Part shown: positions 1-64,000 of the stretch, piece by piece
Position numbering within the stretch: position 1 is the first letter of the stretch
Layout: each line of letters starts with the position of its first letter
Assembly: GCA_910586445.1 (NCBI GenBank)
Contig: CAJUHV010000005.1
Location: 6,108 to 70,107 of the forward strand
Direction of reading: 5' to 3'
Length of the DNA stretch: 64,000 bases
DNA from: an uncultured Eubacterium sp.
GTDB lineage: Bacteria; Bacillota; Clostridia; Lachnospirales; Lachnospiraceae
Made by a program: the position numbers and the translations under genes
Notes under the pieces: generated by a model
Database searches by the model: none
What the model was told of the DNA's origin: nothing
What the model saw: only the letters and a program-made list of their open reading frames with translations

Positions 1-2102
1 CGAGTGAGTCGGAGTGTTATCCTGCAAAGCTTGCACATGGACATATCGCATGGCTGATAAAGCAGAATCCTGATTTTATTTTTTATCCATGCATACCATA
101 TGAGCGGGATGAATTTCCCGATGCAAACAACCATTATAACTGCCCGATCGTCACCTCATATGCAGAGAATATAAAAAACAATGTAGACGATATTTCAAGC
201 GGAAAAGTCGAGTTCTTAAATCCGTTTTTATCTTTTAAGGATCTGGACACATTAAAAAAAGGCTTGGCAGACGCACTCTGTGCACGCTTTCACATACTGG
301 ACCACGAACTCTTTCTCGCTGCGGATGCTGCCTGGGAGGAACTTGCTGCGGTACGCGAGGATATGCAAAGACAAGGGGAAAGCGTACTTGACTATTTAAA
401 AATGACTGGAAAGCGCGGTATTGTACTGGCAGGACGTCCATACCATGCCGACCCAGAAATCAACCATGGCATACCTCAGCTGATTACTTCTTACGGCATT
501 GCCGTGCTGACCGAAGATTCCATCTCCCACCTGGCACAGGTAGAACGCCCGCTGATTGTCATGGACCAATGGATGTACCATTCGCGTCTCTATGCAGCTG
601 CGACTTATATCAAGTCTACGGATCAGCTGGATTTAATCCAGCTAAATTCCTTCGGCTGCGGGCTAGACGCGATTACTACAGACTGTGTCAGTGATATTTT
701 AACCGGTTCCGGCAAGATTTATACATGCCTTAAAATCGACGAAGTAAGCAACCTGGGTGCAGCCAGAATCCGAATCCGCTCACTGTTAGCAGCGATACGG
801 GTACGCGAGAAAAAACACGAAGCACGTAAGATTGTCCCTGCAAACTTTAAACGCACGATTTTTACTGGCAGAATGCGTAAAAAATTTACGATTCTATGCC
901 CGCAGATGTCACCGATCCACTTCGACCTGCTGGAGCCTGCATTTGTTACTGCCGGATACAATATGGTCGTCCTAAACAATGACAACCGGACTGCCGTAAA
1001 TACTGGACTGAAATACGTAAATAATGACGCCTGCTATCCTTCGCTGATGATCGTCGGGCAGATTATGGACGCCGTTACTTCCGGTGAATATGACATGAGC
1101 CAGACCGCCATCATGATCACCCAGACCGGAGGCGGATGCCGCGCCTCGAATTATATCGGCTTTATCAGGCGGGCTTTGGAAAAGGCCGGATACAATGACG
1201 TACCTGTAATCTCGCTCAATTTAAGCGGACTGGAAAAAAATCCGGGATTTTCACTGACGCCTGCCCTGCTGCAGCACGGACTGTATGCCTTAGAATTCGG
1301 CGATATCTTTATGCGCTGCCTCTACGCTACCAGACCATACGAAGCTGTACCGGGTTCTGCAAATGAACTGCATGAAAAATGGAAACAGAAAGTCATTGAA
1401 TTTATATCACAGAACAAAATGCTCTCACACCGCAAATTTAAGCGGATGTGCCGCGAAATTATACGTGAATTTGACAACCTGCCGCGACTGAATATCAAAA
1501 AGCCTCGCGTCGGCGTAGTCGGCGAGATTTTGGTAAAATTCCTGCCGGCAGCAAATAATTATCTGGTCGAAGTATTAGAAGCAGAAGGCGCAGAAGCAGT
1601 CGTGCCTGATTTGACAGACTTCCTGCTGTATACATTTTACAATCAGAACTTTAAGTCCAAAATGATAAACAGCCCGAAGAAAAATGTACGCATGGCAAAT
1701 TTCGGCATAAAATTTTTCGAATGGCTGCGCGGTGCTGCCAGAGATGAATTTGAAAAAAGCAAGCACTTTGATCCGCCTGCGCGGATTGAAAAGCTGGCAG
1801 AATATGCCGACCCGATCGTATCTCAGGGCAACCAGACCGGCGAAGGATGGTTCTTAACCGGAGAAATGCTGGAGCTGATCCACAGCGGTACAAACAATAT
1901 CGTATGTATCCAGCCATTTGCCTGCCTTCCAAACCATATCGTAGGCAAAGGCGTGATCAAAGAGCTGCGCCACCGCTATCCGCTGTCCAATATCGTAGCC
2001 ATCGATTACGATCCGGGTGCCAGCGAAGTAAATCAGCTCAACCGCCTGAAGCTGATGCTGTCTACCGCACAGAAAAATATGAACAAAGAAAAAAATGCGT
2101 AG
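1..2102 (+). CDS. acyl-CoA dehydratase activase-related protein (DUF2229 / 2-hydroxyglutaryl-CoA dehydratase D-component-like region), C-terminal part; 5' end lies outside the window
   Basis: Frame 3 is open from the window edge (SESECYPAKLAHGHIAWLIKQNPDFIFYPCIPYE...) straight into the listed 264..2102 ORF. The listed start at 264 is only an internal TTG. Family assigned by recognition of the sequence style, not by search. Confidence 0.7.
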   Translation, partial: SESECYPAKLAHGHIAWLIKQNPDFIFYPCIPYERDEFPDANNHYNCPIVTSYAENIKNNVDDISSGKVEFLNPFLSFKDLDTLKKGLADALCARFHILDHELFLAADAAWEELAAVREDMQRQGESVLDYLKMTGKRGIVLAGRPYHADPEINHGIPQLITSYGIAVLTEDSISHLAQVERPLIVMDQWMYHSRLYAAATYIKSTDQLDLIQLNSFGCGLDAITTDCVSDILTGSGKIYTCLKIDEVSNLGAARIRIRSLLAAIRVREKKHEARKIVPANFKRTIFTGRMRKKFTILCPQMSPIHFDLLEPAFVTAGYNMVVLNNDNRTAVNTGLKYVNNDACYPSLMIVGQIMDAVTSGEYDMSQTAIMITQTGGGCRASNYIGFIRRALEKAGYNDVPVISLNLSGLEKNPGFSLTPALLQHGLYALEFGDIFMRCLYATRPYEAVPGSANELHEKWKQKVIEFISQNKMLSHRKFKRMCREIIREFDNLPRLNIKKPRVGVVGEILVKFLPAANNYLVEVLEAEGAEAVVPDLTDFLLYTFYNQNFKSKMINSPKKNVRMANFGIKFFEWLRGAARDEFEKSKHFDPPARIEKLAEYADPIVSQGNQTGEGWFLTGEMLELIHSGTNNIVCIQPFACLPNHIVGKGVIKELRHRYPLSNIVAIDYDPGASEVNQLNRLKLMLSTAQKNMNKEKNA

Positions 2103-2146
2103 CTGATGCTGCGGCTGTATGCCGCTCATTGCTTCGCAGAAAGAAA

Positions 2147-2181
2147 CTGCTGCATGAAATGTTTTCATGCAGCAGCTTTTT
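2147..2181. terminator. intrinsic terminator hairpin between convergent genes, possibly bidirectional
   Basis: CTGCTGCATGAAA-tg-TTTCATGCAGCAG (13-bp arms) followed by CTTTTT on the plus strand. The minus strand has a T-rich flank too. Confidence 0.6.
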
Positions 2182-2311
2182 AATTCATGACAACACAAAG
2201 TACAATTTTTAATCCTAGCACATAGTTATGCTGGAGCGTGTCTAAAATTCATTCCCGCAATCTGCACACCCCGCTCATTTGGAACACATCTCCCACAAAC
2301 TGTAACGCATA

Positions 2312-4780
2312 TCATACAATCTGCTTTTCATACGATACCTGTCTCCCGTTATAAGAAAGCGTCATAGGTGTATTCTGATTCTGTTCTATGGCCAGCAGTA
2401 CATAGCCGGCAGATGTCCTGCCCAGATCTAAAATGCCTACCTTTAAGCTGTCCTCATCCATCTCCGTGTGAAACGCATAATTAACAGGCAGGCCCTCATA
2501 ATAAATATACTGCTTTTTATTCCTGCTTATTACATACCACTGCCTCCGGCTGCATGCCTGGAGTGCTTTTCTGACTTTTTTCGGCACCTCTTTTTTGGTC
2601 ATCCGCACGATTTTCGCATACGAGCCCGTGCCTTCCTTATTCGAATATACCTTTGTTAAATCCTGTTTTGTATTTCCTGTTTCCGCAAGATCTGTCAGCT
2701 CCAGATCATCTCGTATTTCATCAATCTCCTCCGGCGCAGGATTTTCTATTTTTATAATCGAACCATCTTCCGCCCGCCGCAGCCGCAGGTCAATCGTTCC
2801 ATTTCGATCATAATTGAATACAAAAAAGGATTCATCTGCCTTTACGTCCATAAAAATACGTATCCGTCTGCCTTTATAATAATAGCTGCCGTTTTCCTGC
2901 GCAATTCCGTATTCCGCATAAGCTTTCGCATATGCCCGTTTGGATGATTCCTGCGTTTTGACCTTCACTTTGCAGACATACGTAATCCGGCCGATTTTAG
3001 CATAAATCTTTGTTTTTCCGGCTTTTTTGGCTGTCACCTTTCCATTCTGGTCTACTGCTGCGATTTGATCGCTGCCAGACGACCACACAGGCTTTTTTCT
3101 TACCCGGATCATTTTCAAAGACGCCGTGCCGCCTTCTGCAACCGTAATCGAATGTTTATTTAATTTTGGAAATTTATCCGAATCCGTCCGGCTGATGCGG
3201 TCTATTTCCTGTGCAGCAGATAAAAATACATCATACTCCTCCTGCGTGCCTGTTCCGTGCTTCATGTCGTAACTGCACTGGCTTTTCACTTCTTTTAGAA
3301 ACTTCTTTCTGCTGCCAAACGGCCCGATTGTACAATAGCCGTCCATGCTGATATAATCAAGGCCGACCATTCCATCCGTAACACTGGAGGATGGTTTGTC
3401 AGACGCCTGCGCATCTGGCGCAAAAATGTAATAGCTACTGCCATCTTCACATAAAATCGGCAGTTCATCCGCATCCAGAGCGCCTGCACCTTTTGCTTCA
3501 CTGCCTGTAACTGCTGCCGGTGTCCGATGGATGCCGATGGATGCCGCACCTGCTGCAAACAAGCATGCCAGCGCCACGGCAGCCATGGCTGCAGCTTTGG
3601 ATTTTTGTTTATAATTCATAATCGCGTCTAACCTTCCTTTCAAAAGTTCCCTTCCCTCATTAAATCCGGCTGATACGCCAGGACTGCTATATGTACCTGC
3701 TGTTACGGCATTTAATAATGTGCTGCCGTATTCCTTCCTGGCCTGCTCATCCATTTTGCGTATGACCGCTTCGTCGCAGGACAGCTCGCACTCCCGGCTG
3801 ACCGCACGCTCCATCAGATATACAAAAGGATTGAACCAGTGCAGGCATACCGTGACCTGTACAAGCCACTTATAAATCAGATCACCCCGCCTGTAATGAT
3901 TCAGCTCATGCAGTACTGTATAATGAAATCCAGTCTCCGATAAGAAGTAATCAGACGCCGGAAGGACGATACACGGCTTTAAAATCCCGATCAGCAGCGG
4001 AGAAGAGATCAGGCTGTTCGTGCATACTTCTACCGCCGCTTTCCTGCGATTCAAACGGTTCTGCTCGATCAAGGCTCCAGCCTGCTCAAGCAGCTGTATG
4101 TCATCTACTGCGCTGCTGCCCGCACGGATATATTTATAAAAGCTCTGGTATACCGTAAGCTTTCGCAGCAGAAGCAGCATTGCAGTTACCAGCCAGATCA
4201 CAGGCAGATATTTTATTACCATAGCAGGCATTTTTGCTGCTGTATACTTTGCTGTCTCAAACACACTGCTGCCTTTTGCTTCTGCCTGTTCTGACTCTGT
4301 GCTGCCCGCATTCTCATTCGTTTTCACAGTTTCACTGCCTGCTGTTTTTTCATTGTCTTTTATCGTTTTACTGCCTTCTATCGTTTTATTGCCTTCCACC
4401 ATTTCATCGTCTTCTATCGTTTCATTTACTGCTCCCGCACTCTGTAATGATTCGACTTTGCTGTCTTGTACAGGTGTCTTTTCCGATTTCCAACCTAGAT
4501 CTGCTGACTGTCCGATATTATTTAAATACCCTGCATTTTGATCCATAAACTGATAAGCAGCCTGTACAGCCTTCTGCTCCGCCGTCTGAAAGACTGCTCC
4601 AAACGGGCTGCGCTCAGGTGTCCAGGGAACCAGCAGCCGCGCAATCACAACAAGCCAGATATAATACTGCCATCTCCTGCTCAGACGCTCCTTATACAAC
4701 GGCCGGAATAAAAATAAAATGCCTGTCAGCAGTGTCCCTGACAGAGAAAGCCGCAGTACAATGTTCATCACCTCATACAT
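2312..4780 (-). CDS. M56-family BlaR1/MecR1-like membrane metalloprotease sensor with a long non-PBP C-terminal region that includes a Big_2-like Ig domain
   Basis: HELNHY (HEXXH) zinc motif after N-terminal TM helices, then WFNPFVY. GGAGG RBS upstream of the ATG at 4780. C-terminal segment ITVAEGGTASL...SSGSDQIAAVDQNGKVTAKKAGKTKIYAKIG resembles a bacterial Ig-like domain. Confidence 0.85.
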   Translation of the reverse strand: MYEVMNIVLRLSLSGTLLTGILFLFRPLYKERLSRRWQYYIWLVVIARLLVPWTPERSPFGAVFQTAEQKAVQAAYQFMDQNAGYLNNIGQSADLGWKSEKTPVQDSKVESLQSAGAVNETIEDDEMVEGNKTIEGSKTIKDNEKTAGSETVKTNENAGSTESEQAEAKGSSVFETAKYTAAKMPAMVIKYLPVIWLVTAMLLLLRKLTVYQSFYKYIRAGSSAVDDIQLLEQAGALIEQNRLNRRKAAVEVCTNSLISSPLLIGILKPCIVLPASDYFLSETGFHYTVLHELNHYRRGDLIYKWLVQVTVCLHWFNPFVYLMERAVSRECELSCDEAVIRKMDEQARKEYGSTLLNAVTAGTYSSPGVSAGFNEGRELLKGRLDAIMNYKQKSKAAAMAAVALACLFAAGAASIGIHRTPAAVTGSEAKGAGALDADELPILCEDGSSYYIFAPDAQASDKPSSSVTDGMVGLDYISMDGYCTIGPFGSRKKFLKEVKSQCSYDMKHGTGTQEEYDVFLSAAQEIDRISRTDSDKFPKLNKHSITVAEGGTASLKMIRVRKKPVWSSGSDQIAAVDQNGKVTAKKAGKTKIYAKIGRITYVCKVKVKTQESSKRAYAKAYAEYGIAQENGSYYYKGRRIRIFMDVKADESFFVFNYDRNGTIDLRLRRAEDGSIIKIENPAPEEIDEIRDDLELTDLAETGNTKQDLTKVYSNKEGTGSYAKIVRMTKKEVPKKVRKALQACSRRQWYVISRNKKQYIYYEGLPVNYAFHTEMDEDSLKVGILDLGRTSAGYVLLAIEQNQNTPMTLSYNGRQVSYEKQIV

Positions 4781-4849
4781 ATTCCTGCCTCCGATCCTCC
4801 TGTTTCATCCAAATATATGTCCTGTTTCCCGCTGCATGGCTACGTCATT

Positions 4850-5227
4850 TTAATCTGCAGCGCCGTGCTTGTGCCAGTATGCCTTTAATTCCTCAAAATC
4901 ACTGGCAGACAGCCATTCTTTTTGAATCAGCGTAGCCACAAGCCCTTTTGCATTTCCTTCATACATCTTTCCTAAAAATGCCTCTGTCTGGACAGCCTGA
5001 TATTCATTTTCAGAAAAAACAGCCGTATACCTGTTGCGGTGTCCGATTTTATTTGTTTTGACCAATCCCTTTTCAATCAGCCGGGAAAGCAGCGTAATGA
5101 TTGTGTTTTTTGTCCAGTTCATTCCCTGCTCTGACAAGTCCTGCATGATCTCGGCATACAGCGCGCTCCCTCCCCTGCCCCAGATCACTTTTAACAGCTC
5201 AAATTCATAATCAGATGCCTGCTGCAT
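4850..5227 (-). CDS. BlaI/MecI/CopY-family transcriptional repressor
   Basis: 125 aa with a winged-helix N-terminus (EFELLKVIWGRGGSALYAEIMQDL...TKNTIITLLSRLIEKGLV). GGGAGGTGG RBS. Sits directly upstream of an M56 sensor gene. Confidence 0.9.
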   Translation of the reverse strand: MQQASDYEFELLKVIWGRGGSALYAEIMQDLSEQGMNWTKNTIITLLSRLIEKGLVKTNKIGHRNRYTAVFSENEYQAVQTEAFLGKMYEGNAKGLVATLIQKEWLSASDFEELKAYWHKHGAAD

Positions 5228-5259
5228 ATTTCCACCTCCCTCTTTCTCTATGAGTACAT

Positions 5260-5303
5260 TGTGTTATCTATATACAAGATAACACTTCGTCATCTTTGTG
5301 TCA
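5260..5303 (-). promoter_or_regulatory. candidate sigmaA promoter with an overlapping 9-bp-arm palindrome (putative BlaI operator)
   Basis: Minus strand reads TTGACA (5298..5303), 17 nt, TATCTT (5275..5280). Perfect palindrome GTGTTATCT-N7-AGATAACAC at 5260..5284 covers the -10. Confidence 0.45.
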
Positions 5304-5356
5304 ATACTTTCCAGAACATTTTTACGATCTGGTATCAAGGCTGCATAAAAACGCAG

Positions 5357-7759
5357 TTATTTTTCTAATCCATAAGAAGCCGCCTTCCATGCCCCGTCTT
5401 CTTTTACAAACCAGACGGAAAGATAATGAAAGCTGTCTTCACCCGGCACGCGGAATTCCAGCGATAATGTACACTCATCCATCTTTCCTTCTATTATGCT
5501 GCCAAGGCCCTTGATTCTGCCAGTCTCCAGACTCTCTGCCTGCTGCGGCTGATCATACACCTCCACCTGTGCCGTATACGAGCCTGCCAGATATTTTCTG
5601 ACCGTATCTGCATGGCCTGCAAAATAGGCTTTTGCAAATGCTTTCATCCTGCGCCTTAATTTCAGGGCAGCTTCTGCTTTCTTTAATAAATCTTTTTCTG
5701 TATCGTCCTCATCCGCTCCAAAAATACCAGATTGACTGTAGATTCCGCCATAGCTGGATCGCTCCAGCAGCCCTTCTGCACGGTTAGCCTCCACCACTGA
5801 CACGGAATCATCCTGCACCGCTAATGTCACATTTTCAAAAATTATACTGTCGTCATCAGCTGCATTTATGGCATTGATCTGTATCAGCCCGTTGCTTCTT
5901 AAATATGCAGGCCCTGCTATATAATGAAGCTGGTCCAGCTGGCTTAATACCTCCCATATCCCTTCATATGCAGTCAATTCTTCAAATGTCATCTTCTGCG
6001 CCTTATATTCTTCAAATCCGCTCCCTGTCCATTTCGCATAATACGGCTTGCGCGTATGCCCGCTCATAGCTCCATCCATATAGATCCGGTCATATGCATC
6101 TACATATACTTTAAAATCACCGCCCGATATCTGTTCCAGTATGTTTTCGCCATGATCTGCCTCATATGCCTTTCCAGACTGCACATAATAGCATCTGGAA
6201 AAATAAGTGCTGCCCATCGTGCCGCAGTCTGCGATAAACAGCTTTTGTCCGTTTCCTGTCTCATATATGCCCTGATCCTCTTCATTAAATACCGCATATC
6301 CTGCCGCCTCATCCATCAGGCAGGTTACTTCCTGTGCACTGGCAAACCAGATCTGATCTGCGCCTCCGGCAGGCCCGGCTCCTGTTACCGCAAACAGTTC
6401 AAAGCTGCCGTCTCCATCATAATCCGCATAGTACTGCCCCCGCAGCTGTCCGCCTGCCTGTTCCTTGATTTTTTCTGCCAGTATCTGCTGCGCATCCTGT
6501 ACGCCGGGCGCGCTGTTTTTCTTTTCATCCGCCGTCAGGCTGTCGGTATCTCCAGCTGCGGGCGCGCCGTCTTCTTCTTTTCCTGCGGGCACGACGTTTT
6601 CTTCTTTTCCTGACGCTGAGTCGTTTTTTCCGGCTGTCAGGGTGTTTTCATCTTCTTTTCCTTCGGCGTCTTTCGATGTCAGGAAAAAAGTACCGCATAC
6701 TGTCACGATAACAACCAGTATGATGCTGACGGCTATACACGGCTTTTTCAAAAACAGGATATGACGTATCCTGTTTTCGGTATCGCTTTCCCCAAAATAC
6801 AGCATTACCGACAGCCCGCTGGACTCTGCGGCAGACTGCAGCAGCGTGCTGGAATACCGTCTGCGTTCTTCCATGCTCCTGCCGCGCATCACACATTCGT
6901 CACAGTACATCTCCAGATCTTTGCCGATCCATGCATATGCCGCCCATACAAATGGGTTGAACCAATGCACGGCTGCCGCAAATGCTGCCAGGCATTTGAT
7001 CAGATGATCCATATTTTTAATATGCTGCCTTTCATGTGCCAGAATATCCATCCGCTTCTGTCCCGTGAGGCCGTCCGGCAGATAGATTTTCGGCATGAGA
7101 TATGGCATAACAAATGGTGTAAGCGACTCCTCCATCACCCAGCATCCATCCTCTGCCACATAAAAAGCCTTCGCCGTCCTTTTTTTCAGCTTCAGAAACT
7201 GGCACAGATAAACAATACAAAAGATGACTGCTCCGGCTGACCATATGACAGCAGCCGCTGTACGGACAGCCGCAGGCATCCTGCCAGATCCTGTTCCCAG
7301 ATGCTCTCCTGCTGCATTTTTCAGATTGTACGGACTGCCATTATGCTCCTGCGGCAGCGTATTTTGTACCTCTGATATATGCAGTGTATTTGATGTATTC
7401 GATGTATCTAGCGCATTTTTATTCTGCTGTGTATGCAATCCACTTTTTTCCGGCTGTGCATCCAGCGCACTCTTGCTGCGCTGCGCTGCCGGATTCAGGC
7501 CCTGCGTACCAGCTGACGAATAGCTTCGTATGATCTGTGCATTCTGCGCCAGATTACGTATTGTTTGAAACGGCCCCTGCAGCAGGGGCGGTGCCAGCAG
7601 CTCTACAATCAGCAGAATCCACAAGATGCGCACATAGCCTTTTGACATACGCTTTGTTACCTGCCGGAACAACGCAATAAACAATATAAACAGCGCACCT
7701 GCCACACTATTGGGCAGTATGATTTCATAAAACAATGAGCTTAATAGTTCTAATAACAT
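5357..7759 (-). CDS. second M56-family BlaR1-like membrane metalloprotease sensor with a large C-terminal region of unknown fold
   Basis: HERQHIKNMDH (HEXXH) and WFNPFVW motifs. Start placed at the ATG at 7759 (MLLELLSS...), which follows GGAGGTG. The listed 47-codon N-terminal extension has no RBS and covers the promoter. Confidence 0.8.
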   Translation of the reverse strand: MLLELLSSLFYEIILPNSVAGALFILFIALFRQVTKRMSKGYVRILWILLIVELLAPPLLQGPFQTIRNLAQNAQIIRSYSSAGTQGLNPAAQRSKSALDAQPEKSGLHTQQNKNALDTSNTSNTLHISEVQNTLPQEHNGSPYNLKNAAGEHLGTGSGRMPAAVRTAAAVIWSAGAVIFCIVYLCQFLKLKKRTAKAFYVAEDGCWVMEESLTPFVMPYLMPKIYLPDGLTGQKRMDILAHERQHIKNMDHLIKCLAAFAAAVHWFNPFVWAAYAWIGKDLEMYCDECVMRGRSMEERRRYSSTLLQSAAESSGLSVMLYFGESDTENRIRHILFLKKPCIAVSIILVVIVTVCGTFFLTSKDAEGKEDENTLTAGKNDSASGKEENVVPAGKEEDGAPAAGDTDSLTADEKKNSAPGVQDAQQILAEKIKEQAGGQLRGQYYADYDGDGSFELFAVTGAGPAGGADQIWFASAQEVTCLMDEAAGYAVFNEEDQGIYETGNGQKLFIADCGTMGSTYFSRCYYVQSGKAYEADHGENILEQISGGDFKVYVDAYDRIYMDGAMSGHTRKPYYAKWTGSGFEEYKAQKMTFEELTAYEGIWEVLSQLDQLHYIAGPAYLRSNGLIQINAINAADDDSIIFENVTLAVQDDSVSVVEANRAEGLLERSSYGGIYSQSGIFGADEDDTEKDLLKKAEAALKLRRRMKAFAKAYFAGHADTVRKYLAGSYTAQVEVYDQPQQAESLETGRIKGLGSIIEGKMDECTLSLEFRVPGEDSFHYLSVWFVKEDGAWKAASYGLEK

Positions 7760-7812
7760 AGTATACACCTCCGTAACTCCAAATAAAAATCTTTTCAACA
7801 GCCACCGCTTGA

Positions 7813-7867
7813 GTCTATAATTATAAACCTTTTCTATAAGTTTATATCTATAGACCTTTCTTGTCAA
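7813..7867 (-). promoter_or_regulatory. candidate promoter plus a 16-bp-arm inverted repeat (putative operator) for the upstream M56 gene
   Basis: Minus strand reads TTGACA (7862..7867), 17 nt, TAAACT (7839..7844). Inverted repeat GTCTATAATTATAAAC (7813..7828) / GTTTATATCTATAGAC (7840..7855) matches at 14 of 16 positions and overlaps the -10. Confidence 0.4.
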
Positions 7868-7942
7868 GAACTTTTCTGTAAAAAAGAACGCTCTCTGCAT
7901 AAGATTTCTTTCGTCATGAATAGGAAAATTAAGTCTGAAAAC

Positions 7943-7973
7943 AAAAAAACTTCCGGCTCCGAAAAGCCAGAAG
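7943..7973 (-). terminator. intrinsic terminator downstream of the hybrid kinase locus
   Basis: Minus-strand RNA reads CUUCUGGC-UUUUCGGA-GCCGGAAG followed by UUUUUUUG, about 40 nt after the stop at 8011. Confidence 0.6.
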
Positions 7974-8010
7974 TTAAAATGCTGCTATTTACTGCTCCTG
8001 TTTCATACTT

Positions 8011-8346
8011 TTAATTCTTTAATATATCTTTCAAGGTTTCCAACAGCTTCGGCACATCGATCGGCTTTGCCACATGCCCGTTCATGCCTGCCTCCAGAGC
8101 CAGCTGCCTGTCTTCTTCGAATGCATTGGCAGTCATCGCTACAATCGGTATCGCAGCCTTTATCGGATTATCCAGCGCGCGGATCGCCCTCGCCGCATCA
8201 TAGCCGTTCATAATGGACATCTGTATATCCATTAAAATCAGGTCATAAGCATCATCCGGCACTTTCTTCATCAGATCTACTGCCACAGATCCGTCATCGG
8301 CAATATCAATCACAAATCCAGCCTTCTTCCAGAATCGCCTTTGCAA
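8011..8346 (-). pseudogene. detached second receiver (REC) domain of the adjacent hybrid histidine kinase, separated from it by a frameshift
   Basis: Complete REC sequence ([22 protein letters not shown]...[26 protein letters not shown]). The only start is an internal TTG. The ORF overlaps the kinase ORF end by 41 nt in another frame. Confidence 0.7.
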
Positions 8347-11300
8347 TCTCCTGATTGATTTCGTTATCTTCTACAAGCAGTATCTTTCTGCCGGTGAACA
8401 TCTCCAGCTGCGTATCTTCTTCCTCATCCTTTTCCTGTTCAAACGGTGCAGCTAAGATACCACGCAGCTCTGATAAGAAAATCGGTTTTGAGCAGAACGC
8501 CGTGACGCCTGCCTCCTTCGCTTCTTCTTCAATATCTGCCCAGTCGTATGCAGTCAGTATGATAATCGTAGGTATATCGCCTATCACCCTGCGGATTCTG
8601 CGTACTACTTCGATACCGTTTAGATCCGGCATAAGCCAGTCAATAATGTATACACTATACGGCTCATTCTGCTCCAGTGCAAATTCTGAACGGACTACCG
8701 CCTCTTTTCCCTGCGTCGTCCAGTCTGCGTGCATGCCGATGGATGACAGCATCTTGCTTATACTTGTACATACATGAATGTCATCATCTACGACCAAGGC
8801 TCTCAGGTCTGCGAGATTTTCCAAGCCCTCCATCTTTTCAGACTCATCTACAATGCGGAACTGGAAGGATACCATAAATTCGGTTCCCTTTCCCTCTTCG
8901 CTTTCTACCATAATCGTTCCATTCATCATGTCCACAATATTTTTTGTAATCGCAAGCCCCAGCCCTGTTCCCTGTATGCCGCTGATCGTGGAGGTGCGCT
9001 CCCGTTCAAACGGTTCAAACAAATGCTCCAGAAAATCCCTGCTCATGCCGACGCCGGTATCCTTTATCTTAAACTGATAAGAAGCGTATCCCTCCGGCGC
9101 ATCATCCGTCTGAATAATCTGTACGCTTACGGTGCCGCCTGGCTTTGTATATTTCATGGCATTGCTCAAAATATTTAAAAGCACCTGATTCAGGCGCAGC
9201 TTATCACATATGATCGTTTCATTGACCACATCCAGCGTATCAATATAAAACTCCAGCTGTTTTGCTTTTACATCCGACTGCACAATGGTCTTTAAGTCGT
9301 GCATAATCTCCGGCAGGCTGGCTTCTTTCTCATTGATTTTGACCTTTCCGCTCTCAATACGGCTCATGTCCAGCACATCGTTAATCAGGCTCAGCAGATG
9401 CCTGCTGGAAGTCATGATCTTATCCAGATAATTCTGTACCGTCTCTCTGCTGTCGATATGGGTAGCCGCCAGCGAGGTAAAGCCAATGATCGCATTCATA
9501 GGCGTGCGGATATCATGGGACATATTATTCAGAAAAATGGTCTTCGCATGATTGGCATGCTGCGCTTCTGCCAGTGCTTCTTTCAGAACTGCTTTCTGCT
9601 CCTGTTCTTTGCATACCATATCGTCGATATTTCGAAATCCAGACAGTATGTAGCTGCCATCCCCCTGACTGTCTCCCTCTATATTAATAAAAGTATACTG
9701 ATAGTTATGTATTTCATCCTGTTCAATCACGCGAAAGCTTCCTGTATACTCACCCGTCCTGCCCAGCTCTTCTACTACCTTTTCCAGTGAAAGTGCTTCA
9801 ACAGCCTGCTGCTTTTCCTCTGGATGTACAAAGCTTTGAATATAATTATGTATCACAGAATCATATAAAAACTTTTCCCCTTTTTTCAGCTTTAAAACAG
9901 ACGCCGCAGAGCCTTCTGCTTTGATGACTCTTGAAACAGCCCTTTTAACATCGATCGCAAATACATTGATATAGTCACGGCTGAGCGCATTTACAATCGC
10001 AAGCTGCTCTTCCAGTCCCTTTTTAGACCGTTCGGTTGTCTCCAGCATTTTCTGGTTCCATCTGGCCCTAATGGTCAATAAAAGAATAATGCCTGCTATT
10101 ACTACACACAGCAGAACGATAACAGCCAATATGCCGGGATGAGCCATTATATATTGCTGGAATGACAGATCCTTTGGTGCGTATGTGGTATACTTTGAAA
10201 TCAGCTGGTTGAGCGTATCATCCGGCATCTGCTGGATGCATTTGTTCAAAATAGTCACAAGCTCATGGTCACAGCTGTTTCTGACATACATCTGAAACTG
10301 AAAGCTGATTTCATTTATAATACTGTAATGCAGTGAATCGGTATAATCATTATTGACAAACAGCTGTGCCGCATACGTATACACATATGCCGCATCTGCC
10401 TCTCCGTCCATGACAGCACGCAGAGCCTCTTCCCTTGTAGGATACTTTAAAATCTCCGCATCTCCCGTAATCCCCTGCTCCAGCGGAACATATCCCTGCG
10501 TTTCAGCAATTGCTACAGTTTTTACCTCGTCATTAAAATCATTTCTGGTTACTTTGGCCATGCCTGTCGTCATATATGTATTTGTATTGAACCCCTGATA
10601 CATGTCGCTCTCATTGACTGCATCGGTTGTCCTCCTGTCAATCACTACATCTACGCCGTTCGTCTCTGCAAGGTCATAATAGTGCTCCCTGTCTTTTGGC
10701 ACCACCATCTCATACGGCAGCCCCGCCAGCTCCATAACGTCCTCGAAATATTCAACAAAAATTCCTTTCAGCTCTCCGCCGTCCACAAAGGAATAAGGAT
10801 TCCGGTCGCCCATTGCCATAGCCGTAATCTTTTTTTTGCCCGCAAGCACATCCTGAATATATGCTTTTTCCCTTTTGTTAAATGTCAGGGCGTCCGAATA
10901 AACAGCTCCATAATGTTTATAATGCAGCACATTTGTCCAGTCGCCTTCATTGATGTTCATCTGTTCAATGGCATAATTAATCTCACTTAAAAGCTCTTTG
11001 TCATCTTTCCGTACAACCGCATAAAAATGGTCAGATCTGATCGTATCGAGTATCTTTTCATTTTCCGTCCTTCTAAGGTCGCTGGAAAGAATAGCGTCAA
11101 TCTCTCCATGAGCCAGTGCCTTTGTAACCTGATCTGTATTCTCATATTCCCTGAGAGTACAGGTAAACCCTTTTTCTTCCGCAAATTTTAACAGGCTCTG
11201 ATTCTGGCTGCTCCCTTTGATCACGCCGACAATCATTCCATCATAAGTCGCATAATCGCCGCTGCGGAGATGTGTATGGTCTGCCCGCATGGAAAGAATT

Positions 11301-11701
11301 GTACGATTTCGGCCGATCGGAAGTGAAAAAACAAACCTCTTTGAACGCTCGGGTGTCTTTCGAACCGATGTCACTACATCGACCTCACCGCTTTCCAGCA
11401 TATCAAGCATCTCATCCCAAGATTTATCGTATCCTGCATATTCAAAATTTAGATGAGAGTATTCAGACACAAGGTTCAAAAAATCAATGCCGTAGCCTTC
11501 CAGATTTCCATCCTGATCCTTCATATGATAACCGTCAAAATAAAAGATCCCCGCCTTTACTGTCTGATTGACTGGCTCTCCGGCTGCCGCTGCGGGGGAC
11601 ATGCTGCCACATACCATAATGATACATATAAGCAGTAATATAGTCCGTTTGTAATATCCTTTCGTGTGCATTGTTTCTTTTGCTTCCTCCAATTTTTTCA
11701 T
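8306..11701 (-). CDS. hybrid sensor histidine kinase (two periplasmic SBP_bac_3-like domains, TM, HisKA, HATPase_c, REC), 3' end disrupted by a frameshift
   Basis: Signal/TM N-terminus followed by two solute-binding-like repeats. H-box [17 protein letters not shown]-boxes GTGLGLAI, and a REC with DWLMPDLNG. The second REC begins ([20 protein letters not shown]) and then terminates abnormally. Confidence 0.85.
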
Positions 11702-11794
11702 CTGCTACCTTATTATATACCAGCTCAGATATAAATTCAATGCAAATCTATTTTTCAAAGCACACACTCATACAACAGCCGCAGCCGCTCTCGC

Positions 11795-14092
11795 TTATAC
11801 CATTACACGCTCCAGCCTGGCTCCCATACGGCTTAATATCTCATTTGTAATCGTTCCTGCCTGCGCAGCAATATCACAGACAGAGATTTCCATGCTGCCG
11901 GACCGGCCGATCAGTACGGCCGTATCTCCTGTCTTCACATCGCCTATCCCTGTCACATCTACAATCGTCTGATCCATGCATATGCGCCCGATCACAGGTG
12001 CCCTCTGCCCATGGATCAGGACACTTCCCACTCCTCCTGATAAGGCACGCGGCAGTCCGTCTGCATAGCCGATTGCAAGCACCGCAATCTTCATATCCCG
12101 TGCTGCCGTAAATGCCGGACCGTATCCGGCAGACTCGCCCTGATACAATACTTTTACAGCAGCAATCCTTGCCTTTAATGACAAAACAGGCTGCAGCTCT
12201 TCCTGCCACCTTACCGTATCCTCTTTTGTACTGAGCACGCCATACAGCGCAATTCCAACCCGCGCATAATCTCCTGCCAGCTCCGGGTAGTTCAGCACGC
12301 CATAGCTGGCGAGCATATGCAGCTTTGGACACGGATATCCCTGCTCCCTCAGTGCAGCGACTGTACGGCAGAACGCTTCTGCCTGCAGGCTGGTATATGC
12401 CCTGCCATACATCTGCAGCGTATCAGAGGCTGACAAATGCGTATATAAGCCGTCTACAATCAAATGCTCCAGCCCATAGACTGCCATGATCTTTTTTATA
12501 TTTTCACTCCGCTCGCCAAGGCGGTGCATACCGGTATCAATACCAATATGTACATGGATATCCACCCCGCAGCTGTTTAACTGTAAGGCATATTCGTAAT
12601 CAATCACCGTCTGCGTCAGATGATACTGGTGCAGCAGCGCACACTGATCCTTATGCGTATAGCCTAAAATTAGAATTTCACCCCGGATTCCCTGCCTGCG
12701 CAGCTGTATCCCCTCCTGCACACAGGCAACGCAGAACGAATCCACGCCCATTTTCTGCAGCTGCCCTGCGATCAAAACAGCTCCATGTCCATAGGCATCC
12801 GCCTTGACTGCCGGCATCAGCCTGCAGTCTGCGGGCAGCTTGGAGCGCAGCACCGCTACATTATGCTGCAGTGCCTCATGGTCAATCTCCAGCCACGCTC
12901 TGCCCAGGCAGAAATCCTGCGCCCTGCTTTCCTGACGTTCCTGCGCCCTGCTTTCCTGACGTTCATGTTCCCTGCTTTCCTGACGTTCCTGCGCCCTGCT
13001 CCGCCTAGATTTTTTCTGCTGTAAAAGCAGCTGTCTTTTCCTTCCGCCCACAGGCCCCTTCCATTGATCTAAAAATACTGCGATCATAAATGCAGACGCA
13101 AATGAGCATATGCATACTACGAAATAATGTACGACGCTGTTTTCCACAAGCAGATCCAGCTTCGTCACCTTTGCGGCTCCCCGCACTATGACAATCATCG
13201 CTGGGTGCAGGATATAAGTCCATGTCGCCGTCGTGCCAAGATACCGCTGCACGCCGCCAGGTCTTTTTTTACGTACTGTCCCGCGCCCGGTATTTTGAAT
13301 CAGTATTTTATATAGAAAGTACATGACCGGCACAAGCAGTATATACATGCTGTCATGACGCTGCAGCTCAAAATGCCTTAACAAAAACGCTTCTTCTGTC
13401 ATTGCTACAAATGAAACCGCAAGCCCTGCCCACAAGATACGCGCATCCGCCGCCCGCTTTTTATTTTTCGTGCCGGATGAGGCAGCTTCGCCGAGCAGCA
13501 GAAAAACAGGCGCTAAAAAAATACCATTGCGCGTATAGGAAAACAGCTGAAACGCGGCTTCGTAAAAATCTCCGACTACCGGCAGTTCTTCAACCAGCCC
13601 GTAGTAGCTGTCGCCAAACAGTCCGGCTGCATACAATACTGCTGCAAGTATCATCATCTTGTTTCGGCGCATCACGCAGCTTGCCGCATATACGATCAAT
13701 ATGCCTATGATGCAGGCCGGAAAATACCACAGATGGTAAAACGTGCCGTCAAATATAAGCATGCGGAGTACATCAGAAATTCCCAGATTTTTATACTGCC
13801 CCGCATAAATGCCGATCGGTATATATAAAATAACCGCTGCTCCATAAAGCAGTGCAATCTTTTTCACATAATTTAATACCCGCGCCATGCCGCACTCTGG
13901 AAAGGCAGACACCACAAACTGCCCTGTCACCATAAAGAAAAACGGCACTGCAATCCTGCCCAGCACCCTTGTCAGAAAAAAATCCGCATCGGCACTTAGT
14001 GACATCAGCGGCGAGGTATGAATAGCTACGACCAATGCCGCTGCAAATATCCGAAATTGTTCCAGCCTGTCAAATCGCTGTTTTTCACGCAT
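11795..14092 (-). CDS. vanT: VanT-type membrane-bound serine/alanine racemase (acyltransferase_3 membrane domain fused to a PLP alanine-racemase domain)
   Basis: About 330 aa of multi-TM acyltransferase-3-like N-terminus, a charged linker, then a racemase domain with the PLP-lysine motif PAVKADAYGHG. Located directly downstream of vanG and vanXY. Confidence 0.85.
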   Translation of the reverse strand: MREKQRFDRLEQFRIFAAALVVAIHTSPLMSLSADADFFLTRVLGRIAVPFFFMVTGQFVVSAFPECGMARVLNYVKKIALLYGAAVILYIPIGIYAGQYKNLGISDVLRMLIFDGTFYHLWYFPACIIGILIVYAASCVMRRNKMMILAAVLYAAGLFGDSYYGLVEELPVVGDFYEAAFQLFSYTRNGIFLAPVFLLLGEAASSGTKNKKRAADARILWAGLAVSFVAMTEEAFLLRHFELQRHDSMYILLVPVMYFLYKILIQNTGRGTVRKKRPGGVQRYLGTTATWTYILHPAMIVIVRGAAKVTKLDLLVENSVVHYFVVCICSFASAFMIAVFLDQWKGPVGGRKRQLLLQQKKSRRSRAQERQESREHERQESRAQERQESRAQDFCLGRAWLEIDHEALQHNVAVLRSKLPADCRLMPAVKADAYGHGAVLIAGQLQKMGVDSFCVACVQEGIQLRRQGIRGEILILGYTHKDQCALLHQYHLTQTVIDYEYALQLNSCGVDIHVHIGIDTGMHRLGERSENIKKIMAVYGLEHLIVDGLYTHLSASDTLQMYGRAYTSLQAEAFCRTVAALREQGYPCPKLHMLASYGVLNYPELAGDYARVGIALYGVLSTKEDTVRWQEELQPVLSLKARIAAVKVLYQGESAGYGPAFTAARDMKIAVLAIGYADGLPRALSGGVGSVLIHGQRAPVIGRICMDQTIVDVTGIGDVKTGDTAVLIGRSGSMEISVCDIAAQAGTITNEILSRMGARLERVMV
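12917..13000. repeat. 24-bp in-frame tandem repeat, about 3.5 copies, inside the VanT interdomain linker
   Basis: ctgcgccctgctttcctgacgttc at 12917..12940 and 12941..12964 (identical). A variant copy at 12965..12988 and a partial fourth copy. Encodes ERQESRAQ-type repeats. Confidence 0.9.
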
Positions 14093-14152
14093 ACATGTGC
14101 CTCCATTCCATGCAGCGAAAAATCTTCCGCATACAAAGCTCCCCTGCGCTGC

Positions 14153-14923
14153 TTATGCGCATTTCCATATCGTAACAATAAACCCGTCCACATTATTTCC
14201 AGAAACAGAATACTGTGTTCCGGCTTCTAAATCAAACTGCGCCTGCCCGGATTCTGTATCCGCAGATTTTAGATAAATGATATCCGCTGCACGCCCATGT
14301 CCTTCATAATGCAGAGGCTCCTGCCCATATGGGAATCCGCGCAGATACGAAATATATTCCTCCAGCGTAAAGCCATGCTCTTTGATCATGGCAGCATGCG
14401 GCGTGCCTACAAAGCGAAAGTGCCACGGTTCATGTCCTATTCCCGTAATACTTTCCCTGCCCTTTGGATACCGTTCGATAAAACCATATTCCGCTGCGTT
14501 TTCGCGGAAGATCTGGCAGAGGCCGTCATACGGAAAATCCGGCCTGATAAAATCGATCACATCCTGCTTCTTTCCAAGGTCAATCGCAAGCCCCGTCTGG
14601 TGCTCACTGTGTCCCGGCACTGCCACATAGGTCTGTGTAAACTCCTGCCCATTCTCCCTGAGTGAATCCGCCCAGATCTGCTGCTGTTCTTCCATAGAGC
14701 GCCAGCCGCTGACAGGTACGATCTGCTCCATGCCGCCTATTCTGCGAAGCAGCATAAGCAGGCTGCACGCTGCAGGTTCCTTTAATAAAACCGGCTCCGC
14801 CTCCTGCATATAAGACAGGCCAAGCGGCTGCGCTGCCTCCCACAGACCGCGATACGCATGGTCTGCATTTACTAATATCAGATTACCCTTATTTATATCC
14901 TTGTCCTCAAAATAAATCCGCAT
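14153..14923 (-). CDS. vanXY: VanXY-type D,D-dipeptidase/D,D-carboxypeptidase
   Basis: 256 aa with zinc-ligand motifs SEHQTGLAIDL and HEPWHFRFVG. Lies between a D-Ala-D-Ser ligase gene and vanT. Confidence 0.85.
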   Translation of the reverse strand: MRIYFEDKDINKGNLILVNADHAYRGLWEAAQPLGLSYMQEAEPVLLKEPAACSLLMLLRRIGGMEQIVPVSGWRSMEEQQQIWADSLRENGQEFTQTYVAVPGHSEHQTGLAIDLGKKQDVIDFIRPDFPYDGLCQIFRENAAEYGFIERYPKGRESITGIGHEPWHFRFVGTPHAAMIKEHGFTLEEYISYLRGFPYGQEPLHYEGHGRAADIIYLKSADTESGQAQFDLEAGTQYSVSGNNVDGFIVTIWKCA

Positions 14924-14965
14924 AATAATCCCACCACCAGCTTATAAAATAATTGATCTCATTTA

Positions 14966-16030
14966 TTACGGTGCCTTCACCGCCAGCCGTATGATCTGAT
15001 CTATAATCCAGCCAAAGGTATGCCCTGCTGCCTTCATCATGCCCGGATAACGGCTGTGTTCGGTAAATCCCGGAATTGTGTTGACTTCATTAAATACAAT
15101 CTCGCCCCCAGGCGTCAAAAACAGATCTACACGTGCAAAGCCGCTGCATCCAAGCGTCTGGTATATCAGCTGTGCAGCCTGTTTGACCTCATCGCTTTTA
15201 TGCGCATCAATTCTTGCAGGTACATGTATCGCCGAGGTTTTCAGCGTATATTTTTCTGTAAAATCAAAAAATCCTCCCGAGAGCTCGATCTCGTCTACCT
15301 CTCCGGTAATCAGCTGGTCATTTCCAAGCACGGCGCATCCTACCTCAAATCCGTCGATATTTTCTTCTAAAATCACCTGATCATCATACTGAAAAGCAAG
15401 CACAATCGCATTATGCAGCTGATCATGTGCTGTCACCTTTGTCACGCCAAATGACGATCCGGCTTTTACCGGCTTTACATAAAGCGGATACCCTATTTCA
15501 GCCGCAAACGCATCTGCCCTGTCATAATCATCCGCATATGCAGCACCTGATTTTATAACTACCGCCCGCGGCACGCGTATGCCCGCAGCAGCGGCAAGCC
15601 TGTGCGCACGGTCTTTATCCATGCACAGTGCAGACGCCAGCACACCGCAGCCTGCCAGCGGAATGCCTGCCAGCTCTGCGGCTCCCTGCACCGTGCCGTC
15701 TTCTCCGTTTTTTCCATGCAGTACCGGAAACACTACATCAACCGGAAGTTTTTTTACCCCGTCTTCTTCAAACAGCATAAGGCAGTGCTCGCTGCGGTTT
15801 GGTGAAAGTGCTGCCGGAGTACAGTCTGATTTATTATGCCAGGTGTTCTCCCTGATCGCCGCAGGATCTCCCTTAAAATAAAACCAGTCGCCTTCCTTTG
15901 TAATGCCGACCGGAACAGCATGATATTTTTCTGTATCCAGATTACTGATTACGGCACCTGCTGATTCTAAAGATACACTGTACTCCGAGGAATGTCCTCC
16001 AAAAATAACAGCAACATTTAATTTTTCCAT
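14966..16030 (-). CDS. vanG: VanG-type D-alanine--D-serine ligase
   Basis: 354 aa. Long collinear identity, as recalled, with enterococcal VanG (VFPVLHGKNGEDGT.QG..ELAGIP..GC..L.SALCMDKDRAH, GFEVGCAVLG, VDEIELS.GFFD.TEKYTLK.S.I..PARID, GEIVFNEVNTIPGFT.HSRYP.MM). Operon context with vanXY and vanT. Confidence 0.85.
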   Translation of the reverse strand: MEKLNVAVIFGGHSSEYSVSLESAGAVISNLDTEKYHAVPVGITKEGDWFYFKGDPAAIRENTWHNKSDCTPAALSPNRSEHCLMLFEEDGVKKLPVDVVFPVLHGKNGEDGTVQGAAELAGIPLAGCGVLASALCMDKDRAHRLAAAAGIRVPRAVVIKSGAAYADDYDRADAFAAEIGYPLYVKPVKAGSSFGVTKVTAHDQLHNAIVLAFQYDDQVILEENIDGFEVGCAVLGNDQLITGEVDEIELSGGFFDFTEKYTLKTSAIHVPARIDAHKSDEVKQAAQLIYQTLGCSGFARVDLFLTPGGEIVFNEVNTIPGFTEHSRYPGMMKAAGHTFGWIIDQIIRLAVKAP

Positions 16031-16187
16031 AATTATTAAATCCTTTCTGCTTTTATGATTTATTTTTCTTTATTAATTTGTAATTATTTATAATTTGTTT
16101 TATAGTTTGTTTGTCATTGCTTTCTACAAATGCATGCCCGTATCTTATATGTACTATTCGTATCATGTGTACTATGTACATTAATAC

Positions 16188-16216
16188 ACTATACGCCTTC
16201 ACACTTTTTTTGTCAA
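16188..16216 (-). promoter_or_regulatory. near-consensus sigmaA promoter about 150 nt upstream of vanG
   Basis: Minus strand reads TTGACA (16211..16216), 17 nt, TATAGT (16188..16193). Confidence 0.5.
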
Positions 16217-16470
16217 CTATATTTTTATGCCTTTCAAATATATCTGACCCAGACTTTATTATGGCATCATTTTCCTCTCTGAATCTATAATATTTTCCAT
16301 CAAAAACCTTACAATATTCATACTGCCCTATATTTTCCCAATTAATCCACGGCTTTCTATGATAATCACACAGAAAAGTTCTCGCCGCACGAGCTTTCTA
16401 TTGTTAGAAACCACAAAAAGCCCCCTGCCAGACAATGCCGGCACGGAGACATTTATAAATCTACATTTAA

Positions 16471-18228
16471 TTATATATTGTTAATTAAATGTACGCTGTC
16501 CAGCAGTTCCTCAATTTCCGATCCGGTCATCGTCTCGCTCTCTAACAGCTTTTCTGCTAAAACCTCTACCAGCTGATAGGAGTTTTCCAACAGCCCTGCT
16601 CCCTTATCATAAAAGATCCTGGACAGAGCCTGTACCCTGTCTGTCACTATATGGGCTGCTGCGCGCTCTTCTTCTTTCAGATACATCAGGTCTACAGGGC
16701 CGATTTTCGTATCAAAGCCGTAAGACGCCACATATCCTTTTAACAGTTTTGTTGCCTGTGTAAGGTCATTTGACGCACCTGTTGTAACGCTGCCAAACTT
16801 TATATTTTCGGAAATCTGTCCGGCATAGCACGCCATAACATCATGCTCCAGCTTATCACGCGTCACAAACTGGCTCTCTCCCTCCTGCCCGAATACCGCT
16901 CCGCCGACGCCGGAGGTCGTCCCTATCGTAGACACTCTCGAAATAGGCTCCCCGCAGAGATATTTCATAACGGCATGGCCTGCTTCATGGTATGCGACGA
17001 TTTCGCGGTCTTTTTCATGCTGCTTATTTTTCGAGCGGCTGCCTTTGAACACCTTTTTGTCAATCGCCTCTTCAATGCATTCCATATCGATTCTGCTTTT
17101 TTCCTTTGTAATCGCAATCAGGCTCGCTTCATTGCAGATCATAGAGATATCCGCTCCGGTAAATCCGCTGATTGCTTTTGCTAGCGAAGTAATCTCCAGA
17201 TCCTCTGCCACCTTATAATCTTTTAGGTAAAATTCCAGCATCTGCTTTCTGACCTTCCAGTCTCTTGGAGGATTAACGATAATCTGCCTGTCAAACCTGC
17301 CTGACCTTTTTAATGCACGGTCTAATTTATCCGGGCAGTTCGTGGCCGCAAGGACAAAGATCCCCTCTGTCGGCGTAAATCCGTCCATCTCCTTCAGCAG
17401 CTGGTTTATAATCTGTACATCCTCCGAATCAGCTTTTATGCTGCTGCGGCTGCCGCCCATCGCATCTATCTCATCAAAAAACACAATGCACGGCGTATGC
17501 CGTCTTGCAATTTTAAATACCTGCCGTACCCGTTTTGCACCGACACCTTTAAACAGCTCTGCAAATTCAGAACCGGAAATACTGATAAACGGCACTCCGG
17601 CTTCACAAGCCATCGCTTTTGCGATCAGCGTCTTGCCCGTACCCGGCTCTCCTGCCAGCAGCAGCCCTTTTGGTGCCCTGGCCCCGATCTTCCTGCCGAT
17701 CTTTGGCTCTTTGATCATCGATACATACAAATTAATGTCATCCATGATCTCGTCCAGCCCGATTACATCAGTAAAATGCACATCGCTTTTTTTCACAATG
17801 TCGCCAGCACGCAGCTTGCCGGTATTCCACTGCGAATATATGATTACTACAAACCAGACGCTTACAATTACAAGTTCTAAAATAATCACCATAAGCTCGG
17901 TTGCTGCAAGATCTGCATGTGCCTTTAAATTTACCCCGTGTTCCAGCATTTCCTTACGGAACTCCTCATATCTGGGATGGAGTGTTTTGTATCTGCTGCC
18001 GTGACTGGCAACAACTGTCATATATTCCTTATTCTGCGAATATTCGATTTCTGTGATCTCCCCTTTGTCCAGCATGGCGCGAAACCGCGTATAATCGATC
18101 TTTTCTATTTTAGAATCTGCTATATGCTTATATCCATTGATGCCCGCAAAAACAGCCATGCAGATCACGAATCCAATGATCACCAGCTTTTTGTGCTTTC
18201 CAAAAAATTCCTCAAGCTTCCCCAGCAT
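16471..18228 (-). CDS. FtsH-family ATP-dependent zinc metalloprotease paralogue (585 aa)
   Basis: Two TM segments flank an extracytoplasmic domain of about 80 aa. Walker A GEPGTGKT, Walker B IVFFDEID, SRH ATNCPDKLDRALKRSGRFD, and M41 zinc site HEAGHAV. Confidence 0.85.
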   Translation of the reverse strand: MLGKLEEFFGKHKKLVIIGFVICMAVFAGINGYKHIADSKIEKIDYTRFRAMLDKGEITEIEYSQNKEYMTVVASHGSRYKTLHPRYEEFRKEMLEHGVNLKAHADLAATELMVIILELVIVSVWFVVIIYSQWNTGKLRAGDIVKKSDVHFTDVIGLDEIMDDINLYVSMIKEPKIGRKIGARAPKGLLLAGEPGTGKTLIAKAMACEAGVPFISISGSEFAELFKGVGAKRVRQVFKIARRHTPCIVFFDEIDAMGGSRSSIKADSEDVQIINQLLKEMDGFTPTEGIFVLAATNCPDKLDRALKRSGRFDRQIIVNPPRDWKVRKQMLEFYLKDYKVAEDLEITSLAKAISGFTGADISMICNEASLIAITKEKSRIDMECIEEAIDKKVFKGSRSKNKQHEKDREIVAYHEAGHAVMKYLCGEPISRVSTIGTTSGVGGAVFGQEGESQFVTRDKLEHDVMACYAGQISENIKFGSVTTGASNDLTQATKLLKGYVASYGFDTKIGPVDLMYLKEEERAAAHIVTDRVQALSRIFYDKGAGLLENSYQLVEVLAEKLLESETMTGSEIEELLDSVHLINNI

Positions 18229-18868
18229 ATATCCTCCCCTGCTCTACTTTTACTCCATACTTTTTAAGATCCACCCTGCCCCGTACGACCGTCACTCCGT
18301 CCGCCTCCAGCAGCTGCTGTTGGACACCTTCGCCGCCAAATGCAAATGCGCCTGCCAGCTCTCCTTTGGCATTCACAATGCGGTAGCATGGAATCGTATC
18401 CGGGTCTGGATTTTTATGCAGCGCATTGCCGACTGCCCTGGCCATTTTCTTATCTCCTGCCAGCTCTGCGATCTGCCCATAAGTAGCCACCCGGCCTTTT
18501 GGTATCTTTTTGACCGCCTCATAAATCCTTTTTGACGGGCTGTCAGTTACAAGGTCATAGCTTTCCGCGATCATGCGCTGTATATCTTCTTTAGGGATTG
18601 TCCCATCCAGGATCACGGTATTCCAATGCTCTTTATTCTGATGCCAGCCTGCCGTGACAGCGGCGTAGGTACTGCGCCAGAAATCCCTCCACGCAGGATC
18701 GGCCTTTACATTCAGATGGATACAGCCGTCTTTTTCATATGTCCACAGAAAAGCCTTTCTGCTCCCCTTCACCCTGACCAGCTGCCAGTTTGGATCATGA
18801 AACGGCGCGTCCTGATAAGTGCCCGCAAACGACAGTCCATATGCCAATGCTTCTTCTCTTGTCCTCAT
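18212..18868 (-). CDS. MmcQ/YjbR-like domain fused to an MGMT (O6-alkylguanine-DNA alkyltransferase) DNA-binding/active-site domain
   Basis: The N-terminal roughly 110 aa resembles the YjbR family (AFLWTYEKDGCIHLNVKADP...WHQNKEHWNTV). The C-terminus reads GRVATYGQIAELAG...AVGNALHKNP...IPCYRIV. GAGGT RBS. Its 3' end overlaps the FtsH-like start by 17 nt. Confidence 0.7.
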   Translation of the reverse strand: MRTREEALAYGLSFAGTYQDAPFHDPNWQLVRVKGSRKAFLWTYEKDGCIHLNVKADPAWRDFWRSTYAAVTAGWHQNKEHWNTVILDGTIPKEDIQRMIAESYDLVTDSPSKRIYEAVKKIPKGRVATYGQIAELAGDKKMARAVGNALHKNPDPDTIPCYRIVNAKGELAGAFAFGGEGVQQQLLEADGVTVVRGRVDLKKYGVKVEQGRIYAGEA

Positions 18869-19000
18869 GCCCTACCTCTTAATATATGGGGCTGCCGCAC
18901 TAAGAAAGATCTATACAAGATCCAGCAGAATCCGATTTGGAATGAAATCCATACCTTGTATATGTAATCTCTGCTGCGACAGCCCCGCTTATAGTAAAAT

Positions 19001-20554
19001 TTATGGTAAAATAACGGTAAATACTATGCTTTCATCGCTGCTGTGCGCCTGTATGCTGCCGCCGTGCAGCTGTACGATCTCTTTTGCAATTGCAAGCCCG
19101 AGCCCTGACCCGCCGGTTGCCGATGTGCGTGAAGAATCTACCCGGAAAAACTGCTCAAAGATATGTGACAGCTTTTCCGGCGGGATTGTCCTGCCATGAT
19201 TGCATACACGGATACGTGTCTCCTGTTCTTCCCTCTCCATAAAAACAGAAATCTCTGTACCCGGATAACTGTAGTTTACCGCATTGCGGATTAAATTATC
19301 AAATACACGCTGCAGTTTATCAGGATCACATGAAAACATAATATCCTGCTGTATCTCCAAATGCCAGCGCAGGCTTTTTTCCGCCAGCACCGGCTCAAAC
19401 TCACTGGCAATCTGCTCAAGCATACGGCTTAAATTTATCAGCTCCATCTCCAGCGTCAGCGCCGTCAGGTTAAACCGGGTAATGTCAAAAAACTCGTTGA
19501 TCAGATCCTCCAGCCTCTCCGCCTTATCCAATGCAATATGTGTATAACGCTCTCGCAGCGGCTCTGAGATCTGCTTTTCATCCTTTAGCAGCGTCAGATA
19601 ACCGATCACGCTTGTAAGCGGTGTTTTTAGGTCATGCGCCAGATAAACAATCAGGTCATTTTTCCGCTGCTCCGCCTCCTTTGCAATGATCGCATTGCGC
19701 AGTGCCTGCTCACGCACCAGATTTAACTCATCCTGCACATTGTGCATTGCTGCCGAAAGCTCAATCGGATCATCCGACGGATGCGCCAGCTTTTTTGAAG
19801 CCGCGATCACCTCATCCAGATACCGCAGCGGCTTTGCCAGATAATAATACGTCACTCCAACTATTATAGTAATGCTTAATGTAAAAAGCACGGGAATCAA
19901 ATTGTCCCATACCATATGTATGACCGGATACAAAAATTCACTGCCATACCATATGCGCCCCTGACAGACCAGCCAGGCAATGAATACCCCGCCATACAGT
20001 ATCACGATCAAAAGCATCATTGTAAAAAGATATTGGAACAGAAGCTGCCCTGCCATAGGACTTCGCTTTCTCCGGCTGTTATCTTTACTCTCATCTGTTT
20101 TTTTGCTTTTTACAGTAGACATTTTGGAAATTATATAGTTATTTATTTTTTCGAATAATCTGTTGTCTGATCGGCTGCCTAATTTGCTGTCTGATCTGTT
20201 ACTTAATGCGCGTTCCCCGCTGCTGTCTGATCGGCTGTTCAAGCTGCTGTCGCAGCTGCCGTCCGATTGATTGTATATCTTACTATATAAATCACGATCT
20301 AATTTTATATTTGATGTATTGTATAACCTGTTATTTGAATCATGATCCGGCTTTTCTTTTGATGGATCGTATAACCTGCCGTTTGAACCGCAGTCCGGCT
20401 TTGCTTTTGATGTACTGCATAAGCTGCCAGATGAATCGTAGTCCGGCTTTGCTTTTGATGTACTGTATAAGCTGCTGTATGAATCGTGATCTGTTGTTTT
20501 ATTTGCTGCATGATCTGTGCTGCTGTTTGATTGATTGTAAAATTTGTTTTTCAA
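19001..20554 (-). CDS. vanS: VanS-like sensor histidine kinase; the listed ORF carries a 144-aa Ser/Asp/Lys-rich repeat N-terminal extension (alternative start ATG at 20122)
   Basis: Two TM helices, then H-box AHDLKTPLTSVIGYL, N-box NLIRNAVNYS, G-box GGSGLGLAIAKEIV. Upstream start options are TTG at 20554 (AAGGAG 12 nt upstream) or ATG at 20122 (no clear RBS). Adjacent to an OmpR-type regulator. Confidence 0.75.
   Translation of the reverse strand: MKNKFYNQSNSSTDHAANKTTDHDSYSSLYSTSKAKPDYDSSGSLCSTSKAKPDCGSNGRLYDPSKEKPDHDSNNRLYNTSNIKLDRDLYSKIYNQSDGSCDSSLNSRSDSSGERALSNRSDSKLGSRSDNRLFEKINNYIISKMSTVKSKKTDESKDNSRRKRSPMAGQLLFQYLFTMMLLIVILYGGVFIAWLVCQGRIWYGSEFLYPVIHMVWDNLIPVLFTLSITIIVGVTYYYLAKPLRYLDEVIAASKKLAHPSDDPIELSAAMHNVQDELNLVREQALRNAIIAKEAEQRKNDLIVYLAHDLKTPLTSVIGYLTLLKDEKQISEPLRERYTHIALDKAERLEDLINEFFDITRFNLTALTLEMELINLSRMLEQIASEFEPVLAEKSLRWHLEIQQDIMFSCDPDKLQRVFDNLIRNAVNYSYPGTEISVFMEREEQETRIRVCNHGRTIPPEKLSHIFEQFFRVDSSRTSATGGSGLGLAIAKEIVQLHGGSIQAHSSDESIVFTVILP
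20309..20500. repeat. four diverged 48-bp tandem repeats (16-codon period) in the 5' part of the vanS ORF
   Basis: Units start at 20309, 20357, 20405 and 20453, each beginning tttgatg... Encodes repeats of the type DYDSSGSLCSTSKAKP. Confidence 0.85.
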
Positions 20555-20655
20555 TTTACTGCCAGGCTCCTTTTGTGCTTACGCTACAGTCTGATTTATG
20601 ATAATGCCCGCATGAAAATGCTCTATCCAGACAGAGCTTAAAATTGATCAGGACA

Positions 20656-21348
20656 TCATACTTCAATCGTATATCCCACGCCCCACACTGTCTTAATATA
20701 TTTCGGCTTTCTGGCAGGCTCATGCATTTTTTCCCTCAGCCTTGCTATATGCGTCATAACCGTATTGTTATTGTCCAGATACTGCTCACCCCAGACTGCC
20801 TCAAACAGCTCCTCGGAAGATACGACACTGCCGCGGTGTTCGCACAGATACCAGAGAATATTAAACTCAATCGGCGTCAGCATCAGCTCCGCACCGTTCA
20901 GCGTGCATTTATGGCTGCTTTTTGAAATAAAAAGCCCTTTTAAATCATACTCTCCTATTTGCGGCTGTTCTGCAGTATTATAGCGGGTATACCTGCGCAG
21001 CTGCGATTTGACCCTTGCCATCAGCTCTAATGGCTGAAACGGTTTTGTTATATAATCATCCGCACCTAAGGTAAGGCCCATGATCTTGTCCATTCCCTCG
21101 ACTTTTGCAGTCAGCATAATAATAGGAAACAAATATTTTTCCCTTATTTTCTGACAGAGCGTAAATCCATCCATATCCGGCAGCATGACATCTAAGATTG
21201 CCAGGCTTAACTCCGTACTTTCCACACACCGCAGCGCATCCAGTGCATTATAAAATTTATAAACCTCATAGCCGTCATTTTTTAAATAAACCTCTACCAG
21301 GTCTGCAATGGCGGTCTCATCATCTACAATCAGTATTCTCTTATTCAT
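20656..21348 (-). CDS. vanR: VanR-like OmpR-family response regulator
   Basis: REC (ILIVDDE...LDVMLPDMDG...LTAK) plus a winged-helix output (LTPIEFNILWYL...IKTVWGVGY). Start set at the ATG at 21348 (MNKRIL), which follows GGAGGAG. The listed 11-codon extension has no RBS. Confidence 0.85.
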   Translation of the reverse strand: MNKRILIVDDETAIADLVEVYLKNDGYEVYKFYNALDALRCVESTELSLAILDVMLPDMDGFTLCQKIREKYLFPIIMLTAKVEGMDKIMGLTLGADDYITKPFQPLELMARVKSQLRRYTRYNTAEQPQIGEYDLKGLFISKSSHKCTLNGAELMLTPIEFNILWYLCEHRGSVVSSEELFEAVWGEQYLDNNNTVMTHIARLREKMHEPARKPKYIKTVWGVGYTIEV

Positions 21349-21379
21349 CTGCTTTTGCTCCTCCATGGCCCTTCTAACC

Positions 21380-21407
21380 ATTATATATCATATACGCCCA
21401 TTGTAAA
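21380..21407 (-). promoter_or_regulatory. candidate sigmaA promoter for vanR
   Basis: Minus strand reads TTTACA (21402..21407), 16 nt, TATAAT (21380..21385), about 30 nt upstream of the vanR ATG. Confidence 0.45.
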
Positions 21408-21476
21408 GACTGCAAATACTTTATAAAATTTTAATATTTCCAAAACCCTTGAAAAATCAACGTTTTACGCAGATTG

Positions 21477-21503
21477 TTAGCACTCATTCGAAAAGAGTGC
21501 TGA
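21477..21503. promoter_or_regulatory. CIRCE-like inverted repeat (HrcA operator) upstream of htpG
   Basis: TTAGCACTC-N9-GAGTGCTGA, compared with the consensus TTAGCACTC-N9-GAGTGCTAA (one mismatch). Confidence 0.75.
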
Positions 21504-21510
21504 TTTTCTA

Positions 21511-21539
21511 TTGACTTTTTAATTTCAGAGTATTACTAT
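21511..21539 (+). promoter_or_regulatory. candidate htpG promoter
   Basis: TTGACT (21511..21516), 17 nt, TACTAT (21534..21539), 8 bp downstream of the CIRCE element. Confidence 0.4.
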
Positions 21540-21623
21540 TTCATCTAGAGCGGGTTTGAAAAATCATTTATTGAACATAATGAAACATTTCAAAATAAAG
21601 AATAAGAAAAGGAGTGCATATTC

Positions 21624-23744
21624 ATGGATAACAAACACGGTAATCTTTCCATTAACAGTGAAAATATTTTTCCTATTATCAAAAAATGGCTTTATTCAGA
21701 CCACGATATATTCTATCGTGAATTAATTTCTAATGGATGTGATGCCATTACTAAACTGAAAAAACTCGATATGATGGGAGAATACGCCTTTCCTGCTGAC
21801 TACAAGCCGCAGATCCAGGTCACGGTAAACCCTGACGAAAAGACCCTGTCTGTAACAGATAACGGCATAGGCATGACTGCCGAGGAAGTAGAAGAATATA
21901 TAAACCAGATTGCATTTTCTGGTGCAGCTGATTTCCTTGAAAAATACAAAGACAAAGCAAATGAAGACCAGATCATCGGCCATTTCGGACTCGGCTTTTA
22001 CTCTGCATTTATGGTTGCAGATCGGGTGACAATTGATACGCTTTCTTATAAAGACGGCGCATCCGCAGTCCACTGGTCATGCGACGGCGGCACGGAGTTT
22101 GATATGGCTGACGGCACGAAAGACAGCATAGGCACAACGATCACGCTTTACTTAAACGAAGACTGCCTTGAATTTGCAAATGAATACCGCGCAAGGGAAG
22201 TCATTGAAAAATACTGTGCATTTATGCCGATTCCGATTTATTTAAACAAAGCCAATGCCGAAACAGAATACGAGACAATCGATGCTGAGGACAAGCGCGA
22301 TGACGACACAGTAATAGAAACGATCATTGAAGAAGCAAAAACCGAAGAGCAGGAAAATGAAAACGGCGAAAAAGAAGTCGTAGAGGTATCTCCGCGCAAA
22401 GAAAAATTAAAGATCGTAAAGCGCCCGGTATCTTTAAATGATACAAATCCTCTGTGGGCTAAGACGCCGAAGGACTGCACAGATGAGGAATACAAGGAGT
22501 TTTACCGCAAGGTATTCCATGATTATAAGGAGCCTTTATTCTGGATTCATTTAAACATGGATTATCCATTTAATTTAAAGGGCATTTTATATTTCCCAAA
22601 AATCAATACAGAATACGATTCCATCGAAGGCACGATCAAACTATATAACAATCAGGTATTTATCGCAGACAATATTAAAGAAGTCATTCCTGAGTTTTTA
22701 ATGCTGCTAAAAGGTGTCATCGACTGCCCTGACCTGCCGCTGAACGTATCCAGAAGTGCGCTGCAGAACGACGGCTTTGTAAAAAAGATCTCCGAATACA
22801 TTACAAAGAAAGTAGCTGACAAGCTCTCCGGCATGTGCAAGACAGAAAAAGAAACTTATGAAAAATACTGGGATGATATCAGCCCGTTTATTAAATACGG
22901 CTGCCTGAGAGACGAAAAGTTCTGTGATAAGATCAACGACTATATCTTATTTAAAAACTTAGACCACAAATATCTGACACTGCTGGAATGCCTCAAGGCT
23001 GATGAAGATGAGGCTGAAAAAACAGATGAAGATGCAGCACAAAACAACGATGAAAAAATCGAAGTAGAAAATGCCGACGGCACATCTGCAACCGGCGACG
23101 ATGCCGATGACAGCGATGAAGCTGAAAAGGATACCCGCAAGATTATCTACTATGTAACAGACGAGCAGCAGCAGAGCCAGTACATCAATATGTTTAAGGA
23201 CGAGGGGATGGATGCTGTGATCCTCGACCACAACATTGATTCTTCCTTTATCACGCAGCTGGAGCGCCGCAACGAAAAATTCAAGTTTATGCGTATTGAT
23301 GCTGATGTAACAGAATCGTTGAAAGAAGATGTGCCGGAAGAAGAATTAAAAGAAGAAACAGATGCGCTCACAGAAACCTTCCGCAAAGCGCTGGGCAATG
23401 ACAAGCTGACTGTGAAGGTAGAAAAGCTGAAAAATGAAAACATCTCCTCTGTCATTACGCTGTCCGAAGAAGGAAGACGTATGCAGGATATGATGAAAAT
23501 GTACGCTATGGGCGGCATGGGCGGTATGGACCCATCCATGTTCGGCGGGGATATTTCCCTTACGCTCAACGCAAACAATGCACTTGTAAAATACATCTTT
23601 GAACACAAAGACTCCGAGCATGTGCCGACATTCTGCCAGCAGCTGTATGACCTTGCCATGATCAGCAATCAACCGCTTACTCCAGAAGCTATGACGAAAT
23701 TTATCGCAAGAAGCAATGAAATTATGATGCTGCTTGCTAAATAA
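21624..23744 (+). CDS. htpG: molecular chaperone HtpG (Hsp90 family)
   Basis: N-terminal GHKL ATPase signature (IFYRELISNGCDAITK, DNGIGMT, IGHFGLGFYSAFMVA). 706 aa. AAGGAG RBS. Confidence 0.92.
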   Translation: MDNKHGNLSINSENIFPIIKKWLYSDHDIFYRELISNGCDAITKLKKLDMMGEYAFPADYKPQIQVTVNPDEKTLSVTDNGIGMTAEEVEEYINQIAFSGAADFLEKYKDKANEDQIIGHFGLGFYSAFMVADRVTIDTLSYKDGASAVHWSCDGGTEFDMADGTKDSIGTTITLYLNEDCLEFANEYRAREVIEKYCAFMPIPIYLNKANAETEYETIDAEDKRDDDTVIETIIEEAKTEEQENENGEKEVVEVSPRKEKLKIVKRPVSLNDTNPLWAKTPKDCTDEEYKEFYRKVFHDYKEPLFWIHLNMDYPFNLKGILYFPKINTEYDSIEGTIKLYNNQVFIADNIKEVIPEFLMLLKGVIDCPDLPLNVSRSALQNDGFVKKISEYITKKVADKLSGMCKTEKETYEKYWDDISPFIKYGCLRDEKFCDKINDYILFKNLDHKYLTLLECLKADEDEAEKTDEDAAQNNDEKIEVENADGTSATGDDADDSDEAEKDTRKIIYYVTDEQQQSQYINMFKDEGMDAVILDHNIDSSFITQLERRNEKFKFMRIDADVTESLKEDVPEEELKEETDALTETFRKALGNDKLTVKVEKLKNENISSVITLSEEGRRMQDMMKMYAMGGMGGMDPSMFGGDISLTLNANNALVKYIFEHKDSEHVPTFCQQLYDLAMISNQPLTPEAMTKFIARSNEIMMLLAK

Positions 23745-23768
23745 ACTTTTTATAACAGTATTATAAAT

Positions 23769-23814
23769 AAACCATGCTGTCTGTTTTATTTCCCAGACAG
23801 CATGGTTTTTGTTT
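23769..23814. terminator. strong intrinsic terminator between convergent htpG and the GTPase-NYN gene
   Basis: AAACCATGCTGTCTG-N10-CAGACAGCATGGTTT (15-bp perfect arms) followed by TTGTTT. Confidence 0.8.
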
Positions 23815-23835
23815 AAAGTAAAAGTCCCCGACATC

Positions 23836-26712
23836 CTAGACTTTTACACTCTTCTTCCCTTTCTTTTTCTCAAATGCCTCCGCAAACGGCATATTCATCC
23901 CCTGAGGCGGCTGTTCCAGATATTCCTTCTTTATCTTCGTATTTTCCCAGTGCACTTCCTCTTCCAGCTCCCTTGCAGACACCAGCCGGCACCCCTGCCC
24001 ATGTATAATAATCTGCTCCAGCCTGTCGGATGTCGCCACTGTCACCTTGTATTTCCTTCCATATTCATGAGAAAAACGTTCGATATACTGATCCGCTGTC
24101 TCTGCTTCTTTCGTAAATACGACATGTATGTTGTGATAATCATAATACTCCGTCTGATGCCCCACGACCCGGTAGGCATCAAACACTACAATCAGGCTGC
24201 ATTTTTTTAATGCCTGATAGTTGCACATAATATCAAGCAGGCGTCCTCTTGCCCCGTCAATATTGTCTTTTGCAAGATCACTCAGCTCTTTCCATGCAAA
24301 TATAATATTGTATCCATCTACCAGAAAATATTCCTGCTGGTTCTGCTGCTTCCTGCCAGCATCCTGCCTGTTTTTTCTGCCCTTTAAAGCTGTTTGATAA
24401 TCCTGCTCTTCCTGCGTCTTATCCCCCTGCTCTGTTTCCATCTTCTGCGCTGACAGATCCTGCCCGGCATTATCATCCCGGTTTGTGCCGCTGCCCTGCT
24501 CTTTCGTGCCGTAGGTTCTTTTTTTACGATGTGCACCGTTTTTCCTGGGCGTACTTTTGTCCCGTTTATTTGCCAGATAAGTACTGGCGATAATCTTGTC
24601 CACTTCCTCTGTGCCGATATTTACATTACGCACCGAGGCATGTTTTTTCAGCTTCTCTGCCTCTTCTAACAGGCGGGTTTCCTCCGACTTTGGAACAGAC
24701 AATGCACTTTCTAAGTGCATATAGTCTTTGACCTCATACCATTCTACCAAAAATCCTGCTCCATGCGCACAGAAAACAGACGCGGACGGATTCTCCAGAT
24801 CTGCGGATGGATCATAGCCAATGCGTGCAAGCACCTCCTGTGTATTATGGCACGGGGCATAGCCTCTAAACGTACACTGAAGCGTGCCGATTCCTTTTGT
24901 ATATTCTGTTACCTCTTTCTGGTAGCCCCGCATCGTTACTACCGGCGCACTCCCAGTCAGTACGGACATCCCGTTTTCAATCGCAGGCAGTCCAAGCCTG
25001 CCGTGCATATTTTCAATATCAGTCATCGCCCTGCCGACCATCCGCTCCGGCAGCTCCAGATAAAAGTCATAATAAGGCTCAAGCAGCACGTTCTGTGCCT
25101 GCATCAGTCCCTGCCTCACTGCACGGTAAGTAGCCTGACGGAAATCACCGCCCTCGGTATGCTTTAAATGGGCACGTCCTGTCATCAGCGTTATTTTCAT
25201 ATCCGTAAGCACAGATCCGGTAAGAACTCCCTTATGTTCCCGTTCTTTTAAATGCGTCAGAATCAGCCGCTGCCAGTTTCTGTCCAGGATATCTTCACTG
25301 CAGGCAGAAGCAAACTGCATGCCGCTGCCTTCCTCCCCCGGTTCCAGCAGCAGGTGGACTTCCGCATAATGGCGCAGCGGCTCAAAATGTCCGACGCCTT
25401 CTGCCTGATCACTGATCGTTTCTTTATATACGATATTTCCGGCGCCAAATTCTACTACAGTATCAAATCTATTCTTGATCATGCTGGCCAGTATTTCCAG
25501 CTGCACTTCTCCCATCAGCTGCACCTGAATCTCCTGCAGCTGTTCATTCCATACGATATGCAGCTGCGGTTCCTCCTCCTCCAGCTGCCGCAGCTTTGGC
25601 AGCATGACAGCGGCATCCATACCTTCCGTCAGTATGACCTGATACGTCAATACCGGCTCCAGCAGCGGCATGCCGGAATCCGGCTCTATTCCCAGCCCGT
25701 CACCGGGCTTTGTATGCGTCAGCCCTGTCACTGCACAGACTGTACCAGACGGCGCTTCATTGACCGCTTCATATTTTGCACCAGAATAAATGCGTATCTG
25801 ATTGACTTTTTCTTCCCATGTGCCTTCTCCCGTCTCTGCCGGATCATTGGCAGCAGATAAGATTTTTCCTGACAAGGCAGTGCGTACTTTTAAAACGCCC
25901 CCGGTAATTTTCATATAAGTCAGCCGGTTTCCCTGCTCGTCCCTTGCGATCTTAAATACTTTTGCGGCAAATTCTTTCGGATACTGCGGAGTCTGCATAT
26001 ACCTATAAAATCCGTCCAGAAACGCCTCTATTCCCTGCTGCTTTAATGCAGAGCCAAAAAAACATGGAAAGCACAGCCTTTCACGGATCATATTACTGAT
26101 ACATGACTGGTCTATCATCCCCTGATCCAGGTACTGTTCCATAGCCGTCTCGCTGCACATCGCAAGCGCATCATAAAATGCCTCGCTGCCCTGCTCTGTA
26201 AAATCTACGCAGCTGTCGCTTAACCGCTCTTGAAGCTGCGTCAAAAGTGCCTCTTTGTCTGTTCCGTTTTGATCCATTTTATTTATGAACAAAAAAACCG
26301 GAATCTGATACCGGTTCAATAGTCTCCACAATGTCTGTGTATGTCCCTGTATGCCGTCTGCTCCATTGATCAGTAAAACCGCATAATCCAAAACCTGCAG
26401 GGTACGTTCCATTTCTGCCGAAAAGTCTACATGCCCCGGCGTATCCAGCAGTGTAATCTTTAGATCCTTCCACTCAAACAATGCCTGCTTGGAAAATATA
26501 GTAATTCCTCTTGCACGTTCCAGCTCATATGTATCTAAAAAGGCATCCTGATTGTCTACGCGCCCCGGCTTTCGGATCTTTCCGCTTGTATACAGCATTG
26601 CCTCAGACAATGTCGTCTTTCCGGCATCTACATGTGCCAGCAGCGCAATGCTGACATGCCTTGATTTATTGGATAATTTATTTTTAGACGTATCTTCCGT
26701 CGTATCCTGCAT
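23836..26712 (-). CDS. TetM/EF-G-like translational GTPase fused through a charged linker to a C-terminal YacP/Rae1-type NYN ribonuclease domain
   Basis: G1 AHVDAGKTT, G3 DTPGH, G4 NKMD, followed by EF-G-like domains II-V. After an ~80-aa K/R/Q/E-rich linker, the last ~164 aa (about 23839..24330) read LVDGYNIIF...VVFDAY...VVFTKEAETADQYIE...VATSDRLEQ...GQG...SARELEEEV. This is collinear with B. subtilis YacP as recalled. Start set at the ATG at 26712, which follows GGAAGGGA. Confidence 0.8.
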   Translation of the reverse strand: MQDTTEDTSKNKLSNKSRHVSIALLAHVDAGKTTLSEAMLYTSGKIRKPGRVDNQDAFLDTYELERARGITIFSKQALFEWKDLKITLLDTPGHVDFSAEMERTLQVLDYAVLLINGADGIQGHTQTLWRLLNRYQIPVFLFINKMDQNGTDKEALLTQLQERLSDSCVDFTEQGSEAFYDALAMCSETAMEQYLDQGMIDQSCISNMIRERLCFPCFFGSALKQQGIEAFLDGFYRYMQTPQYPKEFAAKVFKIARDEQGNRLTYMKITGGVLKVRTALSGKILSAANDPAETGEGTWEEKVNQIRIYSGAKYEAVNEAPSGTVCAVTGLTHTKPGDGLGIEPDSGMPLLEPVLTYQVILTEGMDAAVMLPKLRQLEEEEPQLHIVWNEQLQEIQVQLMGEVQLEILASMIKNRFDTVVEFGAGNIVYKETISDQAEGVGHFEPLRHYAEVHLLLEPGEEGSGMQFASACSEDILDRNWQRLILTHLKEREHKGVLTGSVLTDMKITLMTGRAHLKHTEGGDFRQATYRAVRQGLMQAQNVLLEPYYDFYLELPERMVGRAMTDIENMHGRLGLPAIENGMSVLTGSAPVVTMRGYQKEVTEYTKGIGTLQCTFRGYAPCHNTQEVLARIGYDPSADLENPSASVFCAHGAGFLVEWYEVKDYMHLESALSVPKSEETRLLEEAEKLKKHASVRNVNIGTEEVDKIIASTYLANKRDKSTPRKNGAHRKKRTYGTKEQGSGTNRDDNAGQDLSAQKMETEQGDKTQEEQDYQTALKGRKNRQDAGRKQQNQQEYFLVDGYNIIFAWKELSDLAKDNIDGARGRLLDIMCNYQALKKCSLIVVFDAYRVVGHQTEYYDYHNIHVVFTKEAETADQYIERFSHEYGRKYKVTVATSDRLEQIIIHGQGCRLVSARELEEEVHWENTKIKKEYLEQPPQGMNMPFAEAFEKKKGKKSVKV

Positions 26713-27134
26713 AAAAATATCCCTTCCTATTCCTGTAATGTATATTATGCGCTGCGCAGTTTTGATAAATAATTCACTAATATGTGATTCTTTTGACACA
26801 ATCCCTTTATCACATACCTTTGGGCGCATTATCAAATATTTTTATGGCACTTTTACGACACCGCTTTAAATTTTCAATTTCCTACGACAATATCTTATGC
26901 CATTTTACACATCTATTCTTTTCCCTATTAATGATTTCCTCACGCAGACTCCTTTCCAAAAGAGCCTGATATGGTTTTAATTTACCACATACATGCTCAA
27001 TTTGCAACAATTGACATCTGGATCGAATAAATTCATATGCAGCTGAGCTGTCAGATCTCAATGTTTTGCGATATGTACTTCTCAAACCCTTGTATATAAG
27101 GTGTCAATTAAAATGATACAACATCAATATCTCT

Positions 27135-27338
27135 TTGCTGGATGAAGTTGTCGACTTGCTGCGTCAGGGCTGGCAGCTCGAAGAACGCTGCCGCGACCAT
27201 GGGCTGACCGGAGACCTTTCAGGTTTTCGGGAATGCCATATCAAGCCGGACTGGCTGTTAATCTATCTCATCGAAAATGATATTTTAACGCTGACCTTAA
27301 TCGATACCGGTTCACACTCAGATCTTTTCAAGAAATAA
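27135..27338 (+). pseudogene. N-terminally truncated YafQ/RelE-type toxin remnant
   Basis: RDHGLTGDLSGFRECHIKPDWLLIYLIENDILTLTLIDTGSHSDLFKK parallels the intact toxin at 60818..61090. About 25 N-terminal residues and the antitoxin partner are missing, and the only start is TTG. Confidence 0.6.
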
Positions 27339-27532
27339 TGCACAGGCAGGTAATTCCATCTTTGTTGGGTTTCCTGCCTGTTACTTTTTCTGTCAGCGGC
27401 AGTTTGTGGTGTACTTCTTCCATCAGCCGCAGCAATGTTTTGCGGACAGACAGTTTTTTCAAAAATATCAATATCGTCCCAATTTATCGCACACAGCTCT
27501 CCTGCACGTATTCCTGTAAAAAGACAAAGCAA
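27339..27532 (-). pseudogene. tyrosine recombinase (phage-integrase family) fragment, frameshifted and truncated
   Basis: LFTGIRAGELCAINWDDIDIFEK matches the start of the integrase catalytic domain. The expected continuation (KLSVRKTLL...) appears only in another frame after an A-run. The fragment abuts the YafQ remnant. Confidence 0.45.
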
Positions 27533-27586
27533 ATACCCGGGTATTCTTATATTCCCTTTTCAGACTGATACTCGGCAGCCCTCTGC

Positions 27587-29263
27587 TCATCCCTTTTTTA
27601 CCAGACATTTCTTCTGGAAAAATGCAATCCCCAGCCGGCCTGCTTTCTTATATCCATCACGTTCCACTTTTTCTGCATATTGTTTCTCCCTGATCTGGGA
27701 GAGCGCTTCTTCGCATGCGTTCTCCATCTGATCTTCATAATACGTTCGCTTTGCCTCCAGCACAACAGCCCTGCGGTTTCTTCGGTCTTTTACAACAAGA
27801 TCGGAACGTCCAAGGCCATTTTCATAATTGGATTCCACGCGGTACCCTGCGTTGGAAAACAACCCGGTCAGAAATGCATGGTAAAAACTCTCGGCATAAT
27901 CATGGTAACTGATGGTATCAAACAGCAGATCTGAGATCAGCTCGGTCAGCCGCTGTGCATTTTCATCCCACAATGCTGCAAATAATTCATTCCGGTCTTT
28001 TTGGGCGGTGGTTTCCATCAGCCACGCTTTGACGCTTTTTTTGAAAATTCCGAGAACCTCTTTGTTGGGAACCTTCAGCGCGTACTGACCGGGCAGCAGC
28101 TGCAGGCCGGAAATCTCATCCGGGCGCAGCCTTGTCAGATAACCCGTCAGATACAGAAGGCTCCATAGATTTTCTTCCGAACTTTCCAGTACGTCATAGG
28201 TGAGATTTTCTTCAACGTGCTCTACGATATGTTTCCCGGCGAGCAAGGTTTCAAATTTGTCATTTATATCAAAATCCGTTCTTTTTAAAAAGGTACGGAT
28301 GATGGAATTATCACTCGTATTTTCCCAGAAATTCTTTGGCTTTGAGTCCGGATTCAGAAGCAGGTTCTGCACATGGTTCATCACATCCCAGGGACAGTAA
28401 ACGTCGAAATCTCCGAAATGGTATCCGTCGTACCATTCCCTGACCTCCTCCGCATAAGGCGCAAGACCCGTATCCGCAAGCAGACGGTTGACTTCGTCCT
28501 GTGTGAAACCGAAGCATTCATTGAGCTGCGTATCGGAAATGGTATCCGATACAAAATTATTCGTTCCTGTGAAAATACTTTCTTTTGCAATTTGAAGACA
28601 GCCTGTAATCACTGCAAACTCCAGTGAATTATTATCCTTAATGACCTGCATGACCCCCTTTATGGCATCCTGCATTTCACGATAGTATCCTTTTTCGCTT
28701 GCCTTAGCCAGCGGGACATCATATTCATCAATAATCAGGATTACGGATTTTTGGTAGTGCAATTCCATAAGCTGCGTCAGCTTCAGCAAACTGTTTTTGA
28801 TGCCTTTTAGATCCGCTTTTTCCGCTGCTGTTCTGTGAAACTGTTCTTTGTCCAGAGGCTGGATGCGCTCGCTTTCTGTCAGGTAAATGTGCTTTTTGTA
28901 CAGCTCGGCAATGACAGATGCGAGCTGTGCGTATGCGCCGGAAAAGTTCAGCCCGTCCACACTTCGAAACGACAGAAACAATGTGGGATATTGATTCATC
29001 CATTGCCTGCAGAGCTCTTCATTTCTCATAACAGACAGCCCCTCGAATAAGGCGAGGCTGTTTTTCTGTATGTCAAAAAATTCTGACAGCATACTCATAC
29101 CAAGTGTTTTTCCGAAACGGCGGGGCCTTGTGATCAATGTGACTTTTGTACTTTGTGTTTTTAATAATTGTTCAATCAGAGAGGACTTATCAATAAAGTA
29201 GCTGCCTTTTCTTCTAATCTCGGCAAAGTTAGAGGTCCCGACAGGGATATTAATGGTATTCAT
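27587..29263 (-). CDS. AAA-ATPase_like (DUF1703-type) N-terminal domain with a PD-(D/E)XK (PDDEXK_9-like) C-terminal domain
   Basis: N-terminus IPVGTSNFAEIRRKGSYFIDKSSLIEQLL...RPRRFGKT is characteristic of this family. C-terminus reads GRSDLVVKD...VLEAK. AAGGAG RBS. Confidence 0.75.
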   Translation of the reverse strand: MNTINIPVGTSNFAEIRRKGSYFIDKSSLIEQLLKTQSTKVTLITRPRRFGKTLGMSMLSEFFDIQKNSLALFEGLSVMRNEELCRQWMNQYPTLFLSFRSVDGLNFSGAYAQLASVIAELYKKHIYLTESERIQPLDKEQFHRTAAEKADLKGIKNSLLKLTQLMELHYQKSVILIIDEYDVPLAKASEKGYYREMQDAIKGVMQVIKDNNSLEFAVITGCLQIAKESIFTGTNNFVSDTISDTQLNECFGFTQDEVNRLLADTGLAPYAEEVREWYDGYHFGDFDVYCPWDVMNHVQNLLLNPDSKPKNFWENTSDNSIIRTFLKRTDFDINDKFETLLAGKHIVEHVEENLTYDVLESSEENLWSLLYLTGYLTRLRPDEISGLQLLPGQYALKVPNKEVLGIFKKSVKAWLMETTAQKDRNELFAALWDENAQRLTELISDLLFDTISYHDYAESFYHAFLTGLFSNAGYRVESNYENGLGRSDLVVKDRRNRRAVVLEAKRTYYEDQMENACEEALSQIREKQYAEKVERDGYKKAGRLGIAFFQKKCLVKKG

Positions 29264-29603
29264 AGGCGTTCTCCTTCTGTTATCATCAGGATAAAACTGG
29301 GGCGGTGCGTATATGGGTATGCCACACTCGCATTTTTAATGATCGTGTCACACACTTTCCATACCGTATGATATTCGGCATGTTTTTGATCACATGCGGT
29401 GCCGTATTTGCGGATCGTCTGCATTCTATTATATCTATGACCGTTTTATAAAGTATAACAACTCCAGGCGGATGATTCAATAGTATTCTTTCGGTTTGAG
29501 TTCTGCAATTTCCTCAATTGTCAGCTTTCCCATTTTCAACATCCTGATCGTAACCATTATCTCCCAATGCCAATTGAGGCAAAATTCGGGCAAACCTTGA
29601 TTT

Positions 29604-29804
29604 TCAGCTAAAGCCATGCCATACTTTCATTCGTTGCAAAGCCCGCAAAAACCAAGGTCTTTTCATTCCTCCATGTTCGCCTATCCCATACGGAGGGCCA
29701 GCCACCGCAATATCAAAATAATTGTCCGGGAAATGCGGCAGATCGTCCATGCAGTCCCCACAGACAAAACTGTTCATTTCCAACATATCCGCACCTCTTT
29801 CCAT
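29604..29804 (-). pseudogene. N-terminal fragment of a DNA (N6-adenine/N4-cytosine) methyltransferase
   Basis: FVCGDCMDDLPHFPDNYFDIAVAGPPYGIGE resembles the methylase N-terminus. The DPPY motif is degraded to GPPY, and the reading frame ends after about 60 aa. Confidence 0.5.
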
Positions 29805-29857
29805 ATTCCTATGATCTCATGGATTGGAACGGGGATTGTACCAATTATAATTCATGA

Positions 29858-29904
29858 CAATAGAAAGTTCGCGCAGCGTGCTTTCTATTGTTTATTTTTG
29901 TTTT
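29858..29904 (+). terminator. intrinsic terminator-like hairpin with a T-tract on the plus strand and no obvious plus-strand gene upstream
   Basis: CAATAGAAAG-N13-CTTTCTATTG followed by TTTATTTTTGTTTT. Also lies about 60 nt downstream of the minus-strand esterase stop. Confidence 0.5.
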
Positions 29905-29958
29905 GGAATAATTAATAGAATATTACAGTATCAGGCTCTTATTTTATTTACAACATTT

Positions 29959-31053
29959 TTACGACACTTTGCCAAATATCTCCTTAATCCATTCCAGATA
30001 CTGCTCCATATAATAATCCTGCCCATATGCATGATTTTTTCCTTCAGCTATAGCGATCGTTACATCTATTCCTGCTGCCTGTGCTGCGGCAATATATTCT
30101 TTCGGGCCGTCTCCCACAACCGTATCCGCTGTCCCATAGGAAATAAACTGCGGCAGATTGGCAGAATGATCCAGATACTGCTTTAAATCCAGCATGTCCA
30201 AAAGCTCCTCCCGCTTTCCGGCATCCCGCACATCTTCATCGTCAAACAGGCAGAACAGCATGCCTACATTGCAGCGGAATGTCAGTGCCGGATAGATCAT
30301 GGCAGGCGCGGCAATGCTGTCGTCTATTTTGTCAATTTCATCAGGTGTATAGCCATCAGGAAACAGATCCCTGCCTTGAACCAGATTGATATAGCTGCCT
30401 GCCTGATACCCTCCTGCCGAAAAGCCGAGCAGACCTATTTTAGCAGGGTTTATGCCGTAACCATCCGCATTCGCTTTCAGATAACGCACGGCTCTCTGCA
30501 CATCCAGCTGAGGTATTGGATATTCATAAGGATTGCTGCGGTAATGCAGGACAAATGCATTTATGCCGTGCTTTTGCAGAGTCACTGCTACATCATGCCC
30601 CTCCGCGCCGCTGCCGTCCATTGACTTATAGCCATATCCTCCGCCCGGGATCACAATAACCGCACAGTCAGAACCCTCTGCCGGATAAGGAATCATATAT
30701 GGCTGATCTTCATATGTTTCCTGTTCATAGCCCGCCTGGATTTCATGGAAATAAGTATATGTATCCATATTTCTTTCGACGTCCTGGTACACCGCACCTG
30801 GAATAGACCGGTAAAACCCCGCGGCAGAATCTTCCCAGCTGGAATTAAAATCGATATTCATATCATCAAGCTTGCTCCCGCTGTGATTACCTGCTGCAGT
30901 ATTCCATATTTCAATGCAGTTATCATTGCCGGCCCCGTCCTGCTTTCCAAGATCTGGTTTGTTTGTGTAAATGGTTATAAATATGGCAGCAGACACAGCC
31001 AGTATTATTATGACAGGCATAATAATGCCCAATTTTTTTATTCTCTTTCTCAT
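29959..31053 (-). CDS. membrane-anchored alpha/beta hydrolase (esterase/lipase, Abhydrolase_3-like)
   Basis: N-terminal TM anchor, oxyanion-type IPGGGY, nucleophile elbow GFSAGG. AGGAGG RBS. Confidence 0.75.
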   Translation of the reverse strand: MRKRIKKLGIIMPVIIILAVSAAIFITIYTNKPDLGKQDGAGNDNCIEIWNTAAGNHSGSKLDDMNIDFNSSWEDSAAGFYRSIPGAVYQDVERNMDTYTYFHEIQAGYEQETYEDQPYMIPYPAEGSDCAVIVIPGGGYGYKSMDGSGAEGHDVAVTLQKHGINAFVLHYRSNPYEYPIPQLDVQRAVRYLKANADGYGINPAKIGLLGFSAGGYQAGSYINLVQGRDLFPDGYTPDEIDKIDDSIAAPAMIYPALTFRCNVGMLFCLFDDEDVRDAGKREELLDMLDLKQYLDHSANLPQFISYGTADTVVGDGPKEYIAAAQAAGIDVTIAIAEGKNHAYGQDYYMEQYLEWIKEIFGKVS

Positions 31054-31133
31054 ATTTTTCCTCCTGCTAAATACGGTCTGGCCTCCCAGATCAGACTATG
31101 GTATACTGAGAAAAAACAAAAAGGAGCTTGCTT

Positions 31134-31331
31134 ATGCCAAAACGAAAAGCCATTGTCAGCATCCGGGAATGTGTTGCCTGCGGGTGCTGTTTAAAGGTCT
31201 GTCCGAGAAACGCAATATCAATTCCAAAAGGCATTCATGCCGAAATCAGCCGGGAGCTTTGTGTCGGCTGCGGCAGATGTGCAGCAGAATGTCCTGCAAG
31301 TATAATCGTGATGGAGGTTGTCGATCGATGA
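31134..31331 (+). CDS. small 2x[4Fe-4S] ferredoxin
   Basis: CVACGCCLKVCP and CVGCGRCAAECP cluster motifs. AAAGGAG lies 7 nt upstream of the ATG at 31134. Confidence 0.8.
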   Translation: MPKRKAIVSIRECVACGCCLKVCPRNAISIPKGIHAEISRELCVGCGRCAAECPASIIVMEVVDR

Positions 31332-31909
31332 ACAAAAAAAAGAACTGGTATGATTACCTGTGGATTTTTTCACTTACCTATCTGGTCTTGGGATTTTTTA
31401 ATATTCTGTTTGCGTGGCTTGGGCTGCTGTGCTTTTTTATCCCGCTTTTGATCTCTATAATAAACGGCAATAAAGCTTACTGCAACAAGTATTGCGGCAG
31501 AGGACAGTTATTTTCTCTTGTAGGAGGCAGATTTGGCCTTTCCCGCAGAAAGGATATTCCAAAATGGATGAAGTCCAAATATTTCAGATATGGTTTTCTG
31601 GCCTTTTTCTTCGCTATGTTTTTTCTTATGCTTTGGAATACATATCTCGTATTCGCAGGTGCAAAAGATTTAAGCAAAATCGTTACGCTGCTTTGGACAT
31701 TTAAGCTGCCATGGCACTGGGCGTATCACGGCACACTGTTTTCTGACGGAGCAGCACAGTTTGCCTTCGGATTTTACAGTGTCATGCTTACCTCTACCGT
31801 GCTTGGATTTGTTACAATGCTTTTATTCAAGCCACGTTCATGGTGTGTATACTGCCCGATGGGAACAATGACGCAGCTGATCTGCCGGGTGAAAAACAAA
31901 TCGGAATAA
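31328..31909 (+). CDS. integral membrane Cys-rich (4Fe-4S-binding-like) protein
   Basis: Start ATG overlaps the ferredoxin stop (ATGA). Multi-TM, with CNKYCGRG and CVYCPMG motifs. The listed 30971 start is a spurious extension antisense to the esterase gene. Confidence 0.55.
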   Translation: MNKKKNWYDYLWIFSLTYLVLGFFNILFAWLGLLCFFIPLLISIINGNKAYCNKYCGRGQLFSLVGGRFGLSRRKDIPKWMKSKYFRYGFLAFFFAMFFLMLWNTYLVFAGAKDLSKIVTLLWTFKLPWHWAYHGTLFSDGAAQFAFGFYSVMLTSTVLGFVTMLLFKPRSWCVYCPMGTMTQLICRVKNKSE

Positions 31910-31952
31910 ACTACGCAGCCGCTTTCGTATACGATAATAGAAAATCCACACG

Positions 31953-31988
31953 TACCCACAGGGCATGATATACCCACAGGGCATGATA
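31953..31988. repeat. perfect 18-bp tandem duplication in an intergenic region
   Basis: ACCCACAGGGCATGATAT at 31953..31970 and again at 31971..31988. Confidence 0.9.
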
Positions 31989-31997
31989 TGGAAAATT

Positions 31998-32103
31998 TAT
32001 CCCAAATTTATAAGGCATACTGCAGGATATGATATAGCGGGCTATGCCTCCTGAATTTGGGATGAAATATCCGCGGCATCTTGGACTACGAATGTCCAAG
32101 ATG
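31998..32103. other. two intergenic stem-loops: a nested 66-nt hairpin and a perfect 10-bp hairpin
   Basis: ATCCCAAATT (31998..32007) pairs with AATTTGGGAT (32054..32063), with inner arms GGCATA (32013..32018) and TATGCC (32043..32048). CATCTTGGAC-N7-GTCCAAGATG lies at 32077..32103. No U-tract follows either. Confidence 0.5.
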
Positions 32104-32168
32104 CTTGAAGTATGGCGTGCAGATAGCAGGAATGAATTTTAAGACACGCTCCAGCTTTCCTTTCAGAT

Positions 32169-33881
32169 CTATATGCGCAGTGCGCGGCATCTATTTAAGC
32201 ATGCAAAGATCTCCTGCTGTCTCGGCACCGCCAGGCCGCACGGCAGATACCTTCCCTCGCAGACTGCGCCGATCCCCTTTTCCTCTACCATCTTCTGCAG
32301 CAGCCCCGCTACCGCTTTTAGGTCTTTTTTTCCGTCAAACAGGCGCTGTCTTGCATATTTTACCATATATCCCAGCGCCATAGTCTGCTCACTGTCTACG
32401 AGCTGTTCGACATAGCGCAGCTCAATCGTATCCCTGTCGATGGATACGGCATCCCTGCCCATTCCCTTTACCTTTATCCGGTCATTCTGCGCGGCTTTTT
32501 TATCCGAGGCAAACCTGCGGTCAAATACCGGCGGCTCACTCTGATTCAGCCCGGGCTTGTCCTTTGCATAGCCAGCAAAACGCTCTGCCTCCTGTTTTGC
32601 CATCGCGGTAATCTCTGACGGCTCATACTGATACATCTGGATCACATGGTCAGCCTTGTAAAAATACGATCCGCAGCTGCCCGCTACCAGAATCGTAGAA
32701 ATGCCGTACGTCTGATACAGTTCTTCTACCCGGTCAATAAACGGCGTAATCGGCTCCATATCATGATGTACGACACGCGCCATCAGCTCATCGCGTATCA
32801 TAAAGTTAGTCGCGCTCGTATCTTCATCAATCAGAAACAAACGCGCGCCCGCCTCCATTGCTTCAATAACATTTGCAGCCTGCGATGTACTGCCGCTGGC
32901 ATCCTCCGTCATAAAAGCCTTTGTATCCTTGCCGTTCGGCAGCCCGTTGATAAACATAGAGATATCCGTATGCTTGATACTCCTGCCGTCCTCCGCACGG
33001 ATTTTTACCGCTGTATCATCGGTAATGACATACTCCCTGCCATCTCCGGCAATATGATTATATACCCCTCGTTCCAATGCCTTTAATAAGGTTGACTTTC
33101 CATGATAACCGCCGCCTACAATCAGCGTCACGCCCTGCGGAATGCCCATGCCCTTGATCAGCCCCGCATTTGGCAGCTCCATAGCTGTCTCCATTGAAGC
33201 AGGCGTATGAAAACGGACAGCATTTTTCATCGGGCGGTCTGATACGCCCGATTCACGCGGCAGTATGGAGCCGTCAGCCACAAATGCAGCCAGTGCGCGT
33301 TCCTTTAACTGCGTACGAATGTACTGCTGATCCTGCGCCAGCTCCTTTACTGCGGCCAGATGCTTTTTGTCTGCATTCCTATAAAATAAAGACTGCTCAA
33401 TACATTTTGGCAGAAACTGGAACAGTATTTTCTCCAGCTCCCCCGCATTGATTGTACGTCCGTTTGCCGGAAATCCTACCTCGAGGCGGAACACCAGATT
33501 TCCGGTATCTGCTGCTATTTCACACGCACTGCGTTCAAGCACCTCCTGCCCCGGACGGCTCACGGACAAAAGCCCGCTTTTTCCAGAACCCTTCGCCTTA
33601 TGCGAATACTGCTCTGCTTCTCTGCCAAAGCGGCGTACCAATGCATCCGCCAGTGCAGTGCGAGTATATTTATACTGTATCATATCTGCCGGAAATCCTG
33701 CCTTTGCCCCGTCAATGTGTATGCTGACCTTCGAAGGCGCTGCAAACGGATCTCCCTGCACATGGTCGATACTCAGTATATAGCTGCCAAACTGATATGA
33801 TCCTGTTGTGTCCTTATACGCCGGATAGCCTTTATGGTCTATCCGGCGCAGAATCTCTCGTAAATCATCTGACCGTTTCAT
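32169..33881 (-). CDS. ABC_ATPase-family (PF09818-like) predicted ATPase of unknown function
   Basis: N-terminus LREILRRIDHKGYPAYKDTTGSYQFGSYILSIDHVQGDPFA and P-loop GGGYHGKSTLL are typical of this family as recalled. Confidence 0.7.
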   Translation of the reverse strand: MKRSDDLREILRRIDHKGYPAYKDTTGSYQFGSYILSIDHVQGDPFAAPSKVSIHIDGAKAGFPADMIQYKYTRTALADALVRRFGREAEQYSHKAKGSGKSGLLSVSRPGQEVLERSACEIAADTGNLVFRLEVGFPANGRTINAGELEKILFQFLPKCIEQSLFYRNADKKHLAAVKELAQDQQYIRTQLKERALAAFVADGSILPRESGVSDRPMKNAVRFHTPASMETAMELPNAGLIKGMGIPQGVTLIVGGGYHGKSTLLKALERGVYNHIAGDGREYVITDDTAVKIRAEDGRSIKHTDISMFINGLPNGKDTKAFMTEDASGSTSQAANVIEAMEAGARLFLIDEDTSATNFMIRDELMARVVHHDMEPITPFIDRVEELYQTYGISTILVAGSCGSYFYKADHVIQMYQYEPSEITAMAKQEAERFAGYAKDKPGLNQSEPPVFDRRFASDKKAAQNDRIKVKGMGRDAVSIDRDTIELRYVEQLVDSEQTMALGYMVKYARQRLFDGKKDLKAVAGLLQKMVEEKGIGAVCEGRYLPCGLAVPRQQEIFACLNRCRALRI

Positions 33882-33897
33882 TCTATCTTTCCTTTCC

Positions 33898-34026
33898 GTT
33901 TTTCTTTCTGTTGTTTCTTGCCGTTTCTTCTTTCTGTTGTTTCTTGCCGTTTCTTCTTTCTGTTGTTTCTTGCCGTTTCTTCTTTCTGTTGTTTCTTGCC
34001 GTTTTTCTGTCGTTTTGCTTTTTGCC
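33898..34026. repeat. tandem 26-bp repeat, about 5 copies with 3 identical, inside a 160-nt stretch lacking A on the plus strand
   Basis: gtttcttctttctgttgtttcttgcc at 33923, 33949 and 33975, with variant copies at 33898 and 34001. No A occurs on the plus strand from 33886 to 34045. The period is not a multiple of 3. Confidence 0.9.
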
Positions 34027-34102
34027 GTTTTTTCTTTCTTCTCTCAGTCTTTTATCTTTTTATCGTTTCTTCCGGTTGGTCGTTCTTCTGCTTATCCGGC
34101 TT

Positions 34103-34501
34103 TTAAAACGGCACTTCTTCAAAGTCGCAGTAATCTGTTCCACCTTCGGAGCGGAATTGATATGCTTTTTTCTCACCCTCATATTCCCAGAAAAAGCTGC
34201 CCTCCATATCCATAAAAGAGTTTGCAGCTGCAATCGTATCCAGAAACTCTGCCATATCAGGCACAAAAGCCCTGGCCTGCTCCGCCGCAGCGCATTCCGC
34301 TTCATGAATCTCGTTTTCAATGTAAAACCGCAGCACAAACTCATCCAGATCGCTCTCATCATCGACCGCAGCATTTTTAAAATAAATGCTGCTGCAGTTT
34401 GCCATCAGGTTTTTTACAAATGCGATACTGGATAAAATGCGTGACTGAGCTACGTCATCCGCCTCCAGATATATGTTATATTTAATGTTCAGCTGTCCCA
34501 T
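34103..34501 (-). CDS. hypothetical small acidic protein (132 aa)
   Basis: ORF with an AAGAGGA RBS 8 nt upstream of the ATG. No recognisable motif. Confidence 0.55.
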   Translation of the reverse strand: MGQLNIKYNIYLEADDVAQSRILSSIAFVKNLMANCSSIYFKNAAVDDESDLDEFVLRFYIENEIHEAECAAAEQARAFVPDMAEFLDTIAAANSFMDMEGSFFWEYEGEKKAYQFRSEGGTDYCDFEEVPF

Positions 34502-34830
34502 ATAAATATCCTCTTTTCTCTTGTTTTTTATATTTTTGTTTTCTTTTTTGGTTATCTTTTTCCGGGTTCCTTTTTTCAGTTCTTCTTTTTTGTTTTCCTC
34601 TTTTAGGGGTTTCTTTTTTGTTTTTTTCTGGTTTTGAGTTTATTTTTCTGGTTTTATTCTTTTTTAGTCTACCATATTTTCGTTCTATTCTTTTGGGGCT
34701 GTTCCTTTTTCTGGTTCCTTTTGGGGGTTCCTTTTTCTGGTTTTTCTTTTTCTGGTTTTTCTTTTTTTGGTTTTCTCTTTTTCTATTTTCTATTTTTCAT
34801 TTTCTACATTTTTATCAATCGCACTCTTTT
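34502..34830. repeat. 329-bp T-rich, A-poor (plus strand) low-complexity tract with a reiterated CTTTTTCTGGTT motif
   Basis: Several copies of ttctggtt / cctttttctgg. Only spurious Phe/Leu-rich plus-strand ORFs cross it. On the gene (minus) strand it is A-rich, reading AACCAGAAAAAG. Confidence 0.8.
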
Positions 34831-36099
34831 TTACACCAACTGCGTCATCGCGCCCAGCAGAATGCCGATATTATCTTCGTAAATCTGCGCAAACTGGCTC
34901 ATTGGCAGCGGATTCGTGCCTCTTCCGACTTCTACTGTATATCCCGGCAGGTTGTATTCCTGTATAAACCAGTCTTTATAGCCGGCGTAGCCAGAAGCAG
35001 CCGGTGTCTCTTCCACCGCATAGCCGCTGACCTCGCCAAAATATCTGGCAATCCGGTAGGAATTATCCGGCTCGTAATCCAGATATTTCCAGTATATGAC
35101 CTCACCCTGTGTATGGTAGGCCAAAATCAGCTCGAAGCTGCTCCTCTTTGTATAGTCATATACGGCCCTGCTTTCCGGCGCAGATAAAGGTGCCTCACCG
35201 ACGAAATCTCTTGGAGCAGGCGACTCATATCCCTGTTCATATTTGATTTCCTTGGCCTCCTCCCATCCTGCCGGAAACTGGAGATTGAGGTCAACACCCT
35301 CAATATTTGCTTTCCATCCCTGTGGAAACGGGATATGCGGATAGTCTTCGGCAATCTGCTCTGCCTGTTTACGATACTCTTCCTGATCCAGAACACCTGT
35401 CACCAGATCCACGCCGTCAGGATTGACCAATGGCAGCATTGACAATGTAAATCCGTAATACAGCCAGGATGCACGCACACCATACAGCTGCCCGCCCTGT
35501 GCCACTGCCTGTGCATATTCTTCTGCAAACTTTAAAAGAACCGGCGTCGTAATCCACTCGTTTGCATGAAATGCGGCATTGTAAAATACCTGCCTTCTGC
35601 CCTCCCCGATGTGCAGAGCGGTCAGCCTGCGCCCCATTACGCTGCTGCCGACCGGTTCCTCATGCAGAAACGGATAGCGTACCATAAGCCCTTCTAAAAT
35701 CCAGTCTGTCAGCATAGAAGAATAATCGACCTCTTCTGATACCAGCGGAAAGTCATATGGTATGATCAGCACAGTTCCTGCCTGCATATTCTGCGGATCT
35801 ACAGTCGGATTCGCCGTCACGATTCTGCGCACGTTCGAATGCAGCCGCTGTGCCAGCTCCCAAAAGGTATCTCCCTCTTTAACCTGATAGGTCGTATACC
35901 CTTTCAAATAAGGCAGCAGCCGTCCCCACTGCGGCTTTTCAATCTCGCACGGATGCTCTCCGCCCAAAAAAGCCTGCAGTGCCGTACAGGTCTTTTCACC
36001 AAATATCCCGTCTATTACGGCCGGATGGCCCGCACGTGTCAATGCAAGCTGGACATACTGCACCAAAGTTCCTCTGTCTCCAGGATACAATTCCTTCAT
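34831..36099 (-). CDS. M14-family metallocarboxypeptidase (gamma-D-glutamyl-meso-DAP peptidase-like) with PG_binding_1 and LysM domains
   Basis: PG-binding repeat (VQYVQLALTRAGH...DGIFGEKT), LysM (YQVKEGDTFWELAQR), and M14 zinc motif FHANEW. Start set at the ATG at 36099, which follows GGAG. Confidence 0.75.
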   Translation of the reverse strand: MKELYPGDRGTLVQYVQLALTRAGHPAVIDGIFGEKTCTALQAFLGGEHPCEIEKPQWGRLLPYLKGYTTYQVKEGDTFWELAQRLHSNVRRIVTANPTVDPQNMQAGTVLIIPYDFPLVSEEVDYSSMLTDWILEGLMVRYPFLHEEPVGSSVMGRRLTALHIGEGRRQVFYNAAFHANEWITTPVLLKFAEEYAQAVAQGGQLYGVRASWLYYGFTLSMLPLVNPDGVDLVTGVLDQEEYRKQAEQIAEDYPHIPFPQGWKANIEGVDLNLQFPAGWEEAKEIKYEQGYESPAPRDFVGEAPLSAPESRAVYDYTKRSSFELILAYHTQGEVIYWKYLDYEPDNSYRIARYFGEVSGYAVEETPAASGYAGYKDWFIQEYNLPGYTVEVGRGTNPLPMSQFAQIYEDNIGILLGAMTQLV

Positions 36100-36222
36100 A
36101 TTTGCTGCTCCATTTCCAGCAATATAATGCCATGCATTATATGCCGGACAGTTTTTTTTATTATATGCCGATCCATGCATGTATGTGCATTTTCATAAAC
36201 TTATCATATACAATGTTAAAAC

Positions 36223-37464
36223 CTATTCCACATATTTACAAGACTTCTGGAACAGGAAAAAGCCGAGAATAAACAGCACAATCAAAGACCCTACTCCATA
36301 ATTAATATTATTCGTCAGCTGGCTTGTAACGCTCACAAGCATCGTTCCCAAAAAGGATGCTCCCTTTCCGCATATATCAAAGATCCCAAAATATTCTCCC
36401 GATTTTTCCGGCGGTATGATTTTTGCAAAATGAGACCGCGACAGCGCCTGTACCCCTCCCTGGAACATGCCGACACATACTGCCAGTATCCAAAATTTGG
36501 GCTGTGAATCCAGTGTAAATGCAAAAACGGATATAAATGTATAGGCGGCTATACAGATCGAAATCAGCCGCTTTGCCGGATACCTGCCGGAAAGCCTGCC
36601 AAAAATAAGCGTAGACGGAAACGCTGTTATCTGTGTCAGAAGCAAAGCCAATAAAAGCCCGGTTGTATCAAGTCCCAGCGCAGTGCCATAGGCAGTCGCC
36701 ATATCAATGATCGTGTATACGCCGTCAATATAGCAGAAAAAAGCGAGCAGAAAGACAAACACCGCTTTCTCCTGTTTTATGTTTTTCATTGTATCTGCCA
36801 GCCTGCGAAAACTGCTGCACACTATCTGCCGCTGCACTCCTACGTAGTGTGTCTGCTTATAGGAAACCAGCAGCGGAATCGTAGAGGCCAGCCACCACAA
36901 CGCAGATAATACAAATGCAAAGGTCATTGCAGCCATCTGCCCGATTCCAAAGCGGCTGCCAGACAGCACAACGAACAGGCCGATCACAAACGGAATGCAG
37001 CTGCCGATATACCCAAACGCAAATCCTCTTGAAGACACTTCATCCATACGATCGGATGATGTAACATCCGAAAGCATTGCATCGTAAAAAATCAGACTGG
37101 AAGAATACCCGCATTTTGCAATGACATAAACAGCCAGAAATACAATCCAGGAGCTGGTAAATCCTAAAAACATGCAGCCTGCCACACCTATCAGCATACT
37201 GATCATAAATACAGGCTTTTTAAATCCCTGAAAATCTGTAATCGTGCCCAGTACCGGCCCCAGAAGTGCTACTATTATCGTGACTGCAGAAGTCGCATAT
37301 CCCCAGTATGCCAGATAATCTGTCGAAGAAATCCCCGCCTGCTGAGCAATTGCATTAAAATAAATCGGCAGCAGCGTAGAGACTAACAATATAAATGCCG
37401 AGTTTCCAACATCGTATAAGATCCATGCTTTTTCCATCTTGGTTAACTTTATTTTATCTGGCAT
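36223..37464 (-). CDS. MFS transporter (UMF1/Atg22-like family)
   Basis: 12-TM profile. N-terminus EKAWILYDVGNSAFILLVSTLLPIYF is typical of UMF1-type MFS proteins. AAGGAG RBS. Confidence 0.75.
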   Translation of the reverse strand: MPDKIKLTKMEKAWILYDVGNSAFILLVSTLLPIYFNAIAQQAGISSTDYLAYWGYATSAVTIIVALLGPVLGTITDFQGFKKPVFMISMLIGVAGCMFLGFTSSWIVFLAVYVIAKCGYSSSLIFYDAMLSDVTSSDRMDEVSSRGFAFGYIGSCIPFVIGLFVVLSGSRFGIGQMAAMTFAFVLSALWWLASTIPLLVSYKQTHYVGVQRQIVCSSFRRLADTMKNIKQEKAVFVFLLAFFCYIDGVYTIIDMATAYGTALGLDTTGLLLALLLTQITAFPSTLIFGRLSGRYPAKRLISICIAAYTFISVFAFTLDSQPKFWILAVCVGMFQGGVQALSRSHFAKIIPPEKSGEYFGIFDICGKGASFLGTMLVSVTSQLTNNINYGVGSLIVLFILGFFLFQKSCKYVE

Positions 37465-37492
37465 ATTTTATCTCCTTAAATACATATAACGC

Positions 37493-38497
37493 TTATTCAG
37501 ATAAAAAGGCAAAAACCTCATCGTAAAACTGCCGCATTGCCCGTTCCCCTGCGTTAAATATCTCATGCTTTGCGTTTACAAACCAGACAAGCCTTGCCTT
37601 CGGCAGCTTTCCTGCAAACCTGCAGATCTCATCGGTATTTACCATATGCTCCCTGCCTGCTGCAAACACGAGTACCGGGATTTTAATGCGCCGGATACTG
37701 CGCTCATGCTGCATATAAGCCGAAGCCAGCCCGGCAGCTGACACCCAGCCATAGGTTGCCCCGCATGTCTGGCTGCGCCTGTCCTTTTTCCTCTTTCCAT
37801 GCGCATACAGATAGCGTTCCTCTGACAGGCAGCAGCTGTGCTCAAAATCCGGCTCTCTATGAAAGCCCTCCTGTCCGGCTGCATACATCCTGCCAAGTCC
37901 GCACAGGCGGAACAGATGTGCGATCACGATCGCAGCCGGATAAGGCACTCCTCCGATTTTCATCTGAATCATCGGCGAGGATAATACCGCCTTTTTAAAA
38001 TCATAAGGATACCTCTGTAAATATACCGCACCGATACCTCCACCCATAGAATGTGCAAATAAATACATTTCATTCCGGCAGGGCATGACGAATTTTTTTA
38101 CAAATATATGCAGGTCGCGCACATATTCTGCAAAATTTTTCACATATACCTTATCCAGATTCTGCATCTTACGTTCCGACCTGCCATGGCCGCGGTGTTC
38201 CGGCAGAAACACGCAGTAGCCTGCCTGCAGAAAATAAAAAACCATTTCATTGTATTTTTCTGCAAATTCGCTAAATCCATGCGAAATCACGATACTGCCT
38301 TTTGCTTCTTTCTGCATATACGTCACAAAAAAAATCTGTGTCCCGTCAAAACTTGTAAAACTGCCGCAGCGGCGGTACTTACGCAGATATGGCTCCACCA
38401 CCTTTTTCATATTTTTACGATATCCTGCCTCAGGCAGGTAATAAATCTGTGTCTTTTTATTCTCAGTCTGTGCCATTTTTTCAAAACCTATTTCCAT
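37493..38497 (-). CDS. alpha/beta hydrolase (lysophospholipase/monoglyceride lipase-like)
   Basis: HGFSEF oxyanion region, nucleophile elbow AHSMGG, and a C-terminal His region (NAKHEIF). Confidence 0.7.
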   Translation of the reverse strand: MEIGFEKMAQTENKKTQIYYLPEAGYRKNMKKVVEPYLRKYRRCGSFTSFDGTQIFFVTYMQKEAKGSIVISHGFSEFAEKYNEMVFYFLQAGYCVFLPEHRGHGRSERKMQNLDKVYVKNFAEYVRDLHIFVKKFVMPCRNEMYLFAHSMGGGIGAVYLQRYPYDFKKAVLSSPMIQMKIGGVPYPAAIVIAHLFRLCGLGRMYAAGQEGFHREPDFEHSCCLSEERYLYAHGKRKKDRRSQTCGATYGWVSAAGLASAYMQHERSIRRIKIPVLVFAAGREHMVNTDEICRFAGKLPKARLVWFVNAKHEIFNAGERAMRQFYDEVFAFLSE

Positions 38498-38520
38498 CTA
38501 AATCTAAAAACAAATACTTT

Positions 38521-39249
38521 TTACCCGCACACCTTACGCGCCAGCTTAGGATCATTTGTAATGATCGCGTCTGCCCCATATTCACAGAGCATATGCATAT
38601 ACGATTCCTCATTGACCGTCCAGACATGCACTTTTTTCTGCCTCCTGCGGCAGTCCTCAAAAAATCCGGGATACTGTACATTATAAAGTGCAGGGTGCAG
38701 GGCATCTGCCTGTACGAGATCCGCTGCATAATCTACTACCCCGATCCATCCGTCCTGATAAAGAATGCCTGTTTTCGCGTACGGCTCCAGCCTGCGGACA
38801 GCCTGCATGCTGTAATGATTAAAGGAAGAATAAATCACACGCTCCTGCATGCCCATATCCCGCGTAAGCTGCAGCACCTTTTTTTCAATATCCGGGTAAA
38901 ACACTACTCCTGTTTTTAGTTCTACATTTACCGTAAGCTCTGTCGGCGCGATCAATGCATACACTTCCTCCAGTGTCGGAATATACTGTACACCGTATGC
39001 CGGAAATTTTTTGTTTATATTGATATGCCTCAGTTCATTGTACGTAAAATCCTTTACCCAGCCCTTTACCCCGCCAAGGCGCTCCAGAGTTTCGTCATGT
39101 ATGACAGCCAGAACACCGTCTTTTGTCATCTGCACGTCCAGCTCAATTCCATCCGCGTTCATCTCCACGGCCTGCCGGAATGCCTCCAGTGTATTTTCCG
39201 GCGCATATGCGCTGGCTCCGCGGTGTGCCCACACTTTTGTCTTATTCAT
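38521..39249 (-). CDS. glycerophosphodiester phosphodiesterase (GDPD family)
   Basis: VWAHRGASAYAPENTLEAF...GIELDVQMTKDGVLAVIHDETLER. Start set at the ATG at 39249 (MNKTK). Confidence 0.85.
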   Translation of the reverse strand: MNKTKVWAHRGASAYAPENTLEAFRQAVEMNADGIELDVQMTKDGVLAVIHDETLERLGGVKGWVKDFTYNELRHININKKFPAYGVQYIPTLEEVYALIAPTELTVNVELKTGVVFYPDIEKKVLQLTRDMGMQERVIYSSFNHYSMQAVRRLEPYAKTGILYQDGWIGVVDYAADLVQADALHPALYNVQYPGFFEDCRRRQKKVHVWTVNEESYMHMLCEYGADAIITNDPKLARKVCG

Positions 39250-39296
39250 CAAATCTCCGCTGCCTCCCATTTTGTTTTTTGTTTTTCATGCATTTT

Positions 39297-40898
39297 CTAA
39301 AGCTGGTCCAACAGGCCCCTGAGACCCTCACGCTCATAGACAGCCCTGTAATACTCGACCTGTTCACGTATGATCTCATCAATCACCTGCATGCCGAGCA
39401 GCTCCACCGGTGCCCGGTCATCCGTCAGCAGGTAATCTCCCGGCTCGTAGGCATCCAGTCCCGCCGCCACACGGTCCATCAGCTCTGTCAGCTCAAAATC
39501 CGCAGACAATGCCATATTATCATGCATGGCCTCCAGCATATGCGGCGATTTTGAGGCAAACAGCTCACGGTTCGTAGATCCCGGGACATCGATTGTATAT
39601 ACATTTTTAAATACCTGCGAGATTGTATCCGCCAGATACTGGTTCATATTTCCTTCTTTACTGCCGCGCATATTCATATTTACGACCATTACGCCGTCAT
39701 CTGCCAGATGATTCTGCACTAAGTAAAAAAACTCCACAGAAGACATCTGAAACGGGATCGTAATGTCCTGATAAGCATCTACCATGATGACATCGTATTT
39801 TTTATCCACAGCATTTAAATAAGCCCTGCCGTCGTAGGTCGTAACCGGTATATCTTCTGGCAGCTCGAAATAGCGTCCTGCCAGATCTGTGATCTTTTCG
39901 TCGATTTCCACGCCCTCGATCTGCATATTGTAAAAATAACGCTCACACTGTGAAGCGAATGTCCCTGTTCCCATGCCGAGTATCAGCACATCCATCTGCT
40001 CTTTTTCATAAACGCCTGCCATAAAAGGTGCGGCCAAGGCATAATCATAATACATTCCGGTCAGCCCATGATCCTTTTTCATAATCGACTGCACGCCGAA
40101 TAGTACATTTGTAGATAAAATCACACTGTCCTCGTCTTCCTTTACCTGCAGGTAATTATACACCGACTCCCCTTCATAGGCCAGCCCTTTTTCCCAGAAT
40201 GCAAAACTGCCCGATGACCCGAATATACAGCAGAGTACAAAAATAAGTATGCCAAGGCCGATCTTTTTCCCGCCTCTTTTTGCTGACAAAAAGTAGATAA
40301 ACGCCAATGCAAGCAGTATGCCTGCAAAGATCAGAAATGTCATAGAAGTACCGACTGCCGGAATTGTAACAAAAGTCGGCAGAAATGTACCGAGAATGCT
40401 GCCGATTGTATTAAACGCATTCAGCATGCCTACCGTCCTGCCGTTGTCTGAAAGGCTGTCTACCGTATACTTTACCAGAGACGGCGTGACTGTGCCGAGC
40501 AGGAACAGCGGGAACACAAAAATAACCATACAGGCAGAAAATGCCGCCCAGATTAAAAATTTGCTGCTGACCGTAAAAATAAGCAGCGCCGAGATTCCCA
40601 GTATAATATATTTTCCAACAACCGGTATGGCTGCAATCCACAGTGCCGCCAGAATCATTCTCGCATACAGTCTGTCCGGGTCAGGATTTTGATCCGCTTT
40701 TTTTCCTCCATAGATATTGCCGAGCGCCATTGCAATCATAATTGTTCCAATAATAATCGTCCAGACAATCTGAGAAGAACTAAAATAAGGAGCAAGCAGA
40801 CGGCTTGCCCCCAATTCCACTGCCATGACAGACATCCCGGCAAAAAATTCCGTGAGGTACAGATAAGTTTTATTCTGCAATATACGTGCCTTTTCCAT
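39297..40898 (-). CDS. fused polytopic membrane / spermidine-synthase-like (class I methyltransferase fold) protein
   Basis: About 7 N-terminal TM helices, then VLILGMGTGTF...VEIDEKI...DVIMVDAYQD. The start is uncertain: ATG at 40898, with the listed ORF running to 40982. Confidence 0.65.
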   Translation of the reverse strand: MEKARILQNKTYLYLTEFFAGMSVMAVELGASRLLAPYFSSSQIVWTIIIGTIMIAMALGNIYGGKKADQNPDPDRLYARMILAALWIAAIPVVGKYIILGISALLIFTVSSKFLIWAAFSACMVIFVFPLFLLGTVTPSLVKYTVDSLSDNGRTVGMLNAFNTIGSILGTFLPTFVTIPAVGTSMTFLIFAGILLALAFIYFLSAKRGGKKIGLGILIFVLCCIFGSSGSFAFWEKGLAYEGESVYNYLQVKEDEDSVILSTNVLFGVQSIMKKDHGLTGMYYDYALAAPFMAGVYEKEQMDVLILGMGTGTFASQCERYFYNMQIEGVEIDEKITDLAGRYFELPEDIPVTTYDGRAYLNAVDKKYDVIMVDAYQDITIPFQMSSVEFFYLVQNHLADDGVMVVNMNMRGSKEGNMNQYLADTISQVFKNVYTIDVPGSTNRELFASKSPHMLEAMHDNMALSADFELTELMDRVAAGLDAYEPGDYLLTDDRAPVELLGMQVIDEIIREQVEYYRAVYEREGLRGLLDQL

Positions 40899-41009
40899 AA
40901 TTTCTGCCTTTCTTAAAGTGTAGATCTTCACACACTTTCTATCCACTGGTAACATCATATCAAATTCTGGCATTTCTGGCAATCATTGTTTTGCATTCAT
41001 TTTCTGCAT

Positions 41010-42371
41010 TTATTTTTTTCCTAATGCAAATGAGATCCGCCCGCATAGGTACAGCGGCACGGTATGTCTTTTTTCTGCAGTCCCTCCGTAGGTACGTTTC
41101 AGATTATATACAATATCCAGCTTTCCCCTCTCCAGCAGCGCATTTGCCGTATGGGACTGATTTTTGCCGCGCTTTACCTCCAGACCGTAATTCCAGCTGT
41201 CGATCCGGCTTTTGACATAAAAATCCAGCTCCCCGCTTGTCTTTTTATCAACCGCAAACCAAGGTGCCTGCCCGGCAATCTCACGCTTTCTGATCCGCTC
41301 AAGCAGCTCCAGATAGACAAAGTTTTCACACAATACGCCATCTATGACTTCCTTGGATTCACCGGTCAGCTTCAAAAAATACCCCGCTGCACCCAGATCA
41401 CTGAAATAATAGCGGCAGTTATCTACAATATCCAGGTTGCTGCAGTCCACGCTCATGCTGCAGTATCCGATCTGGTGTGACAGATACAGCCAGCTGATCG
41501 CATAATTTGTCATTTTTTTTGGAATGCGCCCGCTTTCTTCCTTAAATACAATTTTGGTCAGTGCCGTCGTCAGGTCTGAAATGCCCTTTTTTTCTTTTAA
41601 AAGGGTGATCGCTATTGACGAAAATACTTTTTCAAACATTTCCAGCTCAAGCGGCCCTTCAAAGTATTTTGACGACTCCTTTACAAATATGCGGATCAGG
41701 TTTTCAATAATTTCTTCGCATTCCCTCAGATCATGATTTTCCAGATACGTAGTCACTACCTCTGGATAGCCCCCGATCTGTAAATAGATCTCAAAGCACC
41801 CGCGCAGCTGGTCATAGAGCGCATGATCCGAATGCCCGTACAAATCCAGCTCTTCATATAGCCGGCGCATGCCGAATGCTTCTACAAACTCGGGAAACGA
41901 CAGTGTCGTCATCGTAAGCGTATCGATATCTCCCGCTGACAGAAAATATTCCTTCTCCCGCGTCTTGCCCAGATAAGAACCAGTGACAATAAAACGCGCT
42001 TTAAAATCCCTTGCAAACTCCCTGATCCTGCTGTATACAACAGCCGACTCCTGTATTTCGTCAATGACAATCAGCATGTCTTCATCATCTACAAAGCCTG
42101 CCTCAAACAGCTGGAATGCCTTGTGGATCGGATTTACTTCCCGCTTCTGTCCCGGCTCCCATCTTCCGGCAGCCTCCAGGCATTTTAAAAAGTCTGCCCC
42201 GGAAGAACCTGCCATATTAATATATATATGCTTTTTATACTCATTATCTGCAAATTTATTTAAAATATAAGTCTTGCCTACCTGCCTCGCCCCTTCCAGC
42301 TCTAACACCTTGTGGGTTTTCTTTTGTTTCCAAGCAAGAAGTCTCTGATAAATATCCCGTTTTAGTTCCAT
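41010..42371 (-). CDS. AAA-family ATP-binding protein with a DUF4143-like C-terminus
   Basis: P-loop GARQVGKT, Walker B LIVIDEIQ. The overall layout is typical of the widespread AAA_14/DUF4143 ATPases. Confidence 0.7.
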   Translation of the reverse strand: MELKRDIYQRLLAWKQKKTHKVLELEGARQVGKTYILNKFADNEYKKHIYINMAGSSGADFLKCLEAAGRWEPGQKREVNPIHKAFQLFEAGFVDDEDMLIVIDEIQESAVVYSRIREFARDFKARFIVTGSYLGKTREKEYFLSAGDIDTLTMTTLSFPEFVEAFGMRRLYEELDLYGHSDHALYDQLRGCFEIYLQIGGYPEVVTTYLENHDLRECEEIIENLIRIFVKESSKYFEGPLELEMFEKVFSSIAITLLKEKKGISDLTTALTKIVFKEESGRIPKKMTNYAISWLYLSHQIGYCSMSVDCSNLDIVDNCRYYFSDLGAAGYFLKLTGESKEVIDGVLCENFVYLELLERIRKREIAGQAPWFAVDKKTSGELDFYVKSRIDSWNYGLEVKRGKNQSHTANALLERGKLDIVYNLKRTYGGTAEKRHTVPLYLCGRISFALGKK

Positions 42372-42530
42372 GCTTCACCGCCTCGGCCTGATTGTTATTT
42401 CGCATCTTACAAACTTCATTATATGTAAAATAACAAATATGAACTAATAATTCAATACAGAATTTAAAATTTATAAACAATTTATAGTTAAAAGCCCCTG
42501 CTTCTAAACTCATAATTTTACCTATGTTCC

Positions 42531-42559
42531 TTGATACATCATAAAATAAATGGTATAAT
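42531..42559 (+). promoter_or_regulatory. candidate sigmaA promoter for the Zn-ribbon / hemerythrin pair
   Basis: TTGATA (42531..42536), 17 nt, TATAAT (42554..42559). Confidence 0.5.
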
Positions 42560-42592
42560 ATTCATAAAGTCTAAAAAAAGTCAGGTGTGAAG

Positions 42593-42817
42593 ATGAAAAA
42601 TTCGAAAAAATGTCCAAAATGCAGCAGCTCGGATATCATTATAGTAGACGGGTATACAGGTGCATATGGCAGTGGAAACAACATTATCACCGGATATTCG
42701 ATATTCTCCGGTGTGGGCATAGACCGGTATATATGCTGCAGCTGCGGCTTTACCGAAGAATGGATTGCAGTCGATCAGATCGAAAAGATAAGAAAATCCA
42801 AGAAATCACATACGTAA
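42593..42817 (+). CDS. small zinc-ribbon protein
   Basis: CPKC...CCSC pairs 50 residues apart. AGGTG RBS before the ATG at 42593. Confidence 0.55.
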   Translation: MKNSKKCPKCSSSDIIIVDGYTGAYGSGNNIITGYSIFSGVGIDRYICCSCGFTEEWIAVDQIEKIRKSKKSHT

Positions 42818-42859
42818 ATATTTCTAATGTCATAAATAAATTGAAGGAAGGAGAATGAG

Positions 42860-43741
42860 ATGACAGAAATACAATGGAATGATCGTCTCGGCATTGGCGT
42901 AGATCAGATTGACAACGCGCACAAGAAGCTCTTTGCCATCATAAACCGGATGATCAAGTTAAACGAAGACCCGAAAAACCAAAAATTAATCTGCGAGGAA
43001 GGCATCAAATATTTTAAAAACTATACATTGAGGCATTTTGCAGAAGAAGAAGCATACATGCAGTCCATCGGCTATAAAAAATATGACCTGCACAAGCGGC
43101 TGCACGAAAACCTGCGCAGCATAACACTGCCGATTCTGGAACAGGAGGTCATAGAAGCAGAATACTCATTTGAATCTGTCCAGCATTTTATTAATGTCTG
43201 CCTTGCCTGGCTGAATCAGCACATTTTGTCAGAAGACCGCTCAATCAGCGGCCGGGTGCCGATACGGAATGATTTTATATGCTCACAGGACGAAGTACAT
43301 AATCTGGCTGTCACTACAGCAGAATCCATTGAAAATATTTTAGGTCTAAAAGCGCAGACCGCCAGCGAATATTACCGTGGGGAAAATATCGGCAGCTCCA
43401 TCTTTTACCGCATGACCTACCGCATCGGTGCTGACCGGCCGGTTCTTGTGTACCTCGGCTTTGAAGAAAAACTGATTCTTGCCACAGCCAAAGCACTGAC
43501 AGGCACGCAGGTCAATAAAGCCGCGCAGATACCGATTTCTGCCGTTTCAGATCTGTCAAAACAGATGATACATGAAATCGGAAAACATATCCCGCAGTCA
43601 GAAGATTATAAGCTGGAAAAAGAAAATATCTTATCGTACGACCTGCTGCTAAAGACTTTTCAGAATACCTATCCTCCGTACAGCCTGCTGTTTCGCACAA
43701 ACGAAGGATATTTTGTATTCTGCATTTATATAAAGCCGTAA
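42860..43741 (+). CDS. hemerythrin-like metal-binding domain protein with a ~160-aa C-terminal domain of uncertain family
   Basis: The N-terminus WNDRLGIGVDQIDNAHKKLF...HFAEEEAYM...HKRLHE has the bacteriohemerythrin His/Glu ligand pattern. AAGGAG RBS. Confidence 0.7.
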   Translation: MTEIQWNDRLGIGVDQIDNAHKKLFAIINRMIKLNEDPKNQKLICEEGIKYFKNYTLRHFAEEEAYMQSIGYKKYDLHKRLHENLRSITLPILEQEVIEAEYSFESVQHFINVCLAWLNQHILSEDRSISGRVPIRNDFICSQDEVHNLAVTTAESIENILGLKAQTASEYYRGENIGSSIFYRMTYRIGADRPVLVYLGFEEKLILATAKALTGTQVNKAAQIPISAVSDLSKQMIHEIGKHIPQSEDYKLEKENILSYDLLLKTFQNTYPPYSLLFRTNEGYFVFCIYIKP

Positions 43742-43764
43742 CAGCATATATCATTGAGCACATA

Positions 43765-44193
43765 TCATTGATTCATTTCTGCTTTTAGATATGCTGTAAT
43801 TTCCGCAAGCATTTCATCCACAGACAGCCTGACTGCTCCTATTACGATATTGTCACAACGGTTTACCGTGGGCATCGGGATCAGCAGCCTCTTGGCAGCA
43901 CTCTGTCCGACCGAGCGCGCCATGCGGGGCGTAACCTCCCCAAACAGCGCATCGGCAATTACGATACCGATCGGCCCGATGATTAGATCCGCCCGCCGGC
44001 AGCCTGTAATAACCGCATTTTCACCGGTCGCCGCATGGTCTGCCCCTGCTTTTAACATATTTGATGTTGCAATCGCATTCGTACCTACGGCAGTGATTAT
44101 AATCTTAGGAAACTCTTTTTTCACTGCCGTAATAATCTGTCTGCCAAGTCCTCCGCCCTGCGCATCAATGACCAGCACATCGAGTTCTTTCAT
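43765..44193 (-). CDS. DUF3842-family protein
   Basis: VLVIDAQGGGLGRQ...AVGTNAIATSNMLKAGAD..ATGENA pattern, as recalled for DUF3842. AAGGAGG RBS. Confidence 0.55.
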   Translation of the reverse strand: MKELDVLVIDAQGGGLGRQIITAVKKEFPKIIITAVGTNAIATSNMLKAGADHAATGENAVITGCRRADLIIGPIGIVIADALFGEVTPRMARSVGQSAAKRLLIPMPTVNRCDNIVIGAVRLSVDEMLAEITAYLKAEMNQ

Positions 44194-44208
44194 CCGGCCC
44201 TGTCCTCC

Positions 44209-47148
44209 TTAGTCTGAACCTGTCACGCCTTTGATTACCGCTTTTAAAAGGTTCATATCAACCGGCTTGCCTACATGCGCATTCATGCCGGCATCCAATG
44301 CGTCTTTGACATCTTCTGAAAATGTATTTGCAGTCATCGCAATAATCGGCACCGTCTCTGCCTGTGGATGGCTGCACCCTCGAATCGCCCTGGTCGCATC
44401 ATATCCATTCATCACAGGCATCTGGACATCCATTAAAATCAGATCGTAATGCCCCGGCTCTGACTGCTCAAACATCTCTAATGCCTCCTGCCCGTTGCCT
44501 GCCCATTCACAGGTTGCACCCGCTATCTTTAACAGCTCCATAAGTATTTCGGCATTCAGCTCAATATCCTCTGCTGCCAGAATATGCATACCCTCAAGCG
44601 TGATCTCCTCATCATCCGGCCCGAATTTTGATTGTGCTTCTTCGCCTGTGCCTTTCATGCTGTCTACAATCATCTTAAAGTTGCTCAGGAAAAACGGCTT
44701 CTGTAAAAATCCGTCAACACCTGCTTTTGTTCCTTCTTCTTCGATACTGCTGATGTCATATGCCGTCAAAATCATAATCGGCACATTTGAAGGAACAATT
44801 TTACGAATGCGGCGTGCTGTTTCAATGCCGCTGATATCCGGCATCTGCCAGTCGATAATCACCAGGTCAAAACCCCTGCCGTCTGCCTCCGCACCCTCTG
44901 CCATTGCTACGGCCTCCTGGCCTCCAAGTGCATACTGGATATTTACGCCGGTTCCGGTCATCGTTTTCTGGACTCCCAGACAGATCTCTTCCTCGTCATC
45001 TACTACCAGAAGATGTGTCACGCCATGCTTGATCCAGAACTCAGGATCTACATTCTGCTCTTTAATCCGCAGCTCTAATACAAGCGTAAACGTGCTGCCA
45101 TGATCCAGCTCACTTTCTACACTGATCGTACCGCCCATAAGGTCTATCAGATTTTTCGTAATTGCCATGCCAAGGCCCGTACCCTGTATGCCGGCTGTCT
45201 TTTTACTGCTTTCCCGGCTGAACGGCTGGAAAATTGTCTCCAGATACTCTTCTGACATGCCGATACCGTTATCCTTTATAACAAACCGGAAACGGGCATA
45301 GTTTTTCGTATGCTGCGGCAGCTGCCGGACACTCATCTCTATTTTTCCTCCGTCCGGCGTATATTTTACCGCATTTGACAATATATTAATCAAAATCTGG
45401 TTGATACGCAGGCGGTCTCCGAGTATTTCTTCGTTGCAGACATCGTATACATAGATCCGAAAATCCTGATGCTTTGCTTTTGCCTGCACCTGCATCATGG
45501 CTCCAAGCTCATCTACCACCTCCGCAAGGCTGATTTCAGATATATTTAATGTCGTCTTCCCGCTCTCGATCTTGCTCATATCAAGCACATCATTAATAAG
45601 CCCCAGCAGATGCTGGCTTGAGGATGAGATCTTGCGTGTATACTCGTAAACCCTGTCCGGATCATGCGCATCCCGCTGCAGCAGCGTGGAAAACCCTACA
45701 ATCGCATTCATCGGCGTACGGATATCATGGCTCATATTGCTTAAAAAGACGCTCTTAGACTCATTTGCCGACTTTGCAATCTCAAGTGCATCCATCAGCA
45801 TCTTCTTGCTCTGCTGCTCATGTGTCCGGTCTGACAATACGGCGACAAAACGCGTGGAGCCGTTTGCCTGCGTCTTATACACTGTCTCTAAAAACCATCT
45901 GTGTTCACCGTCCAGTTTGTTAACACGTTCACCTTCGTATGTAATCGATTCTCCGACTGCCAGCCCTTTGATGGAATCATAGATGTCCTCTGCCTTATTA
46001 TCCGAAAAGACCCGGTTTAACATTCGGATATCGCCTTTTACCTCATCTTCCTTTATGCCAAACAGACGCTCAATATTTGGGCTTACATATTCGACCGAAT
46101 AATCATCTGTCGTAAACATCACATATACGTCATTTGTACTGTTTGCCAGAATGCTGCACAAACGCTCCCGGTGCTGGACGTCTTCTTCCTTCTGAAGTAT
46201 CTTTCTGTATGAAATCCGTCCCATATAGATAATCATCACAGTCACGGCAAAGACGCTGCCGAACAATACCATGAATGTCCTCGAACTGTTTAAAATTTCT
46301 TCTCCATGCTTCATAATGACCGCATCCGGCACGACTGCTACCAAAGACCAGCCGTCCGAGCCTTTAATTGACGTAAATGCCAATACCGTCTCTTCTCCGT
46401 CTAAGTTGAACCTTCCGGCCTCCTCCTGCCCGAGCTTCATTCTGTCATGGAATTCCTGGATCTGCCCCTGGTCATTGCCGGACTCGGCAAGCATTGTCAA
46501 AATATTGGAAAATGGACTTTTACTGCTCTGCTTGGACGAATGCACTAAAATATCCCCGTCACCATTTGTAATATAAGAATAGCCTGCCTGATCGTAAAAA
46601 GTAAGTATAAACTCTTCTTCTACTACAGATAACTTTCTTTTTACCTGCACAATGCCGCGCACGCCGTCTGCAAACGCAAACTCCTGATAACCACCGATAA
46701 TCTGCTGCCCGGTGGCTTCGTCTATAAAAGGCTCGCGGATTCCCTTTCCACTGCCTGTTTTGTATACTGCCAGCTCATCTTCTGACAATTTTCGTCTGTC
46801 CGTATCTACATCCGCATACAGATGCCTGTCATCCTCGTTCATCACATCAAAACTGACAAAGTCATCTTCAAATACTTCTACGACATGGCGGATTGCAGCT
46901 TCATCCTTTGATTTTTCTTTCGAGAGATTCTTTACGACCTTGGAAAGTATCTGCATATCTTTTTCAATATATACTTCAAATGCATGGCTGCCCTGCGAGG
47001 TCACTTCCAGAATCTCTGAAACTGCCTGCTGCCAGATCGCCCTCTGCATACCGGTTATATAGCGCACGATTCCTATTGTCAATATGACTGCCACTAAAAT
47101 AATCGGAACCATAATTTTCAGCTGTTCGTTATTTTTTTTCATATACAC
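44209..47148 (-). CDS. hybrid sensor histidine kinase (TM, Cache-like, TM, PAS, HisKA, HATPase_c, two REC)
   Basis: H-box [24 protein letters not shown], and two receivers (DWQMPDISG and LMDVQMPVMNG). Confidence 0.85.
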   Translation of the reverse strand: MYMKKNNEQLKIMVPIILVAVILTIGIVRYITGMQRAIWQQAVSEILEVTSQGSHAFEVYIEKDMQILSKVVKNLSKEKSKDEAAIRHVVEVFEDDFVSFDVMNEDDRHLYADVDTDRRKLSEDELAVYKTGSGKGIREPFIDEATGQQIIGGYQEFAFADGVRGIVQVKRKLSVVEEEFILTFYDQAGYSYITNGDGDILVHSSKQSSKSPFSNILTMLAESGNDQGQIQEFHDRMKLGQEEAGRFNLDGEETVLAFTSIKGSDGWSLVAVVPDAVIMKHGEEILNSSRTFMVLFGSVFAVTVMIIYMGRISYRKILQKEEDVQHRERLCSILANSTNDVYVMFTTDDYSVEYVSPNIERLFGIKEDEVKGDIRMLNRVFSDNKAEDIYDSIKGLAVGESITYEGERVNKLDGEHRWFLETVYKTQANGSTRFVAVLSDRTHEQQSKKMLMDALEIAKSANESKSVFLSNMSHDIRTPMNAIVGFSTLLQRDAHDPDRVYEYTRKISSSSQHLLGLINDVLDMSKIESGKTTLNISEISLAEVVDELGAMMQVQAKAKHQDFRIYVYDVCNEEILGDRLRINQILINILSNAVKYTPDGGKIEMSVRQLPQHTKNYARFRFVIKDNGIGMSEEYLETIFQPFSRESSKKTAGIQGTGLGMAITKNLIDLMGGTISVESELDHGSTFTLVLELRIKEQNVDPEFWIKHGVTHLLVVDDEEEICLGVQKTMTGTGVNIQYALGGQEAVAMAEGAEADGRGFDLVIIDWQMPDISGIETARRIRKIVPSNVPIMILTAYDISSIEEEGTKAGVDGFLQKPFFLSNFKMIVDSMKGTGEEAQSKFGPDDEEITLEGMHILAAEDIELNAEILMELLKIAGATCEWAGNGQEALEMFEQSEPGHYDLILMDVQMPVMNGYDATRAIRGCSHPQAETVPIIAMTANTFSEDVKDALDAGMNAHVGKPVDMNLLKAVIKGVTGSD

Positions 47149-47166
47149 ACCTATTCCTAATACACT

Positions 47167-49332
47167 CTAAGAAAGATACTGCCTCATTACATTTTCAATC
47201 GGTCCCATGTCGATCGGCTTTGCAATATGGCCGTTCATGCCTGCATTTTTAGAATTTTCCACATCCTGTGCCAGTGCATTGGCAGACAGCGCAAAAATCG
47301 GGATTTTTCCTGCATCTTGTCTGTCCATTCCCCGGATCTGGCGCGTCGCTTCATATCCGTCCATCACAGGCATCTGAATATCCATAAAAATCAGGTCATA
47401 ATATCCGCACGGCTTTTCGCGTACCATCTGCACGGCCTCCTGCCCGTTATAAGCCTTCTCTATCTGCACGCCTGTAGTGCTCAGCATAGCTTCTGCGATT
47501 TCCATATTCAGCTCCACATCTTCTACGATGAGAATCCGTTTATCTGCGTAATCATCCTCTTCCTCTGACTGTACCCCCTGCGCTGCCTCAGATTCGGCAG
47601 CCACATCCTGCTGTGCGCTTTCACAGATTTTAAGCGGCAGGCTCACCGTAAACACAGACCCTTTACCCGGCTCGCTGTCTATCGTAATGCTGCCTCCCAT
47701 CAGATCCAGCAGGCCTTTTGTAATCGCAAGCCCTACTCCTATGCCGGCAATTCCGCTCACAGTCGTATTCTGCTGCCTTACAAATGACTGGAATATCTTT
47801 TCCAAAAAATCTTTCTCTATGCCTATGCCGGTATCCGTACAGCTGAAACAGTAAACTGCATGCCCGTTCTCAATTTTGCTTATCTGCGACAGCTCCAGAT
47901 AGACATGCCCTCCCGTCTGCGTATATTTTATGGCATTGTTGATAATATTTATAAAAATCTGCCGGATACGTAGTGCATCCGCGGAAACCATCTCATTTTC
48001 CAAATGGACAGGCGCAGCTTCCATAACGATCCCCGCCTCTTTCGACACAGTCTCCATCAGGTCTATGACTTCTTCATACAGACAGACAAAATTCATATTA
48101 TCTTCTTTTAATATGATCCTGCCGTCATTGATCTGTGCCATATCCAGCACATCATTGACAAGGCTTAAAAGATGCTTTCCTGACTTGTTGATTTTTTCCA
48201 GGCACTCCTGCATCTTTGCCTGATCATCTGTGCTGTCTCTCGCAATTACGGTCATCCCGATTATCGCATTTAACGGTGTCCGGATATCATGGGACATGTT
48301 CATTAAAAACTGCCCCCTCACCTTATTTGCCTCATCCGCTTTATCCAGCGCCGCACAGAGCTCTATCGTATGTGCCCTGCTTTCCCGCATTTTAATACCA
48401 TAAAAAGCTGCGGCAATCAAAAGGACAATTATCACAACCATGCCGGCAAACACCATTATTTTCTGCAGAATGCTTTTCTCCTGCCCTGCAATCATATACT
48501 CTGGTACAACAGATACTAAAAGCCATCCGGCATCTGCCCAAAGCGGCTCATAGCAAAAGATCAGGCCGTCTCCCTGGTCTGTGAATTCGGCCCATCCCGA
48601 TCGATTTTCAGAGATGTTTTCTTTTAATAATTTTATTTGATCCGAGCCATTTTCATCTTCAGAAATCATTTCATATAAATTAGATATTGTATTTTCGCTG
48701 TTTTTATGATGTGAACGCACCATAATCTTTCCTGTCTGATTTACCAGATAGGAAAATCCCGTATTATCATAAAATGTCAGTGTAAACTGTTCCGAAAACT
48801 CTTTTGCACGGTACTCCTTTACCAGATATCCCGTGCCGATATCTGCCAGGACAGTCCGTTCAAATATATAGAATACATTTTCCCCTGTCATACTGTTCAC
48901 ATGCGAATCAGCAATTCCCCGTTCCTTTTCTGTTTCATCTAAAAAACTACAGATCGTTTCATCAAGCTGTGCTGCTCTTTGAAAATTGCCTGCCGCATTA
49001 TTCAGCCGCCCGATATCTTTATTTGGATTTTGGCCGGCAGGCAGATACACGATCACATCAGGCTCCATCATAGCACACAATCCTGCTGTTTCTTTCAGCC
49101 CGTCTACGCCTGCCTCTGCTAAGACCTTTTTGATCCTCCCAAGCTCCGCAAAATCTTTTGCAATCTGTATATTTACCGTATTTGCTCCCTGACGTGTATT
49201 TTCTTTTATAATTTCAATGGAATTCATCCGCAGCTCTCTGCGGACCCCACGCGCAAACAGCCAGCCGCATGCTGCCAGCAAAATCAACAGCACAATGATC
49301 ACAATAACATGTATATCGTTTTTCTTCTTCAT
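47167..49332 (-). CDS. hybrid sensor histidine kinase (TM, Cache-like, TM, HisKA, HATPase_c, one REC)
   Basis: H-box [24 protein letters not shown], and a receiver with FMDIQMPVMDG. Confidence 0.85.
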   Translation of the reverse strand: MKKKNDIHVIVIIVLLILLAACGWLFARGVRRELRMNSIEIIKENTRQGANTVNIQIAKDFAELGRIKKVLAEAGVDGLKETAGLCAMMEPDVIVYLPAGQNPNKDIGRLNNAAGNFQRAAQLDETICSFLDETEKERGIADSHVNSMTGENVFYIFERTVLADIGTGYLVKEYRAKEFSEQFTLTFYDNTGFSYLVNQTGKIMVRSHHKNSENTISNLYEMISEDENGSDQIKLLKENISENRSGWAEFTDQGDGLIFCYEPLWADAGWLLVSVVPEYMIAGQEKSILQKIMVFAGMVVIIVLLIAAAFYGIKMRESRAHTIELCAALDKADEANKVRGQFLMNMSHDIRTPLNAIIGMTVIARDSTDDQAKMQECLEKINKSGKHLLSLVNDVLDMAQINDGRIILKEDNMNFVCLYEEVIDLMETVSKEAGIVMEAAPVHLENEMVSADALRIRQIFINIINNAIKYTQTGGHVYLELSQISKIENGHAVYCFSCTDTGIGIEKDFLEKIFQSFVRQQNTTVSGIAGIGVGLAITKGLLDLMGGSITIDSEPGKGSVFTVSLPLKICESAQQDVAAESEAAQGVQSEEEDDYADKRILIVEDVELNMEIAEAMLSTTGVQIEKAYNGQEAVQMVREKPCGYYDLIFMDIQMPVMDGYEATRQIRGMDRQDAGKIPIFALSANALAQDVENSKNAGMNGHIAKPIDMGPIENVMRQYLS

Positions 49333-49433
49333 AATATATATTTATCCATCCACCATAATCGCCTTGCTCAAACCTATTTTAGCACTCCCATCCCATAAAA
49401 TCAATTTATTTTCTGTTCCGTATCAAATTTTGC

Positions 49434-49475
49434 AAAAAAACCAGGGCTTTGCAGAACAATCATTCTGCAAAGCCC
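49434..49475 (-). terminator. intrinsic terminator downstream of hsp20
   Basis: Minus-strand RNA reads GGGCUUUGCAGAA-UGAUUG-UUCUGCAAAGCCC followed by UGGUUUUUUUG. Confidence 0.8.
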
Positions 49476-49519
49476 CAACCCTTTATCGTTTATTCAGAAG
49501 TATTTTTCGTGCTTTTTCT

Positions 49520-49963
49520 TTATCCCTCAATCGCAATATATCTGCTCTCTTCGACTTCCGGCTTAGCCAGCTTCTTAGGAACTGTTACTTTTAAAATACC
49601 GTCTTCAAATCTGGCCCTGACCTCCTCCTGTGTCACCGCACTGCCTACATAAAAGCTTCTGCTGCATGAGCCAAAATACCGCTCCCTGCGGATATATTTT
49701 CCATTTTCGTCTTTCTCTCCGCTATCCTCATTCTTAGAAGCGCTGATTGTCAGATATCCCTCCTTCAGCTCTGCCTTGACATCTTCTTTCTTATAGCCCG
49801 GCAGGTTGATATCCAGTTCATAGCCTGCCGCAGTTTCTTTTACGTCTGTCTGCATAACGCTGCCGGATGGGGCATCGTATCTCATCAGGGATCTTGCCGG
49901 ACGGGCAAAATCATTAAAAAAATCATCAAATAAATTTTCTCCAAAAATACTAGGCATTAACAT
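49520..49963 (-). CDS. Hsp20/alpha-crystallin family small heat-shock protein
   Basis: Alpha-crystallin domain (GYELDINLPGYKKEDVKAELKEGYLTISA...RERYFGSCSRSF). Start set at the ATG at 49963 (MLMPSIF), which follows GGAGGAA. Confidence 0.88.
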   Translation of the reverse strand: MLMPSIFGENLFDDFFNDFARPARSLMRYDAPSGSVMQTDVKETAAGYELDINLPGYKKEDVKAELKEGYLTISASKNEDSGEKDENGKYIRRERYFGSCSRSFYVGSAVTQEEVRARFEDGILKVTVPKKLAKPEVEESRYIAIEG

Positions 49964-50048
49964 AGTTCGTTCCTCCATTCTTATAATAGGCAGCTGCGCT
50001 GTCGTAAATATCTTGTTCTTTGTTACAACTATGTTATACCACTTTTAT

Positions 50049-50075
50049 TAGCACTCGTCAATATCGAGTGCTAAT
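50049..50075. promoter_or_regulatory. perfect CIRCE element (HrcA operator) overlapping the hsp20 promoter
   Basis: TTAGCACTC-N9-GAGTGCTAA exactly. On the minus strand a TTGACG -35 sits in the CIRCE loop/right arm, with TATAAC 17 nt downstream. Confidence 0.85.
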
Positions 50076-50176
50076 AATTTCTGTGAACTTTTTGTGAAAT
50101 CAGATAATTTTGTCATACTACAGTAACATGATCTCCAGCCCTGCGTTTTTTATACACTTTAAAGACATCCTCTGCA

Positions 50177-52447
50177 TTATACTTTGTCGATCTTAATCAG
50201 CTTCGCATTCAGGCTCTCCAAAAATCCTTCCGGCACCATAGCGCTGCCCATATCACACATAGCCTGCGGCGTCATCTTCTTCATCATATCCCACATTCCT
50301 TCTCCCGGAACTACCTTCATATTCATCGAGAGCTTGACTGCTTCTGTTACTAATGCCATAGCCTCCTGCGAATGCGAGATTTCTTCAATAGAATACTTGA
50401 TATTATATTTTCCTTCCGGGAATTCCATTGGAGCACTAAGATCTAAGTCGCCTGCGAGCTTAAACCAGTTTGCAACTCCTTCTGCCCTCTCGTTTACTTC
50501 CGGCAGTACATAAATCGAAGGCTCTTTTTCTACCTTTTCCAGCGTCATGCTGTCTATCAGATCTCCCGCAGCCGCTGTCACGATATTCAGCCCGTCTTCC
50601 AGTGCCACGTCAAATACAAATACCTTTTCCGCAGCCTTTTCCTCTGCCAGCTTTCCATTGATATACAAGGCTACCGACGGCTGGTTCGAATATACCCTGA
50701 TCTGTGTCGTATCTCCCGCACGCTGTGCATAACGCCTTCCGCACAGATGCAGCACCGGAGATTTGCTCCAGTATGCCTGATATACGTAGTAGCTGTCCTT
50801 CTTTGTCTTGCGGTCCATGGTGACAAGCCCTTTGTTATTCCTGCCTGCTACGCCGCCCTCATCACGTGCCGCGCATCCAAAGTCAAACATGTTCCATACA
50901 TGGCTGGACCAGATCCAAGGACGCTCATCCAGCACCTTTGCCATATGCTCATGATACAGTGCCTGATATTCTTCACTGTAGTCCTTGCATGCCGGACTGC
51001 TGCCATGGTATGTAATAATGCCCTCGCATCCATACTCAGACAGTCCGAGGCAGATATCCGGGTGCACTTTATGGAAGTTGTCCATCCATGGCCCGTTGTC
51101 TTCCATCCTGCCGCCATACCAGCCAAAGTAGTGGTTATAGCTCTCTACATCTGTGATCTTATGCATCGGGCCTTCCACCGGAGTCATGGATACATGTGCA
51201 ATTGTCGTCAGACGTGTCGGGTCCAGTTCTTTACACAGTTTCTGCAGCTCCTTGTGGTTTTCTACCAGCTGGTCCGAAATTCCGCCGATTAAAATCTCAT
51301 TGGAAATGCCCCAGAAGCAGATCGAAGGGTGATTGTAATTTTGTATGATCAGTTCTTTCATCTGGCTGATACAGTTTTCATGTGCAGCCGGGTCCTGATT
51401 CATTACGCTGATAAACGGAATCTCCGCCCATATAATAAATCCTAACTCGTCACAGGCATCGTAAAAATCCTGTGAATGCTGATAATGTGCCAGACGTATT
51501 GTATTTGCCCCAAGCTCTTTAATAATGCGGGCATCTTCATAATGATCCTCTTTTGTAAGCGCATTGCCTTTGTACAGCTTGTCCTGATGACGGCTGACAC
51601 CACGCAGCGGTGTTTCCACGCCATTTATAATAAATCCTTTGTCCGGGTCACAAGAAAAGCTGCGAACACCTGCTTTTACCTGAATCTCGTCATAGGCTTC
51701 GTTTCTTCTCTGCAGTACAGCTACGACTGTATACAGATATGGATGGTCAATCTCCCATCTTACGGCATCCGGCACAAATACTGTCACCTTCGTATCATCT
51801 GCAGGACGTACGGCTGAAGCAGCCTCGTTTCCATCTGCATCCAATACGGTATACAATACAGTAAAGTTCTCATCTGCATTCTTTACCCATGCCTGCATTT
51901 CAAATGTCGCACCGCCGGACTCCTCACAAGGCTTCGGTGTCACCATAAGCCCCGGCCCGCCATAATAATCCAGGTCAAAATGCACATTCGGCACGCTGAT
52001 TAAATTAACGCCGCGGTATAGTCCGCCGTAGAATGTAAAATCCGCTGACTGCGGATATACGCTGTCTTTATGTTCATTGCTGCAGGCAACTGCCAGCAGG
52101 TTCTCCCCCTCGTCTTTACACAGATCCGTAATATCCGCGCGGAATGTAGAATAACCTCCCTCGTGATATACGGCCTCAGTGCCATTCACATATACTGATG
52201 CCTGCTGTCCTGCAGCCGGTATTTCCACATATACCCTGCCGCCTTCCAGAGGCTGCTTCGGCGTATCAAAGCTCTTTGCATACCAGCATTTTTTACGGGC
52301 ATAGCTGCCGTTTCCGTCATGCCCGTCCACTGCATTCCAGGTATGCGGCAGGTCTACGGACGTCCAGTCCGCCGGCAGGCTCTGCGGCAGCCCTGCATCC
52401 TCCTGCTTAAAGCACCAGCCCTGATTCAAGTTAATGATGTTCCTCAT
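50177..52447 (-). CDS. glycoside hydrolase family 2 (beta-galactosidase/beta-glucuronidase-like)
   Basis: NTIRLAHYQHS, acid/base WGISNE, nucleophile region LSEYGCEG. Start set at the ATG at 52447, which follows AAGGAGGAG. Confidence 0.85.
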   Translation of the reverse strand: MRNIINLNQGWCFKQEDAGLPQSLPADWTSVDLPHTWNAVDGHDGNGSYARKKCWYAKSFDTPKQPLEGGRVYVEIPAAGQQASVYVNGTEAVYHEGGYSTFRADITDLCKDEGENLLAVACSNEHKDSVYPQSADFTFYGGLYRGVNLISVPNVHFDLDYYGGPGLMVTPKPCEESGGATFEMQAWVKNADENFTVLYTVLDADGNEAASAVRPADDTKVTVFVPDAVRWEIDHPYLYTVVAVLQRRNEAYDEIQVKAGVRSFSCDPDKGFIINGVETPLRGVSRHQDKLYKGNALTKEDHYEDARIIKELGANTIRLAHYQHSQDFYDACDELGFIIWAEIPFISVMNQDPAAHENCISQMKELIIQNYNHPSICFWGISNEILIGGISDQLVENHKELQKLCKELDPTRLTTIAHVSMTPVEGPMHKITDVESYNHYFGWYGGRMEDNGPWMDNFHKVHPDICLGLSEYGCEGIITYHGSSPACKDYSEEYQALYHEHMAKVLDERPWIWSSHVWNMFDFGCAARDEGGVAGRNNKGLVTMDRKTKKDSYYVYQAYWSKSPVLHLCGRRYAQRAGDTTQIRVYSNQPSVALYINGKLAEEKAAEKVFVFDVALEDGLNIVTAAAGDLIDSMTLEKVEKEPSIYVLPEVNERAEGVANWFKLAGDLDLSAPMEFPEGKYNIKYSIEEISHSQEAMALVTEAVKLSMNMKVVPGEGMWDMMKKMTPQAMCDMGSAMVPEGFLESLNAKLIKIDKV

Positions 52448-52638
52448 AGTAATCTCCTCCTTAGGTTTGTCCTTCACATGTTAAGTACTATTATATCGAT
52501 TTTCTATTTTCATTAAAAGATAGGCTATATAGTGATTATCGTATTTTTTTTAGATGAAAAGGCTAAAATTTCCTTGATTTGTGATATACTAAATGCCGTG
52601 CCGAATCATAGGACAAATTTTTAAGGAGATGAGCCGTA

Positions 52639-53322
52639 TTGAAACATATATTAATTATTGACGATGACATTCATATCTCAAATATGCTAAAGGAGCTGCT
52701 TACAAAAGAAGGGTATGCCGTTTCCCGCGCATATTCCGGCACGGAGGCAGCACTGGCTGTTTCCCATATAAAGCAGGGCAGCACAAGGCCGGACCTGGTG
52801 CTGCTTGACCTGATGCTGCCGGGACTTGACGGAGAGGATGTCCTTCCTCTGCTGAAAGGAATCCCGGTCATAGTCGTCAGTGCAAAAGCAGACTGCGACC
52901 ATAAAGCCGAGCTGCTGTTTGGCGGGGCTGTTGACTATGTGACAAAGCCTTTTCATGCAAAAGAGCTGCTTGCCCGCATTGCCATTCATCTAAGCATAAG
53001 CAGCCATGCTGCCGCCGATACTGCCAGAACACTCGCCTGCGGAAATATTTCCTTATATATGGATACCCACACGGCAGTGCTGAATGACAGGCCCGTCAGG
53101 CTGACCAGAACCGAATACGCGATTTTAAAGCTGCTTATGCGAAATCCCTCACAGGTAATTACCAAGTCCCAGCTTTTAGACCGGATCAGCATGGATACGC
53201 CTGACTGTACCGAAAGCTCTTTAAAAATGCATATTTCAAACCTGCGCCGAAAGCTGCGTGCCGTGGATGACCATGATTACATCGAGGCTGTCTGGGGCAT
53301 CGGGTTCAAGCTGCGGTTATAA
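52639..53322 (+). CDS. OmpR-family response regulator
   Basis: REC (ILIIDDD...LLDLMLPGLDG...VSAK) plus a winged helix (LTRTEYAILKLL...VWGIGFKL). TTG start preceded by AAGGAG. Confidence 0.85.
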   Translation: MKHILIIDDDIHISNMLKELLTKEGYAVSRAYSGTEAALAVSHIKQGSTRPDLVLLDLMLPGLDGEDVLPLLKGIPVIVVSAKADCDHKAELLFGGAVDYVTKPFHAKELLARIAIHLSISSHAAADTARTLACGNISLYMDTHTAVLNDRPVRLTRTEYAILKLLMRNPSQVITKSQLLDRISMDTPDCTESSLKMHISNLRRKLRAVDDHDYIEAVWGIGFKLRL

Positions 53323-53342
53323 GCTGCTGTTTTTTATATAAA

Positions 53343-53400
53343 TCTTTACATTTTCTTTACTGTTTTCTTTACTGCTTTCTTTACGGTCTGGCGCTAAAAT
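53343..53400 (+). promoter_or_regulatory. four direct TCTTTAC repeats next to a -10-like TAAAAT (candidate response-regulator boxes)
   Basis: TCTTTAC at 53343, 53354, 53366 and 53378 (spacing 11, 12 and 12 bp). TAAAAT at 53395..53400. No good -35. Confidence 0.5.
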
Positions 53401-53428
53401 GCCAGCATAAGCAAAGGAGGTCACATAT

Positions 53429-54343
53429 ATGGATTATGTTTTAACAACGAATGCATTAACTAAAAGCTATGGGCATTTTCAGGCACTCCACGGACTGACA
53501 ATGCATGTACCCAAAGGCGCTATATACGGATTTGTCGGCAGAAACGGCTCCGGCAAGACGACGCTGATCCGCTTAATCTGCGGGCTGCAGCATCCTTCAT
53601 CCGGCGATTTTACGCTTTATGGCAGAAAAAATACGGCAGACGACATTAACCGCTCGCGCAGGCGCATCGGGGCTGTCGTAGAGACACCGGCGGTCTATCT
53701 GGATATGACGGCAGAAGAAAACCTAAAAATGCAGTACCGCATACTCGGGCTGCCGTCTCTGGACGGGCTGACTGACGTTCTGCGTATCGTAGGACTGGAG
53801 CATGCCGGGAAAAAGAAGGCAAAAAACTTTTCCCTGGGCATGCGCCAGCGCCTCGGCATCGCCATTGCCCTGGCAGGCTCTCCCGACTTTTTAATACTCG
53901 ATGAGCCTGCAAACGGCCTAGATCCGCAGGGCATTATCGAAATGCGGGAGCTGATCTTAAAGCTCAGCCGTGAACAGCAGATTACGATACTTGTATCCAG
54001 CCATATTTTGGATGAGCTGTCCAGATTTGCAACCCATTACGGATTTATCGACAGCGGACGCCTTGTAAAAGAAATCAGCGCGGCTGAGCTGGACGCCGCG
54101 TGCCGCAAATGCACGCGCCTGGAAGTAAACAGCACCAGACCGCTGGCACGCATACTGGAATCGTTAAACATCGAATACAAAATACTGTCAGAAACGCAGG
54201 CTGACCTGTTTACAAAAATAAATGTCTCACAGTTATCCAATGCACTGTCTGCGGAAGGCTGCGAAATATTGTCCATGCATGAGCATGACGAAAGCCTGGA
54301 AAGCTATTATATGAATCTGGTGGGAGGTAATCGAAATGAATAA
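53429..54343 (+). CDS. ABC transporter ATP-binding protein (ABC-2 / peptide-immunity type)
   Basis: Walker A GRNGSGKTT, signature FSLGMRQR, Walker B FLILDEP. Confidence 0.9.
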   Translation: MDYVLTTNALTKSYGHFQALHGLTMHVPKGAIYGFVGRNGSGKTTLIRLICGLQHPSSGDFTLYGRKNTADDINRSRRRIGAVVETPAVYLDMTAEENLKMQYRILGLPSLDGLTDVLRIVGLEHAGKKKAKNFSLGMRQRLGIAIALAGSPDFLILDEPANGLDPQGIIEMRELILKLSREQQITILVSSHILDELSRFATHYGFIDSGRLVKEISAAELDAACRKCTRLEVNSTRPLARILESLNIEYKILSETQADLFTKINVSQLSNALSAEGCEILSMHEHDESLESYYMNLVGGNRNE

Positions 54344-55166
54344 ATTAATATCTGCCGGTTTTTTACGGCTCAGACGTGATAAAATTTTCTGGCTGCTGGC
54401 TGCTGCCATGCTGGTCTATGCTATTGCCTATATGTTAAACGGCTGCCGGACGGCTTCTTCTGACAAAATGAAAGACTATGTGTACCATCTGGATCAGTTT
54501 TATTTTCACTATGCGCTTACAATCGGCTTATTCAGCGCAGTATTTACGAGCCTGTATCTGGGTACGGAGTACAGCGACGGTGCCATACGCAACAGGCTCA
54601 TTATCGGGCATTCCCGCACCTGCATCTATCTATCCAGCCTGGCCATCAGCATATCGGCAACGCTGTTTATTATGACCGCATGGCTAGCCGGGGCACTGGT
54701 CGGCATTCCTACGCTTGGCTTCTGGCATATGGGAACCTATGTTTATATCTATCTGCTGGTCAGCGTTTTATCTGCCGCTGCCTTATCCGCCATCTTTACG
54801 TTGATCGGAATGCTCTGTCCCAACAAAGCAATGTGTGCGGTTGCGGCTATTGTATTATTTTTGATTCTGATGACCATAGCGTTCATGCTGTATAATGCAC
54901 TGAGCCAGCCGGAATTTACCGACAATATTGTGCTGACTGCAGACGGCATGCAGTTTGGTGATCCTGTCCCAAATCCCTCCTATGTCAGCGGGACAAAACG
55001 GGAAGTCTACCAGTTTATGCTGGATGTGCTGCCTACCGGACAGTGCATACAGATCTTTGACCTGAGCATCGCACATCCGCTGCGGATGATCGTCTCCTCC
55101 ATTTCGATCCTTGCAGGCGTCTCCTTGTGCGGCATCGGCATCTTCCATAAAAAGAATATCCGGTAA
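54336..55166 (+). CDS. ABC-2-type transporter permease
   Basis: Six predicted TM helices. The start overlaps the ATPase stop by 8 nt. Confidence 0.75.
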   Translation: MNKLISAGFLRLRRDKIFWLLAAAMLVYAIAYMLNGCRTASSDKMKDYVYHLDQFYFHYALTIGLFSAVFTSLYLGTEYSDGAIRNRLIIGHSRTCIYLSSLAISISATLFIMTAWLAGALVGIPTLGFWHMGTYVYIYLLVSVLSAAALSAIFTLIGMLCPNKAMCAVAAIVLFLILMTIAFMLYNALSQPEFTDNIVLTADGMQFGDPVPNPSYVSGTKREVYQFMLDVLPTGQCIQIFDLSIAHPLRMIVSSISILAGVSLCGIGIFHKKNIR

Positions 55167-55202
55167 ATATATCGTAAAATTATACAGTCAAAGGAGACCA
55201 CT

Positions 55203-56111
55203 ATGGAAATATGGTTATGGGCCTTCCTCGGCCCTGCGCTTTTTGCAGCTGCTGTCCTGACAGCCAAAATATACCTGATCAAGCTGTCTATCACAGAAAT
55301 AGAACAGGCATTTGCCGACAGGCTTATAACCGATACCAATACGCTCATAGATATTTCCAGCCGCGACAGGCATATGCGGCGTCTGGCAGCCTCCATCAAT
55401 AAACAGCTGGTGATCCTGCGCGACAGGCGCCTGCAGTATCAGCAGGGAGACATGGAGCTGAAAAACGCAGTGACAAATATTTCCCACGACCTGCGCACGC
55501 CCCTGACCGCGATTCTAGGATATCTGGAGCTGCTTGAGCTGGAACGCCATACGCCGAAAGCATGCAGCTATATCCAGATCATCAAAAGCCGGGCCGAGCT
55601 GATGGCACGCCTGACCGAAGAGCTGTTTAGCTATTCAGTCATTCTCACCGGCCCGAAGGATACTGGCAGCATACACACCGAGCCCGCCGTCCTAAACACG
55701 ATCCTGGAAGAAAGCATTGCCGCCTTTTATGCAGAGCTTAACAGCCGCGGCATCAGCCCCATTGTGCATATGCCGGATACAAAAATTATAAGATCCATTG
55801 ATCCGTCAGCGGTATCGCGCATATTTTCCAACCTGTTAAACAATGCGATCAAATACAGTGACGGCGACCTGGAGATTACGCTTTCACAGGACGGAACAAT
55901 CGCATTTGCCAACAAAGCCTCCAGACTAAACAAAGTACTCGCCGCAAAGCTGTTTGACCGTTTTTATACGGTAGAATCAGCCGAAAACTCGACCGGGCTG
56001 GGCCTTACCATTGCCCGTACATTAGTGGAACAGATGAACGGCTCTATAAAGGCCGAATATGAAAACGGCAGGCTGTGCATATTCATTTTGTTTCCTGACA
56101 AAACAAAATGA
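55203..56111 (+). CDS. small membrane-anchored sensor histidine kinase
   Basis: Single N-terminal TM, H-box ISHDLRTPLTAILGYL, N-box NLLNNAIKYS, G-box STGLGLTIA. Confidence 0.85.
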   Translation: MEIWLWAFLGPALFAAAVLTAKIYLIKLSITEIEQAFADRLITDTNTLIDISSRDRHMRRLAASINKQLVILRDRRLQYQQGDMELKNAVTNISHDLRTPLTAILGYLELLELERHTPKACSYIQIIKSRAELMARLTEELFSYSVILTGPKDTGSIHTEPAVLNTILEESIAAFYAELNSRGISPIVHMPDTKIIRSIDPSAVSRIFSNLLNNAIKYSDGDLEITLSQDGTIAFANKASRLNKVLAAKLFDRFYTVESAENSTGLGLTIARTLVEQMNGSIKAEYENGRLCIFILFPDKTK

Positions 56112-56172
56112 AGACGTGAAGCCTGCTGTACCAATATCTTCTTAATTTTATAGTTTTTTATATATTTATTTT

Positions 56173-57258
56173 TTATAGCTTCAATACATTTTTATCTCCA
56201 TGCAGCACCCGGTAGCGCTGTGTCTCATCTAATTCGATCAGCCTGCCCCGCCTGTCATAATAAGTCAGCAGGTCTGAATTATGTGCCAGCTGCCTTGCGC
56301 CGTTTCTGGTCAGCAGCTGCTCGATCTGCTCCAGATTTCCAGATTTGACGGCTTCATCGGAAATCGCCCCGTATTTTGGCAGATCGTCGATATCTTCTAA
56401 TGGCGGCAGCCCCTGCAGGTCATCTTCCGTTTCGATCCGGCTGCTTTCTAAGATCTCGTATGCCGTCTGTGCGGTCAGGTCTGCTGCCTCCCCAGCTTGT
56501 TCCAATGAGCCTTGTATCAGATCAGAAGCTGCTGTGCCCAGAACGCCTGACCTGCCGTCTGCTGTCTGTCCCTGTATGTCAGCTGCCGCATCTTTCTGCT
56601 GCTGCGCTGTATATTCTGATGTTTCCTGCTGTGTGGGCGCATTGATCTGGCCCGCTGTATCATTCTGCTGCCGGGCAGTATATTCTGCTGTCCCCTGCTC
56701 CGCTGTCAGAGCCATTTCTTCTGTCTGTCCCTGTATCTGGCCTGCTGTATGTTCTGCTGCCCCCTGTGCCGCTGACATTTCTACATCGATACCTGCCGCA
56801 TCTTTCTGCTGCTGCATTGACGCATCGATCTGGCCGGCCGCACCCTGCTGCGGCTGTAATCCGCCTGCATCTGCCTGATTGCTGCCGGGCCGCATTTTTC
56901 CCGCATTCCCTGCCGCTGCGGTATCGGATTCCCAGAAATTTTTCAGCCAGCGGATCACGGGTGCAAATAATTTACGCAGCGTCTGCGTCAAAACACCCGA
57001 TAAAGCTTCCCCGTCCGTCTGAGCTGCTTTTGCCTTTTCCCTGCCAGACTGGCTTGACAGATCCAATATAACACCCTGACTGCCTTTTTCCGGCTGCTTC
57101 ATGCTGCCTGTGCCGCGTTTTTGGTCTATTTTATGTCCTGCAGCCTCTTTTTGGCCCGGCGTATTTTCATATGCTCTTACAGCCGGATTTTTTCTCTTCT
57201 TTTGATCTGCATAACCATAGACATCATTCCCTTTGATTTTATCAATCATACGCTGCAC
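56173..57258 (-). CDS. hypothetical Gln/Ala/Thr-rich repeat protein with a conserved-looking C-terminal ~90 aa
   Basis: Long ORF with an internally repetitive middle (AEHTAGQIQGQTEE / AEYTARQQNDTAGQI / SEYTAQQQKDAAADIQGQT). No recognisable domain. Confidence 0.5.
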   Translation of the reverse strand: MQRMIDKIKGNDVYGYADQKKRKNPAVRAYENTPGQKEAAGHKIDQKRGTGSMKQPEKGSQGVILDLSSQSGREKAKAAQTDGEALSGVLTQTLRKLFAPVIRWLKNFWESDTAAAGNAGKMRPGSNQADAGGLQPQQGAAGQIDASMQQQKDAAGIDVEMSAAQGAAEHTAGQIQGQTEEMALTAEQGTAEYTARQQNDTAGQINAPTQQETSEYTAQQQKDAAADIQGQTADGRSGVLGTAASDLIQGSLEQAGEAADLTAQTAYEILESSRIETEDDLQGLPPLEDIDDLPKYGAISDEAVKSGNLEQIEQLLTRNGARQLAHNSDLLTYYDRRGRLIELDETQRYRVLHGDKNVLKL

Positions 57259-57275
57259 CGCCTTTATACGAATTT

Positions 57276-57986
57276 TTATTTTTGTTCTTCCCTGCGCAGT
57301 TTACGTGCCGAAGCCTTCCACTCCTTTGACACGCGGTCAGACTCACAGGTCTTTTGAATCGACTTATTATGTGTAAAACCATCCAGCGTGCCTTTCTCCA
57401 AAAATGCACAGGTCTTTTCTGGAAACCTGACAAAACAGACAGAAATCAGCCATGCTACAGCCATCCTTGCATAATATCCTTCATTTCGGATCTGGCTGCA
57501 TACATGAAATATTTCTTCTATATAAGTCTGATCAACAAAATGATCCAGCATCGATACGATGCCGAACCGAATGCCGTATTCTGTATCTGTTAAAATCCAT
57601 CTGTTTAAATAATCCCACCAATACGCAGGCTGTTTTTTCATCCATTTATAGGTAACGCAGCAGCTGTCACATACGCCCCAGCTGTCGATTACCGGCACAA
57701 AAGCCTCAAGATACTGCCTGCGCTCACTGTCATTCATTTTTGCATAACCTATCACCATGCCATACAGGAGCTTTTCCTCATAACAGCCGTCATCCTGCCA
57801 ATCGACGTCCTGCATCTGCGAAAGATATTCAAATGCACCGCTTTTTGCTGTCTTTTTTGCAATTTCCCGCAGTTTCGGCACACGCACACCGAGCAGGTCA
57901 GTAACGCCCGGCAGCAGTTTTTCCTGAAAAGCCTTATAATCCGGCTCCGCCAGCTGCAGGAGCTGCGCCCGTATTTTATCTCTCAT
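57276..57986 (-). CDS. DNA alkylation repair protein (AlkD-like HEAT-repeat family)
   Basis: IRAQLLQLAEPDYKAFQEKLLPG...LGVRVPKLREIAKK is the typical N-terminus of this family. Start set at the ATG at 57986. Confidence 0.7.
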   Translation of the reverse strand: MRDKIRAQLLQLAEPDYKAFQEKLLPGVTDLLGVRVPKLREIAKKTAKSGAFEYLSQMQDVDWQDDGCYEEKLLYGMVIGYAKMNDSERRQYLEAFVPVIDSWGVCDSCCVTYKWMKKQPAYWWDYLNRWILTDTEYGIRFGIVSMLDHFVDQTYIEEIFHVCSQIRNEGYYARMAVAWLISVCFVRFPEKTCAFLEKGTLDGFTHNKSIQKTCESDRVSKEWKASARKLRREEQK

Positions 57987-58028
57987 GCCATACCCATCCT
58001 TAGAGCGCGTCCTAAAAATCACGGAACG

Positions 58029-59018
58029 CTAAAAAAGTTCCCCGCAGTATTCCTGATATATAGAGAAAAAGCTGTCCGTTTTAATATCGCCGGATGTTTC
58101 TATTTCAATCCCATCCCAGGCCTTCTGATACAGTTTTTTGGAAATCGTCTTACTGTATGCGTCAAAGACATCTCCAAACGCTGCTTTCTCACGCTTTTGT
58201 ACGATTTTCAGCTTATTGATATCGGTCAATTCTTCATTAAATTTATTGACACAGTATAAATAACAGTAGCCTTCCTCTGTTTTAATACATTTTGAGACTT
58301 CGCCGTTATCCAGCGCAAACGCTGCCTGTTCTACTTCCTGTGCCAGTTCTCCCCTGCCAAACTGAATCTTTACTTCTTCCGCTTCATTATAAGAACCTGC
58401 AACCGCGGCAAAATCACCGCCGTCATTCAGCGCTTTTTTCACGGCCTTTGCTTTCTTTTTGTCAGATACTACAATCTGCATAGCATCCATAATGCGTGCT
58501 TCGTCATCGCTGACCTCACTGTTTATATCACCGGTCAGCGATTTGTATAGCTTCTGTGCCAGAGCATAGTCTTCGTATAATGTTTGGAGATCTTCCTCGC
58601 TTATTTCCAGATAATCCAGCTCCTTTTCACTCAGCGACTCGTAATACGCCTTTGCAGCCTTTTGTATGCCGGCGATCTCAGGCTCTTCCAAAGCAATGTC
58701 ACGGCTTTTTGCCAGTGAATCCATGCTGAGAATCTTTGTCATCTGTGAAAGTGTCAGATTTTTGATATATTCCTCGAGCGGCTGCGCCTGACTGTCCTGT
58801 GCCCACAGGTCTACGCCCGCTACCGTTCCATATAGATTCTGGTAATTAGCCAGATATACTTTTGCCTCTGTGGCAGAATAACTGCGCCCGTCTACTTTCA
58901 GCACCTGCCTGACTGAAATCTGCGGTACACGCAGGGTATCTCCTTTACTGCAGCCCGTGCACACCACTGCCAGAAGCAGTCCCGCACACAATGCTGATAC
59001 CGTTTTTTTTCTTCTCAT
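58029..59018 (-). CDS. PrsA-like peptidyl-prolyl isomerase lipoprotein (parvulin domain)
   Basis: Lipobox AVVCTGC after the signal peptide. PpiC-like segment (DFAAVAGSYNEA...GELAQEVEQAAFALDNGEVS). Confidence 0.7.
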   Translation of the reverse strand: MRRKKTVSALCAGLLLAVVCTGCSKGDTLRVPQISVRQVLKVDGRSYSATEAKVYLANYQNLYGTVAGVDLWAQDSQAQPLEEYIKNLTLSQMTKILSMDSLAKSRDIALEEPEIAGIQKAAKAYYESLSEKELDYLEISEEDLQTLYEDYALAQKLYKSLTGDINSEVSDDEARIMDAMQIVVSDKKKAKAVKKALNDGGDFAAVAGSYNEAEEVKIQFGRGELAQEVEQAAFALDNGEVSKCIKTEEGYCYLYCVNKFNEELTDINKLKIVQKREKAAFGDVFDAYSKTISKKLYQKAWDGIEIETSGDIKTDSFFSIYQEYCGELF

Positions 59019-59021
59019 TCA

Positions 59022-59285
59022 CTAAACCTCTACAACCAGATATCTTCCATCCGGCAGTGTAAACACCTCACTGGCTTCTTCAATATCTTTTAAGCTCATA
59101 TCACTGATGTCTGCCCCGCTCTCATCCAGATAATCTTTTACCTCCTGCAGGCTGTCACAGACCACCGCCATGCAGTCTTCTAAAAACTCCTCTGCCTCTT
59201 CAAGTGATGAAGCCACTTTCTCACGAAACAACTGGGACTGGTGCTTCAAAAAATAGTTTAAACAAACCTCATCAAACTGTTCCAT
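59022..59285 (-). CDS. hypothetical small acidic protein (87 aa)
   Basis: AAGGAG RBS. Its stop is 3 nt from the PrsA-like start, so the two are probably coupled. Confidence 0.5.
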   Translation of the reverse strand: MEQFDEVCLNYFLKHQSQLFREKVASSLEEAEEFLEDCMAVVCDSLQEVKDYLDESGADISDMSLKDIEEASEVFTLPDGRYLVVEV

Positions 59286-59529
59286 CTTTTGTTCTCCTTC
59301 CCTATACCTCTTCTACATCTGCTTAATGAATTTGTCATAAATATTGTTACCGGATCTTATTTTATCATAGTATGAAAAAGGCGAAAACGCAATCTTTAAT
59401 TTTAAAAATTTACGTTACTGATGCTGCCGGCAAATCGAAACTTGCAAACAAACAGTATTTCCTTTATAATAACCTTATGCAGTAAATCAAAAGACAATTT
59501 TATTCAGCAAATGAAAAAGAGGTATCTGT

Positions 59530-60468
59530 ATGATTTCTAAATTATTATCAAATCTTCTGCAGCTGTTCCACGATGTAATTCCAGCGCGGAATATGGAAGA
59601 ATTTGAACAGCGGCTGACAAAGGCACAGGAACGTGAAGACCTGCCCGCACTCTCCAAAATCTATTATGACCTGGGTGTACACTGTATGAAAAACGACGAC
59701 CCAAACCGCGCTATGATGTATCTAAGCCGTTCTGACAGTATATTTAGTTCACGGGATGATATCTTTGACCAGGTCAAGGAATCTGTCCGTGAGGATTGTT
59801 CCGACCGGATTGGCGAGCTGGAAGAACTCCCTCTGCTGACAAACCAGATTCCCGAAGAAATCGAGCAGTTAGCAGGCCAGTATCTAGACGATCTGCGTAT
59901 TCGTATATGGGGTCTGTTTACGATATCCCGCCTGGTTCAGGTAGGCAGCCGCCTCAGCGTACTGGAAGGCTGTGAGGTGCTGGGCGAATTAGGCACCGCC
60001 GTAGACTTGATGTTCCGTTCCTTTCAAGAGCCGATCTCGCAGGAAGAATACCAGTTCCTTTTTGATGTATGCAACGAGCTGTACGATTTAGGCGACAGTG
60101 AGTGCTTTACAGATATGACCAGACAGGTGGATGTTCCAAACAGCGCACCGATCCAGGCCTTTGATTTGAACGGCCTGCTGACCCTGACAGAGCTGAACCT
60201 CTACATTGACAGCCATTTAAGGCTGCTGAGCGGCGGTCCTAAAAACAGCGACGCCGAAACAGGCGTAATCGCATGTGCGCTTCTGCCCGACTACTATCTG
60301 CGCAGCTGTAAGGATGATCTGTCCAAGCTCCCGCAGATTCAGCGTGAAATAGAACGAATCCAGTCCGACCTTGATTTTATCTGTTCCCAGTTTACCTGGC
60401 AGGACGCAGCTGAACGGATTGCGGCGTATAAAGAGCTTGATATACTCTCTGTATTCCGTCTTAAATAG
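59530..60468 (+). CDS. hypothetical protein (312 aa)
   Basis: AGAGGT RBS. Upstream TTGCAA, 17 nt, TATAAT promoter-like signal near 59440..59475. No recognisable domain. Confidence 0.5.
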   Translation: MISKLLSNLLQLFHDVIPARNMEEFEQRLTKAQEREDLPALSKIYYDLGVHCMKNDDPNRAMMYLSRSDSIFSSRDDIFDQVKESVREDCSDRIGELEELPLLTNQIPEEIEQLAGQYLDDLRIRIWGLFTISRLVQVGSRLSVLEGCEVLGELGTAVDLMFRSFQEPISQEEYQFLFDVCNELYDLGDSECFTDMTRQVDVPNSAPIQAFDLNGLLTLTELNLYIDSHLRLLSGGPKNSDAETGVIACALLPDYYLRSCKDDLSKLPQIQREIERIQSDLDFICSQFTWQDAAERIAAYKELDILSVFRLK

Positions 60469-60594
60469 CATACGAATAATAATATACGCTTTAAATAAAG
60501 ACTGCCCATGCTTAGTACTAAGTATTTGCCAGCAGGCAGCAGAGCGCAGGATGTAGTGATCTGCTGCCTGAATTGAAAGAAAGGACACAAATTA

Positions 60595-60816
60595 ATGAGT
60601 AATCGTGAAAAAGCAATACAGCTATTAAATATAATCGATGAAGAAAAAATGGTTTATGTTGTTGGTATATTAGAAAATTTAACCGGATTTGCAGATATCC
60701 CAAACGACGAAACAATAGCTGCCATAAATGAGGGTGACAAAATGCTCGAAAACGGAACAGGACAGCGTTTCACTGGTTCTACAGAGGATTTCTTTCATAT
60801 GCTGTTGGAGGAATGA
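60595..60816 (+). CDS. type II antitoxin (RelB/DinJ-like) of the YafQ-type pair
   Basis: 73 aa. IPNDETIAAINEG...F.GSTEDFF pattern is common in antitoxins. Its stop is 1 nt before the toxin start. Confidence 0.6.
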   Translation: MSNREKAIQLLNIIDEEKMVYVVGILENLTGFADIPNDETIAAINEGDKMLENGTGQRFTGSTEDFFHMLLEE

Positions 60817-60817
60817 A

Positions 60818-61090
60818 ATGTTAAAGCTATCATCTACGACAAAATTTAAAAAAGATTTAAAACTATGCCAAAAAAGAAATTATAATTTAAATCTGCTGTA
60901 TGACATTGTGAATATATTAAGAATACCAACAGCATTACCGCCCCAAAATAAAGACCATGATTTAAAAGGCAATTTTGGCGGAAAAAGAGAATGCCACATT
61001 ACACCTGATTGGTTATTGATCTATCGAATTGAAAATGATGAATTAATGCTTGACAGAACAGGAACACATTCTGATTTATTTAAAAAATAA
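60818..61090 (+). CDS. type II toxin, YafQ/RelE-family mRNA interferase
   Basis: TTKFKKDLKLCQKRNYNL...DHDLKGNFGGKRECHITPDWLLIYRIENDELML.RTGTHSDLF. The GGAGGAA RBS lies inside the antitoxin 3' end. Confidence 0.8.
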   Translation: MLKLSSTTKFKKDLKLCQKRNYNLNLLYDIVNILRIPTALPPQNKDHDLKGNFGGKRECHITPDWLLIYRIENDELMLDRTGTHSDLFKK

Positions 61091-61207
61091 TTTCCAACCA
61101 TTACTTCTCTGGCAAACGGAATCATTTCCTGCTTCAATCAGGAAAAGTAATTTCCCTTTAACAAAAACTCCAGGTCATTAAAAATCCCGCCTGCCATAAT
61201 AAAGCTC

Positions 61208-61789
61208 CTAATATGAAAGATAAGATTTTAACTCCTGATATAACTTTGCCACAGGAAGTCCCACCACATTATTATAATCGCCCTCAATGCTTTCAACAAA
61301 ACGTCCGCCGATTCCCTGTATGCCATAGCTGCCCGCCTTATCCATAGGCTCACCGGAACTGACATAATCTTTGATTTCTGCATCAGACATCGGATAAAAG
61401 GTGACATTTGTGCACTCACAAAAATGAATACACTGACGCCTGCCGTGCTGCATCAGGACCGCTGTGACACCTGTATAGACCTGATGACGGTTTCCTGACA
61501 GCATGCGCAGCGTATTTACAGCATCATTTTCATCCTTAGGCTTGCCTAAAATCTTCCCCTGACAGGCGACCGCCGTATCCGCGCCGATTATCAGATAATC
61601 GTCCCGCAGGCCGCATAGGCCCTGTTCTGCCTCATACGCTTTCCGGCCTGCCAATTCCAATACGACGTCCTCTGGCAGCTCTTTTGTGCAGTGCTCTTCC
61701 CCATTTGCTGCCATGATCTCAAATTCTGCAAATAGTTTTGCAAGCAGCTCTTTTCTTCTGGGTGACGCTGAAGCTAATATAATACGCAT
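61208..61789 (-). CDS. maf: Maf-family nucleoside triphosphate pyrophosphatase (septum formation protein)
   Basis: IILASASPRRKELL...GADTAV...GKP...AGSYGIQG. Confidence 0.9.
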   Translation of the reverse strand: MRIILASASPRRKELLAKLFAEFEIMAANGEEHCTKELPEDVVLELAGRKAYEAEQGLCGLRDDYLIIGADTAVACQGKILGKPKDENDAVNTLRMLSGNRHQVYTGVTAVLMQHGRRQCIHFCECTNVTFYPMSDAEIKDYVSSGEPMDKAGSYGIQGIGGRFVESIEGDYNNVVGLPVAKLYQELKSYLSY

Positions 61790-61857
61790 ATCTCTTCCTT
61801 CCTATATTTATCATACAATATTGCAGAAACGTTTAAAATCCTCTGCCTGATCTTATA

Positions 61858-64000
61858 TTATTTTATCAGAATTTCCCTCTGTAAATAAAATGAATATATA
61901 ATTTTTTCTTTCACCGGCTTTCCAGTCGCCTTTTCTAACGCCTCTGCATATAGATCCAGCTGTACGGCATAACGCTCGGCCAGCTTCTCCGGCTCCTTTA
62001 CCGAATCTGTCTTATAATCAAGAATCACCAGCCTGCCGTCTTCTTCCCAGTATACATCCACAATTCCCTGAATCAGAATCAGCTCCTCGCTTGCTTTTTC
62101 ATAGACTCTGGAGGCGGGTATGCCCATCACAAACGGCTGTTCTTTGTGCAGCGTGCCTTTTTCCTGCGCCTTCGCCATACGCTCTGCCAATGGGCTTTCC
62201 AAAAAACGTCCCAGCATATACGGGCTTACCAGCTGCTTCATATCCTGCGTAATGCGGGCTTCTAAGAGCATATTGTCGATCTGGCTGCGTATATCTGCCA
62301 TGCGGTCATCGCTGCGCATGCTCTGTATGAAATCAACTTCTTCCATGACCTTGTGGACGGCACTTCCGCGCAGCGCGCCCCGGCTTTCCTGCTGTGCCTG
62401 TGTACGCATAAAGGCCGGTATCATGCTTTCGCTTTCACGCTTTGGCGCAAACCACTCTTCCTGCGGCTGCGCTTCTTCTAATATAAGCTGATGACGGTGC
62501 TTCAGCTCGGATACGGAGATTTTTGTCTTTAAATCGGTATCCCCTTCGTAAGGATACTTCCATGAAAGCTTTTGATCCAGTTCTTCATACAGCTTCTGGT
62601 CAGCTGTCTTATACAGCTGCGAAAGCTGCACCAAATCCAGCTGCCCGGCTGCTGCCTCTACCGTTTCCTGAAGCTGTATATCCTGTGTATGGTATACACG
62701 CATACGGTAACTGCCTGCCTGGTTTGTGCTGACAATCGGATATACCCAGTCTAAACAGCTTGCGGCATGCGATCTGGCAAAGTACCCCATCGGGCTTTCC
62801 CCATGTGAAGCCTCTGCCTGCTTTGGCTCTTCTTTAACGGCTGCTGTCATAATCAGCTTTTCCTTTGCGCGGGTCAGCGCTACATACAAAACCCTGAGCT
62901 CTTCCCCCTGATTGTCCATGCCGATTTCATTTTCCAAAACCTTTTTGATAAATCCCGGCTTTCGAATCCGTTTCTCTGCATCGATATAATCTAAGCCTAT
63001 CCCGTACTCCGGGTGCAGGATCAGCCTGTTTCGGACATCCTGCCTGTTAAACTGTTTGCCCATTCCGCAGACAAATACAACCGGAAACTCCAGTCCCTTG
63101 CTTTTATGAATGCTCATTATGCGCACGACGTCTTCGTTTTCGCTGGTAATATCGGCTTCTCCAAAATCAATCTCATATTTTTTCAGCTTTTCGATATAGC
63201 GTACAAAATGAAACAGCCCCTTATAGCTCGACTTTTCATATGCAATTGCTTTTTCCAAAAGCATGTCTACATTGGCACGGCGCTGCCTGCCTGCGGGCAT
63301 GGCCTGAATGTAGGACGCATAGCCGGTTTCTTCCAGAACGGTCTGTATCAGCTGATGAATCGGCGTATATGACGTCATGCTGCGCAGCTTTTGATACGTT
63401 TCCAAAAAACGGGACACCTTACGCCCGGCAGGCCCGGAAGAAGCCGCTTCATCCGCCGCATAGTCCAGCAGCGCCAGAAAAAAGAAATGCTCCCTGCTGC
63501 CTGCTTTGATCTGTGCCAGCTCCTCGCCTGTAAGCCTCCCGATCGGAGAGGCCAGCACTGCTGCCAGCGGGATATCCTGCAGCGGATTGTCTAAAATAGA
63601 CAGCATGCTCAGTATCGTCTGTATTTCTACTGCTCCAAAATACCCGGTCTGGGATGTCGTATATGCCGGAATGCCTGCTTCGGTAAAGACCTTCAAAAAC
63701 GTATCCGCCCAGCCTGTAATGCTTCTTAATAATATAACTATGTCACGGTAATTAAGCCTGCGCAGCTCGCCTGTCTGCTTATCCGTAACCAGCTGCGTCT
63801 CCATCATCTCATGGATACGCGCTGCTGCCATCCGCGCCTCTAGCTGCTGCCAGTCGTCTATTTCTGCTTCTGCCAGCTCTTCCGCAGAGGCCTGTGCCAG
63901 CAGAAGCTCGCTGATAAAAGCATTTTTAGTATCCGGCTTTGGATACGAGGCACCCACATACAGTGCAGCCTGCGCATCGTACTCTACATTTCCCAGATCT
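61858..64000 (-). CDS. addA: helicase-exonuclease AddAB subunit AddA, C-terminal part (N-terminus outside window)
   Basis: UvrD-like C-terminal helicase motifs (VRIMSIHKSKGLEFPVVFV, RVLYVALTRAKEKL) and a terminal PD-(D/E)XK nuclease motif (GIVDVYWEEDGRLVILDYKTD). The frame stays open to the window edge beyond the listed GTG at 63957. Confidence 0.85.
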   Translation of the reverse strand, partial: DLGNVEYDAQAALYVGASYPKPDTKNAFISELLLAQASAEELAEAEIDDWQQLEARMAAARIHEMMETQLVTDKQTGELRRLNYRDIVILLRSITGWADTFLKVFTEAGIPAYTTSQTGYFGAVEIQTILSMLSILDNPLQDIPLAAVLASPIGRLTGEELAQIKAGSREHFFFLALLDYAADEAASSGPAGRKVSRFLETYQKLRSMTSYTPIHQLIQTVLEETGYASYIQAMPAGRQRRANVDMLLEKAIAYEKSSYKGLFHFVRYIEKLKKYEIDFGEADITSENEDVVRIMSIHKSKGLEFPVVFVCGMGKQFNRQDVRNRLILHPEYGIGLDYIDAEKRIRKPGFIKKVLENEIGMDNQGEELRVLYVALTRAKEKLIMTAAVKEEPKQAEASHGESPMGYFARSHAASCLDWVYPIVSTNQAGSYRMRVYHTQDIQLQETVEAAAGQLDLVQLSQLYKTADQKLYEELDQKLSWKYPYEGDTDLKTKISVSELKHRHQLILEEAQPQEEWFAPKRESESMIPAFMRTQAQQESRGALRGSAVHKVMEEVDFIQSMRSDDRMADIRSQIDNMLLEARITQDMKQLVSPYMLGRFLESPLAERMAKAQEKGTLHKEQPFVMGIPASRVYEKASEELILIQGIVDVYWEEDGRLVILDYKTDSVKEPEKLAERYAVQLDLYAEALEKATGKPVKEKIIYSFYLQREILIK

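Follow-up and report, generated by a model that had tools for sequence, protein, structure and literature searches.

The FtsH-like protease gene located in the vanG-type cluster of an uncultured mouse-gut Eubacterium is probably a passenger xenolog in a locus that is a species-level mosaic, and not an accessory module of the van system. The window analysed was the whole stretch of 64,000 nucleotides containing this cluster. We propose that the ancestral layout of the genus was vanR-vanS followed by vanG-vanXY-vanT, and that in the lineage of this species and of its sister species G015 a fusion gene, widespread in Lachnospiraceae, came to lie directly behind vanS. The fusion protein combines a YjbR double-wing DNA-binding domain with an alkyltransferase-like lesion-binding domain carrying a PCYR motif. 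In this species only, an accessory FtsH gene would then have been joined onto the last ~10 codons of the fusion gene, creating an overlap of 17 nt; the event may have been either a gain in this species or a loss in G015. Both genes would be transcribed by read-through from the vanR/vanS promoter, forming the end of the regulatory operon, and transcription would stop at a hairpin ahead of the separate vanG promoter. The FtsH-like protein is predicted to be anchored in the membrane and to act as an ATP-dependent zinc protease on a narrow range of substrates, presumably without a dedicated role in glycopeptide resistance. Such a role is not indicated by our results. Whatever the origin of the gene, co-expression with vanRS would put the protease under the control of the van regulators.

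Layout and reality of the locus

On the minus strand the genes follow each other in the order vanR, vanS, the YjbR-alkyltransferase-type fusion gene, the FtsH-like gene and, after a gap of 440 nt, vanG-vanXY-vanT (Table 1). The sequence-only reading that preceded this work had placed two same-strand genes with coding regions overlapping by 17 nt between vanS and vanG, and the ORF coordinates bear out both points; the two genes are intact. Four of the five van products (VanR, VanS, VanG and VanT) reached the NCBIfam cut-offs expected of a vanG-type cluster, the NF033131 match of VanT covering the catalytic part of the protein, whereas VanXY scored below them (236.7 vs 500 and 206 vs 250). VanS and VanT are, according to their domain annotation, membrane proteins. 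The true start of vanR is probably about 11 codons within the listed ORF. As listed, the vanS ORF (517 aa, TTG start, extending to 20554) is over-long, because its relatives align only from around residue 144-157 onward, and its first ~140 codons consist of the 48-nt tandem repeat, with a low-complexity translation. The repeat thus gives the ORF a spurious N-terminal extension, and vanS most likely starts near 20119, at Met146 of the listed ORF.

Table 1. Features of the van locus in window coordinates
Feature	Position	Strand	Evidence
vanT, membrane-bound serine racemase	11795..14092	-	Acyl_transf_3 and alanine racemase domains; NF033131 554.7 bits (cut-off 460)
vanXY-type D,D-peptidase	14153..14923	-	Pfam VanY 106.3 bits
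vanG, D-Ala-D-Ser ligase	14966..16030	-	NCBIfam NF000091 547.5 bits (cut-off 495)
Promoter-like TTGACA-17-TATAGT ahead of vanG	16188..16216	-	11/12 consensus matches
Terminator-like hairpin, 78 nt past the FtsH-like stop codon	16381..16393	-	consensus scan only
Accessory FtsH-like membrane AAA+ zinc protease, 585 aa, ATG	16471..18228	-	Pfam, NCBIfam
17-nt overlap, fusion stop region / FtsH-like start	18212..18228	-	ORF coordinates
YjbR/MmcQ + alkyltransferase-type (MGMT C-terminal, ATL-like) fusion, 218 aa, ATG	18212..18868	-	Pfam PF04237, PF01035
~100-nt dispersed repeat with terminal inverted repeats, between vanS and fusion	18882..18986		15 other near-full-length genome copies, 78-90% identity
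vanS sensor kinase	19001..20119	-	NCBIfam HK_VanS 409.9 bits (cut-off 400), residues 228-517 of listed ORF
48-nt tandem repeat, 3.8 copies, vanR-vanS spacer	20310..20491		Tandem Repeats Finder score 203
vanR, OmpR-type response regulator	20656..21381	-	NCBIfam vanR_ACDEGLN 398.7 bits (cut-off 350); match starts at residue 16
Promoter-like TTTACA-16-TATAAT before vanR	21407..21380	-	consensus scan

In a consensus scan strong promoter-like sites were found before vanR and before vanG, and no site with at least 10 of 12 matches between vanS and the fusion gene. Over 51 nt at the promoter-like site of vanG, the sequence shares 74.5% identity with the vanS-vanG spacer of a related genome, G007. Apart from this match, the intergenic comparison with G012, G007 and G015 aligned coding edges only, hence the boundaries of the insertion on the vanG side could not be mapped. 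VanR-type boxes had been suggested for the region 18869-19000; this region turned out to consist mostly of the ~100-nt dispersed repeat (RNA fold -45.8 kcal/mol, z -4.77), which is missing there in another strain, whose RNA-library contig (X15) has 15 other letters replacing the 105 nt. Allowing one mismatch, we found no 12-mer shared by the upstream region of vanG and either the upstream region of vanR or the vanS-fusion spacer. Three 12-mer matches of the vanG upstream region to the vanR-vanS spacer were dismissed as A/T-rich and chance-like.

A misjoin placing the FtsH-like gene in the van locus of this metagenome-assembled genome had to be considered, as the assembly consists of 162 contigs and has 3.46% contamination. 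We think that its probability is negligible. Logan DNA contigs of another study (run X14) bridge both sides: one (15982-18312) runs from the 5' end of vanG across the gap and the entire FtsH-like gene into the 3' end of the fusion gene, and a second covers 18789-21700. The vanS-fusion and the fusion-FtsH junctions are bridged also by contigs from RNA libraries, one (X15) covering 16680-18881 and 18987-19158, with vanS, fusion and FtsH-like sequence, and another (X18) covering 18164-18820; it must be noted that RNA libraries can contain DNA, and these contigs do not prove a single transcript. The 3.2-kb stretch is almost complete (94-100% of the sampled words) in DNA runs of seven studies and partly present in six RNA runs of five studies; 11 of the 14 DNA rows carry a flag as potential sources of this DNA. 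The arrangement is stable across DNA and RNA runs, which suggests that it is kept rather than transient. The GC content of the FtsH-like gene (0.465; GC3 0.517) does not differ from that of its neighbours, thus the gene bears no compositional mark of recent foreign origin.

Some signals in the runs were discounted. Bins 16042-16375 were nearly empty in X18 and X16, as if there were separate transcription units, but adapter letters were present at the contig ends. The word depth of the vanG-vanT contigs was higher than that of the contigs with vanRS, fusion and FtsH-like sequence; contig depth cannot rank genes. A joint from 17701 to 21543, seen in all four runs, had a shorter side of 20 letters and was attributed to the FtsH of another organism.

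Linkage to van genes in relatives

It is possible that the protease was recruited into the van regulon, where it would be co-transcribed with vanRS and would adjust VanS, VanT or a housekeeping cell-wall enzyme. The gene lies within the cluster and has the orientation of its neighbours, vanS is not separated from the fusion gene by a strong promoter-like site, a single RNA-library contig reaches from vanS through the fusion into the FtsH-like gene, the arrangement occurs in many independent mouse-gut samples, and the catalytic motifs are intact. FtsH is known to degrade membrane proteins, and the two van products named are membrane proteins. We nevertheless regard this explanation as unlikely. 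In the rest of the genus (21 species, 20 of them with vanG above the cut-off) no member of the FtsH clade described below was found, no van gene was seen near the other clade members whose loci were available, and the upstream region of vanG has no 12-mer in common with that of vanR or with the vanS-fusion spacer.

The sequence-only reading had asked whether vanG-like loci of relatives carry the same two genes. Where vanS and vanG share one stretch (eight loci, spacing 210-1810 nt), neither protein had a match at E<=1e-20, nor did they have one in any of 27 loci bearing vanG in 25 other genomes. The sole match across the vanG/vanRS loci was the fusion protein at a 28th locus, the separate vanRS locus of G015. 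The genes vanW, vanY and vanZ are accessory genes of van operons; the recurrent co-occurrence with van ligase clusters by which we recognise such genes was found for neither the FtsH-like nor the fusion gene. Comparative genomics thus gives no support to the suggestion that the pair is an envelope-stress or proteolysis module coupled to van. The alternative suggestion, an unrelated insertion, is supported by the searches of the rest of the genus, which found no clade members, by their phage, plasmid and island contexts without van, and by the occurrence of the fusion gene at unrelated loci. It had also been asked whether the pair is found elsewhere without van: each gene is indeed found separately without van genes, but the two are not conserved as a pair. 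On the whole, the earlier interpretation is partly supported. The two genes, side by side in the van cluster here, do not recur together in other genomes, nor is the pair linked to van there. A full-text literature search for FtsH together with vanG returned no such cluster among the matches listed. Since vanG-type clusters of gut commensals can hold passenger genes, a position in a van cluster is weak evidence of a role in resistance, a point of relevance for the surveillance of resistance genes.

The FtsH-like protein and its clade

The gene had been described as coding for a complete FtsH-like AAA+ zinc protease with Walker A/B, SRH and HEAGHAV motifs, and this was upheld by Pfam and by the translation. 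The scores for FtsH_ext (30.2, cut-off 25.5), AAA (139.2), AAA_lid_3 (41.5) and Peptidase_M41 (111.3 bits) all exceed the cut-offs, and the domains follow in the order typical of the FtsH / peptidase M41 superfamily: N-terminal membrane/extracytoplasmic part, AAA, lid and M41. Hydrophobic stretches can be read in the translation at around residues 15-31 and 108-131, together with the motifs GEPGTGKT, VFFDEID, ATNCPDKLDRALKRSGRFDR and YHEAGHAV, which include what we take to be the Walker A, Walker B and SRH motifs. In an alignment with Thermotoga maritima FtsH (7tdo) GEPGTGKT, VFFDEID, RSGRFDR, LFKG and HEAGH are all present, i.e. the protein has the Walker A, Walker B and SRH motifs, the pore-loop aromatic residue and the HEXXH zinc site of the superfamily. 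The catalytic motifs are invariant, or nearly so, across 20 clade members. Judging from gaps in the alignment, the segment that links the second membrane helix to the AAA domain is several residues shorter than in the T. maritima enzyme. The protein does not reach the level of the housekeeping FtsH equivalog (TIGR01241, 447.8 bits vs cut-off 600) or of the E. coli-type model (NF008004, 328.9 vs 1008). PADLOC returned generic AAA matches only (IetA, 130.6 bits; TRIP13) and indicated no defence system, and in PHROGs the protein matches phrog_30773, a family of unassigned function.

The genome has three M41 genes, two for canonical FtsH proteins (224.7 and 218.9 bits to M41) and the divergent one (113.5 bits), whose product is 37-40% identical to these housekeeping copies. 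Homologues of 570-610 aa have 45-61% identity to it, and two others 83%; the closest ones (83% and 61%) are known as proteins only, from Logan. In a quick IQ-TREE search the FtsH-like clade was separated from housekeeping FtsH with an SH-aLRT of 100. A signature, [ST][SG]GVGG, located 20 residues after HExGHA, is present in the window protein and in all eight other clade members checked, and in neither of the two canonical copies of this genome. By its separate grouping and by the SGVGG signature the protein belongs to an accessory, mobile-element-associated FtsH clade, as defined in this analysis.

The best match in 40 relatives had at most 46% identity, the level of housekeeping copies. With a threshold of E<=1e-120 or 1e-112 this genome was the sole match in the genus (1/22), and the 21 remaining species yielded no clade member. 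It was the only one also in the samples of the family (1 of 401 genomes, covering 400 genera), the order (1/401) and the class (1/399); in these searches of sampled genomes three candidates were scored per genome, and "not found" does not equal absent. Three clade members are on jumbo-phage-like IMG/VR contigs of 290, 394 and 145 kb, where they adjoin genes for phage-type topoisomerase II, RNase H and an Ig-domain structural protein. The clade occurs also on the Butyrivibrio megaplasmid pCY360 and in integrase- or defence-type islands, next to a tyrosine integrase or to genes of UvrD-like helicases, Macro and Fic proteins. There were no van or fusion matches across 160 fetched loci. An alignment-based metagenome scan gave at least 598 stretches, and the clade made up 4 of the 80 loci kept, a thin sample. 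A single-protein search of genome contigs picked up only the generic peptide FFDEIDAM, in archaeal and other AAA proteins with 34-46% identity, and a cluster look-up of 10 homologues returned a single name, "AAA family ATPase, Eubacteriales bacterium". The recurrence of the clade on jumbo-phage-like contigs, a megaplasmid and islands with the catalytic motifs kept, and its sporadic occurrence in genomes, suggest that mobile elements carry their own membrane protease.

One could go further and imagine that an FtsH of this mobile lineage was captured as the last gene of the vanRS operon and now tunes VanS, VanT or cell-wall enzymes, as a regulated membrane protease, under glycopeptide stress in a gut commensal. 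We find this rather improbable; if true, the captured FtsH would represent a new type of van accessory function, and the SGVGG-signature clade a family of proteases, not described before, on mobile elements of Firmicutes and their large phages.

The fusion gene, the junction and comparison with known systems

The fusion of a YjbR/MmcQ-like domain to an alkyltransferase-type domain, also noticed in the earlier reading, was confirmed by Pfam: residues 12-106 match PF04237 over its full length (1-88/88; 92.9 bits, gathering threshold 30.1), and residues 112-192 match DNA_binding_1 (PF01035, the MGMT C-terminal domain; 98.1 bits). The protein belongs to the MmcQ/YjbR family, with PDB matches to 2fki (YjbR) and 2a1v. 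The closest solved structures of the C-terminal half are the ATLs 2kif and 3gva (55.7 and 50.7 bits), followed by human MGMT. The score for the TIGR00589 superfamily model was 62.3 bits (cut-off 46.4), and those for the equivalog models were far under the cut-offs. The PCYR motif is invariant in the 12 aligned orthologues. The protein departs from the Ogt/MGMT type in having PCYR instead of PCHR and only the C-terminal domain, without the N-terminal AGT domain; it departs from the ATLs in keeping the active-site Cys.

Fusion genes are common in Lachnospiraceae, and full-length orthologues (68-84% identity) were found in 5 of 40 relatives (G012, G013, G023, G022 and G015). In the first four of these there is no van gene within ~10 kb of the fusion gene. 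Only in G015 does it follow vanRS, the order being HtpG, vanR (87%), vanS (69%), fusion (84%) and a hybrid kinase. The G015 locus is without vanG, and the contig carrying vanG in that genome ends in adapter letters 85 nt upstream of vanG. DNA homology to G015 stops at 18245. The tail of the fusion protein past a conserved KYG is variable and the overlap falls in this non-conserved part; it may simply have arisen when the FtsH-like gene was inserted. The aligned N-termini of 19 relatives and a Shine-Dalgarno-like GGAGG 4-5 nt upstream of the ATG support the start codon of that gene. With its good ribosome-binding site and its tight overlap, the gene looks suited to real co-expression with the vanRS operon, and the translational coupling put forward in the sequence-only reading is inferred from the overlap.

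Such coupling would also be expected if the two genes formed a module of their own, consisting of a lesion sensor or suicide alkyl acceptor and a protease removing the acceptor or its partners. The conserved Cys of the invariant PCYR could accept an alkyl group, alkylated transferases (MGMT) are dead-end proteins needing removal, and the overlap is accompanied by GGAGG. This explanation is, however, very improbable: none of the five other full-length fusion orthologues has an FtsH-like neighbour, none of the eight other contexts of the FtsH clade has a YjbR or MGMT gene, and the overlap is in the non-conserved tail.

Another reading, to which we give little credence, regards the YjbR-fusion gene as the mark of an integration hotspot beside a two-component system, as has been proposed for MmcQ/YjbR-EVE fusions, and the FtsH-like gene as cargo that landed there. 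It is compatible with the passenger xenolog proposed above and not opposed to it. According to PMC7641849, YjbR domains fused to modified-base-binding domains are often near histidine kinases and response regulators, bordering hypervariable regions with mobile cargo, and at our locus a YjbR domain fused to a damaged-base-binding domain follows vanRS. The content downstream of the fusion gene differs between this genome and G015, and the dispersed repeat was inserted on its other side. Against this, the variability is seen in the comparison of these two genomes alone, four of the five orthologous loci have no vanR- or vanS-type gene near the fusion gene (there is a weak generic kinase match ~9 kb off in G013), and no transposase or integrase was found by Pfam or NCBIfam among the ORFs annotated from 8306 to 26835.

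It is useful to compare the passenger xenolog and its surroundings with systems already described. The vanG-type operons of Enterococcus faecalis and Clostridioides difficile likewise consist of vanR-vanS regulators and a separately promoted vanG-vanXY-vanT block; they carry the accessory genes vanU, vanY and vanW, which differ from those at this locus. The ATLs of Vibrio parahaemolyticus (2kif) and S. pombe (Atl1, 3gva) have, like the fusion protein, only the C-terminal DNA-binding/base-flipping domain, but in the solved ATLs the active-site residue is Trp (PWFR, PWHR), where the fusion family has Cys. The true transferases (Ogt, Ada-C, MGMT) have PCHR; compared with them, the fusion family retains the Cys and has Tyr in place of His. 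The attached YjbR domain distinguishes the fusion from both ATLs and O6-alkylguanine-DNA alkyltransferases. In the MmcQ/YjbR-EVE fusions (PMC7641849) YjbR is similarly joined to a domain recognising altered bases, next to a histidine kinase and response regulator and bordering a variable region. The partner there is EVE, here it is of the MGMT/ATL type, and, unlike in the pattern described, kinase linkage was found in only two of the six fusion-bearing genomes.

The Pseudomonas jumbo phage MIJ3 encodes an FtsH-like protein (PMC6892783), an FtsH homologue on a jumbo phage genome, as with our clade members on the IMG/VR contigs of 145-394 kb. In a phage collection the matches of Pseudomonas phages to the window protein had less than 60% identity (~33.5% for one listed), therefore the Pseudomonas phage FtsH is not of the same clade. 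FtsH xenologs have been described as extra, horizontally spread copies alongside the housekeeping ones, with the full AAA domain and HEXXH, and in this the FtsH-like protein resembles them. They belong to another phylum and clade, whereas the present clade is that of Firmicutes and their phages. The heat-resistance island genes of the described xenologs are absent nearby, and our gene lies inside a vanG cluster. A narrower substrate range has been reported for the described xenologs, and the stretch between helix and AAA domain, singled out in those proteins, is the one that is shortened in the FtsH-like protein.

Arrangement of the genes between vanS and vanG

The two same-strand genes that the sequence-only reading placed between vanS and vanG are present, overlap by 17 nt and carry the domains claimed for them. 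The nucleotide-binding, pore-loop, arginine and HEAGH motifs of the FtsH-like protein are all intact. All relevant genes, vanR through vanT, lie on the minus strand.

Features of the van region (promoter and terminator entries are pattern matches from a consensus scan)
Feature	Position	Strand	Remarks
999-aa ORF	23836-26835	-	EF-G/ribosomal-protection-type GTPase, C-terminal YacP-like NYN nuclease domain
HtpG gene			Divergent, upstream of vanR
Promoter-like site before vanR	21407..21380		TTTACA-16-TATAAT
vanR	20656-21381	-	NCBIfam cut-off met
vanR-vanS spacer			About 536 nt, unusually long
48-nt tandem repeat in this spacer	20310-20491		3.8 copies, 79% matches; adds about 145 spurious codons to vanS frame
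vanS	19001 to about 20119	-	NCBIfam cut-off met
vanS-fusion spacer			132 nt
Dispersed repeat	18882-18986		About 100 nt, terminal inverted repeats; 105 of 132 spacer nt
Fusion gene	18212-18868	-	218 aa; YjbR (PF04237), MGMT C-terminal domain (PF01035)
FtsH-like gene	16471-18228	-	585 aa; FtsH_ext, AAA, lid, M41
Terminator-like hairpin	16393..16381
Gap, FtsH-like gene to vanG			440 nt, A+T-rich
Promoter-like site before vanG	16216..16188		TTGACA-17-TATAGT
11-nt direct repeat (family D7)	16147-16175	-	Two copies 18 nt apart, just after the promoter-like site of vanG
vanG	14966-16030	-	NCBIfam cut-off met
vanXY	14153-14923	-	NCBIfam cut-off missed
vanT	11795-14092	-	Catalytic part meets NCBIfam cut-off
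Hybrid histidine kinase	8306-11701	-	1131 aa; directly downstream of vanT; two periplasmic SBP_bac_3 domains, receiver domain
Paralogue of this kinase	about 44243-45768		67% similar

The 3.2-kb stretch from the 3' end of vanS to the 5' end of vanG was found, with 94-100% of its sampled words, in mouse-gut DNA runs of seven studies, and partly in six RNA runs of five studies. Eleven DNA rows, flagged as possible sources of the window's DNA, were not counted as independent. An assembly misjoin is ruled out because X14, an unflagged DNA run from another study, has one contig spanning 15982-18312 and a second spanning 18789-21700.

The listed vanS ORF (517 aa, TTG start) is over-long: alignments with relatives begin only at about residue 144, and translation of the stretch before it gives low-complexity repeats. 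In one RNA-library contig 2 nt are missing at 20132, immediately before the probable start of vanS. The 999-aa ORF, which scores below the cut-off of the tet_protect model (411 vs. 775 bits), either represents an uncommon fusion or consists of two genes that are read as one from a TTG start. The 11-nt direct repeats could be an operator or part of a leader.

Separate distributions of the two inserted genes

vanG was above cut-off in 20 of the 21 other species of the genus. Among 28 van loci examined, from 25 other genomes, eight contained vanS and vanG together, 210-1810 nt apart; in two relatives (G012 and G007) vanR-vanS-vanG-vanXY-vanT form one contiguous row (gaps 285 and 531 nt). The proposed comparison with relatives' vanG loci did not recover the pair: neither protein had a match at E<=1e-20 in the eight loci, thus the FtsH-like insert appears specific to the window's species, and the fusion insert to this species and its sister species G015. 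The vanG contig of G015 (L273, G015:C228) ends in about 32 bases of Illumina adapter, an assembly artefact masking the sequence upstream of vanG. The leading matches of a full-text search for FtsH and vanG contained no published case of an FtsH inside a vanG cluster, and no arrangement like the present one was among the papers listed for vanG clusters in Lachnospiraceae.

Close relatives of the fusion protein number in the thousands in a search covering up to 8000 matches; in the 120 matches listed identity is never below 81%, and most of these proteins have 206-208 aa. Full-length orthologues occur in five of 40 relatives (G015, 84%; G012, 81%; G013, 78%; G023, 74%; G022, 68%), and the YjbR half alone was matched in ten further genomes. 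None of the five loci has an FtsH-like neighbour, and in G012, G013, G023 and G022 the orthologue has no van gene for about 10 kb around it; in G012 and G013 its neighbours are of unrelated kinds (transglycosylase, ROK and ABC genes; chemotaxis receptor and DUF1015). The only syntenic locus is that of G015, where HtpG (93% at the amino acid level), vanR (87%), vanS (69%) and, after a gap of 30 nt, the fusion gene precede a different hybrid kinase and then a gene for a solute-binding protein. DNA homology between G015 and the window stops at 18245, about 10 codons ahead of the fusion stop codon, and in the protein alignment conservation runs to ...KYG, the 12-residue tail overlapping the FtsH-like start being unconserved. 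Since conservation ends before the overlap, the latter is most readily explained as a scar left at a junction, though it may still couple translation. On these comparisons the two genes do not appear to form a unit.

The FtsH-like gene is one of three M41 genes in the window's genome; it scores 113.5 bits, the two canonical ones 224.7 and 218.9 bits, and its product misses the FtsH equivalog cut-off (447.8 vs. 600). Its best matches in the 40 relatives, at most 46% identical, are the housekeeping copies of those genomes. With thresholds set to leave out housekeeping FtsH, the window's genome was itself the only match among 22 genomes of the genus, and likewise in samples of 401 genomes of the family (400 genera), 401 of the order and 399 of the class, three candidates being scored per genome. 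A collection of 5.8 billion protein clusters yielded two relatives at 83% identity, one at 61%, then a set of 570-610 aa at 45-56%. In a quick IQ-TREE analysis of 39 sequences the window's protein, the Butyrivibrio proteoclasticus pCY360 copy and four metagenome loci (L184-L187) formed a clade split from both housekeeping clades (SH-aLRT 100). The signature [ST][SG]GVGG stands exactly 20 residues past HExGHA in all eight other clade members inspected, and in neither canonical FtsH of the window's genome. The gene thus seems to belong to a sporadic, accessory lineage. Its composition (GC 0.465, GC3 0.517) bears no mark of foreign origin, therefore it was captured either long ago or from a donor of similar composition.

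Transcription and the dispersed repeat

A contig from the RNA-library run X15, of another strain differing by 29 letters, starts within vanS (19158), crosses the fusion gene and reaches 16680 within the FtsH-like gene, and a contig of a second such run, X18 (18164-18820), crosses the overlap. The consensus scan detected strong promoter-like sites ahead of vanR and of vanG, and none reaching 10/12 in the vanS-fusion spacer. Together these data fit a single vanR-vanS-fusion-FtsH-like transcript, although contigs cannot prove one RNA.

Most of the vanS-fusion spacer is a dispersed repeat with 15 other near-full copies in the genome (78-90% identity; e.g. L265-L271), besides weaker or partial ones. 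It has a very stable predicted fold of -45.8 kcal/mol (z -4.77), and the X15 strain has 15 letters in its place, so it is present or absent by strain. In its behaviour it is MITE- or REP-like.

The sequence-only reading had offered two explanations for the gene pair. A module coupled to the van genes is conceivable because both genes are probably carried on the vanRS transcript; it is unsupported by the eight vanS-vanG loci and by 160 metagenome and viral loci fetched, in which no van or YjbR/MGMT genes were detected. The other explanation, an unrelated insertion, is supported: fusion orthologues, that of G015 excepted, lie away from van genes, as do the other members of the FtsH clade whose contexts were viewed.

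Comparison with known systems

The C-terminal half of the fusion protein aligns best with the alkyltransferase-like proteins (ATLs) 2kif and 3gva, then with human MGMT. Whereas ATLs have Trp at the active site and true transferases PCHR, PCYR is invariant at this position in 12 of 12 sequences of the fusion family, therefore the protein would fall outside both the canonical transferases and the canonical ATLs. Alkyl transfer, or lesion binding alone, are candidate activities. Genes for YjbR fused to EVE, another domain binding altered bases, are described as frequent neighbours of histidine kinase and response regulator genes, and they border hypervariable, cargo-rich regions (PMC7641849). The parallel with the present fusion locus, drawn from a single comparison, is suggestive.

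The part of the finding most deserving pursuit is the mobile FtsH protease clade. The eight contexts that could be viewed, a small and non-random sample, include a 361-kb megaplasmid, where hypothetical, PIN and macro-domain genes surround the gene, a 172-kb metagenome contig on which it is followed by a tyrosine integrase and then by the core genes panE and recA, and another contig carrying DUF2201 and a secretion-type ATPase. On two metagenome contigs (L186:5732-11380 and L187:5657-11338) the gene is preceded by two tandem UvrD-like SF1 helicases of about 630 aa each and followed by Spo0A_C-like, Macro and Fic genes, which looks like a conserved, possibly defence-type island. The remaining three are IMG/VR contigs of 290, 394 and 145 kb; in two of them (28-32% G+C) the gene adjoins phage-type topoisomerase II, RNase H, guanylate kinase or an Ig-domain structural protein. 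The 290-kb (L274) and 394-kb (L276) contigs are jumbo-phage-like and carry full-length members at 8001-9800 (45-46% identity); the Ig-domain protein near them has 1727 aa. These contexts point one way, to a mobile-element FtsH lineage. Its closest known counterparts are FtsH xenologs on mobile islands (10.1101/2023.06.19.545564) and phage-borne FtsH (PMC6892783).

Follow-up and report, generated by a model that had tools for sequence, protein, structure and literature searches.

A Tet-like translational GTPase joined to a Rae1-type NYN nuclease domain in a single gene that is widespread in gut Clostridia

The window analyzed here, 64,000 nucleotides of DNA from an uncultured Eubacterium sp. 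(contig CAJUHV010000005.1), carries a single gene that joins an EF-G/Tet-like translational GTPase to a nuclease domain of the Rae1 (YacP) NYN type. The fusion occurs widely in gut Clostridia, and hundreds of gut and environmental Clostridia keep it; its family is large, with at least 585 species-level genome matches. Such proteins were described in ten Clostridiales species by Atkinson (2015; BMC Genomics, PMC4342817), who proposed testing them for RNase activity, and as "TetM-NYN_YacP fusion proteins" in Clostridia by Matelska et al. (2017; NAR, PMC5499597). The first-pass annotation of the window had known of no characterized example; this stands for function, as no functional study of the fusion was found in the literature consulted, but the fusion itself had already been described. 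We infer that the protein is a self-targeting Rae1, that is, a GTPase-targeted, tethered nuclease for stalled or collided ribosomes, a reading for which we see about as much chance of being right as of being wrong.

The fusion gene and its family

The open reading frame lies on the minus strand, which the first-pass annotation had not specified; its parts and flanking features are as follows, with positions given in the window:

26721..26727 (-), Shine-Dalgarno-like GGAAGGG, 8 nt 5' of the ATG at 26712, read from the sequence
23836..26712 (-), complete CDS of 958 codons and a stop, joining the Tet/EF-G-like GTPase to the Rae1-type NYN domain
25993..26661 (-), aa 18–240, G domain (Pfam GTP_EFTU, E 8e-52), with a short G' insertion as in TetM
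25693..25971 (-), aa 248–340, domain II (Pfam EF-G_D2)
25444..25659 (-), aa 352–423, domain III (Pfam EFG_III)
25093..25437 (-), aa 426–540, domain IV (Pfam EFG_IV), with family-specific tip loops
25138..25179 (-), aa 512–525, domain IV tip loop at the position of TetM loop III, Lys517 replacing TetM Pro509
24841..25089 (-), aa 542–624, domain V (Pfam EFG_C)
24709..24861 (-), aa 618–668, subfamily-specific C-terminal extension of the GTPase, predicted helix, beta-hairpin and short helix
24331..24708 (-), aa 669–794, linker, with a variable helix (677–690), a conserved helix and a disordered K/R/E/Q-rich stretch of ~75 aa
24565..24618 (-), aa 699–716, conserved short linker helix TEEVDKIIASTYLANKR, from conservation and AF2
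23902..24330 (-), aa 795–937, NYN_YacP (Rae1) nuclease domain, from Pfam and the 5MQ8 alignment
23839..23901 (-), aa 938–958, C-terminal tail, helix and basic end EKKKGKKSVKV
23760..23808 (-), intrinsic terminator directly 3' of the stop codon, perfect 15-bp hairpin followed by UUUAUUUAU

The start at ATG 26712 agrees with the N-termini of homologues. The alternative upstream starts (ATG ~26829 and TTG 26835), read directly from the sequence, have no Shine-Dalgarno site, and the longer gene call of 997–999 aa starting at TTG 26835, represented by database cluster representative P0001 (997 aa, 100% identical to the whole 958-codon query), is probably over-extended. At the other end, the terminator hairpin, with a folding energy of -28.2 kcal/mol (z = -6.1), separates the gene from the convergent htpG. 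The same hairpin also gave weak miRNA-like matches in Rfam. The locus, flanked by htpG and mobile-element remnants, is unrelated to the cluster that contains the standalone yacP gene.

Translation of 23836–26712 gave no internal stop codons and no frameshifts. The continuous frame and the Pfam matches confirm that one ORF fuses a translational GTPase to a Rae1/YacP NYN domain, as first proposed, and leave no room for the hidden stop or frameshift that had been named as a way in which the gene might be split. Independent isolates and complete genomes have the same single ORF, among them Clostridium carboxidivorans P7, Desulfosporosinus paludis, Enterocloster aldenensis and Kineothrix alysoides, and conservation across representatives shows both halves to be under strong purifying selection. 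We put the chance of an artefact, whether a sequencing or assembly error that ran two neighboring genes together or a pseudogene, at next to nothing, and regard that reading as refuted by the intact ORF and its recurrence across independent genomes.

How widespread the fusion is had been posed as a check. The fusion was a single ORF in 79 of 80 fetched species-level loci, namely those that matched strongly, and likewise in 146 of the 150 top cluster representatives at 50% identity; the window protein shares 59–77% identity with more than 120 database clusters that have the same Pfam set. The closest loci came from Eubacterium and Lachnospiraceae metagenome-assembled genomes; the family also extends to Roseburia, Enterocloster, Clostridium, Desulfosporosinus, Cellulosilyticum and Monoglobus. 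The retention of a single ORF across species loci and clusters indicates selection on the combination. The gene stands alone: no conserved neighbors were found in the 80 loci. Neither smpB, ssrA nor the rqc genes were conserved neighbors of the fusion in these loci, which counts against our preferred reading.

The two catalytic halves and their connection

All six Pfam domains (GTP_EFTU, EF-G_D2, EFG_III, EFG_IV, EFG_C and NYN_YacP) exceeded their gathering scores within the one ORF. The first five form a five-domain EF-G/Tet-like GTPase spanning aa 18–624, in agreement with the full translational-GTPase module read at first pass, and the motifs quoted then were all located: AHVDAGKTT at 26–34, DTPGH at 90–94 and NKMD at 144–147. 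The remaining motifs are RGIT (G2) and SAL (G5), while the G3 motif DTPGH holds the catalytic His94. Motifs G1–G5 and the catalytic His are intact in 143–147 of 147 representatives (His94 in 143 of 144), and the GTPase half, judged by its sequence, looks active. Domain IV was aligned to authentic Tet(M) and to S. aureus EF-G; by conservation counts, two of its tip segments are near-invariant in the family, GHFEPLRHY (aa 441–449) and H-x-K-H-T-E-G-G-D-F-R (aa 515–525). The EF-G model TIGR00484 scored only 302 against a cutoff of 659, with the match split around the shortened G'; nevertheless, fold and shape are EF-G-like. An AF2 model of the fusion protein (pLDDT 77.9) superposed on ribosome-bound EF-G with a TM score of 0.78 and ~4 Å rmsd, but on free EF-G crystal forms with a TM score of only ~0.6. 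The GTPase module is thus predicted to adopt the shape of ribosome-bound EF-G.

Rae1 is present in more than 87% of Firmicutes genomes. In the fusion, Pfam NYN_YacP (PF05991) was recovered in the last part of the protein, where it had been expected, at aa 797–937 (E 5e-50, 170 bits against a cutoff of 24.6), with the motifs LVDGYN at 797–802, VVFDA at 842–846, TAD..IE at 872–878, ATSD at 893–896, GQG at 905–907 and SAREL at 912–916, as noted earlier. The domain aligned without gaps to crystallized B. subtilis YacP/Rae1 (5MQ8/5MQ9; E 6e-24, residues 3–138), placing the four catalytic Asp residues D799, D845, D874 and D896 at B. subtilis D7, D53, D81 and D104. YacP-type domains are marked by four or more Asp in the active site, the first of them followed by "GYN" (Matelska et al. 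2017, PMC5499597); here, GYN follows the first Asp (D799-G-Y-N802), and all four Asp, whose conservation had been raised as a check, are kept in 145–146 of 147 diverse family representatives. The NYN half looks catalytically intact on this sequence evidence, and a comparison of shared and specific positions with standalone YacPs showed that it keeps the conserved core of the standalone enzyme almost unchanged. B. subtilis Rae1 has the same NYN_YacP fold, D-G-Y-N motif and four Asp (~44% identity over 127–136 residues). Rae1/YacP enzymes further carry two C-terminal helices with conserved basic residues; in the window protein, AF2 placed helices at aa 913–933 and 942–952, ahead of the basic end. 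Compared with the tails of B. subtilis, C. difficile and A. noterae, this end appears to be the counterpart of the basic tail of the standalone enzyme, but the distal tail motif E..RR of standalone enzymes is missing in about two-thirds of fusion representatives. B. subtilis Rae1 is a free 170-aa protein that binds the ribosome transiently on its own, whereas the domain in the fusion is tethered to a GTPase. Its gene lies in a cysS-mrnC-rlmB-rae1-sigH operon in the canonical loci inspected, whereas the fusion gene lies at an unrelated, variable locus. On whether genomes with the fusion also keep a standalone Rae1, one Monoglobus assembly gave only a partial indication.

The linker had been read as ~80 aa, but the distance from domain V to the NYN domain is really ~170 aa, in three parts: a 50-aa GTPase extension (618–668), two helices of which one is conserved, and a disordered, variable, slightly basic stretch of ~75 aa (716–790). 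The extension follows the pattern Y-x-x-C-H-N ... Y-D-P ... D ... S-V-F-C-x-H-G-A-G ... V-x-W ... V ... M-H. It is nearly invariant in fused and unfused relatives and absent from TetM, and a sequence search gave no PDB match to it; its pLDDT was ~81–93 with a deeper alignment, as opposed to <50 with a shallow one. The conserved linker helix has roughly the pattern S/T-x-E-E-I/L-D/E-x-I-F/M-x-R-T/E-Y/F-G, which recurs in distant members; in one alignment, E703 and I707 are invariant and D705, T711, A714 and N715 nearly so. AF2 modeled this helix at aa 701–714 with low confidence, and pLDDT fell to 26–33 for aa 720–790. Linker length in the family has a minimum of 69, a median of 97 and a maximum of 199 (118 members). 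In the AF2 models, neither the NYN domain nor the linker helix made a confident contact with the GTPase or with each other, which counts against our preferred reading.

Lactobacillaceae have unfused Tet-like GTPases of 640–660 aa, such as L. salivarius pMP118 LSL_RS10690, which are annotated variously as elongation factor G, TetM family or GTP-binding protein and are 49–53% identical to the GTPase part of the fusion. They share with it the loop-I sequence GHFEPLRHY, the G-G-D-F-R tip and the C-terminal extension, which stops where the linker of the fusion starts, and they have no NYN domain. The two halves were not found as adjacent genes, as the five unfused loci that were inspected, one on the L. 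salivarius megaplasmid, three on Lactobacillaceae chromosomes and one on a metagenomic contig, all lacked an NYN neighbor. These paralogues show that the GTPases of this subfamily do a job that requires no covalently attached nuclease, which argues against the preferred reading.

Candidate functions

The best NCBIfam match, over the full length, was tet_protect (NF012153), and databases annotate relatives as TetM/TetW/TetO/TetS family. Tet(M) and Tet(O) also belong to the EF-G paralogues with five domains, and in them, as in the fusion, the G' insertion is reduced and the loops are of similar length. The protein might then protect the ribosome against tetracycline or another A-site antibiotic, the nuclease adding a second resistance mechanism, an idea raised by Atkinson 2015 (PMC4342817). 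We find this improbable, and the earlier judgment that this is unlikely to be a simple tetracycline-protection gene is upheld. The tet_protect score of 411.7 bits is far below the curated cutoff of 775, the subfamily scores lie lower still against theirs (tet_protect_M_W 278 against 1100; Tet(M) 240 against 1420), and identity to Tet(M) is only 29%. By both MAFFT and BLASTP, TetM Y506-Y-S-P509-V-S aligned gap-free with A514-H-L-K517-H-T of the fusion, so that the whole YYSPVS loop III of Tet(M)/Tet(O) is replaced by A-H-x-K-H-T. Pro509, in loop III of TetM domain IV, lies in the tetracycline site and contacts C1054 (PMC8161019). Its column holds Lys in 137 of 147 family members, and the three residues most often seen there do not include Pro. 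After domain V, TetM has a short C-terminal helix, as seen by cryo-EM; this tail did not align, and the fusion has its different, conserved 50-aa extension in that place. A tet(M)-type leader peptide or attenuator was not found upstream, a Tn916-like element setting is absent, and the gene is chromosomal with varied neighbors across many Clostridia and was not found on conjugative elements.

The substrate of the NYN domain could also be rRNA or tRNA instead of mRNA. Cleavage of rRNA (or A/P-site tRNA) from the ribosome-docked GTPase would serve late rRNA maturation or quality control, or ribosome dismantling in stress, stationary phase or sporulation. Standalone yacP lies beside rRNA processing and modifying enzymes in the cysS-mrnC-rlmB-yacP-sigH operon (PMC5499597 and loci inspected), and a tether at the factor site would keep the nuclease near many rRNA elements; the nearly unchanged NYN core, however, argues for the same substrate chemistry as in the standalone enzyme, and we consider this alternative rather unlikely. 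We give still less credence than to antibiotic protection to a toxin-like or anti-phage abortive-infection effector that cuts RNA on ribosomes once triggered. RelE and YafQ are ribosome-dependent RNases that act as toxins, and the stretch just upstream of the fusion gene holds remains of a YafQ toxin and of an integrase, but both pieces are truncated and particular to this window. A preprint speculates that Rae1 could act on phage mRNAs (PMC13622287), yet no PADLOC model matched, viral contigs gave just one marginal match, no conserved antitoxin or sensor partner gene was present in the 80 loci, and the protein evolves slowly across hundreds of species.

The best reading remains the GTPase-delivered, ribosome-targeted nuclease of the first-pass annotation, with a different geometry. 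Domain IV of EF-G and TetM occupies the A site, and the tethered NYN domain therefore cannot be there at the same time. Moreover, the earlier premise that Rae1 cuts in the A site has been withdrawn by its authors: in work from 2025–2026, the cut falls 12 nt upstream of the A site and is made on collided ribosomes (PMC12407103, PMC13622287). Rae1 needs translating or stalled ribosomes, feeds tmRNA and binds the ribosome transiently, and it has recently been placed at the center of a Gram-positive collision-rescue pathway, CART (2025 NAR paper, PMC12407103; 2026 preprint, PMC13622287). Because binding is transient, there is no ribosome-bound Rae1 structure (PMC13622287).

In the mechanism that we propose for the fusion, the N-terminal EF-G/Tet-type GTPase in its GTP form would dock at the ribosomal factor-binding site, where the domain IV tip and the subfamily-specific extension may sense the decoding-centre (A-site) region. 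Only stalled or blocked ribosomes would then be bound, for example those with a vacant A site or those that trail in a collision and cannot translocate. From a flexible tether of at least ~69 residues, the Rae1-type NYN domain would make its cut in the mRNA at the ribosome's edge instead of in the A site. The simplest geometry has the NYN domain on the mRNA entry side of the ribosome to which the factor is bound; when ribosomes collide, this place would also be the exit side of the leading one, at which the B. subtilis enzyme makes its cut (-12 relative to the A site). GTP hydrolysis would then release the factor, and the truncated mRNA would feed tmRNA rescue. The state of the ribosome recognized, mRNA as the substrate, the position of the cut and the link to tmRNA are the inferred parts of this scheme.

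On a bolder and less likely reading, the fusion is a Rosetta stone: the Tet-like GTPase subfamily defined by GHFEPLRHY, the H-x-KHTEGGDFR tip and the 50-aa extension would serve specifically to sense ribosomes that have stalled or collided and would work together with Rae1, in one chain (in cis) in Clostridia and as separate proteins (in trans) in Lactobacillaceae, with presumably a free Rae1 beside the unfused GTPase. If true, bacteria would have their own version of the no-go-decay and rescue systems in which a GTPase does the delivery, the tether would reveal where Rae1 is placed relative to the factor-binding site, and there would be a way to trap the transient Rae1–ribosome complex for structure determination. 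The fusion provides independent evolutionary evidence that Rae1 works near the factor-binding (A-site) side of the ribosome and a ready handle for trapping the nuclease on ribosomes, with GDPNP or a His94 mutant. It also points to a family of non-resistance Tet-like GTPases, whose mislabeling as tetracycline-resistance genes or EF-G inflates resistome counts in gut metagenomes.

Comparison with known systems

We know of no collision or no-go-decay system in which GTPase and nuclease are in one chain. By analogy only, SmrB of E. coli and Cue2 of yeast resemble the proposal in that a nuclease is recruited to stalled or collided ribosomes, cuts at the edge and leads to rescue (PMC13622287); the nuclease folds are unrelated, SMR in SmrB/Cue2 and NYN in the fusion. 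Hbs1–Dom34, again only an analogy, has a translational GTPase that does the delivering, as proposed here (PMC13622287; Atkinson 2015, PMC4342817). The window protein itself is a member of the TetM-like–NYN_YacP fusions of Clostridia (Atkinson 2015; Matelska 2017), with identical architecture and nothing different in kind. New here are the scale of the family, its own tip and extension, the unfused lactobacillar paralogues, the linker minimum, and the finding that the family has neither the TetM drug loop nor conserved gene neighbors.

A translational GTPase and a Rae1-type nuclease in one reading frame

The fusion gene comprises 958 codons and a stop codon on the minus strand (window 23836–26712), and its translation is uninterrupted. 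With neither stop nor frameshift, and with six Pfam domains in order, the single-ORF fusion of a Tet/EF-G-like translational GTPase to a Rae1/YacP-type NYN RNase domain, as proposed in the first-pass annotation, is real. That description was right overall, save that it gave no strand and misjudged how the linker is built. NYN_YacP was recovered in the last 160 residues, which also gave a gap-free alignment with the crystal structure of B. subtilis YacP/Rae1 (5MQ8/5MQ9; E 6e-24).

Pfam domains of the fusion protein (residues of the 958-aa form)
18–240: GTP_EFTU (E 8e-52)
248–340: EF-G_D2
352–423: EFG_III
426–540: EFG_IV
542–624: EFG_C
797–937: NYN_YacP (E 5e-50)

A database cluster representative, P0001, is identical to the window protein except for a longer gene call of 997–999 aa, starting ≈39 codons further upstream (window 26713–26835, minus strand) without a ribosome-binding site. 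The extra N-terminal stretch overshoots the N-termini of the homologues and has no counterpart there. The ATG at 26712, preceded by a Shine–Dalgarno-like sequence, is the likely true start, rather than that of P0001.

Features in and around the fusion gene (window coordinates)
19001–20554, minus strand: histidine kinase of the adjacent two-component system
23753–23824: terminator, 3′ of the stop codon and between htpG and the fusion gene; perfect 15-bp hairpin and U-run (z = −6.1)
8-nt spacing from the ATG at 26712, minus strand: Shine–Dalgarno-like GGAAGGG, read from the sequence
27135–27338, plus strand: YafQ/RelE-type toxin ORF, N-terminally truncated, just upstream of the fusion gene
27263–27532, minus strand: short tyrosine-integrase fragment overlapping the toxin ORF
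27587–29263, minus strand: 558-aa protein with predicted AAA-ATPase_like N-terminal and PD-(D/E)XK (PDDEXK_9) C-terminal domains

The neighbours of the fusion gene in the window are a convergent htpG, the two-component system, the toxin and integrase pieces and the AAA-ATPase/PDDEXK_9 gene. The truncated toxin ORF covers profile positions 26–88 of 88 (E 5e-25), and together with the integrase fragment it looks like the decayed leftovers of a toxin–antitoxin or mobile element. No PADLOC model matched the 558-aa protein. Elsewhere in the 64 kb there was no further NYN domain or translational GTPase, and the GC profile, inspected for a signal of horizontal transfer, was unremarkable. Upstream of the gene, neither a riboswitch nor a T-box nor an attenuator of the tet(M) type turned up in an Rfam search at a permissive threshold or in a promoter and terminator scan. 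The terminator hairpin drew weak Rfam "miRNA precursor" matches (mir-122 at 27 bits), which are false positives caused by the long perfect stem. Separately, the histidine kinase carries an N-terminal region of ≈130 aa made of degenerate S/D/K/N-rich repeats (…YSTSKAKPDYDSSGSLCSTSKAKPDCGSNGRLYDPSKEKPDHDSNNRLYNTSN…), ahead of its membrane and HisKA/HATPase parts.

Distribution of the fusion and its unfused relatives

Among 5.8 billion proteins searched, over 120 clusters showed 59–77% identity to the window protein; PF05991 was present in every one, and the GTPase Pfam domains were complete in nearly all. Scanning one genome per GTDB species yielded at least 585 confirmed relatives, and the best 80 were analyzed at the level of the locus. 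These came from Eubacterium, Lachnospiraceae, Roseburia, Enterocloster, Eisenbergiella, Kineothrix and Anaerostipes, as well as from Cellulosilyticum, Clostridium carboxidivorans, C. thailandense, Desulfosporosinus, Anaerovoracaceae and Acetivibrio. A single ORF spanned both halves in each of the 79 fetched loci (out of 80) that had a strong match. When 1.84 billion representatives at 50% identity were searched exhaustively with HMMER, ≈146 of the best 150 matches were of fusion length, with the first GTPase-only relatives appearing at ≈680 bits. No conserved operon partner was found across the 80 loci, where neighbourhoods varied: the commonest upstream neighbour was immediately upstream in 8 of the 75 loci having an upstream ORF and present anywhere in 11 of 80, while htpG was immediately downstream and convergent in five and present in seven.

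The GTPase also occurs without the nuclease. By tblastn against plasmid records, a 644-aa protein on a Lactobacillus salivarius megaplasmid was 49% identical to residues 11–668 of the window protein, stopping exactly where the C-terminal extension, the 50-residue segment after GTPase domain V (residues 618–668), stops. A database search with this protein showed the unfused form to be common and chromosomal in Lactobacillaceae, including Companilactobacillus, Levilactobacillus, Paucilactobacillus, Pediococcus, Limosilactobacillus and Lactiplantibacillus. Common to unfused and fused proteins are the loop-I motif, the GGDFR tip and the C-terminal extension. As to whether relatives carry the two halves as adjacent genes, none of the five unfused loci examined had adjoining GTPase and NYN genes. 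The GTPases therefore form a subfamily that stands by itself, and the Clostridia version is this subfamily with a whole Rae1 added.

On L. salivarius pMP118 (locus L081, 3408–5926), the unfused gene is divergent from a second rpsN, encoding ribosomal protein S14, and a "putative metal homeostasis protein", a layout that resembles zinc-regulated ribosomal paralogue loci and was not seen at the other unfused loci. On the Levilactobacillus chromosome (L085, 5001–8309), a same-strand gene for an RsgA-type ribosome-biogenesis GTPase follows, which may be coincidental.

As for standalone Rae1, the matches listed in a profile search with standalone YacPs were dominated by Peptostreptococcaceae and Bacillus. 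In the pieces of one Monoglobus pectinilyticus assembly that PLSDB contains as "plasmids" (all but at least "plasmid 1"), the fusion is present with no other NYN match, and a phosphoesterase follows rlmB in place of yacP. Several PLSDB "plasmid" records (NZ_OY725731/36/39/42, NZ_CP149721, NZ_AP028965 and NZ_CP154629) are chromosome pieces or whole chromosomes, carrying the core genes cysS-mrnC-rlmB-yacP-sigH-tuf-rpmG-secE-nusG; examples are C. difficile records of 96–150 kb, a 129-kb B. subtilis record, a 2.6-Mb Acetoanaerobium record and at least 18 Monoglobus "plasmids".

Conserved parts of the fusion protein

An alignment was built from the window protein, the best 150 representatives, one unfused relative and authentic Tet(M) (from pCTN1046), and conservation was counted on 147 fusion proteins. 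G1–G5 are intact, with the catalytic His94 in 143 of 144. The four NYN aspartates, equivalent to B. subtilis D7, D53, D81 and D104, are kept in 145–146 of the 147, so that replacement of the catalytic acidic residues is rare in the family. The GYN motif, a hallmark of NYN_YacP (Matelska et al., PMC5499597), is invariant. The appended domain retains the conserved core of standalone YacP, and many members keep a C-terminal L..L...E.iR.G tail that is also found in the B. subtilis, C. difficile and Acetoanaerobium proteins. The distal E..RR part is missing in about two thirds of the fusion representatives, which is consistent with, and not proof of, a weaker need for Rae1's own ribosome contacts.

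The GTPase module is about equidistant from EF-G and Tet(M), at 25–29% identity, and misses all curated NCBIfam cutoffs (tet_protect, 412 vs. 775; EF-G, 302 vs. 659). Its domain IV has loops of TetM-like length with a nearly invariant tip of its own.

Domain IV tip loops conserved in the fusion proteins
G441-H-F-E-P-L-R-H-Y449
H515-x-K517-H518-T-E-G-G-D523-F-R525

Lys517 aligns without gaps with TetM Pro509, which abuts C1054 within the tetracycline pocket (PMC8161019); the position is Lys in 137 of 147 proteins, and Pro is not among its three commonest residues. The tet_protect score and this substitution uphold the earlier view that a simple tetracycline-protection gene is unlikely, and by its defining sequence features the window gene is not a tetracycline-resistance determinant. 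Source databases nevertheless label fused and unfused members [quoted passage not shown], "Tetracycline resistance protein TetM from transposon Tn916", "elongation factor G" or, for unfused ones, whose annotation is inconsistent, GTP-binding protein. The proteins labelled TetM or EF-G do not have the loop that defines TetM and score under the curated cutoffs, and such labels probably give rise to false calls in resistome surveys.

The C-terminal extension is almost invariant; TetM has nothing equivalent, and no PDB entry matches it in sequence. A possible zinc site within it (C621/H622/C648/H650) was rejected: the full CHCH set occurs in only 62 of 147 proteins, and the Cys residues were lost independently. 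What had been called an ≈80-aa linker was misdescribed, as the extension, two helices and a disordered stretch lie between the modules. After the extension come a variable helix, a conserved short helix (TEEVDKIIASTYLANKR in the window protein; ...EELEEIMxREFGPIRR or ...EEIEEIFxRTYG in other members) and a disordered, mildly basic stretch. From extension to NYN domain, the length has a minimum of 69, a median of 97 and a maximum of 199 residues (118 members); the sequence of the tether varies, but its length does not drop below that minimum.

From a shallow alignment of 55 sequences at ≥62% identity, AlphaFold2 placed the domains poorly relative to one another and left the extension unstructured. 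Both were corrected in a second run because unfused paralogues had been added to deepen the alignment; the extension was then predicted as a helix, a β-hairpin and a short helix, with pLDDT ≈81–93. The predicted GTPase module matched ribosome-bound EF-G (TM 0.78, ≈4 Å rmsd) better than the free crystal forms (TM ≈0.6). In EF-G, the segment following domain V folds back onto domain IV. If this packing applies here, the nuclease tether would begin close to the decoding region instead of at the base of the stalk.

Models for nuclease delivery

In EF-G and TetM, the A site is filled by domain IV itself, and a C-terminally tethered NYN domain therefore cannot sit there simultaneously. The first-pass annotation had envisaged a GTPase-delivered nuclease cutting in the A site. 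The real fusion and a GTPase-delivered nuclease carry over into our reading, but the A-site geometry does not, as the Rae1 authors have also explicitly withdrawn the docking model on which it was premised (PMC12407103). In a September 2026 preprint, Rae1 is shown to act on ribosomes that have collided and to feed into trans-translation (PMC13622287).

Both modules are intact, joined and conserved, and from this we infer how they might work together. The interpretation we prefer, with confidence evenly balanced, is a cis-tethered Rae1 targeted by the GTPase module. The conserved tip and extension would let the module select a ribosome state, and a tether of 69 residues or more would allow the nuclease to reach mRNA at the ribosome edge. 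On the trailing ribosome of a collision, which would be in a translocation-blocked, EF-G-substrate-like state, the mRNA entry side would face the exit side of the stalled ribosome, the presumed location of the Rae1 cut. It would also be physically possible for the module to bind the leading ribosome and for the nuclease to reach round it. GTP hydrolysis would then release the factor.

The same ribosome-directed architecture might instead deliver a nuclease acting on rRNA or tRNA, in maturation, quality control or ribosome dismantling; we think this unlikely, though it deserves some weight. Antibiotic protection with an added nuclease would suit the TetM-like loop lengths of domain IV and sits poorly with the Lys at the Pro509 position; we regard it as distinctly improbable. 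Less probable still is a role as a toxin or in defence: toxin remnants lie next to the gene in the window, the fusion protein matched no PADLOC defence model, and the viral contigs gave one marginal match only. That the fusion is an artefact is scarcely credible, given one ORF across so many loci.

A full-text literature search, with the literature on Rae1 distribution (Condon et al. 2018) outside its scope, found no functional study of the fusion, which also goes unmentioned in the two latest Rae1 papers. The statement that no characterized example is known therefore holds for function, but the architecture itself had been reported, by Atkinson in 2015 (PMC4342817) and by Matelska et al. in 2017 (PMC5499597), and the window gene is a further member of an uncharacterized family. 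The fusion draws attention to an unstudied subfamily of Tet-like GTPases. For Rae1 itself, whose ribosome-bound structure is lacking because binding is transient (PMC13622287), it has implications for the position of the nuclease on the ribosome and offers a practical route for trapping it there.
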